The notes beneath the pieces were generated by a model. It was given only the letters and a program-made list of their open reading frames with translations, searched no databases and was not told the DNA's origin. From positions 1-46,975 of the forward strand of contig JBKKDD010000090.1 in the NCBI GenBank assembly GCA_046708705.1: DNA of 46,975 bases, given 5' to 3'. Below, piece after piece: positions 1-46,975 of this stretch. Both the position numbers and the translations under genes were made by a program. Numbering within the stretch: the stretch's first letter is position 1; each line of letters opens with the position of its first letter. The stretch is from Miltoncostaeaceae bacterium (GTDB taxonomy: Bacteria; Actinomycetota; Thermoleophilia; Miltoncostaeales; Miltoncostaeaceae).

Positions 1-855
1 CTCCTTGACCGGCATCATCGCGCCGAGGTTGTCGAACGGGGTCGCACAAAGCGCCCACGTGCGGATCGCGTTCGCCGAAGCGGTACGGATCGACTCGGGC
101 TTGAGCTGGAACCGGTGCTGGCCGACCGTCTCGGGCCGTCCCATGGCACGGGCGGTCGCCTCGGTGACCTCCGACGGGAGGTAGGTGAGGTCCCACTTCG
201 TGCTCATGAGGTCCGGCTGCGTGATGAGACGGAGGTTCATCCGACCGTAGCGGGGGTCGCCGTAAAACGACGGCTTCGCGGGAAGCTCAGCGTCGTCGTA
301 GCGGCCCGTTGCGGTGTGGATGAGGTAGCCACGACGCTCCAACGTGAAGTTGAAGTAGTCGTTGCCGAACCCACCGTACCCGTCGTCCTCCTTGCCACCG
401 TGCTCTTGGGTGATGATGTACGCGATCTTCTTCGGGAAACCGAAGGGCTCGCGGCCAGCGAACACGGCTGCGTCCTGCGTGAGGTACATGTACGGGTAGT
501 ACCCGGCGTAATAGGTGTTGCCGTCCCCAGCCTTGTGGCTTGCGGACACGGTGACGCCCATCTCGCCGTACGGACCGAGGCCCGTGTGGAGGTGGTCGAC
601 GTACCAGAACTCGACGACGTCGTCCTCGAGGTCCAGGCACTTGGGAAGGATGTGGTTCAGGTCCTTCTCGTCGCAACGATAGAAGAACGCAGACCAACGG
701 GAGTTGGTGTACGTCAGCGGAACAATGTCGTAGTCGACGAGCGGATCGGCGATACCCTGGGAGATGATGTCGCGCTTGTCACGATCGAGTGCAAGCGGCG
801 GCGCATCGCCCGAGTCGACCCACGGAACGCTGGTCACGTTGAGCTGTTGACCCAT
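1..855 (-). CDS. Acetoacetate decarboxylase (ADC) family protein, paralog A. Its 3' end runs off the window start and is completed by 46675..46839 if the sequence is circular.
   Basis: Absent from the ORF track because it is open at the window edge. My minus-strand translation from ATG 855 (RBS AAAGGAG upstream) reads MGQQLNVTSVPWVD...YYAGYYPYMYLTQDAAVFAGREPFGFPKK...FQLKPESIRTASANAIRTWALCATPFDNLGAMMPVKE. It is clearly paralogous to ORF 882..1907 and has the GFPKK lysine pair. The + ORF 115..861 is its antisense shadow. Confidence 0.8.
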   Translation of the reverse strand, partial: MGQQLNVTSVPWVDSGDAPPLALDRDKRDIISQGIADPLVDYDIVPLTYTNSRWSAFFYRCDEKDLNHILPKCLDLEDDVVEFWYVDHLHTGLGPYGEMGVTVSASHKAGDGNTYYAGYYPYMYLTQDAAVFAGREPFGFPKKIAYIITQEHGGKEDDGYGGFGNDYFNFTLERRGYLIHTATGRYDDAELPAKPSFYGDPRYGRMNLRLITQPDLMSTKWDLTYLPSEVTEATARAMGRPETVGQHRFQLKPESIRTASANAIRTWALCATPFDNLGAMMPVKE

Positions 856-881
856 TCGTAAGCTCCTTTCGGGGTCGAGGG

Positions 882-1907
882 TTAGGCGCCGAGGCCGATG
901 GGCTTCGGGAACCGGTGGCGCAGGCCGTACCGGTACGGCTTCGCCGCACCAGACCACGTTGCGTCACGCGTGTAGGTCTCCGTCCACAGCACCTGACCCG
1001 CCGGGATGATGAGGTCGAAGCTGAAGGTCATGAGACCGAGCAGCTCCTTCGGCGGAAGCTCGTGGCCGAGGTTGTCGTACGGAGTCGCCTGCATGAACCA
1101 GTTGATCTGGCCGGCGCTGGCGGTACGAATGGACTCGGGCTTCACCTGGAAGCGGTGCGAGCCTTCGGTGTCCGGACGGCCGATGAGGGTCGCCAGGTCC
1201 TTGGTCATGAGCGAGGGCAGATACACCAGCTCCCAACGCGACTCCGCCACGTCCGGAGACGTGACGACCTTCATGTTCATACGGCCGTACTCCGTGTTGC
1301 CGTAGAACGCCGGCTTGGCCGGCAGGTCCGCGTCGTCGTACTTCCCCGTTGCCGAGTGAAGCACGTACCCGTTCCGGATCATAAGGAACGAGAAGTAGTT
1401 GAACTGGTAGATCTTGGAGTCCATGACCCCGTAGCCGTCGTCAGGCGCTCCACCGTGCTCGACGATGCGGATGAAGGCTTCCTTTTTCGGGAAGCCCAGC
1501 ACGCGACCGGCGTCGATCGCAGCGTCCTGGGTCAGGTACATGTAGGGGTAGTACCCGGCGTAGTAGGTCTTGCCGTCTCCAGCCTTATGGCTGGCGGCAA
1601 CGGTGGCGCCCCACTCACCGTACGGGCCGAGCATGGTGTGGTTGTGATCCACGTACCAGAACTCGACGATGTCGTCCTCGACCTCGAGGCAGTCGGGCAC
1701 CACGCGACGAAGGACCTTCTCGTCTGCCCGGTAGAAGAATGCTGACCAGCGTGAGTTGGTGTAGGTCAGCGGAAGGGTGTCAATGTCCCAGATCGGGTCC
1801 ACGAGCGAGTAGATAAACGCGGTCTTCTCGTCGCGGTCGACCGGCGACGGAGGGATCTCCCCCGTCTCGGCGCCTGGGATCTGCGTCACGGCGAACTGCT
1901 CTGCCAT
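882..1907 (-). CDS. Acetoacetate decarboxylase (ADC) family protein, paralog B (341 aa)
   Basis: Internal ATG at 1907 of ORF 882..2396 (MAEQFAVTQIPG...), preceded by RBS AAAGGGGGA. Motifs YYAGYYPYMYLTQDAAIDAGRVLGFPKK are typical of the ADC family. The 163 aa upstream in the ORF are Arg/Ala-rich non-coding read-through. Confidence 0.8.
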   Translation of the reverse strand: MAEQFAVTQIPGAETGEIPPSPVDRDEKTAFIYSLVDPIWDIDTLPLTYTNSRWSAFFYRADEKVLRRVVPDCLEVEDDIVEFWYVDHNHTMLGPYGEWGATVAASHKAGDGKTYYAGYYPYMYLTQDAAIDAGRVLGFPKKEAFIRIVEHGGAPDDGYGVMDSKIYQFNYFSFLMIRNGYVLHSATGKYDDADLPAKPAFYGNTEYGRMNMKVVTSPDVAESRWELVYLPSLMTKDLATLIGRPDTEGSHRFQVKPESIRTASAGQINWFMQATPYDNLGHELPPKELLGLMTFSFDLIIPAGQVLWTETYTRDATWSGAAKPYRYGLRHRFPKPIGLGA

Positions 1908-2237
1908 ATCTTGGCATCCCCCTTTCAGGATGGAAGGGTGGTGCACACGAACCGCACGAACGCCCACACGAAGGCCACCGACATTCGCCGGGTGCATCCG
2001 GAGGGAGCGAACAGCGGTCGCAGCATATGTCACGTACCCACTATCGTCAACGGCCCGTGTTGTCCGCTCGCGGGCGGCGAGACCGCTCTTCGCAAAGGGG
2101 GTTGCGGCATCCGCAACCACATCGTGCGGATGTTGACAACCTCGGTTCGATCGACATAGCCTCGCACCTGAGCCGGCGGGGCGACATGCTGCCGGGGCAG
2201 CTCGAGCGGATTCATCCATGGACAAAGGGGGGGTTTC

Positions 2238-3347
2238 ATGAGGGGATTCTCGCGGCGCATAATCGTCCTGCTGGGCGCGGCGGCGCTCAGCATGGGCCTT
2301 ACGGCGTGCGGCGGTGACGACGAGGACACGTCGGGTACCGGCGCGACGGGCGACACCGCCACATTGCGACTGGGGTATGTGACGACGCCTCAGCATCCGT
2401 ACGGCATCGCGCTCGACGCGTTCAAGAAGGAGGTCGAGACGGCGTCCGGCGGGAAGCTCGTCATCGAGAACACGCCGAACTACACCGGCGGCGACATCCA
2501 GTTGTTCGATGATGTCGTCGGCGGCACGATTGAGATGGGCGGTATCTCCACCGCCATCTGGGATACCAAGGGCAGCAACACCTTCCAGGCGCTACAGGCA
2601 CCGTTCCTGATCACCAACTACGGCCTCGCCGGGACGGTGGAGGGCGGACCCATCGGCACCGCGATGCTCCAGAGCCCCAACGGACCAGCGAAGTTCGGCC
2701 TGGTCGGCCTCGGGATCCTCGAGGGTGGCCTGCGCAAACCCGTCAGTCGGGGGGCCCCGCTGAAGAGCCCGGCGGACTTCAAGGGCAAGAAGATCCGCGA
2801 GCCGCAGTCGAAGGTTCTTTCCATCGCGACGGCGGCCCTCGGCGCCCAGCCGGTGGCTGTGCCAGTCGGTGAGGTTTTTACGGCCTTGCAGAACGGCACC
2901 GTCGACGGTGTGGAGGCGAACCTCGGCCTGCTCGTGGCGAACAAGTGGTTCGAGGTCACGAAGAATGTCACCCAGAACATCAACCTGTGGCCGTTCCCGG
3001 CCGCCGTGGTCGTCAACAAGGCGCAGTTCGACAAGTTGACCGACGAGCAGAAGGGGTGGCTCGAGACCGCAGGGAAGAACCTATCGGCGGCCTCGATCAA
3101 GGTCTTCACCAACCCGGCGCCCGACGCGACGAACTTCGTCCAGGTGCTGTGTGACGCTGGCTACACGTTCGCCTTCGCGAGCGACGCAGATATCGCGGCG
3201 CTCACCAAGGCGGTGCAACCTGCCTACGACCAGCTGTCTGAGGACCCGGAGGTCGCCGGGCTGATCAAGCAGATCCAGGACGCGAAGGCGGCTGCAGGGC
3301 CCCCGGCGGCGCCACCGCCACTCCCGGCCGGCTGCAAGACGGCGTAG
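2238..3347 (+). CDS. TRAP transporter substrate-binding protein (DctP family), lipoprotein
   Basis: Signal/lipobox LGAAALSMGLTACGG. DctP-like body (LRLGYVTTPQHPYG..., ALQNGTVDGVEANLG). RBS AAAGGGGGGG before the ATG. Followed by a fused DctQM permease. Confidence 0.8.
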   Translation: MRGFSRRIIVLLGAAALSMGLTACGGDDEDTSGTGATGDTATLRLGYVTTPQHPYGIALDAFKKEVETASGGKLVIENTPNYTGGDIQLFDDVVGGTIEMGGISTAIWDTKGSNTFQALQAPFLITNYGLAGTVEGGPIGTAMLQSPNGPAKFGLVGLGILEGGLRKPVSRGAPLKSPADFKGKKIREPQSKVLSIATAALGAQPVAVPVGEVFTALQNGTVDGVEANLGLLVANKWFEVTKNVTQNINLWPFPAAVVVNKAQFDKLTDEQKGWLETAGKNLSAASIKVFTNPAPDATNFVQVLCDAGYTFAFASDADIAALTKAVQPAYDQLSEDPEVAGLIKQIQDAKAAAGPPAAPPPLPAGCKTA

Positions 3348-3367
3348 TGCGAGCAGGTCCGACCCGA

Positions 3368-3392
3368 CCGGCTCGACATCGCGTCGAGCCGG
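3368..3392 (+). promoter_or_regulatory. Perfect 10-bp stem hairpin between the TRAP binding-protein and permease genes
   Basis: CCGGCTCGAC atcgc GTCGAGCCGG read directly. It has no T-tract, so it is more likely an intra-operon attenuator or mRNA-stability element than a terminator. Confidence 0.4.
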
Positions 3393-3420
3393 CGGGTCAT
3401 CCGCGACGGGCCCACCGGCC

Positions 3421-5508
3421 GTGACCAACGCCCCGGTCGACGGGGGTGCGGCGTCGAAGGGGTCGACGCCCCACGGATATCTACGCCGCGTCGCCGCGTG
3501 GCTTGAGTTGTACTCCGCCGCCGCCGCCCGCATCGCCCGTACGCTGATGATTCTCGGGATCGTGCTGTGCGCGGGCGGTATCGCCGTGAACGTCTTTACG
3601 CGATACGTCCTGGGGTTCTCAATCACCGGGTATGACGAGATCGCGTCCTACGCGTTCCTGTGGGTTGTGTGGATGGGGGTGTCCATCGCGGTGAAGCGCG
3701 GCGATGTGACCGTCATCACCTTCCTCGCTCAACGGGGGCCGTCGTGGTGGCGCCGGTCGGTTGCCGTGTTCTCGGGACTCTCGCTCGCGGTGCTGTTCGC
3801 ATACTGCCTCCTGCGCTCGACGCAGTTCGCCGTCTCGCGAGAGGCGCTGAACAACACATCAACAATCCTGGGCATCCCCACGTTCTACGGGATCGCGTCG
3901 ATGACCCTCGGCTACTACTTCATCTCGTTGCACTACTTGTCGCGACTCGTGGGCGCGGCGGCCCCCGTCGCCGAGCGCGGCCGCGCAGGCATGCGCGCCG
4001 CCGCCGCCGGTCTGGTCGGAGGCGTCGCACTCAGCGCGGCAGTGTGGGGGATCTGCGCCGGGATCCTCGCGACCGGCGCGAGCCCGCTACTCGCCATCGG
4101 GGTGGTCTTCGTCGCGCTCACACTCGCGGGGAACCCAATCATCTTCATGCTCTCGATCGTCGGGATCATGTCCGCGACCGGGTTCCTGGGGCTTTCATTC
4201 TATGACAACCCCGACATCCTGTTCCCGTTCCGCACGACGCAGAACGTCCTGGGGCTTCAAGGGTTCACGGAACTCGTGGTCATCCTGATGTTCCTGATCG
4301 TCGCGGAGGTGATGAACGCCAGCGGCATGTCCGACCGGCTCATCGCGTTCGCGGCGACGCTCGTCGGTCACTTCCGCGGCGGCATGGCCTACGTCTGCCA
4401 GGTCACCTCCGCCTTGGTGTCCGGGGTCTCCGGCTCTGCCCAGGCGGATGCGGCGATCATGACGCCGCTGCTTGTCCCGGCGATGCAGAAGGAGGGGTAT
4501 CCGAAGGACGTCGCCGCCGCAGTTGTCGCCGGCGCGTCGATCAAGGGGCCAATCGGTCCAATCTCCATCATGTTCATCGTCTACGGCGTGATCGTCACCG
4601 ACGGAGGATCGTCGATCTCGCGGCTCCTGCTGTCGGGGATTTTGGCGGAGGTCCTGCTCCTGCTCTTCCAAGGAGCGACGGTCTACCTCGTCGTGCGGCG
4701 ACTGGGGTTCTTCGAGAAACGGCCGTTCGTGGGCGTCCGGGTCGCCGGACGGGCGGGGCTGCGCGCCCTCCCGGTCCTGGTGATCCCCGTCATCATCCTC
4801 GGCGGGATCCTGCGCGGCGTGTTCACCACCAGTGAAGCTGGCGCGGCGGCAGCGGCGGTCGCGATCTTCCTCGCGCTGTTCTGGTATGCGTCGCTTGCCC
4901 CGAGGGACCTGCCCCGGGTGATCACCCTTGCGGGCGTCGAGACCGGCATCGTGCTGCTGCTCGTCGGCGACTCGGCGATCCTCGCGAAGACCCTGGAGGT
5001 CAACGGGTTCGGACGGGACCTGTCGGATTTTCTGACTGGCATCACCGACAACAAGTATGTCTTCCTGTTGCTCGTCAACGTCCTCCTGCTTGCGATCGGG
5101 ATCTTCCTGGAACCGCTGCCCGCGCTCTACATCTTCGCCCCGCTCCTGGCGCCCATCGCCGTCGGGGTGTACGACATGGACCCGACGCACTTCGGGTTGA
5201 TCGTCGTGTTCAACCTGGTGCTCGCGCTCATCCACCCGCCGATCGGGCTCGTGTTGTTTCTCGTGTCGAGCCTGGCAAAGGTGTCGGTCGAGCGGCTTTC
5301 GATCATGATCATCCCCTGGCTTCTGGTGAGCCTGTTCGTCTTGTTCCTCGTCACCTACCTGCCCGACTACATCGTCCTGGTGGTCGTCAACCACGGCGGG
5401 GCCGTGGCGGCGGTCCTCGGCGTGCTGGTCGGCGCGGCACTCGCGACGTTCGCGGTAGTCGAGACGGTCGGCTTCATGCGACACAGATCCGGGGGGCGTC
5501 GGCGGTGA
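3421..5508 (+). CDS. TRAP transporter fused small/large permease (DctQ-DctM)
   Basis: 695 aa, highly hydrophobic. The N-terminal ~170 aa are DctQ-like (4 TM) and the remainder is a DctM-like multi-TM domain. Adjacent to the DctP gene. Start (GTG 3421) is uncertain. Confidence 0.75.
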   Translation: MTNAPVDGGAASKGSTPHGYLRRVAAWLELYSAAAARIARTLMILGIVLCAGGIAVNVFTRYVLGFSITGYDEIASYAFLWVVWMGVSIAVKRGDVTVITFLAQRGPSWWRRSVAVFSGLSLAVLFAYCLLRSTQFAVSREALNNTSTILGIPTFYGIASMTLGYYFISLHYLSRLVGAAAPVAERGRAGMRAAAAGLVGGVALSAAVWGICAGILATGASPLLAIGVVFVALTLAGNPIIFMLSIVGIMSATGFLGLSFYDNPDILFPFRTTQNVLGLQGFTELVVILMFLIVAEVMNASGMSDRLIAFAATLVGHFRGGMAYVCQVTSALVSGVSGSAQADAAIMTPLLVPAMQKEGYPKDVAAAVVAGASIKGPIGPISIMFIVYGVIVTDGGSSISRLLLSGILAEVLLLLFQGATVYLVVRRLGFFEKRPFVGVRVAGRAGLRALPVLVIPVIILGGILRGVFTTSEAGAAAAAVAIFLALFWYASLAPRDLPRVITLAGVETGIVLLLVGDSAILAKTLEVNGFGRDLSDFLTGITDNKYVFLLLVNVLLLAIGIFLEPLPALYIFAPLLAPIAVGVYDMDPTHFGLIVVFNLVLALIHPPIGLVLFLVSSLAKVSVERLSIMIIPWLLVSLFVLFLVTYLPDYIVLVVVNHGGAVAAVLGVLVGAALATFAVVETVGFMRHRSGGRRR

Positions 5509-5583
5509 CGCGGCGGGCTCGTCTGCTCGACGGGCCGCTAGGATCCCGCCGTCTGTGAGCTGCGACCCGTCCATCACCGCGAC

Positions 5584-6510
5584 GTGATCCTCTGCCTGTC
5601 CGGCGGGACCGGCGGGGCTAAGATGGTCGACGGCTTGGCGCAAGTCGTGGGGCAGCCGAGCCTGGGCGTCGTGGTCAACACCGGCGATGACGCCGACATC
5701 CACGGTCTGCGCGTCTGCCCCGATCTGGACATCTGCACGTACACGCTCGCAGGCGTTGTCGATGAGCGCGGCTGGGGGTTCGCCGCCGACACGTTCCGCT
5801 GCCTCGAGGGCCTTGCGACCTACGGCCGCGACGCCTGGTTCGGGTTGGGCGATCGGGACCTCGCGACCCACATCCACCGGACGCTGATGCGCGCCGACGG
5901 CGTGAGCCTGAGCGAGATCACCGCGGACATCTGCATGCGACTGGGCGTCGGAGCCCGTGTGCTTCCGATGAGCGACCAGGACGTGCGCACGATCATCCAC
6001 ACCCGAACGGGACCGAAAGCATTCCAGGAGTACCTCGTGCGCGACGGCGCGCGCGAGCAGATCGACCGGATCGAGTTCAGCGGCATCGAGTGTGCCGCGC
6101 CGGCGCCAGGTCTTCTCGACGCGGTCGCGGCGGCTGCGGCGATCGTCATCGCCCCGTCGAGCCCGGTCGTGTCGATCGGGACGATCCTTGCGGTCCCCGG
6201 TGTGCGCGACGCCCTCGCTGCCTGTCGCAAGAAGGTCGTCGCGGTGAGTCCCATCATCGGCGCCCGACCGCTCGAGGGTCCTGCGGACCGGTTTCTGGCA
6301 GGGGTGGGGGAGCGTGAGTGCTCGGCACGGGTGATCGCACGGCTCTTGGCGGATGTCGCCGCAGTGATCCTCGTGCACGACAGCGAAAGCCCGGAGACGA
6401 TCGATGACGTGGCCGCGACCGGCGTCCATCCGGTGGTGTGCGACATCGTGATGGCAGACCGGCCAGGTCGGGCCAGGTTGGCGGCGCGCGTGCTGGAGGC
6501 GGCAGGGTGA
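5584..6510 (+). CDS. cofD: 2-phospho-L-lactate transferase (F420 biosynthesis, CofD/FbiA)
   Basis: N-terminal LSGGTGGAKMVDGL motif and ~308 aa length are typical of CofD. The stop overlaps the next start (GTGA). Confidence 0.85.
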   Translation: MILCLSGGTGGAKMVDGLAQVVGQPSLGVVVNTGDDADIHGLRVCPDLDICTYTLAGVVDERGWGFAADTFRCLEGLATYGRDAWFGLGDRDLATHIHRTLMRADGVSLSEITADICMRLGVGARVLPMSDQDVRTIIHTRTGPKAFQEYLVRDGAREQIDRIEFSGIECAAPAPGLLDAVAAAAAIVIAPSSPVVSIGTILAVPGVRDALAACRKKVVAVSPIIGARPLEGPADRFLAGVGERECSARVIARLLADVAAVILVHDSESPETIDDVAATGVHPVVCDIVMADRPGRARLAARVLEAAG

Positions 6511-7163
6511 TCCCGGTGATCATCCCCGTCAAACGGCTCGACAGTGCGTTGCAACGACTCGCGGGCGTACTCGATCGGGATGAGCGCCGATCGCTCCAGG
6601 CGGCGATGTTGAACGATGTGTTGGCGGCGACCGCGGCGTTCAGCGACCGCGTCGTCGTCGTCACCGCCGACAAGCTGGTGGCGGCGCTCGCGCGCGACCA
6701 CGGTGCCCGCGTTGCCCCGGACAGCGACCCACCAGCCGGGATCGACGCGGCTGTGGCGCGTGGTCTCGGCGCCATCCAAGCGCACAGCGCGGCGCTTGTG
6801 CTCATGGGTGATCTGCCGTGCGCGAGCGCGGGTGATCTGCGTCAGGTGGAGGTCGCCCACCCGGGTGGGCGTGGGATCGTGTGCGCGGTCTCTCGCGACG
6901 GGACCGGGACCAACGCGATGCTGCTTCGGCCCGCCGATGTGATCGCCCCATCGTTCGGCGTCGGGTCGTTGGCACGGCACGTGTCGGCGGCGGCGAGGGT
7001 GAACGCGGAGTCGACCCTCGTGACCGCACCGGGCCTGATGCTCGACATCGACACACCTGAGGACCTGGTGGCGCTCGTGCGAAGAGCCGCTTCGACCAGC
7101 GCCGGACGTCTGTGCACCAGACTCGGAGTCCTCGAGCGCATTCCGGTGACCGTCGAGCGATGA
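6507..7163 (+). CDS. cofC: 2-phospho-L-lactate (or PEP) guanylyltransferase (CofC/FbiD)
   Basis: GTG 6507 overlaps the cofD stop. VIPVIIPVKRLDSALQRLAGVL...MLNDVL and ~218 aa length fit CofC. Sits between cofD and cofE. Confidence 0.8.
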   Translation: MIPVIIPVKRLDSALQRLAGVLDRDERRSLQAAMLNDVLAATAAFSDRVVVVTADKLVAALARDHGARVAPDSDPPAGIDAAVARGLGAIQAHSAALVLMGDLPCASAGDLRQVEVAHPGGRGIVCAVSRDGTGTNAMLLRPADVIAPSFGVGSLARHVSAAARVNAESTLVTAPGLMLDIDTPEDLVALVRRAASTSAGRLCTRLGVLERIPVTVER

Positions 7164-7918
7164 TGCTCGCCGCGCTGACCGGGCTTCCCGAGATCCGCCC
7201 GGGGATGGATCTGCCGGCGATGCTCAGCGTGTGCGCCGCCGCCGCCGGGATTGTGCCCGGGGACGTGGTCGTGGTCGCCCATAAGGTCGTGAGCAAGGCG
7301 GAGGACGGGCTCGTGCGCCTGGACGATGTCGTCGTGTCCGATGCTGCGGCGGCCCTGGCAGACGAGACGGGGAAGGACCCACGCCTGTGTGAGATGATCA
7401 TCTCGGAGTCGCGATCGATCGTGCGTCGTCGCGGCGGGACGCTGATCTGCGAGACCCACCACGGGTTCATTTGCGCGAACGCCGGGATCGACGCGTCCAA
7501 TGTCGCGCCGGGTTGGGTCGTCCTTTTGCCTCGGGACCCGGATCGAAGTGCCCGTAGGCTGCAGGTGGCGCTGGCGGCGGCTGCGGGCGGGCGGGTCGGA
7601 ATCGTGATCGCCGACACCCACGGGCGAGCGTTTCGCCGTGGCATCGTCAACGTCGCGATCGGTGTCGCCGGGTTTCGCGCGCTGGTCGATCAGCGCGGAC
7701 GCCATGATCGCGAGGGACGCGTGCTGGTCGCGACCGAGCAGGCCTTGGCGGACGAGCTCGCCGCCTCCGCGGGGATCCTGATGGAGAAGGCCGCAGGTCT
7801 CCCGGCGATACTGGTGCGCGGTGTCGCGACCGAGTGGGGCCCCGGCGGTACGTCGGAACTGCTGCGCGACGCTCGCCATGACCTGTTTCGCGGGCTGGAG
7901 GACGGTGAGGACCGATGA
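7160..7918 (+). CDS. cofE: F420-0:gamma-glutamyl ligase (stand-alone CofE, without the FbiB C-terminal nitroreductase domain)
   Basis: ATGA overlap with the cofC stop. Motifs VVVAHKVVSKAEDG, NAGIDASNV, ADTHGRAFRRG. 252 aa. Confidence 0.85.
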   Translation: MMLAALTGLPEIRPGMDLPAMLSVCAAAAGIVPGDVVVVAHKVVSKAEDGLVRLDDVVVSDAAAALADETGKDPRLCEMIISESRSIVRRRGGTLICETHHGFICANAGIDASNVAPGWVVLLPRDPDRSARRLQVALAAAAGGRVGIVIADTHGRAFRRGIVNVAIGVAGFRALVDQRGRHDREGRVLVATEQALADELAASAGILMEKAAGLPAILVRGVATEWGPGGTSELLRDARHDLFRGLEDGEDR

Positions 7919-9291
7919 GCGATGTCGGCAGCCCCTCGCGACCGCTCCGTGTCGCGATCGTCGGCTCCGGACCTGCGGGCTTCTACACCGCCGACCACCT
8001 GCAACGCCGCGACGGACTGGCGGTCCGCATTGACATGTACGACCGGTTGGCAACGCCATACGGGTTGGTGCGACTCGGGGTCGCGCCCGATCACGAGAAG
8101 ATCAAGTCGGTCACGAAGGTCTACGAGCGTGTCGCCGCCGACCCCGGCTTTCGGTTCTTCGGGTGTGTCGAGATCGGACGCGACCTGGTCGACGACGACC
8201 TGGCCCGCCATTACGACGCAGTTGTGCTGAGTGTCGGCGCACAGGTGGATCGGCGAATGGGGATTCCCGGGGAGGATCTGGCCGGCAGCATCTCCGCGAC
8301 CGACTTCGTCGCCTGGTACAACTCTCACCCCGACCACCGCGAGCTCGACGTGGATCTGTCGGTGTCGGATGCGGTGGTCGTCGGCAACGGCAACGTCGCC
8401 GTCGACGTGGCGCGCATCCTCGCGGCACGCCCCGAGGCGCTCGCGGTGACCGACATCGCCGCTCACGCTCTGGACAGACTGCGTGTCAGTGCGGTGCGCA
8501 CGGTGACCATGCTCGGGCGGCGCGGCCCGGCACAGGCGGCATTCACCCCCAAGGAGATCAGGGAACTCGGCGAGCTCGAAGGGGTCACCCTCGTCGTGGA
8601 TCCCGCCGACTTGGAGGGGATCGACGCGACGGGCGACGAGCACGCCGAACGGGTTCTGAACGCGCTACGCAGCGTGGCCGGCCGTGTCGCCGCAGCGGAT
8701 GAGCGCGTGATCGTGCTGCGGTTCCTGACCTCCCCGACAGCGCTTCGCGGTGACGGAAAGGTGCGCGAGGTGGCGGTCGTCGGCAACGAGCTGGTCATGC
8801 AGGACGGATCACTTCGCGCGCAGCCGACGGGGACCGTCGATGTCATCCCGGCGGGGCTCGTCCTTCGGGCCGTCGGATATCGCGGCGCGCCGGTCCCCGG
8901 GTATCCGTTCGACGAGCGCTCAGGTCGTATTCCGAATGTCGACGGGCGGGTTGTTGACGCGGAGGGAACGCCACTTGCCGGACGCTACGTCGCCGGATGG
9001 ATCAAGCGGGGTCCGCAAGGGGTCATCGGTACGAACAAGGCCGATGCGGGGGAGACCGTGGAACGATTGATGCAGGATCTCGCCGACGGCAGGCTGCCGC
9101 GCCCATCGCACCCCGATGTGGCCGCCGCCGCCGCGCTCGTCGGCGAGCGGGTGCCAGACGTGATCTCGTGGGGCGACTGGACGCGGGTTGACGCGCGCGA
9201 ACGGGAGCTTGGAATCGCTGAGGGACGACCCCGACGCAAGTTCTCGTCTGCCGAGGCGATCCTGACCTTTCTGCGCGACGCCTCGCCCTAG
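7915..9291 (+). CDS. NADPH-ferredoxin (adrenodoxin-type) reductase, FprA-like
   Basis: VAIVGSGPAGFYTADHL dinucleotide fold, GVAPDHEKIK motif, second GNGNVAVDVARIL fold. ATGA overlap with the cofE stop. Confidence 0.8.
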   Translation: MSDVGSPSRPLRVAIVGSGPAGFYTADHLQRRDGLAVRIDMYDRLATPYGLVRLGVAPDHEKIKSVTKVYERVAADPGFRFFGCVEIGRDLVDDDLARHYDAVVLSVGAQVDRRMGIPGEDLAGSISATDFVAWYNSHPDHRELDVDLSVSDAVVVGNGNVAVDVARILAARPEALAVTDIAAHALDRLRVSAVRTVTMLGRRGPAQAAFTPKEIRELGELEGVTLVVDPADLEGIDATGDEHAERVLNALRSVAGRVAAADERVIVLRFLTSPTALRGDGKVREVAVVGNELVMQDGSLRAQPTGTVDVIPAGLVLRAVGYRGAPVPGYPFDERSGRIPNVDGRVVDAEGTPLAGRYVAGWIKRGPQGVIGTNKADAGETVERLMQDLADGRLPRPSHPDVAAAAALVGERVPDVISWGDWTRVDARERELGIAEGRPRRKFSSAEAILTFLRDASP

Positions 9292-11141
9292 CCGACCGTC
9301 GCGAACGCGGGCCGTGGGTGGGGGATCTCGCCGTATACGGTCGTGCGTTGGCGGGGGATGCGCCCGGCATCACGGATGACCCGACAGAAATCATCTGGCG
9401 TTGCGAGCTGCCCGTGCGCGGCGCCCGCGGCGCGACTGATGTTCTCGTCCATGAGCGTTCCGCCGAGGTCGTTGCATCCGGCCGACAACAGCCGCCCGCC
9501 TCCGGTCAGGCCGAGCTTAACCCACGAGGCTTGGATGTTCGGGATCAGCCCGTCGAAGGCAATCCGCGCCACGGCGTGGATCAGGACAACCTCATCCCAG
9601 GTGGGTCCCGGGCGCGACCGGCCCTGCAGGTAGATGGGCGCGCCCATGTGCACGAACGGCAACGGCACGAACTCGGTGAACCCGCCGGTGCGGCGCTGAA
9701 TCTCTCGTGCGACCTCCAGGTGATTGGCCCATGAGGTTGGTCCGTCGATGTGGCCGAACATCAGCGTGTTGTTCGAACGAAGCCCCAGCTCGTGTGCGGT
9801 GATGTGCACCTCGGCCCACTGGGATGAGCGGATCTTGTCGGGGCACAGGTGCAGGCGCACCCCGTCGTCGAGGACCTCCGCCGCCGTCCCCGGGAGCGTT
9901 CCCAGCCCGGCGTCGCGCAGACGGGTCAGAAGCTCTCGGACCGACACGCCCGAGGTGTGGGCACCCTGCCAGACCTCCAATGCGGTGAACCCGTGCACGT
10001 GCATCTGCGGGAGCGCGGACTTGACGGCGTCGACGATCGCGACGTAGAAGTCCCCCGTGAAGTCCGGGTGAATGCCGCCTTGCAGGCAGACCTCGGTGGC
10101 GCCGAGCTCCCACGCCTCCACCGATCGGCGCACGACCTCGTCGATGGACAGCAAGTAGGGATCGCCTCGCAGGTTGAGGCTTTTCGGGCCCTTCGAGAAT
10201 CCACAGAAGCCACAGCGGAAGTAGCAGAGGTTCGTGTAGTTGATGTTGCGGTTGACGACATAGGTGACGGTGTCCCCGCAGACACGCTGGCGGATTTCGT
10301 CGGCAACCCAGGCGACCGCATCGACCTCGTCTCCTCGTGCGCGAAACAGGCGCTCGACCTCGTCCCGCGCGGGTGGTGTGCCGGCGAGAGAGCGCTCAAG
10401 GATTTCCTTGATGTCCGTTGCAAGGTGACCGATGCCCGCCGCCGCCGCGGCCTCGACCCACGCATGGTCGGGGAACTGCGCCGAAAGGCGTCGCGGCGGG
10501 ACCGGTGGCTCGAGATGCTTGCCGGGTGCCCAGGTGTAGCTCGGCCGGACGGTGCCCGAGCCGTCCAGTTGGTCCAACGCGGCTTTGAGCAGAGGGCGCG
10601 CGAGCGTGGAGCGCATGGCGTCGACGTCGATGCCGATCGGGAAGGGTCCACGCTCGACCAGCTCGACCGCGGCCGCGGTGCGCAGCGCCGCGACCTGGGT
10701 GTCGTCCCATGCAGGTACCACCAGATCGGCGGCGCCGCGGGCGATGGCCAGGAGCGCGTCGTCGAGGGTATCGGCGACGCACTGGGCGGACGTGTCGAGG
10801 CCCGGTAGGGCGCAGAGCGTCACCGCGTCGGGCAGCAGATCGGGTGTGGCGCGAAGAAACGGTGGCTGGACCCGTGCGACGGCGTCCAGGACCTGTTCCC
10901 GGCCGCCTGTGTGGCAGATCGTGATCCGCCACGCCGCCACCCCGCGTGTGGCGAGGGCATGGGCGCCATCGGGTCCGACGGCCCAAGCGGCGGCGGGCGC
11001 GTCCAGATCCACGCTCGCCACGGGAAGCTGTCCAGAGGCGAGCGCACCGGCGACGGTCGCGTCGGTGAACCCGGGCGCCTCGACCACGCGCGCGGGGACG
11101 CGCTCACCACGGCGCACGAACGTGACGCGACGGGTGCTCAT
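9288..11141 (-). CDS. cofH: FO synthase subunit 2 (CofH, radical SAM) with a ~240-aa N-terminal extension
   Basis: NYTNLCYFRCGFCGF radical-SAM cluster motif plus a CofH-like C-terminal body. Start ATG 11141 (MSTRRVTF) overlaps the cofG stop as ATGA. Confidence 0.8.
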   Translation of the reverse strand: MSTRRVTFVRRGERVPARVVEAPGFTDATVAGALASGQLPVASVDLDAPAAAWAVGPDGAHALATRGVAAWRITICHTGGREQVLDAVARVQPPFLRATPDLLPDAVTLCALPGLDTSAQCVADTLDDALLAIARGAADLVVPAWDDTQVAALRTAAAVELVERGPFPIGIDVDAMRSTLARPLLKAALDQLDGSGTVRPSYTWAPGKHLEPPVPPRRLSAQFPDHAWVEAAAAAGIGHLATDIKEILERSLAGTPPARDEVERLFRARGDEVDAVAWVADEIRQRVCGDTVTYVVNRNINYTNLCYFRCGFCGFSKGPKSLNLRGDPYLLSIDEVVRRSVEAWELGATEVCLQGGIHPDFTGDFYVAIVDAVKSALPQMHVHGFTALEVWQGAHTSGVSVRELLTRLRDAGLGTLPGTAAEVLDDGVRLHLCPDKIRSSQWAEVHITAHELGLRSNNTLMFGHIDGPTSWANHLEVAREIQRRTGGFTEFVPLPFVHMGAPIYLQGRSRPGPTWDEVVLIHAVARIAFDGLIPNIQASWVKLGLTGGGRLLSAGCNDLGGTLMDENISRAAGAAHGQLATPDDFCRVIRDAGRIPRQRTTVYGEIPHPRPAFATVG

Positions 11142-12334
11142 ACCGCCACCGGGTATCCGTCGAGGTCGGTGGCCCGATCGAGCCGGGGGCGAAGATGCGG
11201 CGACACCCACACATCGTCATGGACATACTCTGGATAGATCGTGAGACGTTCGCGCAACGCATATCCGGCCTCGGCACACAGCTGCCCGAGCTGCGCCAGA
11301 TCCGGCCACGGCGCCTCCGGGTTGATGTAGTCCGGGGTCAGCGGGGAGATCCCGCCCCAGTCGTTGATGCCACTCACCAGAAGCGGACCGTAGTCGGCAG
11401 AGAGGTTCGGCGGCGCCTGGATGTTCATGGTGGGTCCGAACACGAGGCGCGTGATCGCGCATGCGCTCATCAAGTCGATCAAGCCCGGCTCACCGGCTTG
11501 GCCCATCGGCGTGTCGGGCTTGGCGCGGAAGTTCTGCACGATCACCTCCTGGATGTGCCCGAACTCCTCGTGCAGGTCGCGCAGCGCAAGCAGCGCCTCG
11601 ATTCGTTCGCGGGGAGTCTCGCCGATGCCGATGAGGATGCCGCTCGTGAACGGGATCGCGAGCTCGCCAGCCTTACGGATCATGGCAAGGCGTGTGGCCG
11701 GTCGCTTGTCGGGCGCGTGCTCGTGGGGTCCGCCGGGAGCGCACAGGCGCTCGGCCACCGACTCGAGCATGATGCCCTGGCTGGGTGCGACCTCCCGCAG
11801 CTCGGCGAGTTCCCGCCACGAGAGCACCCCGGCGTTGGGATGAGGGAAGAGCCCAGTCTCCTCGAGCACGATGCGACACATCGCGACCAGGTATGAGTGC
11901 GTGGACTCATGGCCCCAGCGGCGCAGGCGTTCGCGATATGCGGGCCAGCGCACCTCTGGGCGGTCGCCCAAGCAGAACAGGGCCTCCTTACAGCCGAGCT
12001 CGGCGCCGTCGCGGCACACCGCCAGCACCTCATCCGGGCTCATCGTGTGGGCGCGAGGAGCGTCCTCGTCTTGGGCGAACGTGCAGTAGCTGCACACGTC
12101 TCGACAGAGGTTGGTCAGTGGGATGAACACCTTGGGCGAGTATGTGACCCATGCGCCGTGGCCGCGGTCGCGCAGGGTCGCCGCGGCGGCCCACAACGCC
12201 GGATGCTCGGCTCCGCGGGCATCCGCCAGCGCCAGCGCCTGCGACGCAGTGAGCCGCTCGCCGTCCAGGGCGGCCTCGACGGCCGCGCGGATGTGCGGGC
12301 GAAGGCTCGTCAGATCGGGGGTGTGCGTGCTCAT
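11138..12334 (-). CDS. cofG: FO synthase subunit 1 (CofG, radical SAM)
   Basis: LTNLCRDVCSYCTF radical-SAM motif, 398 aa, directly upstream of and coupled to cofH. Confidence 0.85.
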   Translation of the reverse strand: MSTHTPDLTSLRPHIRAAVEAALDGERLTASQALALADARGAEHPALWAAAATLRDRGHGAWVTYSPKVFIPLTNLCRDVCSYCTFAQDEDAPRAHTMSPDEVLAVCRDGAELGCKEALFCLGDRPEVRWPAYRERLRRWGHESTHSYLVAMCRIVLEETGLFPHPNAGVLSWRELAELREVAPSQGIMLESVAERLCAPGGPHEHAPDKRPATRLAMIRKAGELAIPFTSGILIGIGETPRERIEALLALRDLHEEFGHIQEVIVQNFRAKPDTPMGQAGEPGLIDLMSACAITRLVFGPTMNIQAPPNLSADYGPLLVSGINDWGGISPLTPDYINPEAPWPDLAQLGQLCAEAGYALRERLTIYPEYVHDDVWVSPHLRPRLDRATDLDGYPVAV

Positions 12335-13140
12335 CCGGCCGGGTCGGGTCCCTGCCCGGCGCGGAACTTGCGCCAGTCGGGCTTGCGCTTCTCCTGGAAC
12401 GACGCGATGCCCTCTTTGGGCTCCTCGCCGAAGACGTGGTTGAGCGCGACGAGCTCCAATCCGTGTTGGACGGCGCCGTGCAACTGGTCGGTCATGGCGT
12501 TCATCGCGATCTTGGCGAGGCGAAGGCCCTGCGGGGACTTCCGCAGGATCTCATCGCACCAGGCGTCGACCTCAGCGTCGAGCTGGTCGTCCGGGACGAC
12601 CTTGTTCACCAGGCCCATGGCGAGGGCTTCGTCGGCGCTGTACTGGCGGGTCAGGTAGAGGATCTCCCGCGCCTTCTTCTCGCCGACGACTGCAGGCATG
12701 AGTTGGCATCCCCACCACAGCGGCGCCGATCCGATCTTGGGACCCGCCTGTCCGAACCGGCCGGACTCGCCGCTGATCGTGAGATCGCACATGACGTTGA
12801 GCTCGTTCCCGCCGCCGATGCAATATCCGCGCACCTTGACGATGATCGGCTTGCCGTTGTTGCGGATCGCCACCGCAAGACGGTCGTGCAGGTGGTGAAG
12901 CCCACGTTTTTGGCCGGCGGTACGGGTCGGATCGCGGACATCCCCGCCGACGCAGAATGCCTTCTCACCGGCACCGGTGAGCACGATGACCCCGACCGCG
13001 TCGTCGTCGGCCGCGGCCTCGAACGCCTCGCAAAGCTCGCGGATCGTCTGTACGCGAAACGCGTTCAGCCGGTCGGGTCGGTTGAGGGTGATCGTGGCGC
13101 GTCCGCCACCCACCTCGTAGAGGATGTCCTCGAACGTCAC
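12331..13140 (-). CDS. Crotonase-superfamily enzyme, MenB/BadI-like (enoyl-CoA hydratase/isomerase family)
   Basis: ITLNRPDRLNAF, FCVGGD, GGGNELNVMCDLTISGESGRFGQAGPKIGS closely resemble the MenB/BadI branch. The stop overlaps the cofG start (ATGA). Confidence 0.75.
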   Translation of the reverse strand: MTFEDILYEVGGGRATITLNRPDRLNAFRVQTIRELCEAFEAAADDDAVGVIVLTGAGEKAFCVGGDVRDPTRTAGQKRGLHHLHDRLAVAIRNNGKPIIVKVRGYCIGGGNELNVMCDLTISGESGRFGQAGPKIGSAPLWWGCQLMPAVVGEKKAREILYLTRQYSADEALAMGLVNKVVPDDQLDAEVDAWCDEILRKSPQGLRLAKIAMNAMTDQLHGAVQHGLELVALNHVFGEEPKEGIASFQEKRKPDWRKFRAGQGPDPAG

Positions 13141-13347
13141 GCGTCTGCCTCCATGTCGGCGTTCTCCGCGTTCTTGTGCGCGTCAGCCGGAATCCTCGCA
13201 CACGCTCACAAATTGCGGCGTCTCACAAAGTGGGACGCAGATCCACATAGTGGGGAGTGGGCTTGGAAGCCGTGTGGATGATTGGTAACAATCCATGTTC
13301 GTTTCAAAGAGAACAAGACGCAGGATCGAGATGCGAGACATGACCCG

Positions 13348-14256
13348 ATGACCACGTTGTCGCCAAAACGACCGCAGACCGGCCGGTACCGCATCCAATC
13401 GATCGAACGCGCCGTTGCGATCCTGAACGCGTTTAGCGCCGAGGAGCCCGAGCTCGGCGTGACCGATCTGGCAGAGCGCTTGGCGCTGCACAAGTCGACC
13501 GTCCATCGCTTCCTCGTCAACCTCGAGGCCGCGGGGCTGGTCGAGCGAAACCGCCACACCTCGCGCTACCGGCTTGGTCTGCGGATCTTCGAGTTGGGGG
13601 GGCTGGTCCTGCAGCAGATGAATCTGTGGGACGAGGCGCTCCCGTTCTTGGAGGGACTCGTGCGCGACAGCGGTGAGACGGGTCATCTCGCCGTGCTCGA
13701 CGGGGGCGAGGCCGTCTACATCGAAAAGGTCGAGGCGCGACGGGCACTTCGCATCCCGTCGGCCATCGGTCGCGGCTATCCCGCCCACGCCACGAGCCTC
13801 GGCAAGATCCTCCTCGCGCACCTGAGCACGGAGGCACGTGAGGCGATCATCGCCGAACGCGGGCTCGCTCGGTGCACGTCCCGGACGATCATCGACGCTG
13901 AGCGGCTCGCGGAGGAGCTCACACGGATCAGATCCCAGGGATTCGCTGTGGACGAGGAAGAGTATGAAGAGGGGCTTCGATGCGTCGGTGCTCCGATCTT
14001 CAGCCACACCGGACAGGTGGTGGCGGCGATCGGGATCGGCGGACCGGTGACGCGAGTCACCCCCGCGCGCGTCGATGATCTGGCGCAGCTGGTCATGAGC
14101 GCCGCCGTGAGCCTTTCTCGACGAATGGGCGCAGAGCAGTCAGGCGCCTATGCACCGACGGCGCTTCGGGTGAAGACCCAGGAGCGCCGACGCCCTGGAG
14201 GAACCTCCAGCGGCGGGCAGTCCATGGACAACGCACCAACACACAAGGAGCCGTGA
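13348..14256 (+). CDS. IclR-family transcriptional regulator
   Basis: IQSIERAVAILNAFS...LGVTDLAERLALHKSTVHRFLVNLEAAGLV is a wHTH; IclR-type effector domain follows. Start chosen at ATG 13348 (MTTLSPK). Divergent from the crotonase-cofGH operon. Confidence 0.8.
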   Translation: MTTLSPKRPQTGRYRIQSIERAVAILNAFSAEEPELGVTDLAERLALHKSTVHRFLVNLEAAGLVERNRHTSRYRLGLRIFELGGLVLQQMNLWDEALPFLEGLVRDSGETGHLAVLDGGEAVYIEKVEARRALRIPSAIGRGYPAHATSLGKILLAHLSTEAREAIIAERGLARCTSRTIIDAERLAEELTRIRSQGFAVDEEEYEEGLRCVGAPIFSHTGQVVAAIGIGGPVTRVTPARVDDLAQLVMSAAVSLSRRMGAEQSGAYAPTALRVKTQERRRPGGTSSGGQSMDNAPTHKEP

Positions 14257-14262
14257 CACCGG

Positions 14263-15459
14263 ATGGCGACCACCGCCTCGACTGACTTCCAGATCCCGCT
14301 CTCGAGCAGGACGTCGCATTTCGTCCTGCCCAAGCAATGGGCCTCAATGCGCAAGGCCGAGGCGCTCGAACGCGACACCGGCAAGCGCGTGATCCACTTC
14401 GAAAAAGGTGACTTCCAGGGCGACGAGTTCTACCCGGCCCCGCATATCTACGAGGCCGCCGCGCGCGCGGTGCATGAGGGGCATGTGCGCTACGTCCCGG
14501 GCCCCGGCATGCCGGAGCTTCGCGACGCGATCGCAGAAGAGGCCACCAAGCGCGGCCGGCCGACCACGCGAGAAGAGGTGCTGGTCACGATGGGCGCCAA
14601 ACATGCGCTCACCCAGTCGCTCTTGACGCTCGTCGACCAGGGGGACGAGGTCATCTTCCCGAATCCAGGGTATCCGCCGGACGAGTTCTGGATCACGTAC
14701 GCCGGCGGCAAGACCGTCTACGCACCGCTGATCGAGCCGGACTTCCACTTCGACCTCGACGCGCTCGAGGGGCTGATAAACGAGAAGACGAAGCTGCTCA
14801 TCATCAACTCCCCGCAGCGGCCGAACGGGATGTGCGTCGGCCATCTCGCCGAGATCGCCGAGCTGTGCAGGAAGCACAACGTCATGGTCCTCACCGACGA
14901 GATCTTCAGCCACATGGTCTATGCCCCGTCCGAGCACAAGACGATCGCGGCGGAAGAGGGGATGGCCGACCGTACCATCCTCGTCGACACCTTCTCGAAG
15001 ACCTACATCATGACCGGGTTTCGCATCGGGTGGTGTGTCGCGAGCACGGAGATGATCACCGCGATGGACATCTTCCAGCAGAACTCGGTCACGAACGTGC
15101 CCGCCTTCGTGCAGATGGCCGCACTCGCCGGTATCACCGGTCCGCAGGAGCACGTCATCGAGACGACGACGCGGCTGCAGGCCAAGCGCGATCGCATGGT
15201 CAGCGCGTTGAATGCGATGCCTGGTGTCGACTGCCAGACGCCGGACGGATCGTTCTACGTGTTTCCGGACATCCGCGGGACCGGGATGACCGCGCAGCAG
15301 TTCGCCGACTACATGATCGAGGAGTGCCTGGTGGGCGTCGTCGCAGGCTCCGCGTTCGGCGACCGCGGTGAGGGCCACGTGCGGGTCACCTACGCCGCCC
15401 CCGACGAGGTCATCGACGAGGGGATGGACCGGATGGCGAGGGGCCTCGCCAACCTCTAG
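14263..15459 (+). CDS. Class I/II PLP-dependent aminotransferase (aspartate/aromatic type)
   Basis: DTFSKTYIMTGFRIGW carries the PLP lysine motif. NPGYP and INSPQRPNG motifs. 398 aa. Confidence 0.8.
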   Translation: MATTASTDFQIPLSSRTSHFVLPKQWASMRKAEALERDTGKRVIHFEKGDFQGDEFYPAPHIYEAAARAVHEGHVRYVPGPGMPELRDAIAEEATKRGRPTTREEVLVTMGAKHALTQSLLTLVDQGDEVIFPNPGYPPDEFWITYAGGKTVYAPLIEPDFHFDLDALEGLINEKTKLLIINSPQRPNGMCVGHLAEIAELCRKHNVMVLTDEIFSHMVYAPSEHKTIAAEEGMADRTILVDTFSKTYIMTGFRIGWCVASTEMITAMDIFQQNSVTNVPAFVQMAALAGITGPQEHVIETTTRLQAKRDRMVSALNAMPGVDCQTPDGSFYVFPDIRGTGMTAQQFADYMIEECLVGVVAGSAFGDRGEGHVRVTYAAPDEVIDEGMDRMARGLANL

Positions 15460-15482
15460 GGATGACGGTCTCACGTTGGTTG

Positions 15483-15512
15483 AGGGCGCCCCGAACCGGG
15501 CGCCCTTTTTTT
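15483..15512 (+). terminator. Rho-independent terminator after the aminotransferase gene
   Basis: AGGGCGCCCcgaaccGGGCGCCCT stem-loop followed by TTTTTTT. Confidence 0.7.
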
Positions 15513-15584
15513 GTCATGTGTGTCGTGGCCTGCCAAACCGTAGGCTCTCAACACTCGATAACGACCTGACCGAAGGAGACGAGC

Positions 15585-16040
15585 GTGGCTGAAGAGCGCC
15601 TGTTGTGGGAGGACCTGAACCCAGGGGACGAGGCCGTCTCCTTGAACCGGACAGTGACCGAGGCGGACATCGTCAACTTCTGCGGAGTCTCCGGCGACTT
15701 CAACTGGTTTCACATCGATGAGGTCCGTGCGAAGGAGTCGGTGTTCGGCCAGCGCGTCGCGCACGGCATGCTCGTGACGTCGATGGCGACGGGTCTTCAG
15801 GTGGAGAAGATGGAGCCGAAGATCGCGACGGCTGCGTTCGTGGGCCTCAAGGAATGGGCGTTTCGCGCGCCGGTGTTCATCGGTGACACGATCCGTGTCA
15901 AGCGCACGATCGGGGAGAAGTCCGAGCACAAGAACCCTGCCCAGGGGTGGTGCATCTACGAGATCGAGGTCCTCAACCAGGAGGACAAGGTGGTGCAGAA
16001 GGGGCAGTGGAACATGTTGATCCGTCGCAAGGAGGCATAG
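15585..16040 (+). CDS. MaoC-like (R)-specific enoyl-CoA hydratase, hot-dog fold
   Basis: FCGVSGDFNWFHIDEVRAKESVFGQRVAHGML motif, 151 aa. Confidence 0.8.
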   Translation: MAEERLLWEDLNPGDEAVSLNRTVTEADIVNFCGVSGDFNWFHIDEVRAKESVFGQRVAHGMLVTSMATGLQVEKMEPKIATAAFVGLKEWAFRAPVFIGDTIRVKRTIGEKSEHKNPAQGWCIYEIEVLNQEDKVVQKGQWNMLIRRKEA

Positions 16041-16077
16041 CCCGACGCAAGGCGTCAGTTCGGCGCAAAGCTGGCTG

Positions 16078-16103
16078 GGAGGGCGCCCGATGGGGCGCCC
16101 TCC
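16078..16103. terminator. GC-rich hairpin between convergent genes (possible bidirectional terminator)
   Basis: GGAGGGCGCCCgatGGGGCGCCCTCC read directly. No clean T-tract. The core AGGGCGCCC...GGGCGCCCT is shared with the hairpin at 15483. Confidence 0.45.
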
Positions 16104-16109
16104 ACATCA

Positions 16110-17456
16110 TCAGGAGCGACGCGGCGGGCGTCCGTCTGCGTCGGCAAGCTCCGGGTGCCAGCGGCGAAAGTGCTCGTGGTGCTGTGGGGTGAGGGCGCCG
16201 GGCGGGTAGTGCTCCTCATAGAAGTCCGGATCGACGTGCTGGGCCTGACAGGTCAGGCGCTGGTACATCGGGTCGATGTAGGCGGGGAAGCGCCCATAGG
16301 TGTCGTGCACGTACTGGCAGTAGTCCTTGACGCGGTCGATCGTCGCCTGGTCGGGTCGCTGGATGTGGCGGATGATCTCGTCGGGCGCGGTATAGGCCTT
16401 GGGTTTGTCCGCGTCGTACTGCGACCACTTGACCGCGAGAAACGCATCCACCGCTTCGTGCATGTTGGCGTAGTACGGGGGCGTGAACGCCTCGTAGATG
16501 CCGTCACGGCCCACCGGGGCGCTCGGTCCGCGTACGGCGTCGGCGAACCGGAATCCCAGACCGGCGACGTCCATGCCGCCCAGCACGAACCGGGCGATGT
16601 ACCCGGTGTAGGTCCACCCGCCGAGTCCCAGGCACTGAAGCGCCAGGTTCAGGTTGTGGCAGATGAACGCCTGCTCGACGACCTGCATGGAGAGGACCCG
16701 CTGCTCCAGGTCGATCATTCCCATCTGGCGGACCGGGTCGCAGTCGCCGGAGTCGATCCACTTCTGAAGACCCGCCGAGGCATATCCGGCCTGCTCGTCG
16801 ACGATCGAGAACTTGTACTCGGGCGACAGGTAGATGAACAGCAGGTTGATGTACTCGAGGGTCATGTTCGACACCGGCACGAACAGCGTCGAGCCGGGCT
16901 TGTTGGCGTTCCAGTGGTTGAACACGAACAGGCCAGGGAGTCCGGTGGGAAGCTCGGCGCGTGAATCCGAAAGCCGTACCTTGGCGCGGTTGGTGAGCTC
17001 CAGGACCTTCTCCACCTGCGCCTCGATCGACTTGCCGGACAGAGTGGAGATCTCACCCGGTTCGGGCAGCAGCTTCCACATGTCGAGGAAGAACAACCCG
17101 TCGTCGTTCGTGAAGAACAGCTCGGTGCCGTGGTTGGAGCACGACGACGGCCATGTGCGCGCCGTCCACTGTACGAGCGCGTCGGCGCCCTGGGTCGGGT
17201 CGATGTCGGCCAGGTTGAGGCCGTTGAGGCCGGTGGCAGCCATCAAAAGCAGCGCCTCTTCGGCTTCTGACAGCGGGATCGGCTCGTACGGGCTGGTGTA
17301 GGCGAGCGGCCCGGTCGTGATCTCCATACCCAGGGCCACACGACGGCTCTTTCGGTCCCACACCGCCTGGAAGAACGGGTAGTTGAGCCCGTCGATGACC
17401 CCTTCGGGGTTGTCGACGAGGCTGGCGAGGGCGGGGTTTGACGGGGGCGGGTTCAC
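16110..17456 (-). CDS. Large nitroreductase-fold protein (two-lobed, SagB/ThcOx-like by eye), function unknown
   Basis: WDRKSRRV...PLSEAEEALLLMAATG and FICHNLNLALQCLGLGGW resemble nitroreductase-superfamily signatures. GTG start overlaps the ACAD stop (GTGA). Confidence 0.5.
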   Translation of the reverse strand: MNPPPSNPALASLVDNPEGVIDGLNYPFFQAVWDRKSRRVALGMEITTGPLAYTSPYEPIPLSEAEEALLLMAATGLNGLNLADIDPTQGADALVQWTARTWPSSCSNHGTELFFTNDDGLFFLDMWKLLPEPGEISTLSGKSIEAQVEKVLELTNRAKVRLSDSRAELPTGLPGLFVFNHWNANKPGSTLFVPVSNMTLEYINLLFIYLSPEYKFSIVDEQAGYASAGLQKWIDSGDCDPVRQMGMIDLEQRVLSMQVVEQAFICHNLNLALQCLGLGGWTYTGYIARFVLGGMDVAGLGFRFADAVRGPSAPVGRDGIYEAFTPPYYANMHEAVDAFLAVKWSQYDADKPKAYTAPDEIIRHIQRPDQATIDRVKDYCQYVHDTYGRFPAYIDPMYQRLTCQAQHVDPDFYEEHYPPGALTPQHHEHFRRWHPELADADGRPPRRS

Positions 17457-18595
17457 AGTCCGATCTCCTTCGAGATGATGAGCTGCTGGATCTCGCTCGT
17501 CCCCTCGGTGATGGAGGCGAGCTTAGCGTCGCGGTAGTAGCGCTCGACCGGGTACTCGACGATGTAGCCGTAGCCGCCGTGGATCTGAACGGCCTCACGG
17601 GTGACCTCGTCGGCGACCTCGGCCGAGAAGTACTTGGCCATCGAGGCCTCCTTCACACACGGCTGGCCGGTCGAATACAGCCACGCCGCCTTGTAGGCGA
17701 GGGCCTTGGCGGCGGCGATCTTGGTGGCCATGGTGGCGAGCTTGAACCGAATGTGCTGGTGCTTGGACAGCGGCTTTCCGAAGGTCTCGCGCTCGGTCGC
17801 GTACTTGCGTGCGGCCTCGTACGCCGCCTCGGCGATCGCTGCGGACTTGACCCCGTGGCTGACGCGCCCGGTGATCAGCGCCGACATGAGCGCACCGAAA
17901 GAGCCCTCAGCCCCGCCGAGAAGCGCCTCGTCGGGCACCTCGCAGTCCTCGAAGACCAGCTCGGCGGTGTCGGAGGAGCGGTGGCCCATCTTTTCGAGCT
18001 TGCGCGTGACCTCGAAGCCGGGAGTGTCGCGGTCGACAATGAACACGCTGATGCCCTCGCCGCGCTTGGTCTTGTCGGTGTAGGCGGCGACCAGGCAGTA
18101 GTCGCAGATCGTGCCGTTGGTGATGAAGTTCTTGCGGCCGTTGATCTTGTAACCGTTCGGGGTCTTCTCCGCACGGCTCAGAAGGCCAGCCGCGTCCGAG
18201 CCGGTTCCGGGCTCTGTGATCGCATACGCCCCGATGATCTCTCCGGCGATCGAGCGCGGCAGATACTGCTCACGCTGCGCCTCGGTGCCGAACTTGTAGA
18301 TCGGGAAGGCCGACAGATCCGCATGTGCGTTGACCGACGCGGTGATGCCGGCGCACACCTTCGCCATCTCCTCCACAAAGATGCACTCGGTGATCTTGTC
18401 GGCGCCGATTCCGCCGTATTCCTCCGGAAAGACGATGCCGAGGAGCCCCAGCTCTCCGAGCAGCGGCATGATTTCGACGGGGAACTTCTCGTGGCGCTCC
18501 GCCTCCTCGACCAGTGGCAGCACCTCGGCCTGAGCGAACTCCCGCACCATCTGGCGCAAGTCTTCTTGTTCCTCCGTAAAGGCGTAGCTGAGCAA
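17453..18595 (-). CDS. Acyl-CoA dehydrogenase
   Basis: 380 aa with typical ACAD motifs (GAYAITEPGTGSDAA, QIHGGYGY, ITEGTSEIQ). TTG start with AGGGGGG RBS. Confidence 0.9.
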   Translation of the reverse strand: MLSYAFTEEQEDLRQMVREFAQAEVLPLVEEAERHEKFPVEIMPLLGELGLLGIVFPEEYGGIGADKITECIFVEEMAKVCAGITASVNAHADLSAFPIYKFGTEAQREQYLPRSIAGEIIGAYAITEPGTGSDAAGLLSRAEKTPNGYKINGRKNFITNGTICDYCLVAAYTDKTKRGEGISVFIVDRDTPGFEVTRKLEKMGHRSSDTAELVFEDCEVPDEALLGGAEGSFGALMSALITGRVSHGVKSAAIAEAAYEAARKYATERETFGKPLSKHQHIRFKLATMATKIAAAKALAYKAAWLYSTGQPCVKEASMAKYFSAEVADEVTREAVQIHGGYGYIVEYPVERYYRDAKLASITEGTSEIQQLIISKEIGL

Positions 18596-18674
18596 CGCGG
18601 ACCCCCCTGGGCGGTATGAGCCGATCTGTGTCGCGTGAGTCTAACGACGCGCCTTGAGCGGATAGGCTCCAGAT

Positions 18675-19436
18675 ATGGTCGATCCTCTTCGTCTCGACGG
18701 GCGAGTTGTCATCGTCACCGGGGCATCCCGGGGCATCGGCGCGGCGGTCGCACGTCTGTGCGCCGGTCTCGGCGCGCACGTGGTGGGGGTAGCCAGGTCC
18801 GAGGAAGCCCTGCACGGGGTCCTCACCGAGTTGCCGACCGAATCGCGTGCCGTCGCGGGCGACGTCGCCGACCCGGCGATCGCCGAGCGCTCCGTCGCGA
18901 GCGCGGGTGAGCTCGGCCAGCTCTGGGGTCTCGTCAACAACGCCGGCATCGGGTCCGCCTACGCGCCGGTGATTGAGACGTCGCTCGCGGACTGGGATGT
19001 GGTCCTTCGCGTCAACCTGATCGGCGCGGCGGGGTTCGCACGGGCCGCTGGAGCGGCGATGGTCGCTGGCGGCGGCGGCGGGCGTATCGTCAACGTCAGC
19101 TCGATCGCCGGGCTCACAGGATTGCCCAACATCGGTCCCTACAACGCGGCCAAGGCCGCCATGGACGCATTGACGCGGACGATGGCGGTCGAGCTCGGCC
19201 CTGCGAACGTCTGTTGCAACTCGGTCGCGCCGGGGACGATCGCAACGGAGATGGTCGACGCGCTGCTCACGGCGAACCCTGCGCTCAAGGAGCGGTTCGT
19301 GACCAAGACCCCGCTCGGGCGGGTTGGCATGACCGACGAGGCGGCCTGGCCCATCGTGTTCCTACTGAGCGACGCCGCGGCCTTCGTAAACGGTCAGACG
19401 ATCGTCGTCGACGGCGGGCGCCTGGCCGCCGGGTAG
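18675..19436 (+). CDS. Short-chain dehydrogenase/reductase (SDR)
   Basis: VIVTGASRGIG, NNAG, YNAAKAA motifs. Confidence 0.85.
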   Translation: MVDPLRLDGRVVIVTGASRGIGAAVARLCAGLGAHVVGVARSEEALHGVLTELPTESRAVAGDVADPAIAERSVASAGELGQLWGLVNNAGIGSAYAPVIETSLADWDVVLRVNLIGAAGFARAAGAAMVAGGGGGRIVNVSSIAGLTGLPNIGPYNAAKAAMDALTRTMAVELGPANVCCNSVAPGTIATEMVDALLTANPALKERFVTKTPLGRVGMTDEAAWPIVFLLSDAAAFVNGQTIVVDGGRLAAG

Positions 19437-19441
19437 CGCCC

Positions 19442-20926
19442 GTGCGCGTTGTGATCGCCGGTGCCGGCACAGCCGGGTGCGTGTTGGCTGCGCGCCTGAG
19501 CGCCGATCCCGCCGTCGAGGTCGTGCTATTGGAGGCCGGGCCGCACTACCGGGCCGGGTCCTGGCCGGCGGCGCTGTCGCATTCGCATCGGGTCATCCGG
19601 GAGACCCACGATTGGGGCTATCACGCCCAGGCCGGGGCGTCGCCGCGGCTGGTGCACGTGCCGCGCGGACGGGTGGTCGGAGGGTCGTCGATCACCAACG
19701 GCGCGATCGCGCTGCGCGGACGCCCTGAGCACTATGACGAGTGGGACGCTTACGTCGACGGGTTCGGCTGGGACACCTGGCTGCCATGGTTTCGCGCAAT
19801 CGAGCGCGATCTACAATTTCCGGAAACGCCATGGCACGGCGACGCTGGCCCGATCCCGATCAGCCGGTATCCGCGGGAGCGGTGGTTTGCCCTGATGGAG
19901 CGCTTCGCCGAGGCGGCATTCGCGCGCGGACACGTCTGGATTGAGGACCACAATCAGCCGGGGGTGGTCGGGATCGGCCCCACGCCGTTCAACATGATCG
20001 ACGGCGTGCGTCAAACCCCTGCCGACCACTACCTGGATCCGGCGCTCGGGCGTCAGAACCTGACGCTCGTGTCCGGGGTCACCGTCGATCGGATTCTCAT
20101 GAGCGGATCGGCGGCGGTCTGCGTCGAGGCGATCGACGAGGCTACGGATGCCCGCCAACGCTACGAAGCCGACGAGGTGCTCATCACGCTCGGCACCTAC
20201 GCGAGCCCCGCATGCCTTTTACGCTCGGGGATCGGACCACCCGAGGAGATCGTCTCGCACGGCATCGACCTGCGGCATGAGCTTCCGGGGGTGGGGCGGG
20301 GGATGCAGGATCACCCCAAGATCGGATACCGGTTCTGGATCGACACGGACGCACCGCCCTGGCCGAACCCGTGGATCCAGGCGCTTCTGACCGCCAATGC
20401 CGAGGTGGCGGGCGAACCCCGCGCCTACCAGGTGATGCCCTACTCGGGCACCGTCGAGGCCGGTCACCGTTTCACCGACCTGAACGTCCAAGTGGCCGAC
20501 GCGCGCGGACGACGCGGCAGCGTCACCATTCAGGGTCGCGACCCCCGACTTCAGCCGGTGCTGCGGATGGGATGGCTCGAGGCCGACGGCGATCGTGACG
20601 TGGCGGTGGCGGCGGGGCGTGAGGTGATGGCGCTCGCCCGGACGAAACCGTTGGCCGACGTGCTGCACCCCTGGCCGAACCAGGACGATCCGGATCAGCC
20701 GCTTCGCACCGTCGAGACCTTCCACCATCCGGTGGGGACATGCCGCATGGGCCGGGCGGACGATCCGACGGCGGTCGTCGATGCATCCGGCCGGGTGATC
20801 GGGCTTGACGGCCTCTCGGTGATCGATGCGTCGATCATCCCGCGGATCCCCTCCGCGAACACGCATCTGTGCGTCATCGCGCTGGCCGAACGTCTTGCCG
20901 CGAGGAGGCGGGCGGATCGCCACTGA
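19442..20926 (+). CDS. GMC-family FAD oxidoreductase (choline dehydrogenase-like)
   Basis: GTG 19442 gives VRVVIAGAGTAGCVLAARLS. C-terminal HPVGTCRMG and IPRIPSANTH motifs. The upstream part of ORF 19214.. overlaps the SDR gene and is not coding. Confidence 0.85.
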   Translation: MRVVIAGAGTAGCVLAARLSADPAVEVVLLEAGPHYRAGSWPAALSHSHRVIRETHDWGYHAQAGASPRLVHVPRGRVVGGSSITNGAIALRGRPEHYDEWDAYVDGFGWDTWLPWFRAIERDLQFPETPWHGDAGPIPISRYPRERWFALMERFAEAAFARGHVWIEDHNQPGVVGIGPTPFNMIDGVRQTPADHYLDPALGRQNLTLVSGVTVDRILMSGSAAVCVEAIDEATDARQRYEADEVLITLGTYASPACLLRSGIGPPEEIVSHGIDLRHELPGVGRGMQDHPKIGYRFWIDTDAPPWPNPWIQALLTANAEVAGEPRAYQVMPYSGTVEAGHRFTDLNVQVADARGRRGSVTIQGRDPRLQPVLRMGWLEADGDRDVAVAAGREVMALARTKPLADVLHPWPNQDDPDQPLRTVETFHHPVGTCRMGRADDPTAVVDASGRVIGLDGLSVIDASIIPRIPSANTHLCVIALAERLAARRRADRH

Positions 20927-21064
20927 GTCCGCTGGAGACCCACACCAAAACCGACATAAGTCTGTTTTGCGTGCGCAGACGGCGGCGGAGCGACCTCGCC
21001 TCGGTTTTCCGTACACGGTCTGTAGTAGCCTCGCGATGTGGCGCTTGTCGCCACGATATGCCAA

Positions 21065-21156
21065 CCGCTGGGGGTGCCGTACATCGGCTGAGAGCCCCGC
21101 CCGTGACCGGGGCGACCCCAGAACCTGATCTCGGTAATGCGAGCGGAGGGAAGCGG
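21065..21156 (+). promoter_or_regulatory. TPP (THI-box) riboswitch
   Basis: CUGGGGGUGCC...GGCUGAGAG...ACCCCAGAACCUGAUCUCGGUAAUGCGAGCGGAGGGAAGCGG matches the THI element. P1 pairs CCGCU (21065..21069) with AGCGG (21152..21156). The SD GGAGGGA lies in the 3' part of the aptamer, just before ATG 21158. Confidence 0.85.
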
Positions 21157-21157
21157 A

Positions 21158-21457
21158 ATGATCGTCGAGATCCAAGTGTTGCCGACCCCGGCAGGAAACG
21201 ACACCGATCACTGGGCGCACGTCGACGCCGCGATCGGCGTCGTCGCGCAGAGCGGTCTGATGTATGAGGTCGGCCCGCTCGGCACGACCTTTGAAGGCGA
21301 TGCCGATCTGGTGTGGGACACCGTCCGACGCGCCCACGAGGCTGCGCTCGCGCACGGCGTCGCACAGGTCGTCACCGTGGTCAAACTCCTGGAGTCGCAC
21401 GACGGGAGCCCGACCATGGACGCGCTCACCGCCGCCCACCGTCCGACCGCCGATTGA
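21158..21457 (+). CDS. MTH1187/YkoF-family thiamine(-precursor)-binding protein
   Basis: MIVEIQVLPTP...HVDAAIGVVAQSGLMYEVGPLGTTFEGD is typical of DUF77/YkoF. Immediately downstream of the TPP riboswitch. The earlier ATG 21137 lies inside the aptamer. Confidence 0.75.
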   Translation: MIVEIQVLPTPAGNDTDHWAHVDAAIGVVAQSGLMYEVGPLGTTFEGDADLVWDTVRRAHEAALAHGVAQVVTVVKLLESHDGSPTMDALTAAHRPTAD

Positions 21458-21462
21458 GCACG

Positions 21463-22245
21463 ATGACCGCCGCTCGCTCCCTCCTGGTCCGCGCGCTCCC
21501 GCCACTTGCGCTCCTCGCCGCGCTCATTGGGGTCTGGGAGGTCTGGGTGCGTCTCGCAGACATCGACCCGGCGGTGCTCGCGCCGCCGAGTCGCGTCGCC
21601 GGCGCGCTCGTCGACACCGCCGACATTCTCGCCGGACACGCGGGGACGACCCTGGCCGAGACCGCCATCGGCCTTCTCATCGGAACGTTCGTCGGTCTCG
21701 GCGCCGCGGTGCTCGTCGCGCTGTGGCCGATCGCGCGACGTGCCGTGGAGCCGCTTTTGGTCGTCCTCCAGACGATTCCACCCGTCGTGCTTGCACCCAT
21801 CCTCGTCTTGGCATTGGGCTTCGGATGGGCGCCGCGAATCGTCGTCGTCGTTCTGATCGTGTTCTTCCCGGTTGCCATCGCCGCATCCGGAGCGTTTTTG
21901 ACGGTCGACCGAGATCGGGTCGACCTTGTCTGCGCGTTCGGCGGGACCCGCTCCGACGTGCTTCGCCATGTGACGCTCCCCGCGGCGCTTCCCGCCGTGT
22001 TCGACGGGATCCGTATCAGCGCCGCCTACGCGGTCGCGGGCGCCGCGATCGCCGAGCAGATCGGTGGCGCCAGGTCGGGACTCGGCCTGTACATCGTGCG
22101 CTCCCAGCGGAGCTTTCGCACCGATCAGGTCATCGCAGGCGTCGTCGTCATCGCCGTGCTGTCCCTCGCCGTCTATGCCCTGGTCACCGTCGTCGCCCGA
22201 CACGCGACGCCGTGGCTCGTCCACACGACAAGGAAGGCCTCATGA
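21463..22245 (+). CDS. ABC transporter permease (NitT/TauT family, ThiX-like)
   Basis: MTAARSLLVRALPPLALLAALIGVWEVW, six-TM profile, in the riboswitch-controlled operon. Confidence 0.8.
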   Translation: MTAARSLLVRALPPLALLAALIGVWEVWVRLADIDPAVLAPPSRVAGALVDTADILAGHAGTTLAETAIGLLIGTFVGLGAAVLVALWPIARRAVEPLLVVLQTIPPVVLAPILVLALGFGWAPRIVVVVLIVFFPVAIAASGAFLTVDRDRVDLVCAFGGTRSDVLRHVTLPAALPAVFDGIRISAAYAVAGAAIAEQIGGARSGLGLYIVRSQRSFRTDQVIAGVVVIAVLSLAVYALVTVVARHATPWLVHTTRKAS

Positions 22246-23264
22246 AATCCCACCGTGCACGCGCTCGTCTGATCATTGCGACCCTCGTAGCACTCACGGG
22301 CGTAGGCATCGGTGCAATCGGATGCGGCGGTGACGACACCGGGACATTCGCGGCCCAGAAAGTCACAGTAGTCCTGGACTGGACCCCCAACACCAACCAC
22401 GCCGGCGTCTACCTTGCGCGCGCGCAAGGAATGTACGAGCGTGCCGGTCTCGACGTCGAGATTATCGAGCCGGGTCAGGACGGGAGCATCGCGCCGGTGA
22501 TGGCAGGCAGGGCGCAGATCGCGTTCTCCTACGCCGAGCAGGTTCTGCCGCTTCGTGCGCAAGGCACGCCGGTCGTCTCACTCGCGACCGTTCTGCGTAC
22601 GAACACGTCATCGCTGATGTCTCCCACCGATCGGCGCATCACCCGCCCGCGCGATCTCGCGGGCATGACCTACGGCACCTTCGGCGGACCGATCGAGGAA
22701 CCCCTGATCAAGGCGCTCGTCGCCTGCGACGGCGGCGATCCCGACCGCGTCAGGTTCGTCGAGGTGGGGAACGCCGACTACAACATCGGGTTTCGCAAGC
22801 GCGCCTACGACGCAGTATGGGTCTTCGACGGGTGGGATGTCATCCGGCTGCGCGAGCTCGCAAAAACGCCTGTCACCACGATCCCGTTCCGCGACCACCT
22901 GGACTGCATCCCCGACTGGTACACCCCGGTGATCACAACTAGCGAGGCCGTTCTGCGCGACCAGCCGCAACTCGTGCGCACGTTCCTCGCCGCGACCGCC
23001 GAGGGCTACCGCATGGCCGCGATCGACCCGCAAGCGGCCGCCGAGGCGCTCATCGCCGGTGCACCCGAATCCGACCGTGCGCTCGTCGAGCGTTCCGCAC
23101 GGTTCCTGGTCCCGTTCTACGCGACCGCTCCGGGCGCCTGGGGACGTCAGGATCCTGCCGTGTGGCGCAGGTTCGATGCTTTCCTTCGCACGGCGAAGAT
23201 CATCACCTCCCCCTCCCCCGTCGACGACGCGTTCACGAACGCATACCTGCCGCCGACGCAGTGA
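22242..23264 (+). CDS. ABC transporter substrate-binding lipoprotein (NMT1/THI5-like, ThiY-like)
   Basis: MKSHRARARLIIATLVALTGVGIGAIGCGGDD lipobox. LDWTPNTNHAGVYLA motif is typical of NMT1/ThiY-type binding proteins. ATGA overlap with the permease stop. Confidence 0.75.
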   Translation: MKSHRARARLIIATLVALTGVGIGAIGCGGDDTGTFAAQKVTVVLDWTPNTNHAGVYLARAQGMYERAGLDVEIIEPGQDGSIAPVMAGRAQIAFSYAEQVLPLRAQGTPVVSLATVLRTNTSSLMSPTDRRITRPRDLAGMTYGTFGGPIEEPLIKALVACDGGDPDRVRFVEVGNADYNIGFRKRAYDAVWVFDGWDVIRLRELAKTPVTTIPFRDHLDCIPDWYTPVITTSEAVLRDQPQLVRTFLAATAEGYRMAAIDPQAAAEALIAGAPESDRALVERSARFLVPFYATAPGAWGRQDPAVWRRFDAFLRTAKIITSPSPVDDAFTNAYLPPTQ

Positions 23265-24004
23265 CCGGCAGAGTTGCCGTGGCGAATCTGTGCCACGACT
23301 ACGGCGCCCTGCCGGTCCTCCGCGGCATCCGGTTCATGACCGACCCGGGCACGTTCACCGTGATCGTGGGCCCCACCGGGTGCGGCAAGTCGACGATCCT
23401 GCGCGTGCTCGCCGGCCTCGTCGTCCCGACATCGGGCACCGTCACCGTCGACGCACGTTCCGTGATCGGATCCCCGGGATCATGTGTCTACATGCCCCAA
23501 GGCGACACGTTGCTCCCCTGGCGCCGTGCCCGCGACAACGCGCTCCTCGGTGCCCGCATCGCAGGGCACGACATGACACGGGTCCACGAACGTGCAAATG
23601 AGTTGTTCACACGGTTCGGGTTGGCTGGGTTCGAGGACGCCTGGCCGTCGCAGCTGTCCGGGGGAATGCGCCAGCGTGTCGCCCTGCTGCGCACGGTCCT
23701 GGCCGCGCACCCGGTGGTGCTCTTGGACGAGCCATTCGCCGCGCTCGACGCGATCACTCGCGCCGACCTGCAAGGGTGGTTGTCCGATCTACTGGACGCC
23801 GCACCGCGCACCACCGTCCTGGTCACTCATGACATCGACGAGGCACTTCGGCTCGCCGACGAGATCATCGTCATGTCCGCCCGGCCCGGACGGATCATCG
23901 CCCACATCGGCGTGGATGTCCCACGCCCGCGTCCCGCGTTACAGATCACCAACCCGTATTTCACATCGATGAAACGTCGAATTCTGGGGTCCCTCGGGCA
24001 GTGA
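23261..24004 (+). CDS. ABC transporter ATP-binding protein (NitT/TauT family, ThiZ-like)
   Basis: GTG 23261 overlaps the previous stop. Walker A GPTGCGKST, signature LSGGMRQRVAL, Walker B VLLDEPF. Confidence 0.85.
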   Translation: MTGRVAVANLCHDYGALPVLRGIRFMTDPGTFTVIVGPTGCGKSTILRVLAGLVVPTSGTVTVDARSVIGSPGSCVYMPQGDTLLPWRRARDNALLGARIAGHDMTRVHERANELFTRFGLAGFEDAWPSQLSGGMRQRVALLRTVLAAHPVVLLDEPFAALDAITRADLQGWLSDLLDAAPRTTVLVTHDIDEALRLADEIIVMSARPGRIIAHIGVDVPRPRPALQITNPYFTSMKRRILGSLGQ

Positions 24005-24018
24005 GGACCCAGTAGTCT

Positions 24019-24447
24019 TTGGATGTGTCGTCTGTCGCATACTCATGGGAGTTCACGCTCCTTCGTCGACTTCCGGGAGCAGGAAAGGCCCGCGTCGCCG
24101 GACGACTGGTCATCCAGGCGGCAAGCGCTGCCGACGCCCGCCGCGAGGCGCTCACCGAGCTCGCGAAGCGCCGCGATCGTGACTCGCGCTGGTCGCTGGG
24201 TGTGCTCAAGCCCCTCACCCCGCAGGCGCCCGGGACGAACCTCTTTGCCGTGACGTTTGCCGTCTGGGAGGCCACCGACGACCGCTTCCTGCGTCGCGAC
24301 GTCCACACCAGCGAGGTGTGGGCCGAAGACGCGGGCGCGGCACGGCGCATCGCTCAGCAGGACATCCAGGCGACGGAACTCTACGATCCGTCGTGGCGTA
24401 TCCGCCAGGTCGTACGCGCTCCGCGGCGCAGGCGGAAGCGCAGCTGA
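24019..24447 (+). CDS. Hypothetical protein (142 aa) with an internal duplication and a basic tail
   Basis: No recognised family. Coding-like composition and tight packing between flanking genes. Two similar segments (RLVIQAASAADARREALTEL and SEVWAEDAGAARRIAQQDI). Confidence 0.45.
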   Translation: MDVSSVAYSWEFTLLRRLPGAGKARVAGRLVIQAASAADARREALTELAKRRDRDSRWSLGVLKPLTPQAPGTNLFAVTFAVWEATDDRFLRRDVHTSEVWAEDAGAARRIAQQDIQATELYDPSWRIRQVVRAPRRRRKRS

Positions 24448-25832
24448 GCGACCCGCTCACCTGCCCGCTCATCATCGGCGGGGTCCATGTGGACACCGCG
24501 CAGCACATGCCGGTGACTGCTCCGCGCGACGATCGTCACCTGGGGCAGGTCGCCGTCGCCGATACCGCCGCCGTCGATCGGGCCGTCCAGGCCGCTCGGG
24601 CGGCGCTCCCGGCCTGGGAGGCGACACCCCCTCTGGAGCGCGCAGCGGCCATCGGCCGCTATGCGCAGATCCTGGACGCCCAGACCGACATGCTGGCGGA
24701 CCTCGTCGCCGACGAGGTCGGCAAACCTCCCGCCGAGGCCCGCGCAGAGGTCGCCCGCGCCATCGAGGTCGTCCACCACTTCGCCGCCGAGGCCGCTCGG
24801 GTCGGCGCGACGCACCTCGCGGGCGACTCGCTCGTGACCGGAAGCACCGTACGACCTCGCCCCGTCGGCGTCGTCGCGGCCATCACTCCATGGAACTTCC
24901 CGGTCGCGTTGGTGTTGTGGAAGCTCGCGCCCGCGCTGGCCGCCGGTTGCACCCTGGTCGTCAAACCCGCCCAAGAGGCTCCGCTCGCCGCATGGACCCT
25001 CGTCTCACTGGCACAAGATGCCGGTCTGCCGCCGGGCGCCGTCAACGTCGTCACCGGCGACGGCCCGACGATCGGTGAGGCGCTCGCGACGCACCCGCTG
25101 GTCGCCAAGGTCGCGTTCACAGGATCGCGGCGGGTGGCCGAGCAGATCGCCGGGTGGGCATCGCCGCGACTCAAGTACCTGAGTTTGGAGCTCGGCGGAC
25201 ACGGCGCACTCGTCGTGTTGCCCGACGCCGACCTCGATACCGCCGTCGACGTGGCGATCGTCCAGGGATACGCCAACACCGGACAGGCCTGCTACTCCGT
25301 CAACCGCGTGCTCGTTCCACCCGCGCTCATGGCACCGTTCCTGGAGCGGTTTCGGACCCGGTTCGCCGACGTGCCTGCCGGGGTCATGGTCACCGAGCGC
25401 GGTAGGGAGCGACACCGCGCACTCTTGGAGGATGCGCATGCCGCCGGGGCACGTGTCGAGGGCGGCGGCATCGATGGACGCTGGGTGTCTGCGGCGCTCG
25501 TCACCGACGCCGGACCGGGGGTTCGTGTCGTGGATGAGGAATCCTTCACCCCCATCGTCACCGTCATGGAAGTCGCCGACACCAACGCCGCCGTGGCCGA
25601 GACCAACCGACCCGACTACGGCCTTGTCAACTATGTCTGCGGAGCGGATCTGCGGGGATGCCTCGAGACCGCCGGCCGCCTCGAGTCCGGAACAGTGGTC
25701 ATCAACGGCTGGCGTGTCGTCACCCCGCACGCTCCGTACGGCGGATGGCGTGGATCGGGATTGGGCACTGAGCTCGGCCGGGCCGGACTCGATGCCTTTT
25801 GCCGCTGGCAGCACCTGCGTGTGCTGCGCTAG
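24393..25832 (+). CDS. NAD(P)-dependent aldehyde dehydrogenase
   Basis: ITPWNFP, LELGGHG, NTGQACYSVNRVLV (catalytic Cys). Start is uncertain (GTG 24393, or CTG 24444 overlapping the previous stop). Confidence 0.8.
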   Translation: MAYPPGRTRSAAQAEAQLSDPLTCPLIIGGVHVDTAQHMPVTAPRDDRHLGQVAVADTAAVDRAVQAARAALPAWEATPPLERAAAIGRYAQILDAQTDMLADLVADEVGKPPAEARAEVARAIEVVHHFAAEAARVGATHLAGDSLVTGSTVRPRPVGVVAAITPWNFPVALVLWKLAPALAAGCTLVVKPAQEAPLAAWTLVSLAQDAGLPPGAVNVVTGDGPTIGEALATHPLVAKVAFTGSRRVAEQIAGWASPRLKYLSLELGGHGALVVLPDADLDTAVDVAIVQGYANTGQACYSVNRVLVPPALMAPFLERFRTRFADVPAGVMVTERGRERHRALLEDAHAAGARVEGGGIDGRWVSAALVTDAGPGVRVVDEESFTPIVTVMEVADTNAAVAETNRPDYGLVNYVCGADLRGCLETAGRLESGTVVINGWRVVTPHAPYGGWRGSGLGTELGRAGLDAFCRWQHLRVLR

Positions 25833-27166
25833 CCACCGTCCGGACGATGGATCCGTCGCGCATACACCAGCTGTTCGATCTTCGGACGGGCCCCGAACAG
25901 TCCACTCTCCCCAATCCCGCCGACCACGAAATGCGGATCTTGGACGAGCGGGTCGGTGTTGATCACGACACGAGCCGCGCGAAGCCGTCCCGCGATCGGC
26001 TCACCCGGACCGAAGATGCTCGCCCCGAGCCCATGGGCATCGGCGTTCGCCAGCGCGACCGCGTCATCCGGATCAGCCGCCAGCATCAGCCCGCGCAGCG
26101 GCGCAAAGCTCTCGTGGCTCCACAGCATCGTTGCGCTCGCGCCGCGCGGCAACAGGACGATCGTCGGCGTGAAGAACGGTCCGTCCTCACCGCGTCCGAC
26201 GAGGATCTCGCCACCCAACGCCAGCGCTTCGGCCAAGGCGGTGCGTGCATGACCGGTGCCGGGCCCCTCGCCGATCGGGGCCACGTCGGTGTCCTCATGC
26301 GCCGGATCGCCGACCCGCAAACGTCTCACCGCTGCCACCAGACGCGGACGGAAATCCGGCCAGACACGCGACTCGACGATGATGCGCTTGGCCGACATGC
26401 ACAGCTGGCCCGCGTTGGTGAACGCCGCCACCGCGATCGCTTGGGCGGCCTGCTCGAGGTCTGCTCCGGCCAGCACGATCGCTGGGTCGTTGCCCGATGC
26501 CTCCGGGATGTAGGGTCGAAGCGGCGTCCCGTCGGCATACGCTGCGGCGAGCCTGCCCAGCTGACGTTTGCAGGTTGCCGTCGACCCGTGGGCCACGACG
26601 ACACCCACCAACGGATGGGTGATGAGCTCTTCCGCGTCGCGACCGGGCATCGCGGCGACGATCTCGACGGCATGCACAGGCCATGGCTGCGCGATCGCAC
26701 GCAGCACCCGGCTGGTGGTCTCATACACCCGACCCGACGGACGGCATACCACCGCGTTCCCGGCGACCAATGCCGATGCCGCCACGAGCGTCGGCACCCA
26801 GATCGGCGAGTTCGCCGAATGCCATGCGAACGCGACACCGTACGGGTGCCACTCGAGCGTCGTCGTCCCCTCGAGCGACGGCACTGCGCGCGGCCGAAGC
26901 GCCTCCGCGAACTGCGGAAGCGCATCGAGCAACGAAAGCGCCGACCCGAGCTCGCGCCGCGCGAACCGGATCGTCTGGCCGCTTTCACGCACAGCCGTCT
27001 CTACGATCACCGAACCCTCGTCCGCGAGCAGATCGCGCGCGCGGGCTGCGCGCTCGAGGCGCTCATCGAGGGTCAACGCGGCGACCGCCGGGAACACCCC
27101 CGCGGCACGTTCCACCACATCCACGAGTCCGGGGGCAGTCACGGCGGGCGAGTCTACTAGCAACAT
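25829..27166 (-). CDS. Aldehyde dehydrogenase superfamily protein (divergent)
   Basis: PEASGNDPAIV (ELGG-equivalent) and NAGQLCMSAKRIIV (catalytic Cys). 445 aa. Convergent with the previous ALDH, sharing CTAG at the stops. Confidence 0.7.
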   Translation of the reverse strand: MLLVDSPAVTAPGLVDVVERAAGVFPAVAALTLDERLERAARARDLLADEGSVIVETAVRESGQTIRFARRELGSALSLLDALPQFAEALRPRAVPSLEGTTTLEWHPYGVAFAWHSANSPIWVPTLVAASALVAGNAVVCRPSGRVYETTSRVLRAIAQPWPVHAVEIVAAMPGRDAEELITHPLVGVVVAHGSTATCKRQLGRLAAAYADGTPLRPYIPEASGNDPAIVLAGADLEQAAQAIAVAAFTNAGQLCMSAKRIIVESRVWPDFRPRLVAAVRRLRVGDPAHEDTDVAPIGEGPGTGHARTALAEALALGGEILVGRGEDGPFFTPTIVLLPRGASATMLWSHESFAPLRGLMLAADPDDAVALANADAHGLGASIFGPGEPIAGRLRAARVVINTDPLVQDPHFVVGGIGESGLFGARPKIEQLVYARRIHRPDGG

Positions 27167-27182
27167 CCTCGCCGGACTGCTC

Positions 27183-27938
27183 GTGCGCGCCGATCACGCA
27201 GCGCTCACGCGGTCGTTCGGTGCGCTCGTGGGCCTCCAACCAGTCGCGTGGACTCCTGACGGCCTCGTCTGCCATCCACGCATCGCCGGACTGGACATGG
27301 CGGCGGCCCGCAGGATGTGTCCGTTTCCGACCGAGCCGGTGCACCACCCGTTCACGTGGCCGGACAGTCCCTCCGCCTTCGTCGCCGGCTGGTACCGGCG
27401 AAGCGATCGCCACGCACCCGCACCAGCCGGCGTCCGCGAGCTCGTTCAGGTCGCGGGCGAGGGCTTCGGACCGGCCGACCACCCGACGACGGCGTTGTGT
27501 CTGGCTGCACTGGACCGACTGTCGTCGGTGGCGGCGGTGGACGTCGGCTGCGGCTCCGGGCTCTTGACCCAGGCCTGGGCGCGGCGGTGGGGCGCGGCGG
27601 TGCTGGCGATCGACCTGGATCCCGCAGCAGCGGCCCAGACACGTACGTCGCTTCTGGTCGCCGGATGCGCAGACCTCGTCGAGGTCCGCCATCAGCCCAT
27701 CCAGGCCCTTTGCGGGGACGATCTGCGTGACAGGGTCGTGTTCGCGAACATCTCCGCGCCGGTCCATCGGCTTCTCCTGCAACGCATCGTCGATCCGCCG
27801 TCGGTTGTCGTCGTGTCAGGAATCCGCCCGAACGAGGCGCCCACGCTCGTCGCCGCATATACCGCCCTGGGCCTACGCCGCATCCAAGCGTCGCGACACC
27901 GGCGTTACGAATGTCACGTGCTCGTACGACGCCCGTGA
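27183..27938 (+). CDS. SAM-dependent methyltransferase, PrmA (ribosomal protein L11 methyltransferase)-like
   Basis: FGPADHPTTALCLAALD...VDVGCGSGLL...AIDLDPAA motifs. Start is uncertain (GTG 27183 or ATG 27297). The upstream part of ORF 26568.. is antisense to the ALDH gene. Confidence 0.6.
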   Translation: MRADHAALTRSFGALVGLQPVAWTPDGLVCHPRIAGLDMAAARRMCPFPTEPVHHPFTWPDSPSAFVAGWYRRSDRHAPAPAGVRELVQVAGEGFGPADHPTTALCLAALDRLSSVAAVDVGCGSGLLTQAWARRWGAAVLAIDLDPAAAAQTRTSLLVAGCADLVEVRHQPIQALCGDDLRDRVVFANISAPVHRLLLQRIVDPPSVVVVSGIRPNEAPTLVAAYTALGLRRIQASRHRRYECHVLVRRP

Positions 27939-29122
27939 GCCGTATCTGGCGTACATGGCTGGCCTTGATTCTCTTCGCGGTCGGCACGAGCCTGATCACG
28001 CCGCTCATACCGATCTACAAGGAGCGCATCGGGTTCGGCGACACGGTGGTCACGTTGTTTTTGGTCTGTTACGTGGTCGCCCTCGTCCCATCGATGCTCA
28101 CCTTGGGGCAGTTATCGGACCGCGTCGGCCGCAAACGGGTGCTGATTGGCGCGCTGATGGTGCTCGCCGCCGCCCAGGGATATCTCGTCTCCGAGCCGGG
28201 CTTGGGCGGCCTGCTCATCGCCCGAGCCCTCCAGGGCCTTGCGACCGGAGCGTTCTTCGGGACCTGCACGGCGTTCCTCGTCGACGCGGCGCCGGTCGGC
28301 GAGCGCGCGTGGGTATCGGCGCTTTCATCGATCTCGGTTCGTGGCGGACTGGGTCTCGGACCCGGACTGGGCGGGGTGTTCGCCGAGTACTTTCCCGCCC
28401 CGCTCCGCACCCCGTTTCTGGTGCACCTGGTCGCGATCGGTGTGGCGATCGCAATCATCGTCTCGTTGCCGGAAACGGTCGCGGTGCGCTCACGACGACC
28501 ACTGGCGCTCAAGTTGGGTGTCCCGCCCGAAGACCGTGCCGTCTTCTGGCGGGTTCTCGTGCCGTCCGGCGCGATCTTCAGCCTTTTCGACGGGGTGTGC
28601 CTGTCGCTCATTCCCGTGTTCGAGGTTCGTGAGCTCGGCGTGACCAACTATGTGCTGATCGGCGCCTCCGGATTTCTCGTGCTGGTGTCGGGCGCGCTCA
28701 GCCAGATCGCGTTTCGTGCCCTCCCGCCGACACCGGCGATCATCTGGGGCCTTGCGATCGCCTCATGCGCGTTCGTCGGGGTAATCGTCGGGGCGCCGCT
28801 CGGCTCCGCGGCGCTCCTCTTGGTATCGGTGTCGGTGACCGGGGCGGCGTGTGGTCTGGTGTTCAAGGGCGGCGTCGATCTGTGCACGCGGATCGCGCCG
28901 GCGGCGGATCGCGGGAAGCTGATCTCGTCGTACTACGTCGCGTGCTACCTGGGAGGATTCTCCGTGCCGCTGCTGGTGATCGGGGTGCTCGCCGATCTCA
29001 TCGGGCTCACCGCCGCGTTGGCCGTCTTGGCCGTCACCGCGGCCCTCGCCGCGGCGTGGACCGCCATCGTGGGCACACGTGCGATCGCGCTCCTTCGTCC
29101 GGTGAGCAACGGCGGGCATTAG
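27911..29122 (+). CDS. MFS transporter
   Basis: 403 aa, ~12 TM profile, GQLSDRVGRKRVL loop motif. Alternative start GTG 27935 overlaps the previous stop. Confidence 0.8.
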   Translation: MSRARTTPVSRIWRTWLALILFAVGTSLITPLIPIYKERIGFGDTVVTLFLVCYVVALVPSMLTLGQLSDRVGRKRVLIGALMVLAAAQGYLVSEPGLGGLLIARALQGLATGAFFGTCTAFLVDAAPVGERAWVSALSSISVRGGLGLGPGLGGVFAEYFPAPLRTPFLVHLVAIGVAIAIIVSLPETVAVRSRRPLALKLGVPPEDRAVFWRVLVPSGAIFSLFDGVCLSLIPVFEVRELGVTNYVLIGASGFLVLVSGALSQIAFRALPPTPAIIWGLAIASCAFVGVIVGAPLGSAALLLVSVSVTGAACGLVFKGGVDLCTRIAPAADRGKLISSYYVACYLGGFSVPLLVIGVLADLIGLTAALAVLAVTAALAAAWTAIVGTRAIALLRPVSNGGH

Positions 29123-29132
29123 ACTGGAGGAC

Positions 29133-29891
29133 GTGGCGACGACGGATCCGGCCCCGGCTCACCAGCGTGTCGCGACGGCACTCCTCGGCGCACAGCACAT
29201 TGTGGTTTTGACCGGACTTCGATTGGGTGGCCCTGAAGAGGCCGACCTGACACATGAACGCGGCGAGTGGGCTCGGCGAGCCAGCCTCGAGATCCTTTTG
29301 ACCGACCCGGCGGCGTTCTGGCGGTTCGCCCATCCGGCGGCGATGGAGATCGCCCGGCGGGTTCCCCAACCCGGACACGCCGCGCTTGCACGTTTGCAGT
29401 CGGCGGGTTTCGTGTCGGCCCTCGTCACGCAGGCGGTGGATCACCTCCACACGATCGCCGGCAGTGGCGGCGTCGTCGAGGTGCACGGCAATTTCCTGAC
29501 CGCCCGCTGCGGGCGCTGTGGGGAGCGCTACGGCCTCGGCGAGGTAGGGGCGATGATCGACGGATCCGAGGACGGGGTTCCCCGCTGCACGACACCGGGG
29601 TGTGCATTTCCGCTGCGTCCCGCCGGCACGCTGTGGGGTGAGCCGCTCATCGAGGACGCGGTGCGATCGGCCTGGGAGCACGCCACTCACGCCGATTGCT
29701 TCCTGGTCATCGACTGCGAGCTTCGTACCGTGCCGATGAGCCTGTTGCCCTCGGTACCCCTGACGCGCGGGGTGCCGCTCGTCATGATCGGCGAAACCGG
29801 TACGCAGTACGACCGCTACGCCAGTGTTGTGTTGCGCGAGCCGAGCGAGCCGATCCTGGTCGCCCTCGCGGACCTGATCGCACCCGAGTGA
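29133..29891 (+). CDS. Sir2-family (sirtuin/CobB-like) protein with degenerate NAD-binding motifs
   Basis: VTQAVDHLH...VVEVHGN...CGRCGE...CTTPGC...LRPAGTLWGEP follows the sirtuin layout (catalytic His, Zn-ribbon Cys pairs). GAGxS, FR, QN and GTS motifs are replaced. Confidence 0.65.
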   Translation: MATTDPAPAHQRVATALLGAQHIVVLTGLRLGGPEEADLTHERGEWARRASLEILLTDPAAFWRFAHPAAMEIARRVPQPGHAALARLQSAGFVSALVTQAVDHLHTIAGSGGVVEVHGNFLTARCGRCGERYGLGEVGAMIDGSEDGVPRCTTPGCAFPLRPAGTLWGEPLIEDAVRSAWEHATHADCFLVIDCELRTVPMSLLPSVPLTRGVPLVMIGETGTQYDRYASVVLREPSEPILVALADLIAPE

Positions 29892-29893
29892 CG

Positions 29894-30661
29894 GTGGTAG
29901 ACCTGCGTCTGGACGGCCAGGCCGCGATCGTCACCGGCGCCTCATCGGGGTTGGGGGTGATGATCGCACGGGGCCTTGCGTCCCAAGGCTGCGCCGTCGT
30001 GCTTGCGGCTCGGCGCACCGATCGCCTCGACACGCTGGCCCGTGAGATTCGCGCCGACGGCGGCCACGCCGCCGTGCACGCATGCGACGTGCGCGATGAG
30101 CGTCACGCGCAGGAGCTCGTCGACACGTGCGTCGCGGCGTTCGGTCGGGTGACCGGCGTCGTCGCGAACGCCGGGATCGCCGGCGCTGGACCCGCCGAGC
30201 ACGAGGATCCGGCGCGCTTCGCCGAGGTGCTCACGGTCAATGTCGCGGCAGTGGCGAACCTGGCAGGAGCATGCGCACGCAGCATGATCGACCACCACCA
30301 TGGCGGGTGGATGATCTTTCAGTCCTCCATTCTCGGTCGGCGCGCCGGGACGGGTCCTGGCGTTGCGGCCTACACCGCCTCGAAAGGGGCGGTCGAGCAG
30401 TTGACCCGTGAGCTCGCCCGCCAATGGGCGATGCACGGGGTACGGGTCAACGCGATCGCCCCCGGCTACTTCCCCACCGACATGAACGCGGCGATGACCG
30501 CGGCGCCAGGTCGCCGAGATGCTCTGATCGAACGCATCCCGCTAGGTCGGGCGGGCGAGCCGGACGACCTGACCGGGGTCGTCGCCTTCCTCGCCTCACG
30601 CGCATCACGGTATGTGACCGGCCAGATCCTGGGGGTCGACGGCGGGATGAGCGCCTGGTAG
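29894..30661 (+). CDS. Short-chain dehydrogenase/reductase (SDR)
   Basis: GTG 29894. AIVTGASSGLG, NAGI, YTASKGA motifs. Confidence 0.85.
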   Translation: MVDLRLDGQAAIVTGASSGLGVMIARGLASQGCAVVLAARRTDRLDTLAREIRADGGHAAVHACDVRDERHAQELVDTCVAAFGRVTGVVANAGIAGAGPAEHEDPARFAEVLTVNVAAVANLAGACARSMIDHHHGGWMIFQSSILGRRAGTGPGVAAYTASKGAVEQLTRELARQWAMHGVRVNAIAPGYFPTDMNAAMTAAPGRRDALIERIPLGRAGEPDDLTGVVAFLASRASRYVTGQILGVDGGMSAW

Positions 30662-30665
30662 CGCG

Positions 30666-31115
30666 TTACTTGGCAGTGGCCGCGTTTCGGCGCGTCGCGG
30701 CTTTTCGTTTGGGCGGGTTGGGGTCGACGATGAACTTCTGCGAGTAGTAGATATCGCCTTCGTGCCCAAGCTTCATCCGGCGAAGCACCGCCTTGACGCG
30801 CGTGCCGACCGCGACCTCGTCCGGTGCGACGCCGACGACCGGCGCGGGCATCAGTACGCCTTCGTCCATGGTGATGTGGCCGACCACGTATGGCTCCTGC
30901 CCCAGAAAGTCGCGCGGCGGGTAGTACACCACGGTGTAGTTGGACAGCTCCCCCGTGCCCGCCAGTCGCTCCTCGTTCAGCTCACGGCCCCGGCAGACAC
31001 CGCAGGTGTACTTCTCCCACCACGGGTGGAGGGTGTTGCAGCTCGCACAGCGCATGGCATACAGCGTGAGCTTGGGCGGGCCCAGACGGCTGAACTCGAT
31101 CGCCGAGACGGTCAC
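30666..31115 (-). CDS. DUF35 OB-fold/Zn-ribbon protein (thiolase-associated)
   Basis: GTG 31115. CASCNTLHPWWEKYTCGVC Zn-ribbon followed by an OB-fold (YTVVYYPP...VVGHITMDEG). Lies 4 nt after the thiolase gene. Confidence 0.75.
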   Translation of the reverse strand: MTVSAIEFSRLGPPKLTLYAMRCASCNTLHPWWEKYTCGVCRGRELNEERLAGTGELSNYTVVYYPPRDFLGQEPYVVGHITMDEGVLMPAPVVGVAPDEVAVGTRVKAVLRRMKLGHEGDIYYSQKFIVDPNPPKRKAATRRNAATAK

Positions 31116-31119
31116 GGGG

Positions 31120-32289
31120 CTAGCCCTCCAAGCGTTGGTAGATGTGAATGGCGGCAACCGCCCCCGGCCCACCGCGACACGCGCTGATGCCGTTTGTGAC
31201 GTTGGCGCGCTGGATGTCCTTCGGAGCCGTACCACGCAACTGCTCGATGACATCCACGGCCTGGCTCGTACCGGTCGCCCCGAGTGGGTGGCCCTTGCAG
31301 AGCAGTCCGCCGGAGAGGTTGACCCCGACCTTGCCGTCGATCCAGGTCGAGCCGTCCTTCGCGCCCTTCCAGCCGTCGCCCTGTTTGGCGAAGCCCAGCG
31401 ACTCGATGCCGAGCGGCTCCTGAATGGCAAAGCTGTTGTAAATCTCGGCGACGTCCATGTCTTTCGGTGTCAGACCCGCCATCGCGTAGGCCTTCTGCGC
31501 GGGCGCGTGCAGCAGGTCATATGCATCGTCGAGGGTGTCGGATGCCGCGTACCAGGTCCCCGAGCCCATCGACGTGGCGGTGATGTAGACCTGCTCCTTG
31601 TCGGGCTGGTCGCGTAGGATCTCCTCGCGACACAAAACCAGCGCCGAGCCGGCGTCGGTCATGGGGCACACCTCGTACAGCTTCAGCGGATCGGCGACCT
31701 TGGCCGAGCGCATGACCTGGTCGACCGTGCACTCGAAGCGCAGGTGCGCGTAGGGGTTTCGGGCCCCGTAGTGGTGATTTTTGACCGACACGTTCGCCAG
31801 GTCCTCCTCGGTGCATCCGTATACCTGCATGTACTTGCGCATCGTCAGCGCGACACCGGACGGGAACGTCAACCCGGAGAAGTACTCCTCCTTGGAGTCG
31901 GCGGCCTGGGCGATGATGGACGTGCCCTCGACCGTCGCCAAGTCGTTCATCTTCTCCGCGCCCATGACCAGGACCGTGTCGTAGAGGCCCGAGAGGATCG
32001 CGACGACGCCCAGATGAAGCGCCCATGCGCCGGTGCCGCAGGCCGCCTCGACCCGCACTGCCGGCGCAGGTGTCAGCCCCAGGTGGTCAGCCCCCATCAG
32101 CGCGACCGAGTTCTCGAACGCAAACCCGGTGCAGCCGGCATTGCCGAGGTAGTAGGCCTCGATGTCGGTCGGGGCGACCCCTGCGTCGTCCATCGCGAGC
32201 CGTCCGGCATCGACGATGAGGTCCCGCAGGGATTTGTCGTGCTGGATCTTGTGGGGTGTCTTTCCGATTCCGAGGATGCCTACGCGCAT
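31120..32289 (-). CDS. Thiolase (SCP-x/archaeal-type acetyl-CoA C-acyltransferase-like), nucleophile Cys present
   Basis: VRVEAACGTGAWAL (Cys), GHPLGATGTSQ, 389 aa. Confidence 0.8.
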   Translation of the reverse strand: MRVGILGIGKTPHKIQHDKSLRDLIVDAGRLAMDDAGVAPTDIEAYYLGNAGCTGFAFENSVALMGADHLGLTPAPAVRVEAACGTGAWALHLGVVAILSGLYDTVLVMGAEKMNDLATVEGTSIIAQAADSKEEYFSGLTFPSGVALTMRKYMQVYGCTEEDLANVSVKNHHYGARNPYAHLRFECTVDQVMRSAKVADPLKLYEVCPMTDAGSALVLCREEILRDQPDKEQVYITATSMGSGTWYAASDTLDDAYDLLHAPAQKAYAMAGLTPKDMDVAEIYNSFAIQEPLGIESLGFAKQGDGWKGAKDGSTWIDGKVGVNLSGGLLCKGHPLGATGTSQAVDVIEQLRGTAPKDIQRANVTNGISACRGGPGAVAAIHIYQRLEG

Positions 32290-32301
32290 TGCCGTGCCTT
32301 C

Positions 32302-33288
32302 CTAGTGCGGTTCTTGCTGGCGCCCGCGGGTCCAGCGATAGTAGGTGCCCAACGCGATCGGCTCACCCTCGATCTGCCCGGCCGTCGCTGTTTTGGGCGG
32401 CGCGGAGGTGATCTGGATCTCCTGCGCGATGCCCTCCCCGCCACCGTAGCCGAACGCCGCGATCGCCTGCCCCTTGCGGACCGTGTCCAACCCGAGCGCA
32501 AGCGCCACTCCGACCGATGCGCATCCGACGTTGCCGATCTGCGCGACGAAGCTGGTCGCGGCGAGCTGCGCCTCGGTGACCCCCGCCCGCCCCAGCGCCC
32601 GCAGGGTCTGTGGATGCGGTTGGCTTGCACATACGGCGGCGTACTTGGCGGTGGGTCGCTCCGTCAGCTGCTCCAGCTTGCCGAAGGCGCCGCGGGCGGC
32701 CTGGGCATAGGCGTCGAACAGCACCTCGAGCCGGTAGCGCGCCTCAGGCTCAGTGCCGAGCCGCCACACGTCATAGACTTCGCGACCGTCACGAACGACC
32801 TGCCCGAGGGTCGCGAATCCGCCGGAAGCCCCGACGAGAAATGCCGCCGCGCCACCTGCAGAGAGCATGTCGCAGACCTTGTCATCGTAGCTGACCACGT
32901 GGTCGGCGCACACCACGAGCACCTGTCCGCGCCCACTGTCGGCGAGCGCGCCCGCCAGCTCCAGTGCATCCAGGAGGCTGCCAGGGTGCCCGGCGATGTC
33001 ATAGCAGCCGGCGTCGGCGTCAAGCTCGAGCGTCCGCGCAAGCGTCTGGGACATCTTGCGAAATCCGAACGGGGTGGAGTGGGTCAGGGTGACGACCGCA
33101 CCTGGCGTGGCGTCGCCGAGTGTCCGCGCCGCCGCCTCCCACGCCATCGTCAACGCGTCCTCGTCCAGACCAGGCGTGGCGAGGCTCTTCGCGCGTGGGC
33201 GACCGGGGCGGCCCTCGAACGCCTGGATCTCCCCGAGCGGCGCGCGGTACGTCGGCAGGTACGCCCCGTATCGGATAAGTTCAGCCAC
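32302..33288 (-). CDS. HMG-CoA synthase / KAS III-like thiolase-fold protein
   Basis: MAELIRYGAYLPTYRAPLGEI N-terminus and overall layout resemble archaeal-type HMGCS. Gene order HMGCS-like, thiolase, DUF35. GTG start 2 nt after the upstream gene. Confidence 0.6.
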   Translation of the reverse strand: MAELIRYGAYLPTYRAPLGEIQAFEGRPGRPRAKSLATPGLDEDALTMAWEAAARTLGDATPGAVVTLTHSTPFGFRKMSQTLARTLELDADAGCYDIAGHPGSLLDALELAGALADSGRGQVLVVCADHVVSYDDKVCDMLSAGGAAAFLVGASGGFATLGQVVRDGREVYDVWRLGTEPEARYRLEVLFDAYAQAARGAFGKLEQLTERPTAKYAAVCASQPHPQTLRALGRAGVTEAQLAATSFVAQIGNVGCASVGVALALGLDTVRKGQAIAAFGYGGGEGIAQEIQITSAPPKTATAGQIEGEPIALGTYYRWTRGRQQEPH

Positions 33289-33290
33289 GA

Positions 33291-34949
33291 CTAGCGGCTG
33301 ATCTTGATGCCGGCGGCATCACGATCGAACGTGTCGGCGGTGATGCCCTCGTCGCGCAACTTGTTCTTCTGCACCCGCTCGGTGGGCGTTTTCGGCAACT
33401 CCGCGACGAAGCGGATGTAGCGGGGAACCATGAAGTACGGCATCTCCTTGGCCAGCCAGTGCGTAAGCTCCACTGGGTCGGGCGCTTCGCCCTCGGGGAT
33501 GCAGACGATCATGATCTCGTCCTCGGAGCTTGCGCCCTCGTCGGCCTTCACTCCGATCGCCGCGGCCTCTTTGATGTTCGGGTGGTTGCCGACCTGGCGT
33601 TCGACCTCCATCGAGGAGACGTTCTCGCCGCGACGGCGGATGTAGTCCTTGACGCGGTCCATGAAATAGAAGTACCCGTCCTCGTCCATGCGACCGAGAT
33701 CGCCGGTGTGGAGCTTCAAATTGCGAAAGTCCTCTGCGGTCTTCTCGGCCATGCCGTAGTAGGCGCGCATGACGATGTTGGGGATCCTCATGTCCACGAC
33801 GATCTCGCCGGGCGTGTTCGGCGGCAGCGGTCGGTCGGTGCCGGGCTCGACAATCATCACCTCATAGCCCGGGTTTGCCTTGCCCATCGAGCCGGGCACC
33901 GCCGGTCGCGTCGGATCCATGTACGTGGCCATGCCGGTCTCGGTCAGGCCGTAGCCCTCGATGAATTTGACGCCGAACCGCTCCTCGAACTGCGTATAGA
34001 TGTCCTTGGGCGCCGGTGCAGCGAACACCGTGTGAACCTTGTTGGTCCTGTCGAGCTCGGTCTCCGGGGTGTTCCAGATGAAGTAGCTGACGGCGCCGAT
34101 CGAGTTGAAGATCGTGGCCTCGGCGTCAACGACCTGCTGCCAGAACTGGCTCGACGAGAACCGCTCCACATAGGCGACGCGGGCGCCGGCGATGAGGGCC
34201 GGGTATCCGGTCAGCACCTGCGCGTTCGAGTGAAACAGCGGCAGGCACGAGAAGAACGTCTCGTCCTTCATCTCCTCGAGCGATTTCCCCTGCAAGGTGC
34301 GAAGCCCCTCGAGGAGCCCCCGCCCGGAGAAGTAATCGGCGGCGTGCTGCTTGATGACACCCTTGGACAGACCCGTCGTCCCGGACGTGAACATGATGCG
34401 CGCGTCGTCGGTCCAGCTGTATTCGATGCCCTCGGGCTCGGCGTCGGAGGCCTCCATGAGCGCGGACAACGGCTCATTCGAAAGCTTGGGCGCCGGCTCC
34501 GTCGGCGCCCCGGTCGCCATGACGATGACGTGCTCGAGGGTGCCCAGCCGCGGCGCGATCGTGTTGAGACGATCGAGCCAGGTGTCGGCGATGATCAGCT
34601 TCTTCGAATCCACGAGGTTGATGGTGTGGGCGAGGAAGTCGCCCTTGTAGGCGGTGTTGATCGAGCTCATCACCGCCCCGGCCTTGAGTATTCCGAACCA
34701 CACCGGCAGGAACTCGATACAGTTGGGGAGCATCACCGATACCGACTCGCCGGGCTGCACGCCGCGGGAGATCAGGGCGTTGGCGACGCGGTTGGCGTCG
34801 GCGTTGACCTGTCCGTAGCTGATCCAGTCACCGGCCGCGAACTTCAGAAAGTCACGGTCGGGGTGCTCCGCGGCGCGGCGCTTCAATATCTCGGGAAGGA
34901 CCCACGTCGTGGTGTCCTCGTGCATGTACCAATCGCTCCAGTCGCCCAT
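33291..34949 (-). CDS. Acyl-CoA synthetase (AMP-forming, ANL superfamily)
   Basis: MFTSGTTGLSKG AMP-binding motif, GYGLTE, TGDLG, 552 aa. Confidence 0.9.
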   Translation of the reverse strand: MGDWSDWYMHEDTTTWVLPEILKRRAAEHPDRDFLKFAAGDWISYGQVNADANRVANALISRGVQPGESVSVMLPNCIEFLPVWFGILKAGAVMSSINTAYKGDFLAHTINLVDSKKLIIADTWLDRLNTIAPRLGTLEHVIVMATGAPTEPAPKLSNEPLSALMEASDAEPEGIEYSWTDDARIMFTSGTTGLSKGVIKQHAADYFSGRGLLEGLRTLQGKSLEEMKDETFFSCLPLFHSNAQVLTGYPALIAGARVAYVERFSSSQFWQQVVDAEATIFNSIGAVSYFIWNTPETELDRTNKVHTVFAAPAPKDIYTQFEERFGVKFIEGYGLTETGMATYMDPTRPAVPGSMGKANPGYEVMIVEPGTDRPLPPNTPGEIVVDMRIPNIVMRAYYGMAEKTAEDFRNLKLHTGDLGRMDEDGYFYFMDRVKDYIRRRGENVSSMEVERQVGNHPNIKEAAAIGVKADEGASSEDEIMIVCIPEGEAPDPVELTHWLAKEMPYFMVPRYIRFVAELPKTPTERVQKNKLRDEGITADTFDRDAAGIKISR

Positions 34950-34994
34950 CTGCGTCTCGTTCTCCTCGTGTCGTTCGGTCGGTGGCTCGGTCGG

Positions 34995-35438
34995 TCAGTC
35001 GACCGGCGTGAACTTGGGCAGGGTGATCTCGTCGGTGGCGTCGTGGAAGACGACGCGCACGCGCATCCCGATCGAGACCGCATCGGGATCGAGTGAGGGG
35101 TATCCGTCCTCGTCGCGCACCAAGTTCGTCATCATCCGTACGCCCTCGTCCAGGTCGACGAGCGCCACGATGTGCGGCGGGTCCCCTTTGTAGGCCTTGC
35201 TCGGACCGATGAAGTGCGTCGAGTAGGTGTAGACCGTCCCCGTGCCGCTCGCCTCGATCCACTGTGTCGGCTCGAGCGTCCCAGGAACGTTCGCCCGCGG
35301 ATACCAAAACGGGGTTCCGTCGGCGGCTGCCGGGAGAAGGAGCTTGTGCTCTCTCGTGCCGGCCCAGAACGGATCGCCCTCCGGCCGCATGTCCGGCAGG
35401 GGCTTGGTGTAGGCCGGCTTCTCGGCTGTCTCTGACAT
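34995..35438 (-). CDS. DUF35 OB-fold protein lacking the Zn-ribbon cysteines
   Basis: DPFWAGTREHKLLL...GTVYTYSTHF...IVALVDLDEGVRMM follows the DUF35 layout. No Cys residue anywhere in the 147 aa. Confidence 0.7.
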   Translation of the reverse strand: MSETAEKPAYTKPLPDMRPEGDPFWAGTREHKLLLPAAADGTPFWYPRANVPGTLEPTQWIEASGTGTVYTYSTHFIGPSKAYKGDPPHIVALVDLDEGVRMMTNLVRDEDGYPSLDPDAVSIGMRVRVVFHDATDEITLPKFTPVD

Positions 35439-35450
35439 ATCGTCTTCCCC

Positions 35451-36677
35451 TTACGCCGACGGCGCGTCGCTGGACAGGACAAGCGCGCTCGTCGCGGCGA
35501 GAATTCCGCCGGAACCATTGGTGAGCGCGATCTTGGCGTCGGGCACTTGGTGGTTGCCGCCGCCGTTGTTCGTGTCGTCGGCCTCGCCGCGAAGCTGCAG
35601 CGTCGCCTCGACAATGTGGTGCATCGCCCCCAGGTGCGCCTGGCGGATGAGCCCGCCATGCGTGTTCATCGGGAGCTTGCCGCCGAGTTTGGCGTTGCCT
35701 TCCAGGACCCAATCGCCGGCCTCGCCGGCACCGCAGATGCCGAAGCCCTCAAGGGCGATCAACGGCGTGAAGCTGAACGAGTCGTAGATCTCGACGACGT
35801 CCAGGTCCTGCGGACCGACGCCGGCGACCTCCATCGCCCGGCGACCCGCCCGACCGAGTCCCTGGCGGACCCCGTCGACCGACTCGGCTGACGAGATGTA
35901 CTGGTGGGAGTAGCCCTCGCCGATCCCGGCGATGTACACGGGCGTCGCCTTCATGTCCTTGGCCCGGGCGGCCGTCGTGACGAGAAACGCGCACGCGCCG
36001 TCGGAGACCAGCGAGCAGTCCATCGCGTGGAACGGAGTGGCGATCCACCGGTCGGCCATGACGTCGTCGATGGTCACGACGTCGCGCAGCATCGCGTTCC
36101 ACTTGAGCGCGGCGTGCTCGGACTGGGTCGCGACCACCGCCGCCAGCGCCTCCTGCGGCACGTCGTGCTCGTACATGTAGCGCTGGGCGAGCAGCCCGTA
36201 GCCGCCGATCGTCGTGAGCCCGTACGGCGCCTCATAGGCCCCGTGGCTCATCTCACGCGCCATCGCGATCATCCCGGAGCTCGAGATCCCGGACCGGGTG
36301 TTGTCACCACGCACGCACAGCACGACCTCGGCGAGGCCCGCGTCGATCGCCATTGCGGCCTGCACCGCCATGAGCGGGGCGGTCGCGCCGCCGACGGCAA
36401 CCGATGCGAAGTACCCGGGCGCCATGCCCAGGTAGTCCGCGAACGTCGTCGCGTGCATCAGGGTGTGCTCGACAAACGAGAAGGCGGTCACCATCCCGTC
36501 GACGTCGGCCAGGGTCACGCCTGCGTCGGCCAGGGTCAGCTTGGTGGCCTCTGCCAACAGGTCGAAGGAGCCACGCCCGGGCAGGACACCCTGCTCGGTC
36601 TCGCCGACACCGGCGATGACGATTCCCTTGGACAGCATGCGTCGTGCCTCACGCACATCGGGTGTGCTCTCGCCCAT
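35451..36677 (-). CDS. Thiolase-fold 'lipid-transfer protein' (Ltp-like), apparently without the nucleophile Cys
   Basis: IVIAGVGETEQG, FASVAVGGATAPLMAVQAAMAI (Gly where the thiolase Cys is expected, by-eye alignment), NGSGGIL. RBS GAGAGGAGA. Confidence 0.7.
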   Translation of the reverse strand: MGESTPDVREARRMLSKGIVIAGVGETEQGVLPGRGSFDLLAEATKLTLADAGVTLADVDGMVTAFSFVEHTLMHATTFADYLGMAPGYFASVAVGGATAPLMAVQAAMAIDAGLAEVVLCVRGDNTRSGISSSGMIAMAREMSHGAYEAPYGLTTIGGYGLLAQRYMYEHDVPQEALAAVVATQSEHAALKWNAMLRDVVTIDDVMADRWIATPFHAMDCSLVSDGACAFLVTTAARAKDMKATPVYIAGIGEGYSHQYISSAESVDGVRQGLGRAGRRAMEVAGVGPQDLDVVEIYDSFSFTPLIALEGFGICGAGEAGDWVLEGNAKLGGKLPMNTHGGLIRQAHLGAMHHIVEATLQLRGEADDTNNGGGNHQVPDAKIALTNGSGGILAATSALVLSSDAPSA

Positions 36678-36875
36678 CCGTCTCCTCTCGTGGACCGGTT
36701 CTCGGACCCGCGCGTGAATGGGGAAATGCGCGTGCGCGGGGTGAGTGCCGGGCAGCGAATGGCCCCCGGCGGCTTGGGGAAGCTACCAGCGGCGCACCCG
36801 GCCGGGCAACTCGGAAATCCCCGCTCCTGCTACGATCTTGTGCCAAAACGCGGACGGAGACAGTGAAGGAGCAGC

Positions 36876-37178
36876 GTGAAGGACGTCGAGCCCATCTATG
36901 ACCAGGCAACTGACACCCTCAAGGCGATCCGAAAGGGTCACCCATCAGCGTCGGCTGTGACCAACACGAAGGGTGTCACAGTGTTCTTTGACCCCGACAC
37001 GAACGAGGTCCTGGGGTACCAGATCCCGAACTTCACCGCCTACTACGAGGCGAACAAACTGCCCGACGGAAGCTATGACGTCGACCTTCCCACCCGGGTT
37101 CCTGTGAACCTCGAGGAGGAGATGGACTTCGACGAGGAGCAGCTTCGCTCGGGCGTCCGCATTGCCGAGTTCTACTAG
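36876..37178 (+). CDS. Small DUF2283-like protein with an acidic C-terminal half (paralog 1)
   Basis: GTG start with RBS GAAGGAG. IYDQATDTL...VFFDPDTNEVLGYQIPNF...YDVDLP. Paralogous to 39370..39654. Confidence 0.6.
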   Translation: MKDVEPIYDQATDTLKAIRKGHPSASAVTNTKGVTVFFDPDTNEVLGYQIPNFTAYYEANKLPDGSYDVDLPTRVPVNLEEEMDFDEEQLRSGVRIAEFY

Positions 37179-37271
37179 AGCGGTGGACCGGATCGTCCCT
37201 CGGAGACGCGTCGAGGGTCGATCGACGACCGCCTGGGCCCCCTGACAGTACCGGTGGGGTCCATGAACGCT

Positions 37272-37455
37272 CTACGGAGAGTTGCCGCGGCGGGCGTGTT
37301 GCATCCAGTAGAACGCGACGGCCACACGCCTGGCGAGTACCGACTTCGCGACGCGCGAGTTCGCAACGGTCGACCTCGACGGCAACCTCCTCACGTTCTC
37401 CACCTGGATCAACGGGACGTGACCAAGGTCACCCCGAGACGTAGGCATCCGTGAA
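37272..37455 (-). pseudogene. Possible relic of a DDE (IS3-like) transposase C-terminus
   Basis: The minus-frame translation LIQVENVRRLPSRSTVANSRVAKSVLARRVAVAFYWMQHARRGNSP loosely resembles the ...LKxELvxrRxFxTRxEAxxAIFEYIExFYNxxRxHSxLG tail of IS3-type integrase cores. No start codon and no upstream catalytic domain. Confidence 0.25.
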
Positions 37456-37521
37456 GATCCAGGGACGCCGGCAGAGTCGAGATGAGCTTGCGCGCGGTGT
37501 CGTCGATCGAGTAACCCGCGA

Positions 37522-39231
37522 CTATCCCTTGTGCCCGACGATGATGGAATCCGGGCCCTTGCCCTGCGGGACCATCGGAAATACCTTCGCCATCTGGTCG
37601 GTGTGCACGTCGACGAGCGCGGGCCCATCATGGGCGAGCGCCTCGGCGAGTGCATCTTCGAGCTCGCCCTCATCGGTGATCGTCGTTCCGGGCATGCCAT
37701 ACGCGCGTGCAATCGCGGCGAAGTCGGGCTGGAACGCCTCGTAGCTCGTTCCCGCGTAGCGACCCTCCCAGAAGAGCTCCTGCCACTGGCGAACCATTCC
37801 CAGGTAGCCGTTGTTGAGAATGATGACCTTCACCGGCAGGTCGTACATCATCGCCGTGGAGAGCTCCTGCAGGGTCATCTCGAACGACCCGTCGCCGGCG
37901 ATGTCGATGACGAGCTCGTTCGGCAAGGCGACCTGCGCCCCAAGCGCCGCGGGGAGGCCGAAGCCCATGGTGCCCAGGCCACCCGAAGTGACCCATCGGC
38001 GCGGCTGGTCGAACAGGTAGTGCTGGGCGGCGAACATCTGGTGCTGGCCGACATCCGTCGCGACGATCGCTTGTCCGCGCGTGAGCTTGTAGAGCGACTG
38101 CACGACGCGTTGTGGAGGGATCGCGCCGTCGGTGTCGGTGTCGATCTCGTAGGGGAACTCACGCTTCCAGGTCTCCACGCGCTCACGCCACGTCGCGCGC
38201 TGCACCGGGTCGTGGCGCTCGGCGAGCTCGGCGTAGGCATCGGCGATCGCCCCGAGGGTCGCCTTTGCCTGACCGGCGATACCGATGTGGGCCGAGCGGT
38301 TTTTGGAGATCTCTGCCGGGTCCACGTCGATGTGGATGATCTTGGCGCCGGGTGCCCACTCGTTCATGACCGTCGAGAGCACACGCTCGTCGAAACGCAC
38401 CCCGACGGCCAGGATCAGATCCGACTCTTGGAATGCCCAGGTCGCGGCGGCGATGCCGTGCATCCCCGGCATTCCGATCCACAGCGGGTTCGACGCCGGA
38501 AAACCGCCGAGTCCCATCAACGTAGTCGTGACGGGCACCTCCGCCGTGCGCGCCAGGCGCGTCAGCTCGTCGTCGGCGCCGCTGATGATCACCCCACCGC
38601 CTGCGTAGATCACCGGCCGTTTGGCCTGGGCAAGCGCACGTGTCGCCGCAGCGATCTGCCGCGGGTGCCCCGCGGAGGTCGGAGGGTTGTAGCCGGGGAT
38701 GAGCGGGGGGTGCGGACCGGTGTAGTCGTCGACGTCCTTGGCCCACACGTCCACGCAGACGTCCACCAGCACCGGTCCGGGACGGCCGCTCTCGGCGATA
38801 TGCACGGCCTCGGCGATGATCTGGGGGAGCTCGTCCGCCTCTTTGATCAGGTAGCTGTGTTTGACAACCGGGAGGGTGATGCCGACGATGTCGGCCTCCT
38901 GGAAGGCATCGGTCCCCACGCGGCTCGACCCGACCTGGCCGGTCAACGCGATCATGGGCACCGAGTCCATGTAGGCGTCGGTGATCGGGGTCACGAGGTT
39001 AGTGGCCCCGGGTCCCGACGTCGCGGTGCACACGGCCGCCCGACCGGTCACCTTCGCATAGCCCTGTGCGGCGTGGCCTGCCCCTTGCTCGTGGCGCGTC
39101 AGGTATGTGCGGATCGTCGGGTCGTCGTGGAGCGCGTCGAACAATGGGATCACCGGGCCGCCCGGGATGCCGAACACCGCGTCGATCCCCGCGCGTTTGA
39201 GTCCCTCCAATGTTGCATCCACGGCGCGCAT
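37522..39231 (-). CDS. ilvB: Acetolactate synthase large (catalytic) subunit, TPP-dependent
   Basis: GIPGGPVIPLFDAL, TSGPGATNLVTPI, GTDAFQEADIVGITLPVVKHS, GLGTMGFGLPAALGA, IILNNGYLGMVRQWQ. 569 aa. No small-subunit gene adjacent. Confidence 0.85.
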   Translation of the reverse strand: MRAVDATLEGLKRAGIDAVFGIPGGPVIPLFDALHDDPTIRTYLTRHEQGAGHAAQGYAKVTGRAAVCTATSGPGATNLVTPITDAYMDSVPMIALTGQVGSSRVGTDAFQEADIVGITLPVVKHSYLIKEADELPQIIAEAVHIAESGRPGPVLVDVCVDVWAKDVDDYTGPHPPLIPGYNPPTSAGHPRQIAAATRALAQAKRPVIYAGGGVIISGADDELTRLARTAEVPVTTTLMGLGGFPASNPLWIGMPGMHGIAAATWAFQESDLILAVGVRFDERVLSTVMNEWAPGAKIIHIDVDPAEISKNRSAHIGIAGQAKATLGAIADAYAELAERHDPVQRATWRERVETWKREFPYEIDTDTDGAIPPQRVVQSLYKLTRGQAIVATDVGQHQMFAAQHYLFDQPRRWVTSGGLGTMGFGLPAALGAQVALPNELVIDIAGDGSFEMTLQELSTAMMYDLPVKVIILNNGYLGMVRQWQELFWEGRYAGTSYEAFQPDFAAIARAYGMPGTTITDEGELEDALAEALAHDGPALVDVHTDQMAKVFPMVPQGKGPDSIIVGHKG

Positions 39232-39369
39232 CCGGCATTCCTCTCGTTCGTCGCGATACTCTCGAAGTCCCTGCGTTTCCCCGTGAGAGTAACAACACCT
39301 GCCGGAGGAGCCATCGTGGCCACATCACCCCCCCCGCCCGACCGCCCATCGTTCGCCGAGGAGAACGCC

Positions 39370-39654
39370 ATGCGGGTGGCGAGTGAGTCGCTCAACTACT
39401 ACGACCAGCACAGCGACACCTACCACTGCTCGTATGGACCCCCCTCCCCCGCGCTGACGATCCGAGACCCGGAGCGAGAGCTTCTCGTGCGTGTCGATCC
39501 GCAATCGGGACAGGTCCTTGGTTTCACGATCCCGGAATTCAAGGGCTGGCATGCCCGCCACGCCGACGAGGATGGCGGCTTCGAGGTGGACCTGCCGCCG
39601 GTGTGGCCGCTCCAACCCGGCTCCGAGGAGTCGACCGATCTGGACGACGAGTAG
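39370..39654 (+). CDS. Small DUF2283-like protein with an acidic C-terminus (paralog 2)
   Basis: C-terminal part of ORF 37531..39654. ATG 39370 with GAGGAG RBS (alternative GTG 39316 with GGAGGAG). YYDQHSDTY...[18 protein letters not shown]...FEVDLP parallels 36876..37178. Confidence 0.6.
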
Positions 39655-39694
39655 ACTTTCGCACGGTACGACAGCATCCGACAAGGGAGCCTGC

Positions 39695-40507
39695 ATGGGG
39701 GTCGAGACCCAACGCGTCGAGGATTTCAAGCTCGCGAAAGAGCCGTACTACCTCGCCCTCGGAAACGAGGTCGAGCTGTACGAGGCGGCTTACAGCGCCG
39801 GGTTGCCGGTCATGCTCAAGGGTCCGACGGGTTGTGGCAAGACGCGCTTCGTCGAGCACATGAGCTGGCGACTGGAGCGGACGCTCATCACCGTCGCATG
39901 CCATGAGGACCTCACCGCCTCGGATCTCGTCGGCAAGTACACCCTGCGCGGCGACGAGACAGTGTGGCAGGACGGACCGCTGACCATCGCCGTGAAATCC
40001 GGCGGGATCGCCTACCTCGACGAGATCGTCGAGGCGCGCAAGGACACCACCGTCGTCATCCACCCCCTCACGGACGACAGGCGCATCCTGCCGCTCGAGA
40101 AGAAGGGCGAGATCGTCGCGGCACCGCCGGAGTTTCACTTGGTGATCAGTTACAACCCCGGCTATCAGTCGGTGCTGAAGGACTTGAAGCACTCCACCAA
40201 GCAACGGTTCGTCGCCATCGACTTCGACTACCCGCCGCCGGATCTCGAGGAGGAGATCCTGCGCAACGAAGCGGACGTCGACGCGGACGTTGCCAGCAAG
40301 CTCGTCAAGATCGCCGAGAAGGTCCGCAACCTCCGCACCCACGGCCTCGAGGAGGGCGTCTCGACGCGACTTCTGGTCTACGCCGGACAGCTCATCGGGA
40401 AAGGCATCGAGCCGGTCGCCGCCTGCGAGGCGACGATCTGCAAGCCGATCACGGACGATCTCGACATGCAGCGATCGATCGTCGAGATCGTCGCGACCCA
40501 GTTCTGA
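39695..40507 (+). CDS. CbbQ/NirQ/NorQ/GvpN-type MoxR AAA+ ATPase
   Basis: ATG 39695 with [29 protein letters not shown] (Walker A), [10 protein letters not shown] (Walker B), [16 protein letters not shown]. ~270 aa, as for CbbQ/NorQ. Confidence 0.85.
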
Positions 40508-40574
40508 GGCGAGGTCGTGCCGTGACGAAAGCGCCCCCCAGGTGACATTCGGACCGGCCGTCGGCAACGTCGGG

Positions 40575-41627
40575 ATGTACGTCGCGCGCGAGATGCTCGC
40601 CGCCGTCCCCGAGGATCAGCGCGCGACATACTTGTCGCTCGTCGAGCAGATCTCCGAGCTCAAGTACCAGCTGGGCGTGGAGGTCGCGCGGCAACTCCCG
40701 CGGCTCTTGTCGGCGCATGACACCGCACAGGTCGCGGCATATCTCGACCAGGTGAAATCGGTCGCCGCGGTCGGCTGGAAGAGCGGCGTCGAGGTCGCCA
40801 AGCAGCTTCCCGACCTCTACGACGCCCCCGACCCGGCGCTCGCCGGCTCATACGTCGCGATCGTGACGGGCGCGACCGCCGGACCCGAGGAGGACACCGA
40901 AACCGTCGACCTCGCAGCCGAACTCGATCGGCTCGAGCAAGAGCTTCGTGAGATGGAGCCGAAGGTCCAGCGGGCGCAGGAGCTGAAATCGCTCCTGTCG
41001 GCGCGTGACCGCCGTGACGAGAAACGGCGGAAGCACGCGGTCGAGCTCGCATCGGTTCTGCCGCCGATCTTGGCCAGGCTCCGGCCGCGTCACCGCGCGA
41101 CGTTCCTGGAGCAGGTGGATCGCGTCGCCTCGGCCGACCCGGAATCGGCCTTGGAGGCCGCCGACACGCTCCTGGACCTCTTGAACGGCGAGCGTGTCAG
41201 CGCCGAGGGCGCGACGGAGTGGGTCACCCGCGGACTGGACGTGCTCGATCGCAACAAGGAAGTGGGTCGGGGCTACTTCCGGCTGGGCTCCAAGCACGCC
41301 CTCGAGGTGCTCGAGGAGCTCCGTGAAGGACTTGCGCTCAAACAAGTTGCGCGGGTGCTCAAGCTTTATGCCACCGCGCTCAGCGGTCGCGACGTCGCGA
41401 TCCGCTCTACCCAAGAGATGTATGCGATCGAGGCCTTCGGCGCCGACCACGTGGTCCTGCCTCCCGACATGCGGTTCTTCGAAGACGACGACGCCAACTT
41501 TCGCGCCTACAAGGTCGCGACGGCCCATGGTGCCGGGCGCATCGAGTTCGGCACGTATGATTTTCGCCTGGACGATTTGGGCGCGGTCGTGGAGCGCTTG
41601 ACCACAAGATATGGAGGAACGGCGTGA
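40575..41627 (+). CDS. Helical-repeat protein resembling the N-terminal region of CbbO/NorD
   Basis: Four ~32-40-aa repeats of the form (G)VE(V/L)AxxLPxLL...YLxxVxxVA and a C-terminal FRAYKVATAHGAGRIEFG motif. Alternative start GTG 40542. The stop overlaps the next start (GTGA). Confidence 0.6.
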   Translation: MYVAREMLAAVPEDQRATYLSLVEQISELKYQLGVEVARQLPRLLSAHDTAQVAAYLDQVKSVAAVGWKSGVEVAKQLPDLYDAPDPALAGSYVAIVTGATAGPEEDTETVDLAAELDRLEQELREMEPKVQRAQELKSLLSARDRRDEKRRKHAVELASVLPPILARLRPRHRATFLEQVDRVASADPESALEAADTLLDLLNGERVSAEGATEWVTRGLDVLDRNKEVGRGYFRLGSKHALEVLEELREGLALKQVARVLKLYATALSGRDVAIRSTQEMYAIEAFGADHVVLPPDMRFFEDDDANFRAYKVATAHGAGRIEFGTYDFRLDDLGAVVERLTTRYGGTA

Positions 41628-43408
41628 GTACGAATGCGTCCGAGGCGGTAAGTGATCTCGGTCGGTTCTACGCCTTGTTTCCCCAACAGGATCTCGCGCG
41701 AGATCTGTTCAACATCGTGGAGGGCCACCGCGTCGATGCACGGCTTCGCGTCGCCTACCCGGGCATCCGGCGGGACATGCTCGCGGTCGCGACCGCGACG
41801 GTCGAGCGCCGCGAGGGGCTGAGCCCCGGCGCGAGCGAGGCCCAAGCGGTCGTCGAGGCCATGCTCACTCACACCCTGGTCGGCGACGTCGACCTGTCGC
41901 CGTTGCCCGAGGCGATCTCGGCGATGGTGACCGACGCCCTGACCCTGATGGACAGGGTGCTCGACCACGATGCGACGGTCGCCGACAGCGCGCGTGTAGC
42001 CGCGGCGTTGTACGAGCTCATCGACGACGGCGCACGGCAAGCGCCGCGAAACCCGTTCGTCTCCGATGCTGATCCGGGCGCCGCCGCCGAGCCCGACGCG
42101 GGTGACGAGGGCGCAGACGCCGATACCGCGGACCCCGCCCGACCGGGTGACGGCATCGATGAGTACTCCTCCGCGGACATGCCGCCGTTCATGACGCCGG
42201 TACTGGAGGAGCTCGTCAAGCAGCGTGCCCAAGCGCAGGGCGAGGGCGAGGACACCCCGGACGCTCCCGACCAGGCTCCTGAGGCCGACCAGGCCATGCA
42301 GACCCAGCAGGCGCAAGCTGGTGGCGAGCGTGGCGAGGACGAGATGGCGCAGCGGGCCGACACCAACACCGAGCAGGCGCCGGCGTCACCCGGCGAGGCG
42401 CCCGATGGCCAGGCGGACGACCTCGAGGGAACCGGCGCGGACATGGATCTTGCGCCCGGCGCAGACGTGCCGATGGTCGAACCCGAAGACGACGCAGAGG
42501 AGGATCTGGGGGAGCAGACCTTCTACTACGACGAGTGGGACCACAAGATCGAGGATTACCGGCCGGCGTGGTGCACGTTGCGCGAATCACGTGCCACCCG
42601 GGTCCATGAGGCGTTCGTGGCGGCAACGTTCTACGAGCACGGTGGTGTGGTCAGCCAGATCCGCCGCAACTTCCAGCTCATGCGCCCGGAGCGGCTTCGG
42701 AAGATGCGCTACCAGCCGGACGGCGACGACCTCGACATCGAGGGAATCGTGGAGTACGTCGTCGATCGCAAGACCCGCATCAGCCCGACCGAGCGGGTGT
42801 ACATCAAGCGCGACAAAAAGGATCGTGACGTCGCCACAGCGTTTCTGGTCGACATGTCGAGTTCGACCGACCGCAAGATCGACGGGCGCAAGCGCATCAT
42901 CGACATCGAGAAGGAGTCGCTGCTGCTCATGTCCGAGGCGCTGGAGGCGATCCGTGACGAGTACGCGATCTATGGCTTCTCCGGCTCGGGGCGAGAAGAC
43001 TGCCAGTTCTACACCATCAAAGAGTTCGGTGAGCGCTACGACGATCGGGTCAAGGGACGCATCGGTGGTATCTACGGACGTCAAAAGACGCGCATGGGCC
43101 CTGCCTTGCGCCACGCGACGAAGCGTCTCATGGCCGTTGACGCGCACGTCAAGCTGCTGATCCTCTTGACCGACGGCAAGCCCTATGACTCAGACACCTA
43201 CCAGGACAACACGTACGCACAGGAGGACACGAAGATGGCGTTGCGCGAGGCGCGGCGCGAGAAGATCCATCTCTTCTGCGTGACCGTGGATCAAGAGGGC
43301 GCCGACTACCTCCCTCACATGTACAGCGACGCGAACTTTGTCGTCGTCGACGACGTCCGGACACTCCCTCAGAAGCTTCCCCAGCTCTACCGGCGCCTGA
43401 CGACCTAA
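41624..43408 (+). CDS. CbbO/NorD-type von Willebrand factor A (vWA) protein
   Basis: C-terminal vWA domain with MIDAS LVDMSSST...LLTDGKPYD. FYYDEWDHKIEDY motif. Long acidic linker. Follows a CbbQ-type ATPase. Confidence 0.8.
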   Translation: MSTNASEAVSDLGRFYALFPQQDLARDLFNIVEGHRVDARLRVAYPGIRRDMLAVATATVERREGLSPGASEAQAVVEAMLTHTLVGDVDLSPLPEAISAMVTDALTLMDRVLDHDATVADSARVAAALYELIDDGARQAPRNPFVSDADPGAAAEPDAGDEGADADTADPARPGDGIDEYSSADMPPFMTPVLEELVKQRAQAQGEGEDTPDAPDQAPEADQAMQTQQAQAGGERGEDEMAQRADTNTEQAPASPGEAPDGQADDLEGTGADMDLAPGADVPMVEPEDDAEEDLGEQTFYYDEWDHKIEDYRPAWCTLRESRATRVHEAFVAATFYEHGGVVSQIRRNFQLMRPERLRKMRYQPDGDDLDIEGIVEYVVDRKTRISPTERVYIKRDKKDRDVATAFLVDMSSSTDRKIDGRKRIIDIEKESLLLMSEALEAIRDEYAIYGFSGSGREDCQFYTIKEFGERYDDRVKGRIGGIYGRQKTRMGPALRHATKRLMAVDAHVKLLILLTDGKPYDSDTYQDNTYAQEDTKMALREARREKIHLFCVTVDQEGADYLPHMYSDANFVVVDDVRTLPQKLPQLYRRLTT

Positions 43409-43414
43409 TCCACA
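43406..43414 (+). promoter_or_regulatory. DnaA-box-like 9-mer
   Basis: TAATCCACA is an 8/9 match to TTATCCACA, immediately upstream of the first iteron. It overlaps the TAA stop of the vWA gene. Confidence 0.3.
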
Positions 43415-43418
43415 GCCA

Positions 43419-43691
43419 GGGTAAGCCGCTCGCGGCAAAGCACCGTGATCAGGGTACGCCGCTCGCGCCCGCGCACTCGCCCACATCGCGACCCTGGTTC
43501 TCGACTCGCGGACCGGGGTAAGGGACTCGCACTTGCTTGTGGCTCACGGGGGTATGCGACTCGCGCATGGCTACGGAACCGGGGTATGCGACTCGCGACA
43601 CTCGCTCGTCGTCCCCGTGTGACCGGGGTATGCGACTCGCGGCGGCACGGGGGTATTCGACTCGCGCCCACCGGGGTACCAGGCTCGCGGC
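43419..43691 (+). repeat. Iteron array (8 good copies plus 1 degenerate) of a ~17-18-bp repeat, consensus GGGGTAWGCGACTCGCG
   Basis: GGGTA cores at 43419, 43452, (43495 degenerate), 43516, 43550, 43582, 43626, 43651 and 43674. Spacings are 33, 43, 21, 34, 32, 44, 25 and 23 bp, close to multiples of 11. The first and last copies are each followed by CAAAGCNCNGTGATC. Confidence 0.85.
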
Positions 43692-43733
43692 AAAGCCCTG
43701 TGATCCTTCTCGCAGAAACGGGTCTCGAGCGTC

Positions 43734-43777
43734 GTTAAGTATCAGTTGTTAAGGGAAAAGCCAGTTTCATATCATTC
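43734..43777. other. AT-rich segment (candidate DNA-unwinding element of the origin)
   Basis: GTTAAGTATCAGTTGTTAAGGGAAAAGCCAGTTTCATATCATTCA is about one-third GC against a ~68-70% GC background. It contains GTTAAG twice and lies between the iteron array and rep. Confidence 0.55.
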
Positions 43778-43778
43778 A

Positions 43779-43829
43779 GGGGTGCGCTCTCGCCCCTTCC
43801 CCTTCGGGGTCGGGCGCACCCCATTTTTT
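43779..43829 (+). terminator. Long GC hairpin plus T-tract (intrinsic-terminator-like) inside the origin region
   Basis: GGGGTGCGC...(inner CCCCttccccttcGGGG)...GCGCACCCC followed by ATTTTTT. Confidence 0.55.
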
Positions 43830-43846
43830 CCTGCGAGTCAGCTACC

Positions 43847-43864
43847 CGGGGTAAGTAACTCGCA
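43847..43864 (+). repeat. Isolated iteron copy just upstream of rep (candidate autoregulatory operator)
   Basis: GGGGTAAGTAACTCGCAG matches the iteron consensus, 18 nt before ATG 43882. Confidence 0.6.
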
Positions 43865-43881
43865 GTCTCGAACCACGACAC

Positions 43882-44868
43882 ATGCGCTCAGGCATGCTTC
43901 GAGCCAAGATGCCTCTTCGTCCACTCACCGTCGCGACCACCGACGAATCAGGGCTCACGGGGATCCAAGAGCAGCTCGCGCTCGTGGAGCCCGACAACCT
44001 GCGACGGCTGGAGCAGCCGTTACGGTGGGGTTTCGCGGATCGCTCGACTGCCCGGAAGGGACTCGAGATCGCCGCCGGGTTCGCGATCGCGGATCGACTG
44101 GGCGCGATCCGCCAGACGCAAGGCCCGGCAATTGGCCGCCATGGATACATGCTGATCGTGTGGCTCGGTTCCAGGTGGTTACAGCTCGAGCAACACGGCG
44201 CCACAGCGGTGCCGTTCAGCCAGTACCGGCTTTTGCACGACTTTGGGTGGGGGAATGCCGGGAAGCCTGCTCGCCAGGCACTCAAGCGTACCCTGTTGGG
44301 ACTCCAGGAAGCGCGGTGGGAAGGCGAGGTCAACGATGCCTTGACCGGTCGCAAGACGCATGAAGATCACTTTGGCATCATCGACCGGGTACTCTGGCCG
44401 ATCGCACCGAACGGCAGGACCGAGCGGCCCGGCTATATTTTCCTCGGCAGCTGGTTTTTGGAGCAGCTTCGCAACGAAGCCGGGGAGTGGCTCGATTGGG
44501 CGATCGTACGCGACCTTCCCCCGATTGCCCGGAAGTTCTATGGGTTGCTCGAAAACGACCGGTTCGTTTCGCGCGACAGCACGCATGAGTGGCAGGCCTA
44601 CACGCTGGGCGCGCCGCTGTTTGCAACACTGGGGTCGAGCTGTACCAGAGAACGCGACAACGTCGCCGCGGTGTTGCGCGCCTGCGAGGCGATCTGTGCA
44701 CTCGATCCGCGCTACAGGTTCACGCGTGAGCGAACACTCGACGCCCGAAACGGCTGGGTCAACCAGGTTGTCGTGAGCCGAACGGCGCGACGGCGCGTCG
44801 GTCCGCGCTCGTCGGGGCATCGTCCCCCGGGACTTTCTGCTCAGGTGAGCTCCGTAGCCAACGAGTGA
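43882..44868 (+). CDS. Putative plasmid replication initiator (RepA, 'replication initiator protein A'-like)
   Basis: Sits next to the iterons and AT-rich segment. The segment HGYMLIVWLGSRW...VPFSQYRLLHDFGW...GKPARQALKRTLLGLQEARWEG resembles the RPA-family pattern (by eye only). Exact start is uncertain. Confidence 0.55.
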   Translation: MRSGMLRAKMPLRPLTVATTDESGLTGIQEQLALVEPDNLRRLEQPLRWGFADRSTARKGLEIAAGFAIADRLGAIRQTQGPAIGRHGYMLIVWLGSRWLQLEQHGATAVPFSQYRLLHDFGWGNAGKPARQALKRTLLGLQEARWEGEVNDALTGRKTHEDHFGIIDRVLWPIAPNGRTERPGYIFLGSWFLEQLRNEAGEWLDWAIVRDLPPIARKFYGLLENDRFVSRDSTHEWQAYTLGAPLFATLGSSCTRERDNVAAVLRACEAICALDPRYRFTRERTLDARNGWVNQVVVSRTARRRVGPRSSGHRPPGLSAQVSSVANE

Positions 44869-45358
44869 GGTCGGGCATGGGGGTATCGGTGTGACGCACG
44901 GCCGGGTTGAGTGCATGACGGACGGCCTCTGCGCTCGCACCGGCCCAGCCGTTCGCCGCGACATCGGTGAGGAGCATCGCGATGCCGATCCGCACGAGGG
45001 TGGCGCGCTCGAGGTCGCGGAGCCCCACGGGATCGTGAGAGCGCCACTCGGCGACGACGTGATCGAGCCCGTCCAGGGTCTCCTGCGCCATGCGCATGTG
45101 CAAGCGCCCGCCAACCGGTACGACCGGACGGGTGTTGCCGCGCTCGGGTGCCACGGCGACCGGCACATAACCACGTGCGGACACCGACGCCTGCGTTTCG
45201 TCATGACGCGGCCAGGGCGTCGAGGATGATGTTCGCGGTGTGGCCGGCGTGGAGGAACTTGGCGACGATGAGTCGCTGTCGCGTGTGAAGCGAGCGGCCT
45301 CGACAGCAAGCTTGGCGAGGGCCCCGTCGCGGGCGGCAGAGGCCGAGTGACTAGACAT
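44759..45358 (-). CDS. Putative centromere-binding partition protein (ribbon-helix-helix, ParG-like) with an S/T/P-rich N-terminus
   Basis: The ATG overlaps the parA stop (CATGTCTAG). The segment GGRLHMRMAQETLDGLDHVVAEW looks like an RHH strand plus helix. The 3' end overlaps the rep 3' end by ~110 nt, so the true stop or frame is uncertain. Confidence 0.45.
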   Translation of the reverse strand: MSSHSASAARDGALAKLAVEAARFTRDSDSSSPSSSTPATPRTSSSTPWPRHDETQASVSARGYVPVAVAPERGNTRPVVPVGGRLHMRMAQETLDGLDHVVAEWRSHDPVGLRDLERATLVRIGIAMLLTDVAANGWAGASAEAVRHALNPAVRHTDTPMPDLTRWLRSSPEQKVPGDDAPTSADRRAVAPFGSRQPG

Positions 45359-46145
45359 GGAGCACCTCGCGACTTGCGGTCAAGACCTCGTCGCAGACGA
45401 GGTCCCAGACATACTGCAGATGGTCGTCGAGCGCGTCGACACCGACGCGTTGTGAGGCGGCCTGCCGGTATGCGACCCGCTTGGCGATGACCTGATCGAA
45501 TACCGGCCACGGCGCCCCGGCGCGAAGCGCGTCGGCGGTCGCGCGGGCATCGACGGTGTGGAGCTCGGCAAGGGTCAACAGGATCCCGAGGACGCGAAGA
45601 TCGGGGTTCAGTCGGTGGCGAACCTCGGCGAGATGGCGGGCGAGCTTTGCGAGGCCCTCCAAGGCGTAGATCTCCGGCGGACACGGCACGAGCACCTCAT
45701 CGGCAGCAACCCAGGCGTTCGTCGCGATCAGGTCGAATCCCGGAGCGGTATCGATGATGGCCAGGTCGTAGTCGTTGTGAATCGGCGCGAGCGCCTCGCG
45801 AAGCAACTGCTCGCGTCCAGAGACGTTCAGCAGCACGGCCGCATCATCATCGAGCGTCGCCTCCGCGGGGATCAGGTCGCCACAGTCGACCATGCTGGTG
45901 CGGGGCTGATCGAGGACTGCCCGAAGCATTTGCTCGTCCAACTGCATCGCGGCTGCCGCGCGCAGCAGGGCCGAGAGCCCGATAGCGTCCGGATGAGCGC
46001 CGGCATGGCGTGACAGGTGCGCCTGGGGGTTCGCGTCGATCGTCACGACGCGGCAGCCTGCCCGGCGCGCCGCTGCGGCGAGGTTGATGACGGTCGTCGT
46101 CTTCCCCACCCCACCCTTCTGATTACTGACTGCGATGGTCCTCAT
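45351..46145 (-). CDS. parA: ParA/Soj-family partition ATPase
   Basis: Internal ATG 46145 with RBS GGGAGAG. MRTIAVSNQKGGVGKTTT deviant Walker A, IIDTAPG, 264 aa. The upstream 122 aa of ORF 45351..46511 are non-coding-like. Confidence 0.9.
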   Translation of the reverse strand: MRTIAVSNQKGGVGKTTTVINLAAAARRAGCRVVTIDANPQAHLSRHAGAHPDAIGLSALLRAAAAMQLDEQMLRAVLDQPRTSMVDCGDLIPAEATLDDDAAVLLNVSGREQLLREALAPIHNDYDLAIIDTAPGFDLIATNAWVAADEVLVPCPPEIYALEGLAKLARHLAEVRHRLNPDLRVLGILLTLAELHTVDARATADALRAGAPWPVFDQVIAKRVAYRQAASQRVGVDALDDHLQYVWDLVCDEVLTASREVLHV

Positions 46146-46674
46146 TGCGATCTCTCCCTGCGCTGGTGAGGCTGTGCCGGTCTGCCACATCTTCGCGGCC
46201 TGCTGCGCGAGTCCTGCCCAGCTCCTGCAGCTCGTGTCGGCCAGAGCTGGCGGTGGCCCGGAACCTCTGCATGACCGCCTGTGCATCCATGCACGGACGA
46301 CGAGGCCCCTGCTCGTGTGGCATGCCGTTCGACGTTGACCATGCGTACTCCACATCATGGTGCCGAGGTGCAGAGCAGCGCATCCCCATGCTGAGCAGCG
46401 GTGCACATGCAGCGCAACACGTCTTTGCCACAGGGGGCCGGGCCATTCGCGGCGGCTGATCGAAACCGAAGGAGGACTCTGCGCGCCGGCGACCTTCGTC
46501 TGGCCGACCACATTCGTGAGACAACGATGCGTTCAGGGAGCCCCGGAGTGGGGGACGGAGGCCATGGACAGCACGCTCGAGGGCCCACTCTTCGGGGCCA
46601 CGACGCCAACGCGGCTGGGCCGGTATCCCCGAAGGATCCGGCCCGAACCGCGCTGTCGCCTGTGAAGCTTGGGG

Positions 46675-46975
46675 CTAGACGCCCGGGGGCTTCGGGAAAC
46701 GGTGACGCATCGTGTACTGGTACGGAGTGGCGAACAGCAGGTCGCCGATGTCCTCCGGGGTACGCTCGATGGTCTGCGTCCAGATGGTCTGGGCGCCGGG
46801 GATGATGAGGTCGAAGCTGAAGGTCATGAGACCAATGAGCTCCTTGACCGGCATCATCGCGCCGAGGTTGTCGAACGGGGTCGCACAAAGCGCCCACGTG
46901 CGGATCGCGTTCGCCGAAGCGGTACGGATCGACTCGGGCTTCAATTGGAACCGGTGCTGGCCGACCGTCTCGGGC
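46675..46975 (-). CDS. 3' portion of an ADC-family gene (continuation of paralog A if circular, or a second copy)
   Basis: ...FQLKPESIRTASANAIRTWALCATPFDNLGAMMPVKELIGLMTFSFDLIIPGAQTIW...RHRFPKPPGV stop. The reading frame is open to the window end. 46840..46975 repeats 1..136. Confidence 0.8.
   Translation of the reverse strand, partial: PETVGQHRFQLKPESIRTASANAIRTWALCATPFDNLGAMMPVKELIGLMTFSFDLIIPGAQTIWTQTIERTPEDIGDLLFATPYQYTMRHRFPKPPGV
46840..46975. repeat. Terminal direct repeat: 46840..46975 matches 1..136 (133/136 identical)
   Basis: Direct base-by-base comparison at an offset of 46839. Mismatches occur only at window positions 103, 105 and 106 versus 46942, 46944 and 46945. Confidence 0.95.

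Follow-up and report, generated by a model that had tools for sequence, protein, structure and literature searches.

Machines built from a CbbQ-type ATPase and a vWA protein are known for RuBisCO repair and nitric oxide reductase maturation. Described examples include the CbbQO pairs of Acidithiobacillus ferrooxidans (Q1O1 and Q2O2) and of Halothiobacillus and Nitrobacter (CsoCbbQ/CbbO), as well as NorQD of Paracoccus denitrificans (PDB 9qh4-9qhg). Here, we describe a locus of this family from a Miltoncostaeaceae bacterium, contained in a stretch of 46,975 nt that was analysed as a whole (hereafter, the window). Along its length it is collinear with a 46.6-kb plasmid of Miltoncostaea oceani that has been annotated, a comparison that makes the region part of a conserved metabolic plasmid, and the module directly adjoins an iteron/RepA origin region (Table 1). 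An earlier note on this DNA had assigned the module to the Q/O (Q/D) remodeller family and found its classical clients missing from the replicon. Both claims hold: Pfam domains, PDB matches and motifs agree on the family, and neither the annotation of the collinear plasmid nor a scan of the extra ORFs yielded RuBisCO, NOR or gvp genes in the window.

Table 1. Features of the Q/O locus and its surroundings in the window.
Feature	Position	Strand	Basis
ALS-like ThDP/FAD enzyme, 569 aa	37522..39231	-	three Pfam TPP_enzyme domains, TIGR00118
Intergenic region between the ALS and small2 starts	39232..39315	.	sequence reading; divergent, short
small2, 112 aa	39316..39654	+	orthologue alignments; first gene of the Q/O operon
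Q, CbbQ/NorQ-family MoxR AAA+ ATPase, 270 aa	39695..40507	+	AAA_5 + CbbQ_C
O-N, 361 aa, first chain of the two-ORF CbbO/NorD-type adaptor	40542..41627	+	collinearity with fused adaptors
O-C, second adaptor polypeptide, 594 aa	41624..43408	+	Pfam VWA, NorD alignment
small1, 100-aa paralogue of small2	36876..37178	+	34% identity, E 4e-13

The ATPase, Q, proved to be the CbbQ/NorQ-type protein of about 270 aa that had been proposed, matching Pfam AAA_5 (PF07728, E 1e-33) and CbbQ_C (PF08406, E 6e-31) and carrying intact Walker A (GPTGCGKT, aa 43-50) and Walker B (YLDEIVEA, aa 107-114) motifs. It shows the features of the CbbQ/GvpN/NorQ (CGN) subfamily of MoxR proteins, namely an AAA_5 core with the CbbQ/NirQ/NorQ domain C-terminal to it, a length within the expected range of about 260-280 aa, and a vWA/MIDAS partner downstream, with O-N and O-C lying directly 3' of Q. 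The highest PDB score was obtained with CsoCbbQ (5c3c, 400 bits), followed by AfCbbQ2 (340) and NorQ (321). Q is 65% identical to CsoCbbQ of H. neapolitanus and 59-65% identical across the CbbQ references, with NorQ giving the lowest value of all references (53%) and a sister clade in Acidobacteriota a higher one (69-71%). The phylogeny of the AAA+ protein that the earlier note had proposed was run as a small NJ tree that has no support values, in which Q groups with the Acidobacteriota orphans, apart from the Hnea, Nham and Afer CbbQ and from NorQ, and outside the RuBisCO-linked and NOR-linked clades. Two further placements were considered and rejected: identity as GvpN (the TIGR02640 equivalog has a cutoff of 266.8 and Q scores 83 bits, with no gvp genes in the window) and a grouping with NorQ/NorD, given the value for NorQ and a vWA part 39-41% identical to NorD versus 46% to an Acidobacteriota adaptor.

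The remodeller had been described as a gene pair; the families were correctly named, but the adaptor consists of two genes, of which the first, encoding 361 aa, was overlooked. O-C is indeed the vWA/MIDAS protein: it matches Pfam VWA (E 3e-9), its aa 264-592 align to NorD chain 9qhd_G (166 bits), and it carries all the motifs that had been pointed out (DMSSST, KTRMG, TDGKP and FYYDEWD), with an intact MIDAS of the form DxSxS...T...D (DMSSS at aa 410-414, T489 and D517). Its vWA part is 43-47% identical to the fused Acidobacteriota adaptors and 34% to Nitrobacter CbbO. Furthermore, aa 19-52 of O-C (FPQQDLARDLF...YPGIRRD) form the rest of the N-domain, and an acidic linker at about aa 140-299 (nt 42041-42520; 44 D+E versus 6 K+R) is probably disordered. 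O-N, for its part, aligns collinearly to aa 367-496 in fused adaptors of 1040-1090 aa and terminates just past a conserved ...NFRxYKVxxAHxAGxIEFGTY motif. Its aa 177-279 (numbered from Met 40575) align to aa 120-220 of the carboxysomal CbbO of Nitrobacter (E 2e-7), its matches among 1.84 billion representatives lie within many proteins of 750-1200 aa, and its AF2 model (pLDDT 88.7) is all-helical, made of helical repeats. These alignments identify O-N as the N-terminal part of a CbbO/NorD-type adaptor, which is therefore split into two translationally coupled ORFs. The stop codon of O-N overlaps the start of O-C as RTGA in 36/43 loci; by this overlap and the collinearity with fused homologues, the split is real, old and conserved. 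Together, the two polypeptides amount to 955 aa rather than the single chain of about 760-790 aa that typifies CbbO (786 aa in Nitrobacter).

The small gene ahead of the ATPase is co-oriented with it and ends 40 nt upstream, as had been stated, although two other statements about it did not stand. Its start probably lies at GTG 39316, not at ATG 39370: the GTG is preceded by a GGAGGA Shine-Dalgarno sequence, the segment PSFAEENA upstream of the ATG is conserved among small2 orthologues, and the Met at the ATG is replaced by L, I, V or A in several of them. The DUF2283-like label fails too, with no match to that family for small1 or small2 at E<=10 (hmmscan, Pfam), and small2 has no Pfam match of any kind at that threshold; nor does its AF2 model (pLDDT 76) find a PDB match below E 0.4 in Foldseek. 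It comprises an N-terminal helix in which ten residues precede (I/V)ASESL, a core of five strands and an acidic tail. When 5.8 billion proteins were searched by word index, only about 200 homologues were returned; no Pfam domain occurs among the matches listed, and the few that are named come from Thermoleophilia, Acidimicrobiia or Actinomycetota MAGs. By contrast with small2, found upstream of Q in 44/44 genome loci, its paralogue small1 occurs in 27/44, on the side of the ALS-like gene opposite small2 and convergent with the ALS 3' end; its only Pfam hit is a sub-threshold match to DUF7288 (E 0.079). Missing from one subclade, small1 is an accessory part; the loci that lack it include L038, L043-L046, L049-L054 and L031.

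Gene neighbourhoods were surveyed in both directions, as the earlier note had recommended for the module. The forward survey covered the 44 species-level Miltoncostaeales genomes found with Q, and the order small2-Q-ON-OC is kept in all of them, within a block of the form ALS(-) | small-Q-ON-OC(+). ALS stands head-to-head with small2 in every locus where adjoining DNA exists, and the distance from its start codon to a conserved small2 motif is 111-215 nt in 45/45 loci. The short intergenic region is presumed to be a shared promoter region of ALS and small2, with no match to the sigma-70 consensus in it. The block occurs on plasmids and chromosomes with at least five left and at least six right types of flank, including RepA/ParA plasmids, a nuo operon on 1.3- and 2.8-Mb contigs, gcvP, and cydABDC with an aquaporin gene. 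Within 10 kb, the recognised or clustered neighbours in the 44 loci include no RuBisCO or cNOR genes, and no cytochrome c or NorB gene was found in the window or related loci. The reverse survey started from 80 metagenomic ALS relatives: the eight at 70-78% identity have module genes wherever a contig flank exists, and the 72 at <=53% identity have none, with ilvN directly downstream in 17/17 of those checked. The module and an ALS clade without ilvN thus co-occur invariantly in both directions. The label 'orphan' is misleading: the module is half of an invariant five-gene block that includes the ALS-like gene.

That gene had been described as a stand-alone ALS large subunit without its regulatory subunit, and both parts of the description are borne out: the protein scores 746 bits against TIGR00118 (cutoff 538), contains all three Pfam TPP_enzyme domains and has plant, yeast and E. 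coli AHAS as its best PDB matches, and no ilvN/ilvH gene (ACT-type subunit) flanks the block ALS. The clade is at least 70% identical within itself and at most 53% identical to any other ALS found. Moreover, K256 is replaced by V and D376 by E (A. thaliana numbering, as below) in all 43 block ALS, whereas the other 73 ALS sequences have K in 88% and D in 100%; the two replacements affect active-site channel residues. Further clade-specific changes include L349P and N358T, and the substitutions fixed in the block fall at positions 80-100% conserved in other ALS sequences. The ThDP-activating Glu, the GDG...NN Mg-ThDP motif and W574 are all retained. Taken together, these features mark a distinct, specialised AHAS-like clade.

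Since the module always stands head-to-head with an unusual ALS-like enzyme in one actinobacterial order, it probably serves a new thiamine-dependent client. The earlier guess at a new client was well aimed, and its suggestion to test ALS became the key lead through the forward and reverse co-occurrence. On genomic evidence, we give an even chance to the reading that Q/O and small2 form an ATP-driven activase or maturase for the divergently transcribed ALS-like ThDP enzyme. The solved NorQD/CbbQO work (PMC13036017, PMC9976466, PMC5437159) supplies the mechanistic template. By analogy, small2, Q, O-N and O-C would constitute one CbbQO/NorQD-type AAA+/vWA remodelling machine whose partner is the AHAS-like ThDP/FAD/Mg enzyme: Q would form a hexamer, O-N and O-C would jointly rebuild one adaptor, the MIDAS and the N-domain or linker would hold the client at two points, and ATP hydrolysis would twist these grip points apart and open it. 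We infer the physical contact between Q/O and ALS, as well as its direction and the role of small2. In an activase or reactivase, opening would free a dead-end or damaged ThDP intermediate, as for RuBisCO; in a maturase, it would load the ALS cofactors, comparable to Fe insertion into cNOR. In either case, small2 may act as a specificity adaptor where an ilvN regulatory subunit would normally sit. More tentatively, and at somewhat less than even confidence, we propose the first AAA+/vWA activase dedicated to a ThDP enzyme, in which a split CbbO-like adaptor and small2 replace IlvN, and a Q6 motor reopens an AHAS-like carboligase so that dead-end or damaged ThDP adducts are expelled or Mg-ThDP/FAD is loaded. 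If true, the principle of the RuBisCO activase would reach a second major class of enzymes that form C-C bonds. A literature search found no paper linking AHAS with such an activase. We know of no AHAS that requires one.

The client might instead be another enzyme or complex of a co-travelling pathway, with ALS merely a pathway neighbour. A cluster encoding a CoA ligase, hyp2, a thiolase-like (KAS-like) protein and a DUF35 (OB-fold) protein lies within 10 kb of the block in most loci, in two orientations, and, together with the metabolic character of the conserved plasmid, it offers several candidates: an AMP-dependent CoA ligase, a 330-aa protein without a Pfam match, two pairs of thiolase-like and DUF35 proteins, or a larger assembly of which ALS is a part. 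We regard this as unlikely, though worth keeping in view. In one locus (L031), where cydABDC and the aquaporin gene border the five-gene block, the 10 kb to each side hold no CoA cluster; elsewhere, the position and orientation of the cluster vary, whereas ALS is always head-to-head with small2, at 111-215 nt, and it is the ALS clade specifically to which the reverse survey links the module.

We also think it quite unlikely that the client is a classical or other one encoded elsewhere in the host (RuBisCO, cNOR or a haem-copper oxidase), with the ALS adjacency reflecting syntenic inertia. The linkage is known from one order, Miltoncostaeales, and part of it could therefore be inherited synteny; the resemblance of Q to carboxysomal CbbQ and of the vWA domain to NorD would suit such a client, as would the common occurrence of Q and Q/O genes that look like orphans (L005, L007-L011 and the loci of Acidobacteriota). 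Yet the block keeps its ALS gene through every change of flank and on both plasmid and chromosome, ALS clade and module co-occur in both survey directions, neither Q (in the small NJ tree, which has no support values) nor O belongs to the RuBisCO- and NOR-linked groups, and the 44 loci contain no gene for such a client within 10 kb. Very improbable indeed is a conflict, defence or plasmid-maintenance system without a metabolic role: conflict systems do include MoxR-vWA pairs, and the module in the window lies directly beside a plasmid origin, but PADLOC matches Q at the P-loop level only and leaves the other four proteins without a hit, the block also occurs on chromosomes, beside nuo and gcvP genes, it contains no nuclease, protease or other effector gene, and it is strictly linked to one enzyme clade.

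Read as a machine for the ALS-like enzyme, the module can be set against the known systems. With CbbQO it shares the AAA_5 + CbbQ_C ATPase of about 270 aa, the gene order Q before O, and an adaptor that runs from a helical N-domain through a linker to a vWA domain with MIDAS at the C-terminus; a Q6O1 assembly and an activase logic for a soluble enzyme, as in CbbQO, are likely by analogy. It differs in its split and longer adaptor, in the extra small subunit gene, in the clade of Q (in the same tree) and in its surroundings, since CbbQ/CbbO of the Nitrobacter reference locus stand in a RuBisCO/carboxysome context that is missing from the window and from the 10-kb surroundings of the 44 loci. 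The vWA domain aligns to the NorD chains 9qhd_G and 9qh6_G and is 39-41% identical to NorD from Aquabacterium olei and Azospirillum brasilense, where it is encoded in annotated norCBQD operons, and all MIDAS residues and the FP...L...E..R...YPG N-domain motif are present; the twisting finger-in-pore mechanism of NorQD is the best structural template. Against this, norCB is absent, the adaptor is split and has an N-terminal extension of about 220 aa, and the proposed client, unlike cNOR, is a soluble enzyme and not a membrane protein.

Both proteins have their closest relatives in uncharacterised pairs from Acidobacteriota (Pyrinomonadaceae/Blastocatellia), in which Q is accompanied by a single 1040-1090-aa polypeptide collinear with O-N and then O-C. 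These pairs have neither small2 nor ALS nearby (37 loci) and lie in a conserved housekeeping neighbourhood of serS, sppA, mnmA-like and hydantoinase A/B genes; the ancestor of the Q/O clade therefore lacked the link to ALS. Biosynthetic IlvB/IlvN, in turn, resembles the enzyme here in its TIGR00118 membership and cofactor motifs, but differs in having an ilvN partner, in clade and in the residues at K256, D376, L349 and N358, and the ALS here is always paired with small2-Q-O. An aliphatic-amidase operon (amiE-Q-O), present on Rhizobium etli plasmid pRsp8C3a and also on a Pseudomonas plasmid (PMC13209695), likewise places a CbbQ-family ATPase (61% identical to Q) and a NorD-like vWA protein beside a soluble enzyme that is neither RuBisCO nor NOR. 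Its candidate client is a different one and its adaptor a single 736-aa chain (vWA 29% identical), yet, as judged from the sequences, it appears to set a precedent for a change of client within this family.

The earlier finding stands and has more structure than was noted at first: the window carries a module of the CbbQO/NorQD kind with a well-defined, testable new client candidate, the AHAS-like ThDP enzyme ALS. Four co-oriented genes occupy 39316-43408, against three in the earlier note: small2, a CbbQ/NorQ-family AAA+ ATPase (Q), and the two ORFs of a CbbO/NorD-type adaptor (O-N and O-C). The Walker A and Walker B motifs of Q stand where they had been placed, and its top solved relatives among PDB sequences are Halothiobacillus carboxysomal CsoCbbQ (5c3c, 400 bits), AfCbbQ2 (340 bits) and NorQ (321 bits). 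Q is 59-65% identical to RuBisCO-linked CbbQ, 61% to amidase-linked Q and 53% to NorQ, and a small neighbour-joining tree without support values separates it from all three, clustering it instead with Miltoncostaeales orthologues and Acidobacteriota orphans. Q/O-like pairs outside RuBisCO clusters are recognised in the literature (PMC5437159). Orphan CbbQ-like ATPases are frequent in metagenomes; for example, further CbbQ-family genes at 68-71% identity (loci L007-L011) either accompany a YfbK-type vWA protein (Acidobacteriota) or lack a vWA gene altogether and adjoin ribosomal protein genes.

Coordinates and assignments of the module and neighbouring features in the window
Feature	Position (nt)	Strand	Length	Assignment
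TPP riboswitch	21060-21168	+		Rfam RF00059, 71 bits
NMT1/THI5-like gene	21264-23264			binding-protein/permease
ABC gene	23162-24004			ABC ATPase
small1	36876-37178	+		small2 paralogue
ALS	37522-39231	-		AHAS-like ThDP enzyme
small2	from 39316	+	112 aa	small gene 5' of Q
Q	39695-40507	+	270 aa	Pfam AAA_5 (E 1e-33) and CbbQ_C (E 6e-31)
O-N	40542-41627	+	361 aa	ORF between Q and O-C, absent from the earlier note
O-C	41624-43408	+	594 aa	last gene of the module; Pfam VWA domain
Direct repeats	43416-43870			probable plasmid iterons or origin
RepA-like gene	43882-44868

Both members of the previously described ATPase and vWA gene pair are present, but the count of two overlooked O-N between them. 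The vWA/MIDAS assignment of O-C holds, as its C-terminal 330 residues align to NorD (9qhd_G) with every MIDAS residue present. O-N had no Pfam match and no PDB match by sequence search. Together, O-N and O-C are collinear with single 1040-1090-aa proteins located after a 69-71% identical CbbQ in Acidobacteriota: in the 1088-aa protein of one such locus (L005), aa 367-496 correspond to O-N aa 220-339, aa 568-603 to O-C aa 17-52, and aa 777-1088 to O-C aa 296-594 (46% identity). O-N also aligns weakly but significantly to the N-domain of Nitrobacter carboxysomal CbbO (aa 120-220; E 2e-7) and to that of the amidase-linked adaptor. Moreover, a filter-free search of 1.84 billion representatives found the C-terminal half of O-N within many 750-1200-aa proteins, in whose alignment the motif NFRxYKVxxAHxAGxLEFGTY, which closes O-N, is followed about 40 residues on by FP...L...E..R...Y.G, which opens O-C. 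Because the O-N stop and O-C start overlap as RTGA in 36 of 43 related loci, the split is no sequencing error. A confident, all-helical AF2 model of O-N (pLDDT 88.7), run through Foldseek, retrieved only designed helical repeats and did not recover the NorD N-domain; it is thus by sequence collinearity alone that O-N is assigned as the N-domain part of a CbbO/NorD-type adaptor. O-C contributes an acidic linker of 160 residues (44 D+E versus 6 K+R) and a vWA domain whose identity falls from 46% with the Acidobacteriota adaptor through NorD (39-41%) and Nitrobacter CbbO (34%) to 29% with the amidase-linked adaptor.

Elsewhere (L179, 3681-4763; L180, 5074-7248), helical proteins of about 360 aa that share 30-64% identity with a distant O-N homologue stand alone, with no Q or vWA gene; one adjoins peptidase M29 and Fe-ADH genes, and two lie in tandem after succinate-dehydrogenase-like genes. 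The helical module at the N-terminus of O-N may be one member of a larger family.

The small gene 5' of the ATPase does end 40 nt before Q, as had been stated, but two of its other attributes changed. We place its start further 5', at a GTG preceded by a GGAGGA Shine-Dalgarno sequence, because a conserved PSFAEENA motif lies upstream of the ATG chosen before, the Met of which is replaced by L, I, V or A in several orthologues. The label 'DUF2283-like' is unsupported, since hmmscan gave no Pfam family even at E<=10 and Foldseek of the AF2 model (pLDDT 76), in which helices flank five strands ahead of a disordered acidic tail, gave nothing in the PDB below E 0.4. By a word-index search, which distant relatives can escape, the small2 family is tiny, with about 200 clusters of roughly equal size among 5.8 billion proteins; those listed lack any Pfam domain, and a few bear names, which are those of Thermoleophilia, Acidimicrobiia or Actinomycetota MAGs. 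A paralogue, small1 (34% identity), lies at the opposite end of the ALS gene.

The module had been described as an orphan, and classical clients are indeed absent from the replicon: no RuBisCO, NOR or gvp genes occur in the window or in the collinear Miltoncostaea oceani plasmid. The Miltoncostaea papers were silent on RuBisCO and NOR. The orphan label misleads, given an ALS, the candidate client, that accompanies the module in both a forward and a reverse survey. Scanning one genome per GTDB species yielded 44 loci with Q at 81-95% identity, all from Miltoncostaeales or Thermoleophilia wherever the taxonomy label was informative, with Acidobacteriota as a separate tier at 68-71%. In all 44, small2-Q-O-N-O-C is unbroken wherever DNA exists and ALS lies head-to-head with small2; the ALS start is 111-215 nt from the conserved small2 motif in 45/45 loci with sequence there, the window and the M. 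oceani plasmid included. In the reverse direction, metagenome contigs searched with ALS gave eight loci at 70-78% identity, which have small2, Q, O-N and O-C wherever the contig extends to that side (contigs ending on the module side carry small1 or small2 only), and 72 at <=53%, none with the module. A canonical ACT-type ilvN lies directly 3' in 17/17 checked relatives at <=53% and never accompanies the block ALS, bearing out the earlier remark that this ALS lacks a regulatory small subunit. Within the intergenic region between ALS and small2, we found neither a sigma-70 consensus match nor an operator motif common to all subgroups.

This linkage comes from one order, Miltoncostaeales. The Acidobacteriota sister clade has no ALS nearby, and a search outside Miltoncostaeales for a second independent lineage with a split adaptor beside ALS found none, the contigs being too short; that of the distant split homologue P0250, for example, ends just upstream of Q. 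Other candidates were rejected: P0242 derives from a long-read copy of the window's own plasmid family that is riddled with frameshifts, and P0391 and P0485 stand alone as helical proteins, in unrelated surroundings and with neither Q nor vWA.

ALS itself is accepted by the TIGR00118 model and is similar to AHAS from plants, yeast and E. coli; it retains W574, the catalytic Glu and the GDG...NN motif. It forms a separate clade, with substitutions fixed at positions 80-100% conserved in 73 other ALS sequences; these include P255C, K256V, L349P, N358T and D376E (A. thaliana numbering), each of which lies within or close to the channel for substrate and herbicide. Judged from its sequence, ALS is probably a specialised carboligase and not a housekeeping AHAS. 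The D376E equivalent, Glu at residue 282, is fixed in all 43 clade sequences; D376E is a known herbicide-resistance substitution in weeds. A literature search found no paper connecting ALS/AHAS with MoxR, CbbQ or vWA proteins.

The window and unnamed2, a complete 46.6-kb circular plasmid of M. oceani SCSIO 61214 (Thermoleophilia; NZ_CP064358.1), are collinear gene for gene and share F420 biosynthesis genes, a TRAP transporter and RepA. The same genes recur on many 43-53-kb metagenomic contigs, which suggests a conserved and widely distributed family of metabolic plasmids encoding cofCDEGH (F420), a TRAP transporter, two paralogues of the acetoacetate-decarboxylase family and CoA-dependent enzymes, its content being chromosomal in some lineages. 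The end of the vWA gene and the RepA-like gene are separated by some ten direct repeats of CCGGGGTATGCGACTCGCG, imperfect and 19-22 nt long at a spacing of 25-44 nt, which are probably plasmid iterons or an origin. Additionally, a TPP riboswitch followed by NMT1/THI5-like and ABC ATPase genes resembles a cassette for uptake of thiamine or an HMP precursor; it sits within a 3.2-kb insert missing from the M. oceani plasmid and is thematically suggestive because the proposed Q/O client is a ThDP enzyme.

All elements needed for a NorQD/CbbQO-type mechanism are present, namely a competent Q, a MIDAS, an acidic linker and an N-domain rebuilt from two chains, and because of this we propose that a Q6·O-N·O-C machine would remodel ALS, with small2 perhaps serving as adaptor. 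Such a machine could either clear dead-end ThDP adducts or load cofactors, between which sequence cannot decide. One rival takes a CoA-pathway enzyme, of those often linked to the block, as the client. CoA ligase, thiolase-like/DUF35, dehydrogenase and acetoacetate-decarboxylase-family genes are common to the window and the M. oceani plasmid, and inverted CoA-ligase cluster arrangements are among several further block contexts. Block flanks vary, from RepA/ParA plasmids to chromosomal positions beside the nuo operon (on 1.3-Mb and 2.8-Mb contigs) or gcvP, and at L031 cydABDC and an aquaporin gene flank the block, CoA-pathway genes being absent within 10 kb. A second rival has the client encoded at a distance, on the chromosome. 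Least likely is a role in defence or plasmid maintenance, as PADLOC was negative and the block is present in chromosomes too. Were the link to ALS true, some AHAS-type enzymes would need ATP-driven upkeep, bearing on ThDP enzyme inactivation and carboligase engineering; the candidate is soluble and easily assayed, and M. oceani SCSIO 61214 offers a cultured host.

Within this ATPase/vWA family, the client is known for CbbQO and NorQD only; the locus offers ALS as a third, genetically well-defined client candidate. The Acidobacteriota relatives differ in having a fused adaptor where that of the window is split in two ORFs. Their CbbQ-like and adaptor genes (L005, L057-L092; Pyrinomonadaceae/Blastocatellia) lie in a conserved neighbourhood, with fabG-like, galU-like, serS, sppA and tRNA-modification genes upstream and, on the other strand downstream, hydantoinase B/A-like and Gfo/Idh/MocA oxidoreductase genes; this is family-wide housekeeping synteny with no obvious client. 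In Rhizobium etli pRsp8C3a (L096, 6341-10502), an aliphatic amidase gene is directly followed by a CbbQ-family ATPase, a 736-aa vWA protein and acs. This further enzyme-linked Q/O pair, an amiE-Q-O operon of a kind also described in PMC13209695, indicates that other soluble enzymes have recruited such pairs. CbbQO engages RuBisCO through its MIDAS (PMC5437159), and cryo-EM of NorQD places a vWA finger in the AAA+ pore and the adaptor N-domain on the ring, with ATP-driven twisting that stretches the linker between the two points at which the client is gripped (PMC13036017; PMC9976466). By putting the presumed specificity part and the linker-vWA part on separate chains, the natural split described here amounts to a natural experiment for this 'two leverage points' twisting model.

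Follow-up and report, generated by a model that had tools for sequence, protein, structure and literature searches.

The window analysed here is a stretch of 46,975 nucleotides (the whole of contig JBKKDD010000090.1, from a Miltoncostaeaceae bacterium) that begins and ends inside an ADC-like gene, and whose first and last 136 bases are almost the same. This arrangement raises the question of whether the molecule is a circle whose contig overran its own start, a larger replicon that carries the gene twice or a linear genome with repeated ends, and of what the few differences between the two terminal copies represent. On comparison with relatives, together with the internal evidence, circular closure is favoured: the window is very probably one complete contig of a circular plasmid of ~46,839 bp, and its overlap would have caught a co-existing allele of the gene in which the contig was broken.

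Bases 1-136 and 46840-46975 agree, in the same orientation and flush with both contig ends, at 133 of 136 positions, and the mismatches are confined to positions 103, 105 and 106 (G, G and C in the start copy vs C, A and T in the end copy). A sequence-only reading of this DNA had described a 136-nt direct repeat with three clustered synonymous differences, as the sequence comparison confirms. When end-overlap lengths from 20 to 399 nt were scanned, 136 alone gave a mismatch of 10% or less. Just two other exact repeats of at least 20 nt occur in the window, a 35-mer shared by the two ADC paralogs and a 20-mer within the iteron array, and the terminal repeat is therefore not a product of chance; no further copy of the end-copy sequence was found anywhere in the window. 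The presence of the same sequence at both ends, as in DTR contigs, is the standard sign for calling a contig circular and complete. In common with DTR circular contigs from metagenome and isolate assemblies, the window has ends that repeat and that restore continuity when joined, and its terminal repeat is very probably the untrimmed overlap of a circular contig, an ordinary assembly signature. Unlike plain DTR contigs, the overlap is inexact, with its three mismatches, and 136 is not a usual k-mer size. A mismatch-bearing overlap of this kind is unlike the exact k-mer overlap of common de Bruijn assemblers, and its inexactness and unusual length thus indicate that it is not a plain k-mer overlap and that it probably also records a variant.

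Joining positions 46675-46839 to 1-855 on the minus strand produces an ORF of 1020 nt, encoding 339 residues plus a stop codon. Both of the claims that had been made for this gene, that the joined ends restore it uninterrupted and that the two repeat copies lie in the same minus-strand ADC-like frame, stand: the ORF is intact and has the same length as its closest full-length homologues, and translation and the Pfam family PF06314 (ADC, acetoacetate-decarboxylase family) agree on the frame, the joined ADC_a and its neighbour ADC_b both matching this family. In a protein search with the joined ORF, the closest full-length homologues (P0001 and P0002) are likewise of 339 aa, with 89% and 87% identity, respectively, at 100% coverage; the exact joined protein was absent from the protein collection searched. 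The ATG of ADC_a is preceded by an AAGGAG ribosome-binding site and lies 26 nt after the ADC_b stop codon. Within the 3′ part of the gene, positions 46675-46839 are unique sequence and the remainder is the redundant overlap. The features on which the argument draws are collected in the table.

Table. Features of the window at and around the contig ends (positions on the forward strand)
Feature	Position	Strand	Remarks
Terminal direct repeat, start copy	1..136		Allele CAGCTC (gene strand) at 101-106, common to most relatives
Terminal direct repeat, end copy	46840..46975		Allele CAATTG (gene strand) at 46940-46945
ADC_a 5′ part, codons 1-285, cut by contig start	1..855	-	91% aa identity to M. oceani ADC_a; PF06314
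ADC_a 3′ part, last 100 codons including stop	46675..46975	-	Same M. oceani gene as window start
ADC_b, paralog, 341 aa	882..1907	-	Directly upstream of ADC_a, same orientation; PF06314
35-nt exact repeat between paralogs	46799..46833 = 1003-1037		Inside unique sequence beside overlap
Iteron array, putative replication origin	43419..43863		10 copies of GGGTANNNNNCTCGC: 8 direct plus inverted pair beside rep
rep, replication initiator gene, 328 aa	43882..44868	+	Adjoins iteron array
199-aa ORF, candidate centromere-binding partner	44759..45358	-	Overlaps parA stop; candidate role from position only
parA, partition ATPase, 264 aa from internal ATG	45351..46145	-	Pfam AAA_31 4.6e-41, CbiA

The strongest external comparison is provided by a closed plasmid of the same family. 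A megablast search of the first 4 kb of the window against 72,556 PLSDB plasmids returned a single match, plasmid unnamed2 of Miltoncostaea oceani SCSIO 61214 (NZ_CP064358.1; L001 in our set), a closed circle of 46,598 bp; positions 44000-46975, searched in the same way, returned no match. From 1 to 46839 the window follows one colinear order on unnamed2, running from 44466 to its end and then from its start to 44600, with ~36 kb alignable at 67-85% nucleotide identity and 37 of the 44 annotated unnamed2 CDS found by tblastn in the same circular order. Both window ends fall within one gene of the reference (window 46628-46974 corresponding to 44253-44600 of unnamed2, and window 1-846 to 44466-45311), which, coupled with the colinearity, identifies the window as a circular permutation of the closed plasmid, broken inside ADC_a. 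The non-redundant length, 46,839 bp, is less than 250 bp off that of the reference. The two plasmids have in common the ADC pair, a TRAP transporter, cofC/D/E/G/H, acyl-CoA and thiolase genes, an ilvB-like gene and CbbQ/VWA, as well as orthologous Rep proteins (71.7% aa identity) and the same iteron motif between VWA and rep. They differ in that the window is without the IS3 and IS481 elements and the DMT, HTH and PPIase genes of unnamed2, carries a different ParA module on the opposite strand (neither the unnamed2 ParA nor its downstream ORF had a tblastn match in the window at 1e-8), and has in addition a 3.1-kb block encoding a TPP-riboswitch-controlled ABC transporter and a gene of 448 codons, both absent from unnamed2. 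A literature search on Miltoncostaea returned no report of its plasmids. The mildly novel element is the replicon itself, which adds a second complete representative to a plasmid family that has seldom been sampled; among the 72,556 PLSDB plasmids, unnamed2 alone has a match to its Rep.

The junction itself is found intact in other assemblies. Sixteen independent metagenome or MAG contigs cross the point at which 46839 meets 1 without a break. The junction-crossing set comprises L002-L017 and L020-L021, with L018 and L019, of unrelated context, counted apart; fifteen of its members (L003-L017) were found by exact-pattern scans, using one probe of 46 nt for the junction and another of 35 nt for the variable site, and the alignments of all fifteen pass through the join without interruption. 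A protein of 270 aa (P0007), encoded by a further, separate JGI contig (L002; 1,240 nt), spans the join and is 100% identical to the joined ADC_a protein; this contig can be aligned gap-free with the joined DNA over 844 nt (96.1% identity), and the differences within its ORF are silent at the protein level, the start codon excepted. Longer contigs place both neighbourhoods of the join on one molecule. In L013, the join is preceded by 7.2 kb with VWA, the iterons, rep and par and followed by 5.4 kb with ADC_b and TRAP, and L004 and L006 also carry both neighbourhoods. Of two long-read-style ENA contigs, L020 (44,004 nt) retains matching gene order for ~10 kb on each side of the join, whilst L021 (45,991 nt) carries the side with ADC_b, TRAP and cof and continues through the join. 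In every relative in the junction set there is a single ADC_a gene, flanked by the sequences of the two window ends.

These relatives bear directly on an alternative that had been raised from the sequence alone, namely that two genomic copies of the gene bracket an integrated plasmid. In a broader form, the repeat would be real, a plasmid-like element having inserted into a larger replicon between two full or partial copies of ADC_a. Direct repeats flanking a rep/par unit are formally compatible with such an arrangement, and in one distant relative, L018 (74.5% nucleotide identity), the ADC pair is found in a non-plasmid context. Despite this, integration is very improbable. The window equals a closed circular plasmid gene for gene and in size, the 16 contigs show a single uninterrupted gene with the window ends as its neighbours, no tRNA was found in the window, and no integrase was present among the window genes matched by homology or among the ORFs scanned against families. 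Furthermore, divergence between the copies that is exclusively silent implies that both alleles come from intact, selected genes and not from truncated copies. The integrated alternative is disfavoured by the uninterrupted gene of the relatives and the lack of a tRNA.

The replication and partition functions expected of a plasmid lie close to the contig end. The sequence-only reading had placed an iteron origin, rep and parA near this end, and they were found 0.8-3.5 kb from it. The motif GGGTANNNNNCTCGC occurs 10 times in the window, where 0.11 occurrences would be expected, and every one of these lies inside the array. It is also clustered upstream of rep in L001, L004, L005, L013 and L020, with six copies in unnamed2 (L001) at the homologous place between VWA and rep. 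The identity between the window Rep and the unnamed2 protein annotated as 'replication initiator protein A' extends over 87% of the protein, and the latter is the only match to the window Rep in PLSDB. The window Rep had no Pfam hit, RPA (PF10134) being absent even at E ≤ 10, and no NCBIfam hit, whilst its M. oceani ortholog scores 27.0 bits against PF10134, which equals the cut-off of that family; the family placement of this Rep consequently rests on orthology. ParA also matches NCBIfam ParA_partition (7.5e-31, under the curated cut-off) and PHROG 164, 'ParA-like partition protein', and the 199-aa ORF beside it had no family match in Pfam, NCBIfam or PHROG. The partition region (44759-46660) differs from that of M. 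oceani, and L013 shares the window version up to 46144.

Like iteron-controlled theta plasmids of the RK2, F and pPS10 types, the window has tandem repeats of 15-19 nt directly upstream of rep, an inverted pair at the rep promoter side, a Walker-type ParA nearby and a switch in GC skew at the array. Unlike those plasmids, its Rep is without significant similarity to characterised Rep families. An iteron-type theta replicon, with initiation through Rep-iteron binding, is thus a putative assignment, to which position (repeats beside rep) and composition (the skew minimum) lend support. When the cumulative GC skew of the 46,839-bp circle is detrended, it is lowest at the iterons (44.0 kb) and highest at 21.2 kb. 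These extremes are 22.8 kb apart on a circle of 46.8 kb, that is, on opposite sides, a pattern that fits bidirectional replication of a circle from the iterons; it is taken as supporting evidence only, since gene-strand bias could contribute to it. The complete circle of ~46,839 bp, plasmid or chromid, that had been proposed from the sequence is therefore backed by the synteny with unnamed2, the 16 junction contigs and the GC-skew extremes.

Terminal direct repeats are a hallmark of some packaged phage genomes, and multimers of iteron plasmids occur. The window could in principle be a linear genome (of a phage or a linear plasmid) with true terminal direct repeats, or a piece of a head-to-tail multimer that carries two alleles. 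The repeat, however, is located within a conserved metabolic gene, which would be interrupted in a linear molecule, and the gene content is metabolic together with rep and par. Only ParA, of the four backbone proteins tested, matched a PHROG, and a pattern scan of a viral contig collection did not find the junction. No inverted seed of at least 15 nt was present between the first and last 300 nt, which speaks against a linear plasmid, and the GC skew fits a circle replicated from the iterons. Reading the ends as those of a linear or multimeric molecule is thus extremely improbable.

If the window is a circle, there remains the matter of why its two terminal copies differ. On the gene strand, the start copy reads CAG CTC and the end copy CAA TTG, which encode Gln-Leu in both cases; the synonymous nature of this change, already read from the sequence, is confirmed by translation. 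CAGCTC is carried by the start copy and by 13 of 17 related sequences (L001-L017), CAGCTG by L001, L003 and L009, and CAGTTG by L007. CAATTG belongs to the end copy alone and was found in none of the ~20 related sequences examined. The four hexamers, in the order CAGCTC, CAGCTG, CAGTTG and CAATTG, form a chain of single silent steps and, as the intermediate alleles are observed in relatives, CAATTG could be reached by such steps. Just 2 of the 27 substitution combinations at the three positions keep Gln-Leu, and random clusters of three changes in 4 nt, placed anywhere in the overlap, are silent 0.19% of the time. These odds make random error unlikely and give both alleles the appearance of selection on an intact gene. 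The second copy is thus most likely a real co-existing allele rather than a sequencing error, and the 'strain-level microvariation' of the sequence-only reading is plausible, given a silent change with intermediate alleles in relatives.

The origin of the cluster can be narrowed to some extent. Three independent hits within 4 nt of a 136-nt overlap have P ~1e-3; independent point mutations were for this reason set aside, and the cluster more likely reflects a single short patch of change or a path through an allele that is more diverged. Strains that are 95-96% identical in ADC_a differ largely by small silent multi-base clusters. The two copies agree over the other 132 nt of the overlap, whereas a strain ~4% diverged would be expected to show further differences; this agreement requires either that the variant be very close apart from a short patch or that the path taken through the assembly graph be a mosaic. 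Gene conversion from ADC_b was rejected as the source of CAATTG, as ADC_b encodes Gln-Val at this place. Avoidance or gain of restriction sites was also rejected: CAATTG and CAGCTG are palindromes, and both hexamers are near expectation in number (2 observed vs 3.8 expected and 12 observed vs 11.3 expected, respectively).

A competing account accepts the circle and ascribes the three differences to an artefact of assembly, polishing or sequencing at a low-coverage contig end. It draws on the absence of CAATTG from the relatives, on the identity of the rest of the overlap and on the place of the variant, which lies 30 nt from the contig end, contig termini being the least reliable parts of an assembly. 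This account nevertheless leaves the silence of all three changes to chance, with the odds given above both for random clusters and for the given positions, and it concerns a hexamer that is polymorphic in relatives, in which the stepwise intermediates CAGCTG and CAGTTG are present. On balance, an artefact is unlikely. The contig stops exactly 30 nt past the last mismatched base of the end copy, and in an assembly graph of k=31 a variant branch would end 30 nt after the last variant base, as the contig does; this is an unproven hint. Against such a signature, the contig start is left unexplained, with the variant lying 102 nt in and 102 identical bases preceding the cluster.

The paralogous pair offers a further perspective on the break. 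The 35-nt repeat shared by ADC_a and ADC_b ends 6 nt before the terminal overlap and encodes the conserved LIGLMTFSFDLIIP / LLGLMTFSFDLIIP region; the paralogs are otherwise ~70% identical in nucleotide sequence. This 35-mer is a likely source of assembly-graph ambiguity at the ADC locus. Related contigs often end inside ADC_a or ADC_b and, with its shared 35-mer, its contig breaks and its mosaics in short contigs, the locus is generally hostile to assembly. The mosaics are ADC_b/ADC_a proteins from short JGI or ENA contigs (P0128, P0130 and P0133). P0130, for instance, follows ADC_b over its first 40 residues (97% identity) and ADC_a thereafter (80-97% identity). Such proteins are either natural recombinants of the tandem paralogs or chimeric assemblies that arose from shared k-mers. 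The ADC_b-ADC_a pair is also present in L018 (JGI Ga0452209_002238; 45,096 nt) at 8959-11017, the context of which does not look like that of a plasmid: it includes a phage-integrase fragment, a methyltransferase, a large PKD-repeat protein and glycyl-radical enzyme genes. The occurrence of the pair in so different a context suggests that it moves as a unit.

Taken together, the explanation that we favour is as follows. The host would be a Miltoncostaeaceae-like actinobacterium of the class Thermoleophilia, and the molecule a circular plasmid of ~46,839 bp. The assembler would have walked once round the circle and run 136 nt past its own start inside ADC_a, so that those 136 nt were written twice; the real molecule would possess one copy of the repeat and one intact ADC_a gene of 339 codons. 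Most likely, two plasmid alleles co-existed among the reads, and the contig end would have followed the minor allele, CAATTG, whilst its start carries the common CAGCTC. The reality of the variant in the population and the route by which the assembler came to the overlap are the parts of this explanation that we infer. A wider joint reading would take the two alleles as real heterogeneity of one plasmid in the population (perhaps even inside individual cells, or in the form of a hetero-allelic multimer), the site as recurrently polymorphic across the family and the window as the first uncultured member, complete in sequence, of a Miltoncostaeaceae plasmid family that is widespread in the environment and has F420 biosynthesis genes of its own; as a whole, this combination is decidedly unlikely.

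Beyond the junction, the remaining cargo of the plasmid has several features of its own. A full set of coenzyme F420 biosynthesis genes (cofD, cofC, cofE, cofH and cofG) occupies positions 5584-12319, beside acyl-CoA, thiolase, OB-fold, aldehyde dehydrogenase and TPP-enzyme genes, and is conserved with the M. oceani plasmid and L020. The block that is absent from unnamed2 (20895-24042) contains a TPP riboswitch (RF00059) at 21060-21168 on the plus strand, scoring 71 bits vs a gathering score of 54.3, followed downstream by an ABC permease (21313-22245), an NMT1/THI5-like binding protein (~22245-23264) and an ABC ATPase (23162-24004). The block has the look of an insertion that encodes a transporter for thiamine or one of its precursors. 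The ORF of 448 aa (16110-17456, minus strand) has a strongly coding composition, with a GC3 of 0.88, and had no match in Pfam, NCBIfam or PHROG; it is located within a stretch of 1.4 kb that has no alignable counterpart in the M. oceani plasmid, where a small HTH gene occupies this place. Two small paralogous hypothetical genes on the plus strand (36876-37178 and ~39316-39654), neither of which matched a Pfam family, flank the ilvB-like TPP enzyme and are homologues of M. oceani hyp3 and hyp4; hyp3 matches the second site too, with 38% identity.

The terminal overlap reveals no new mechanism, and its consequences are chiefly ones of annotation and of sampling. Once its last 136 nt have been trimmed, the window can serve as a single, complete replicon of 46,839 bp, and the split ADC gene is to be annotated as a single intact gene and not as two fragments or a duplication. 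Fragments of this plasmid family occur in many sediment and soil metagenomes, and a second complete representative could aid both binning and the study of plasmid-borne F420 and acyl-CoA metabolism in Thermoleophilia.
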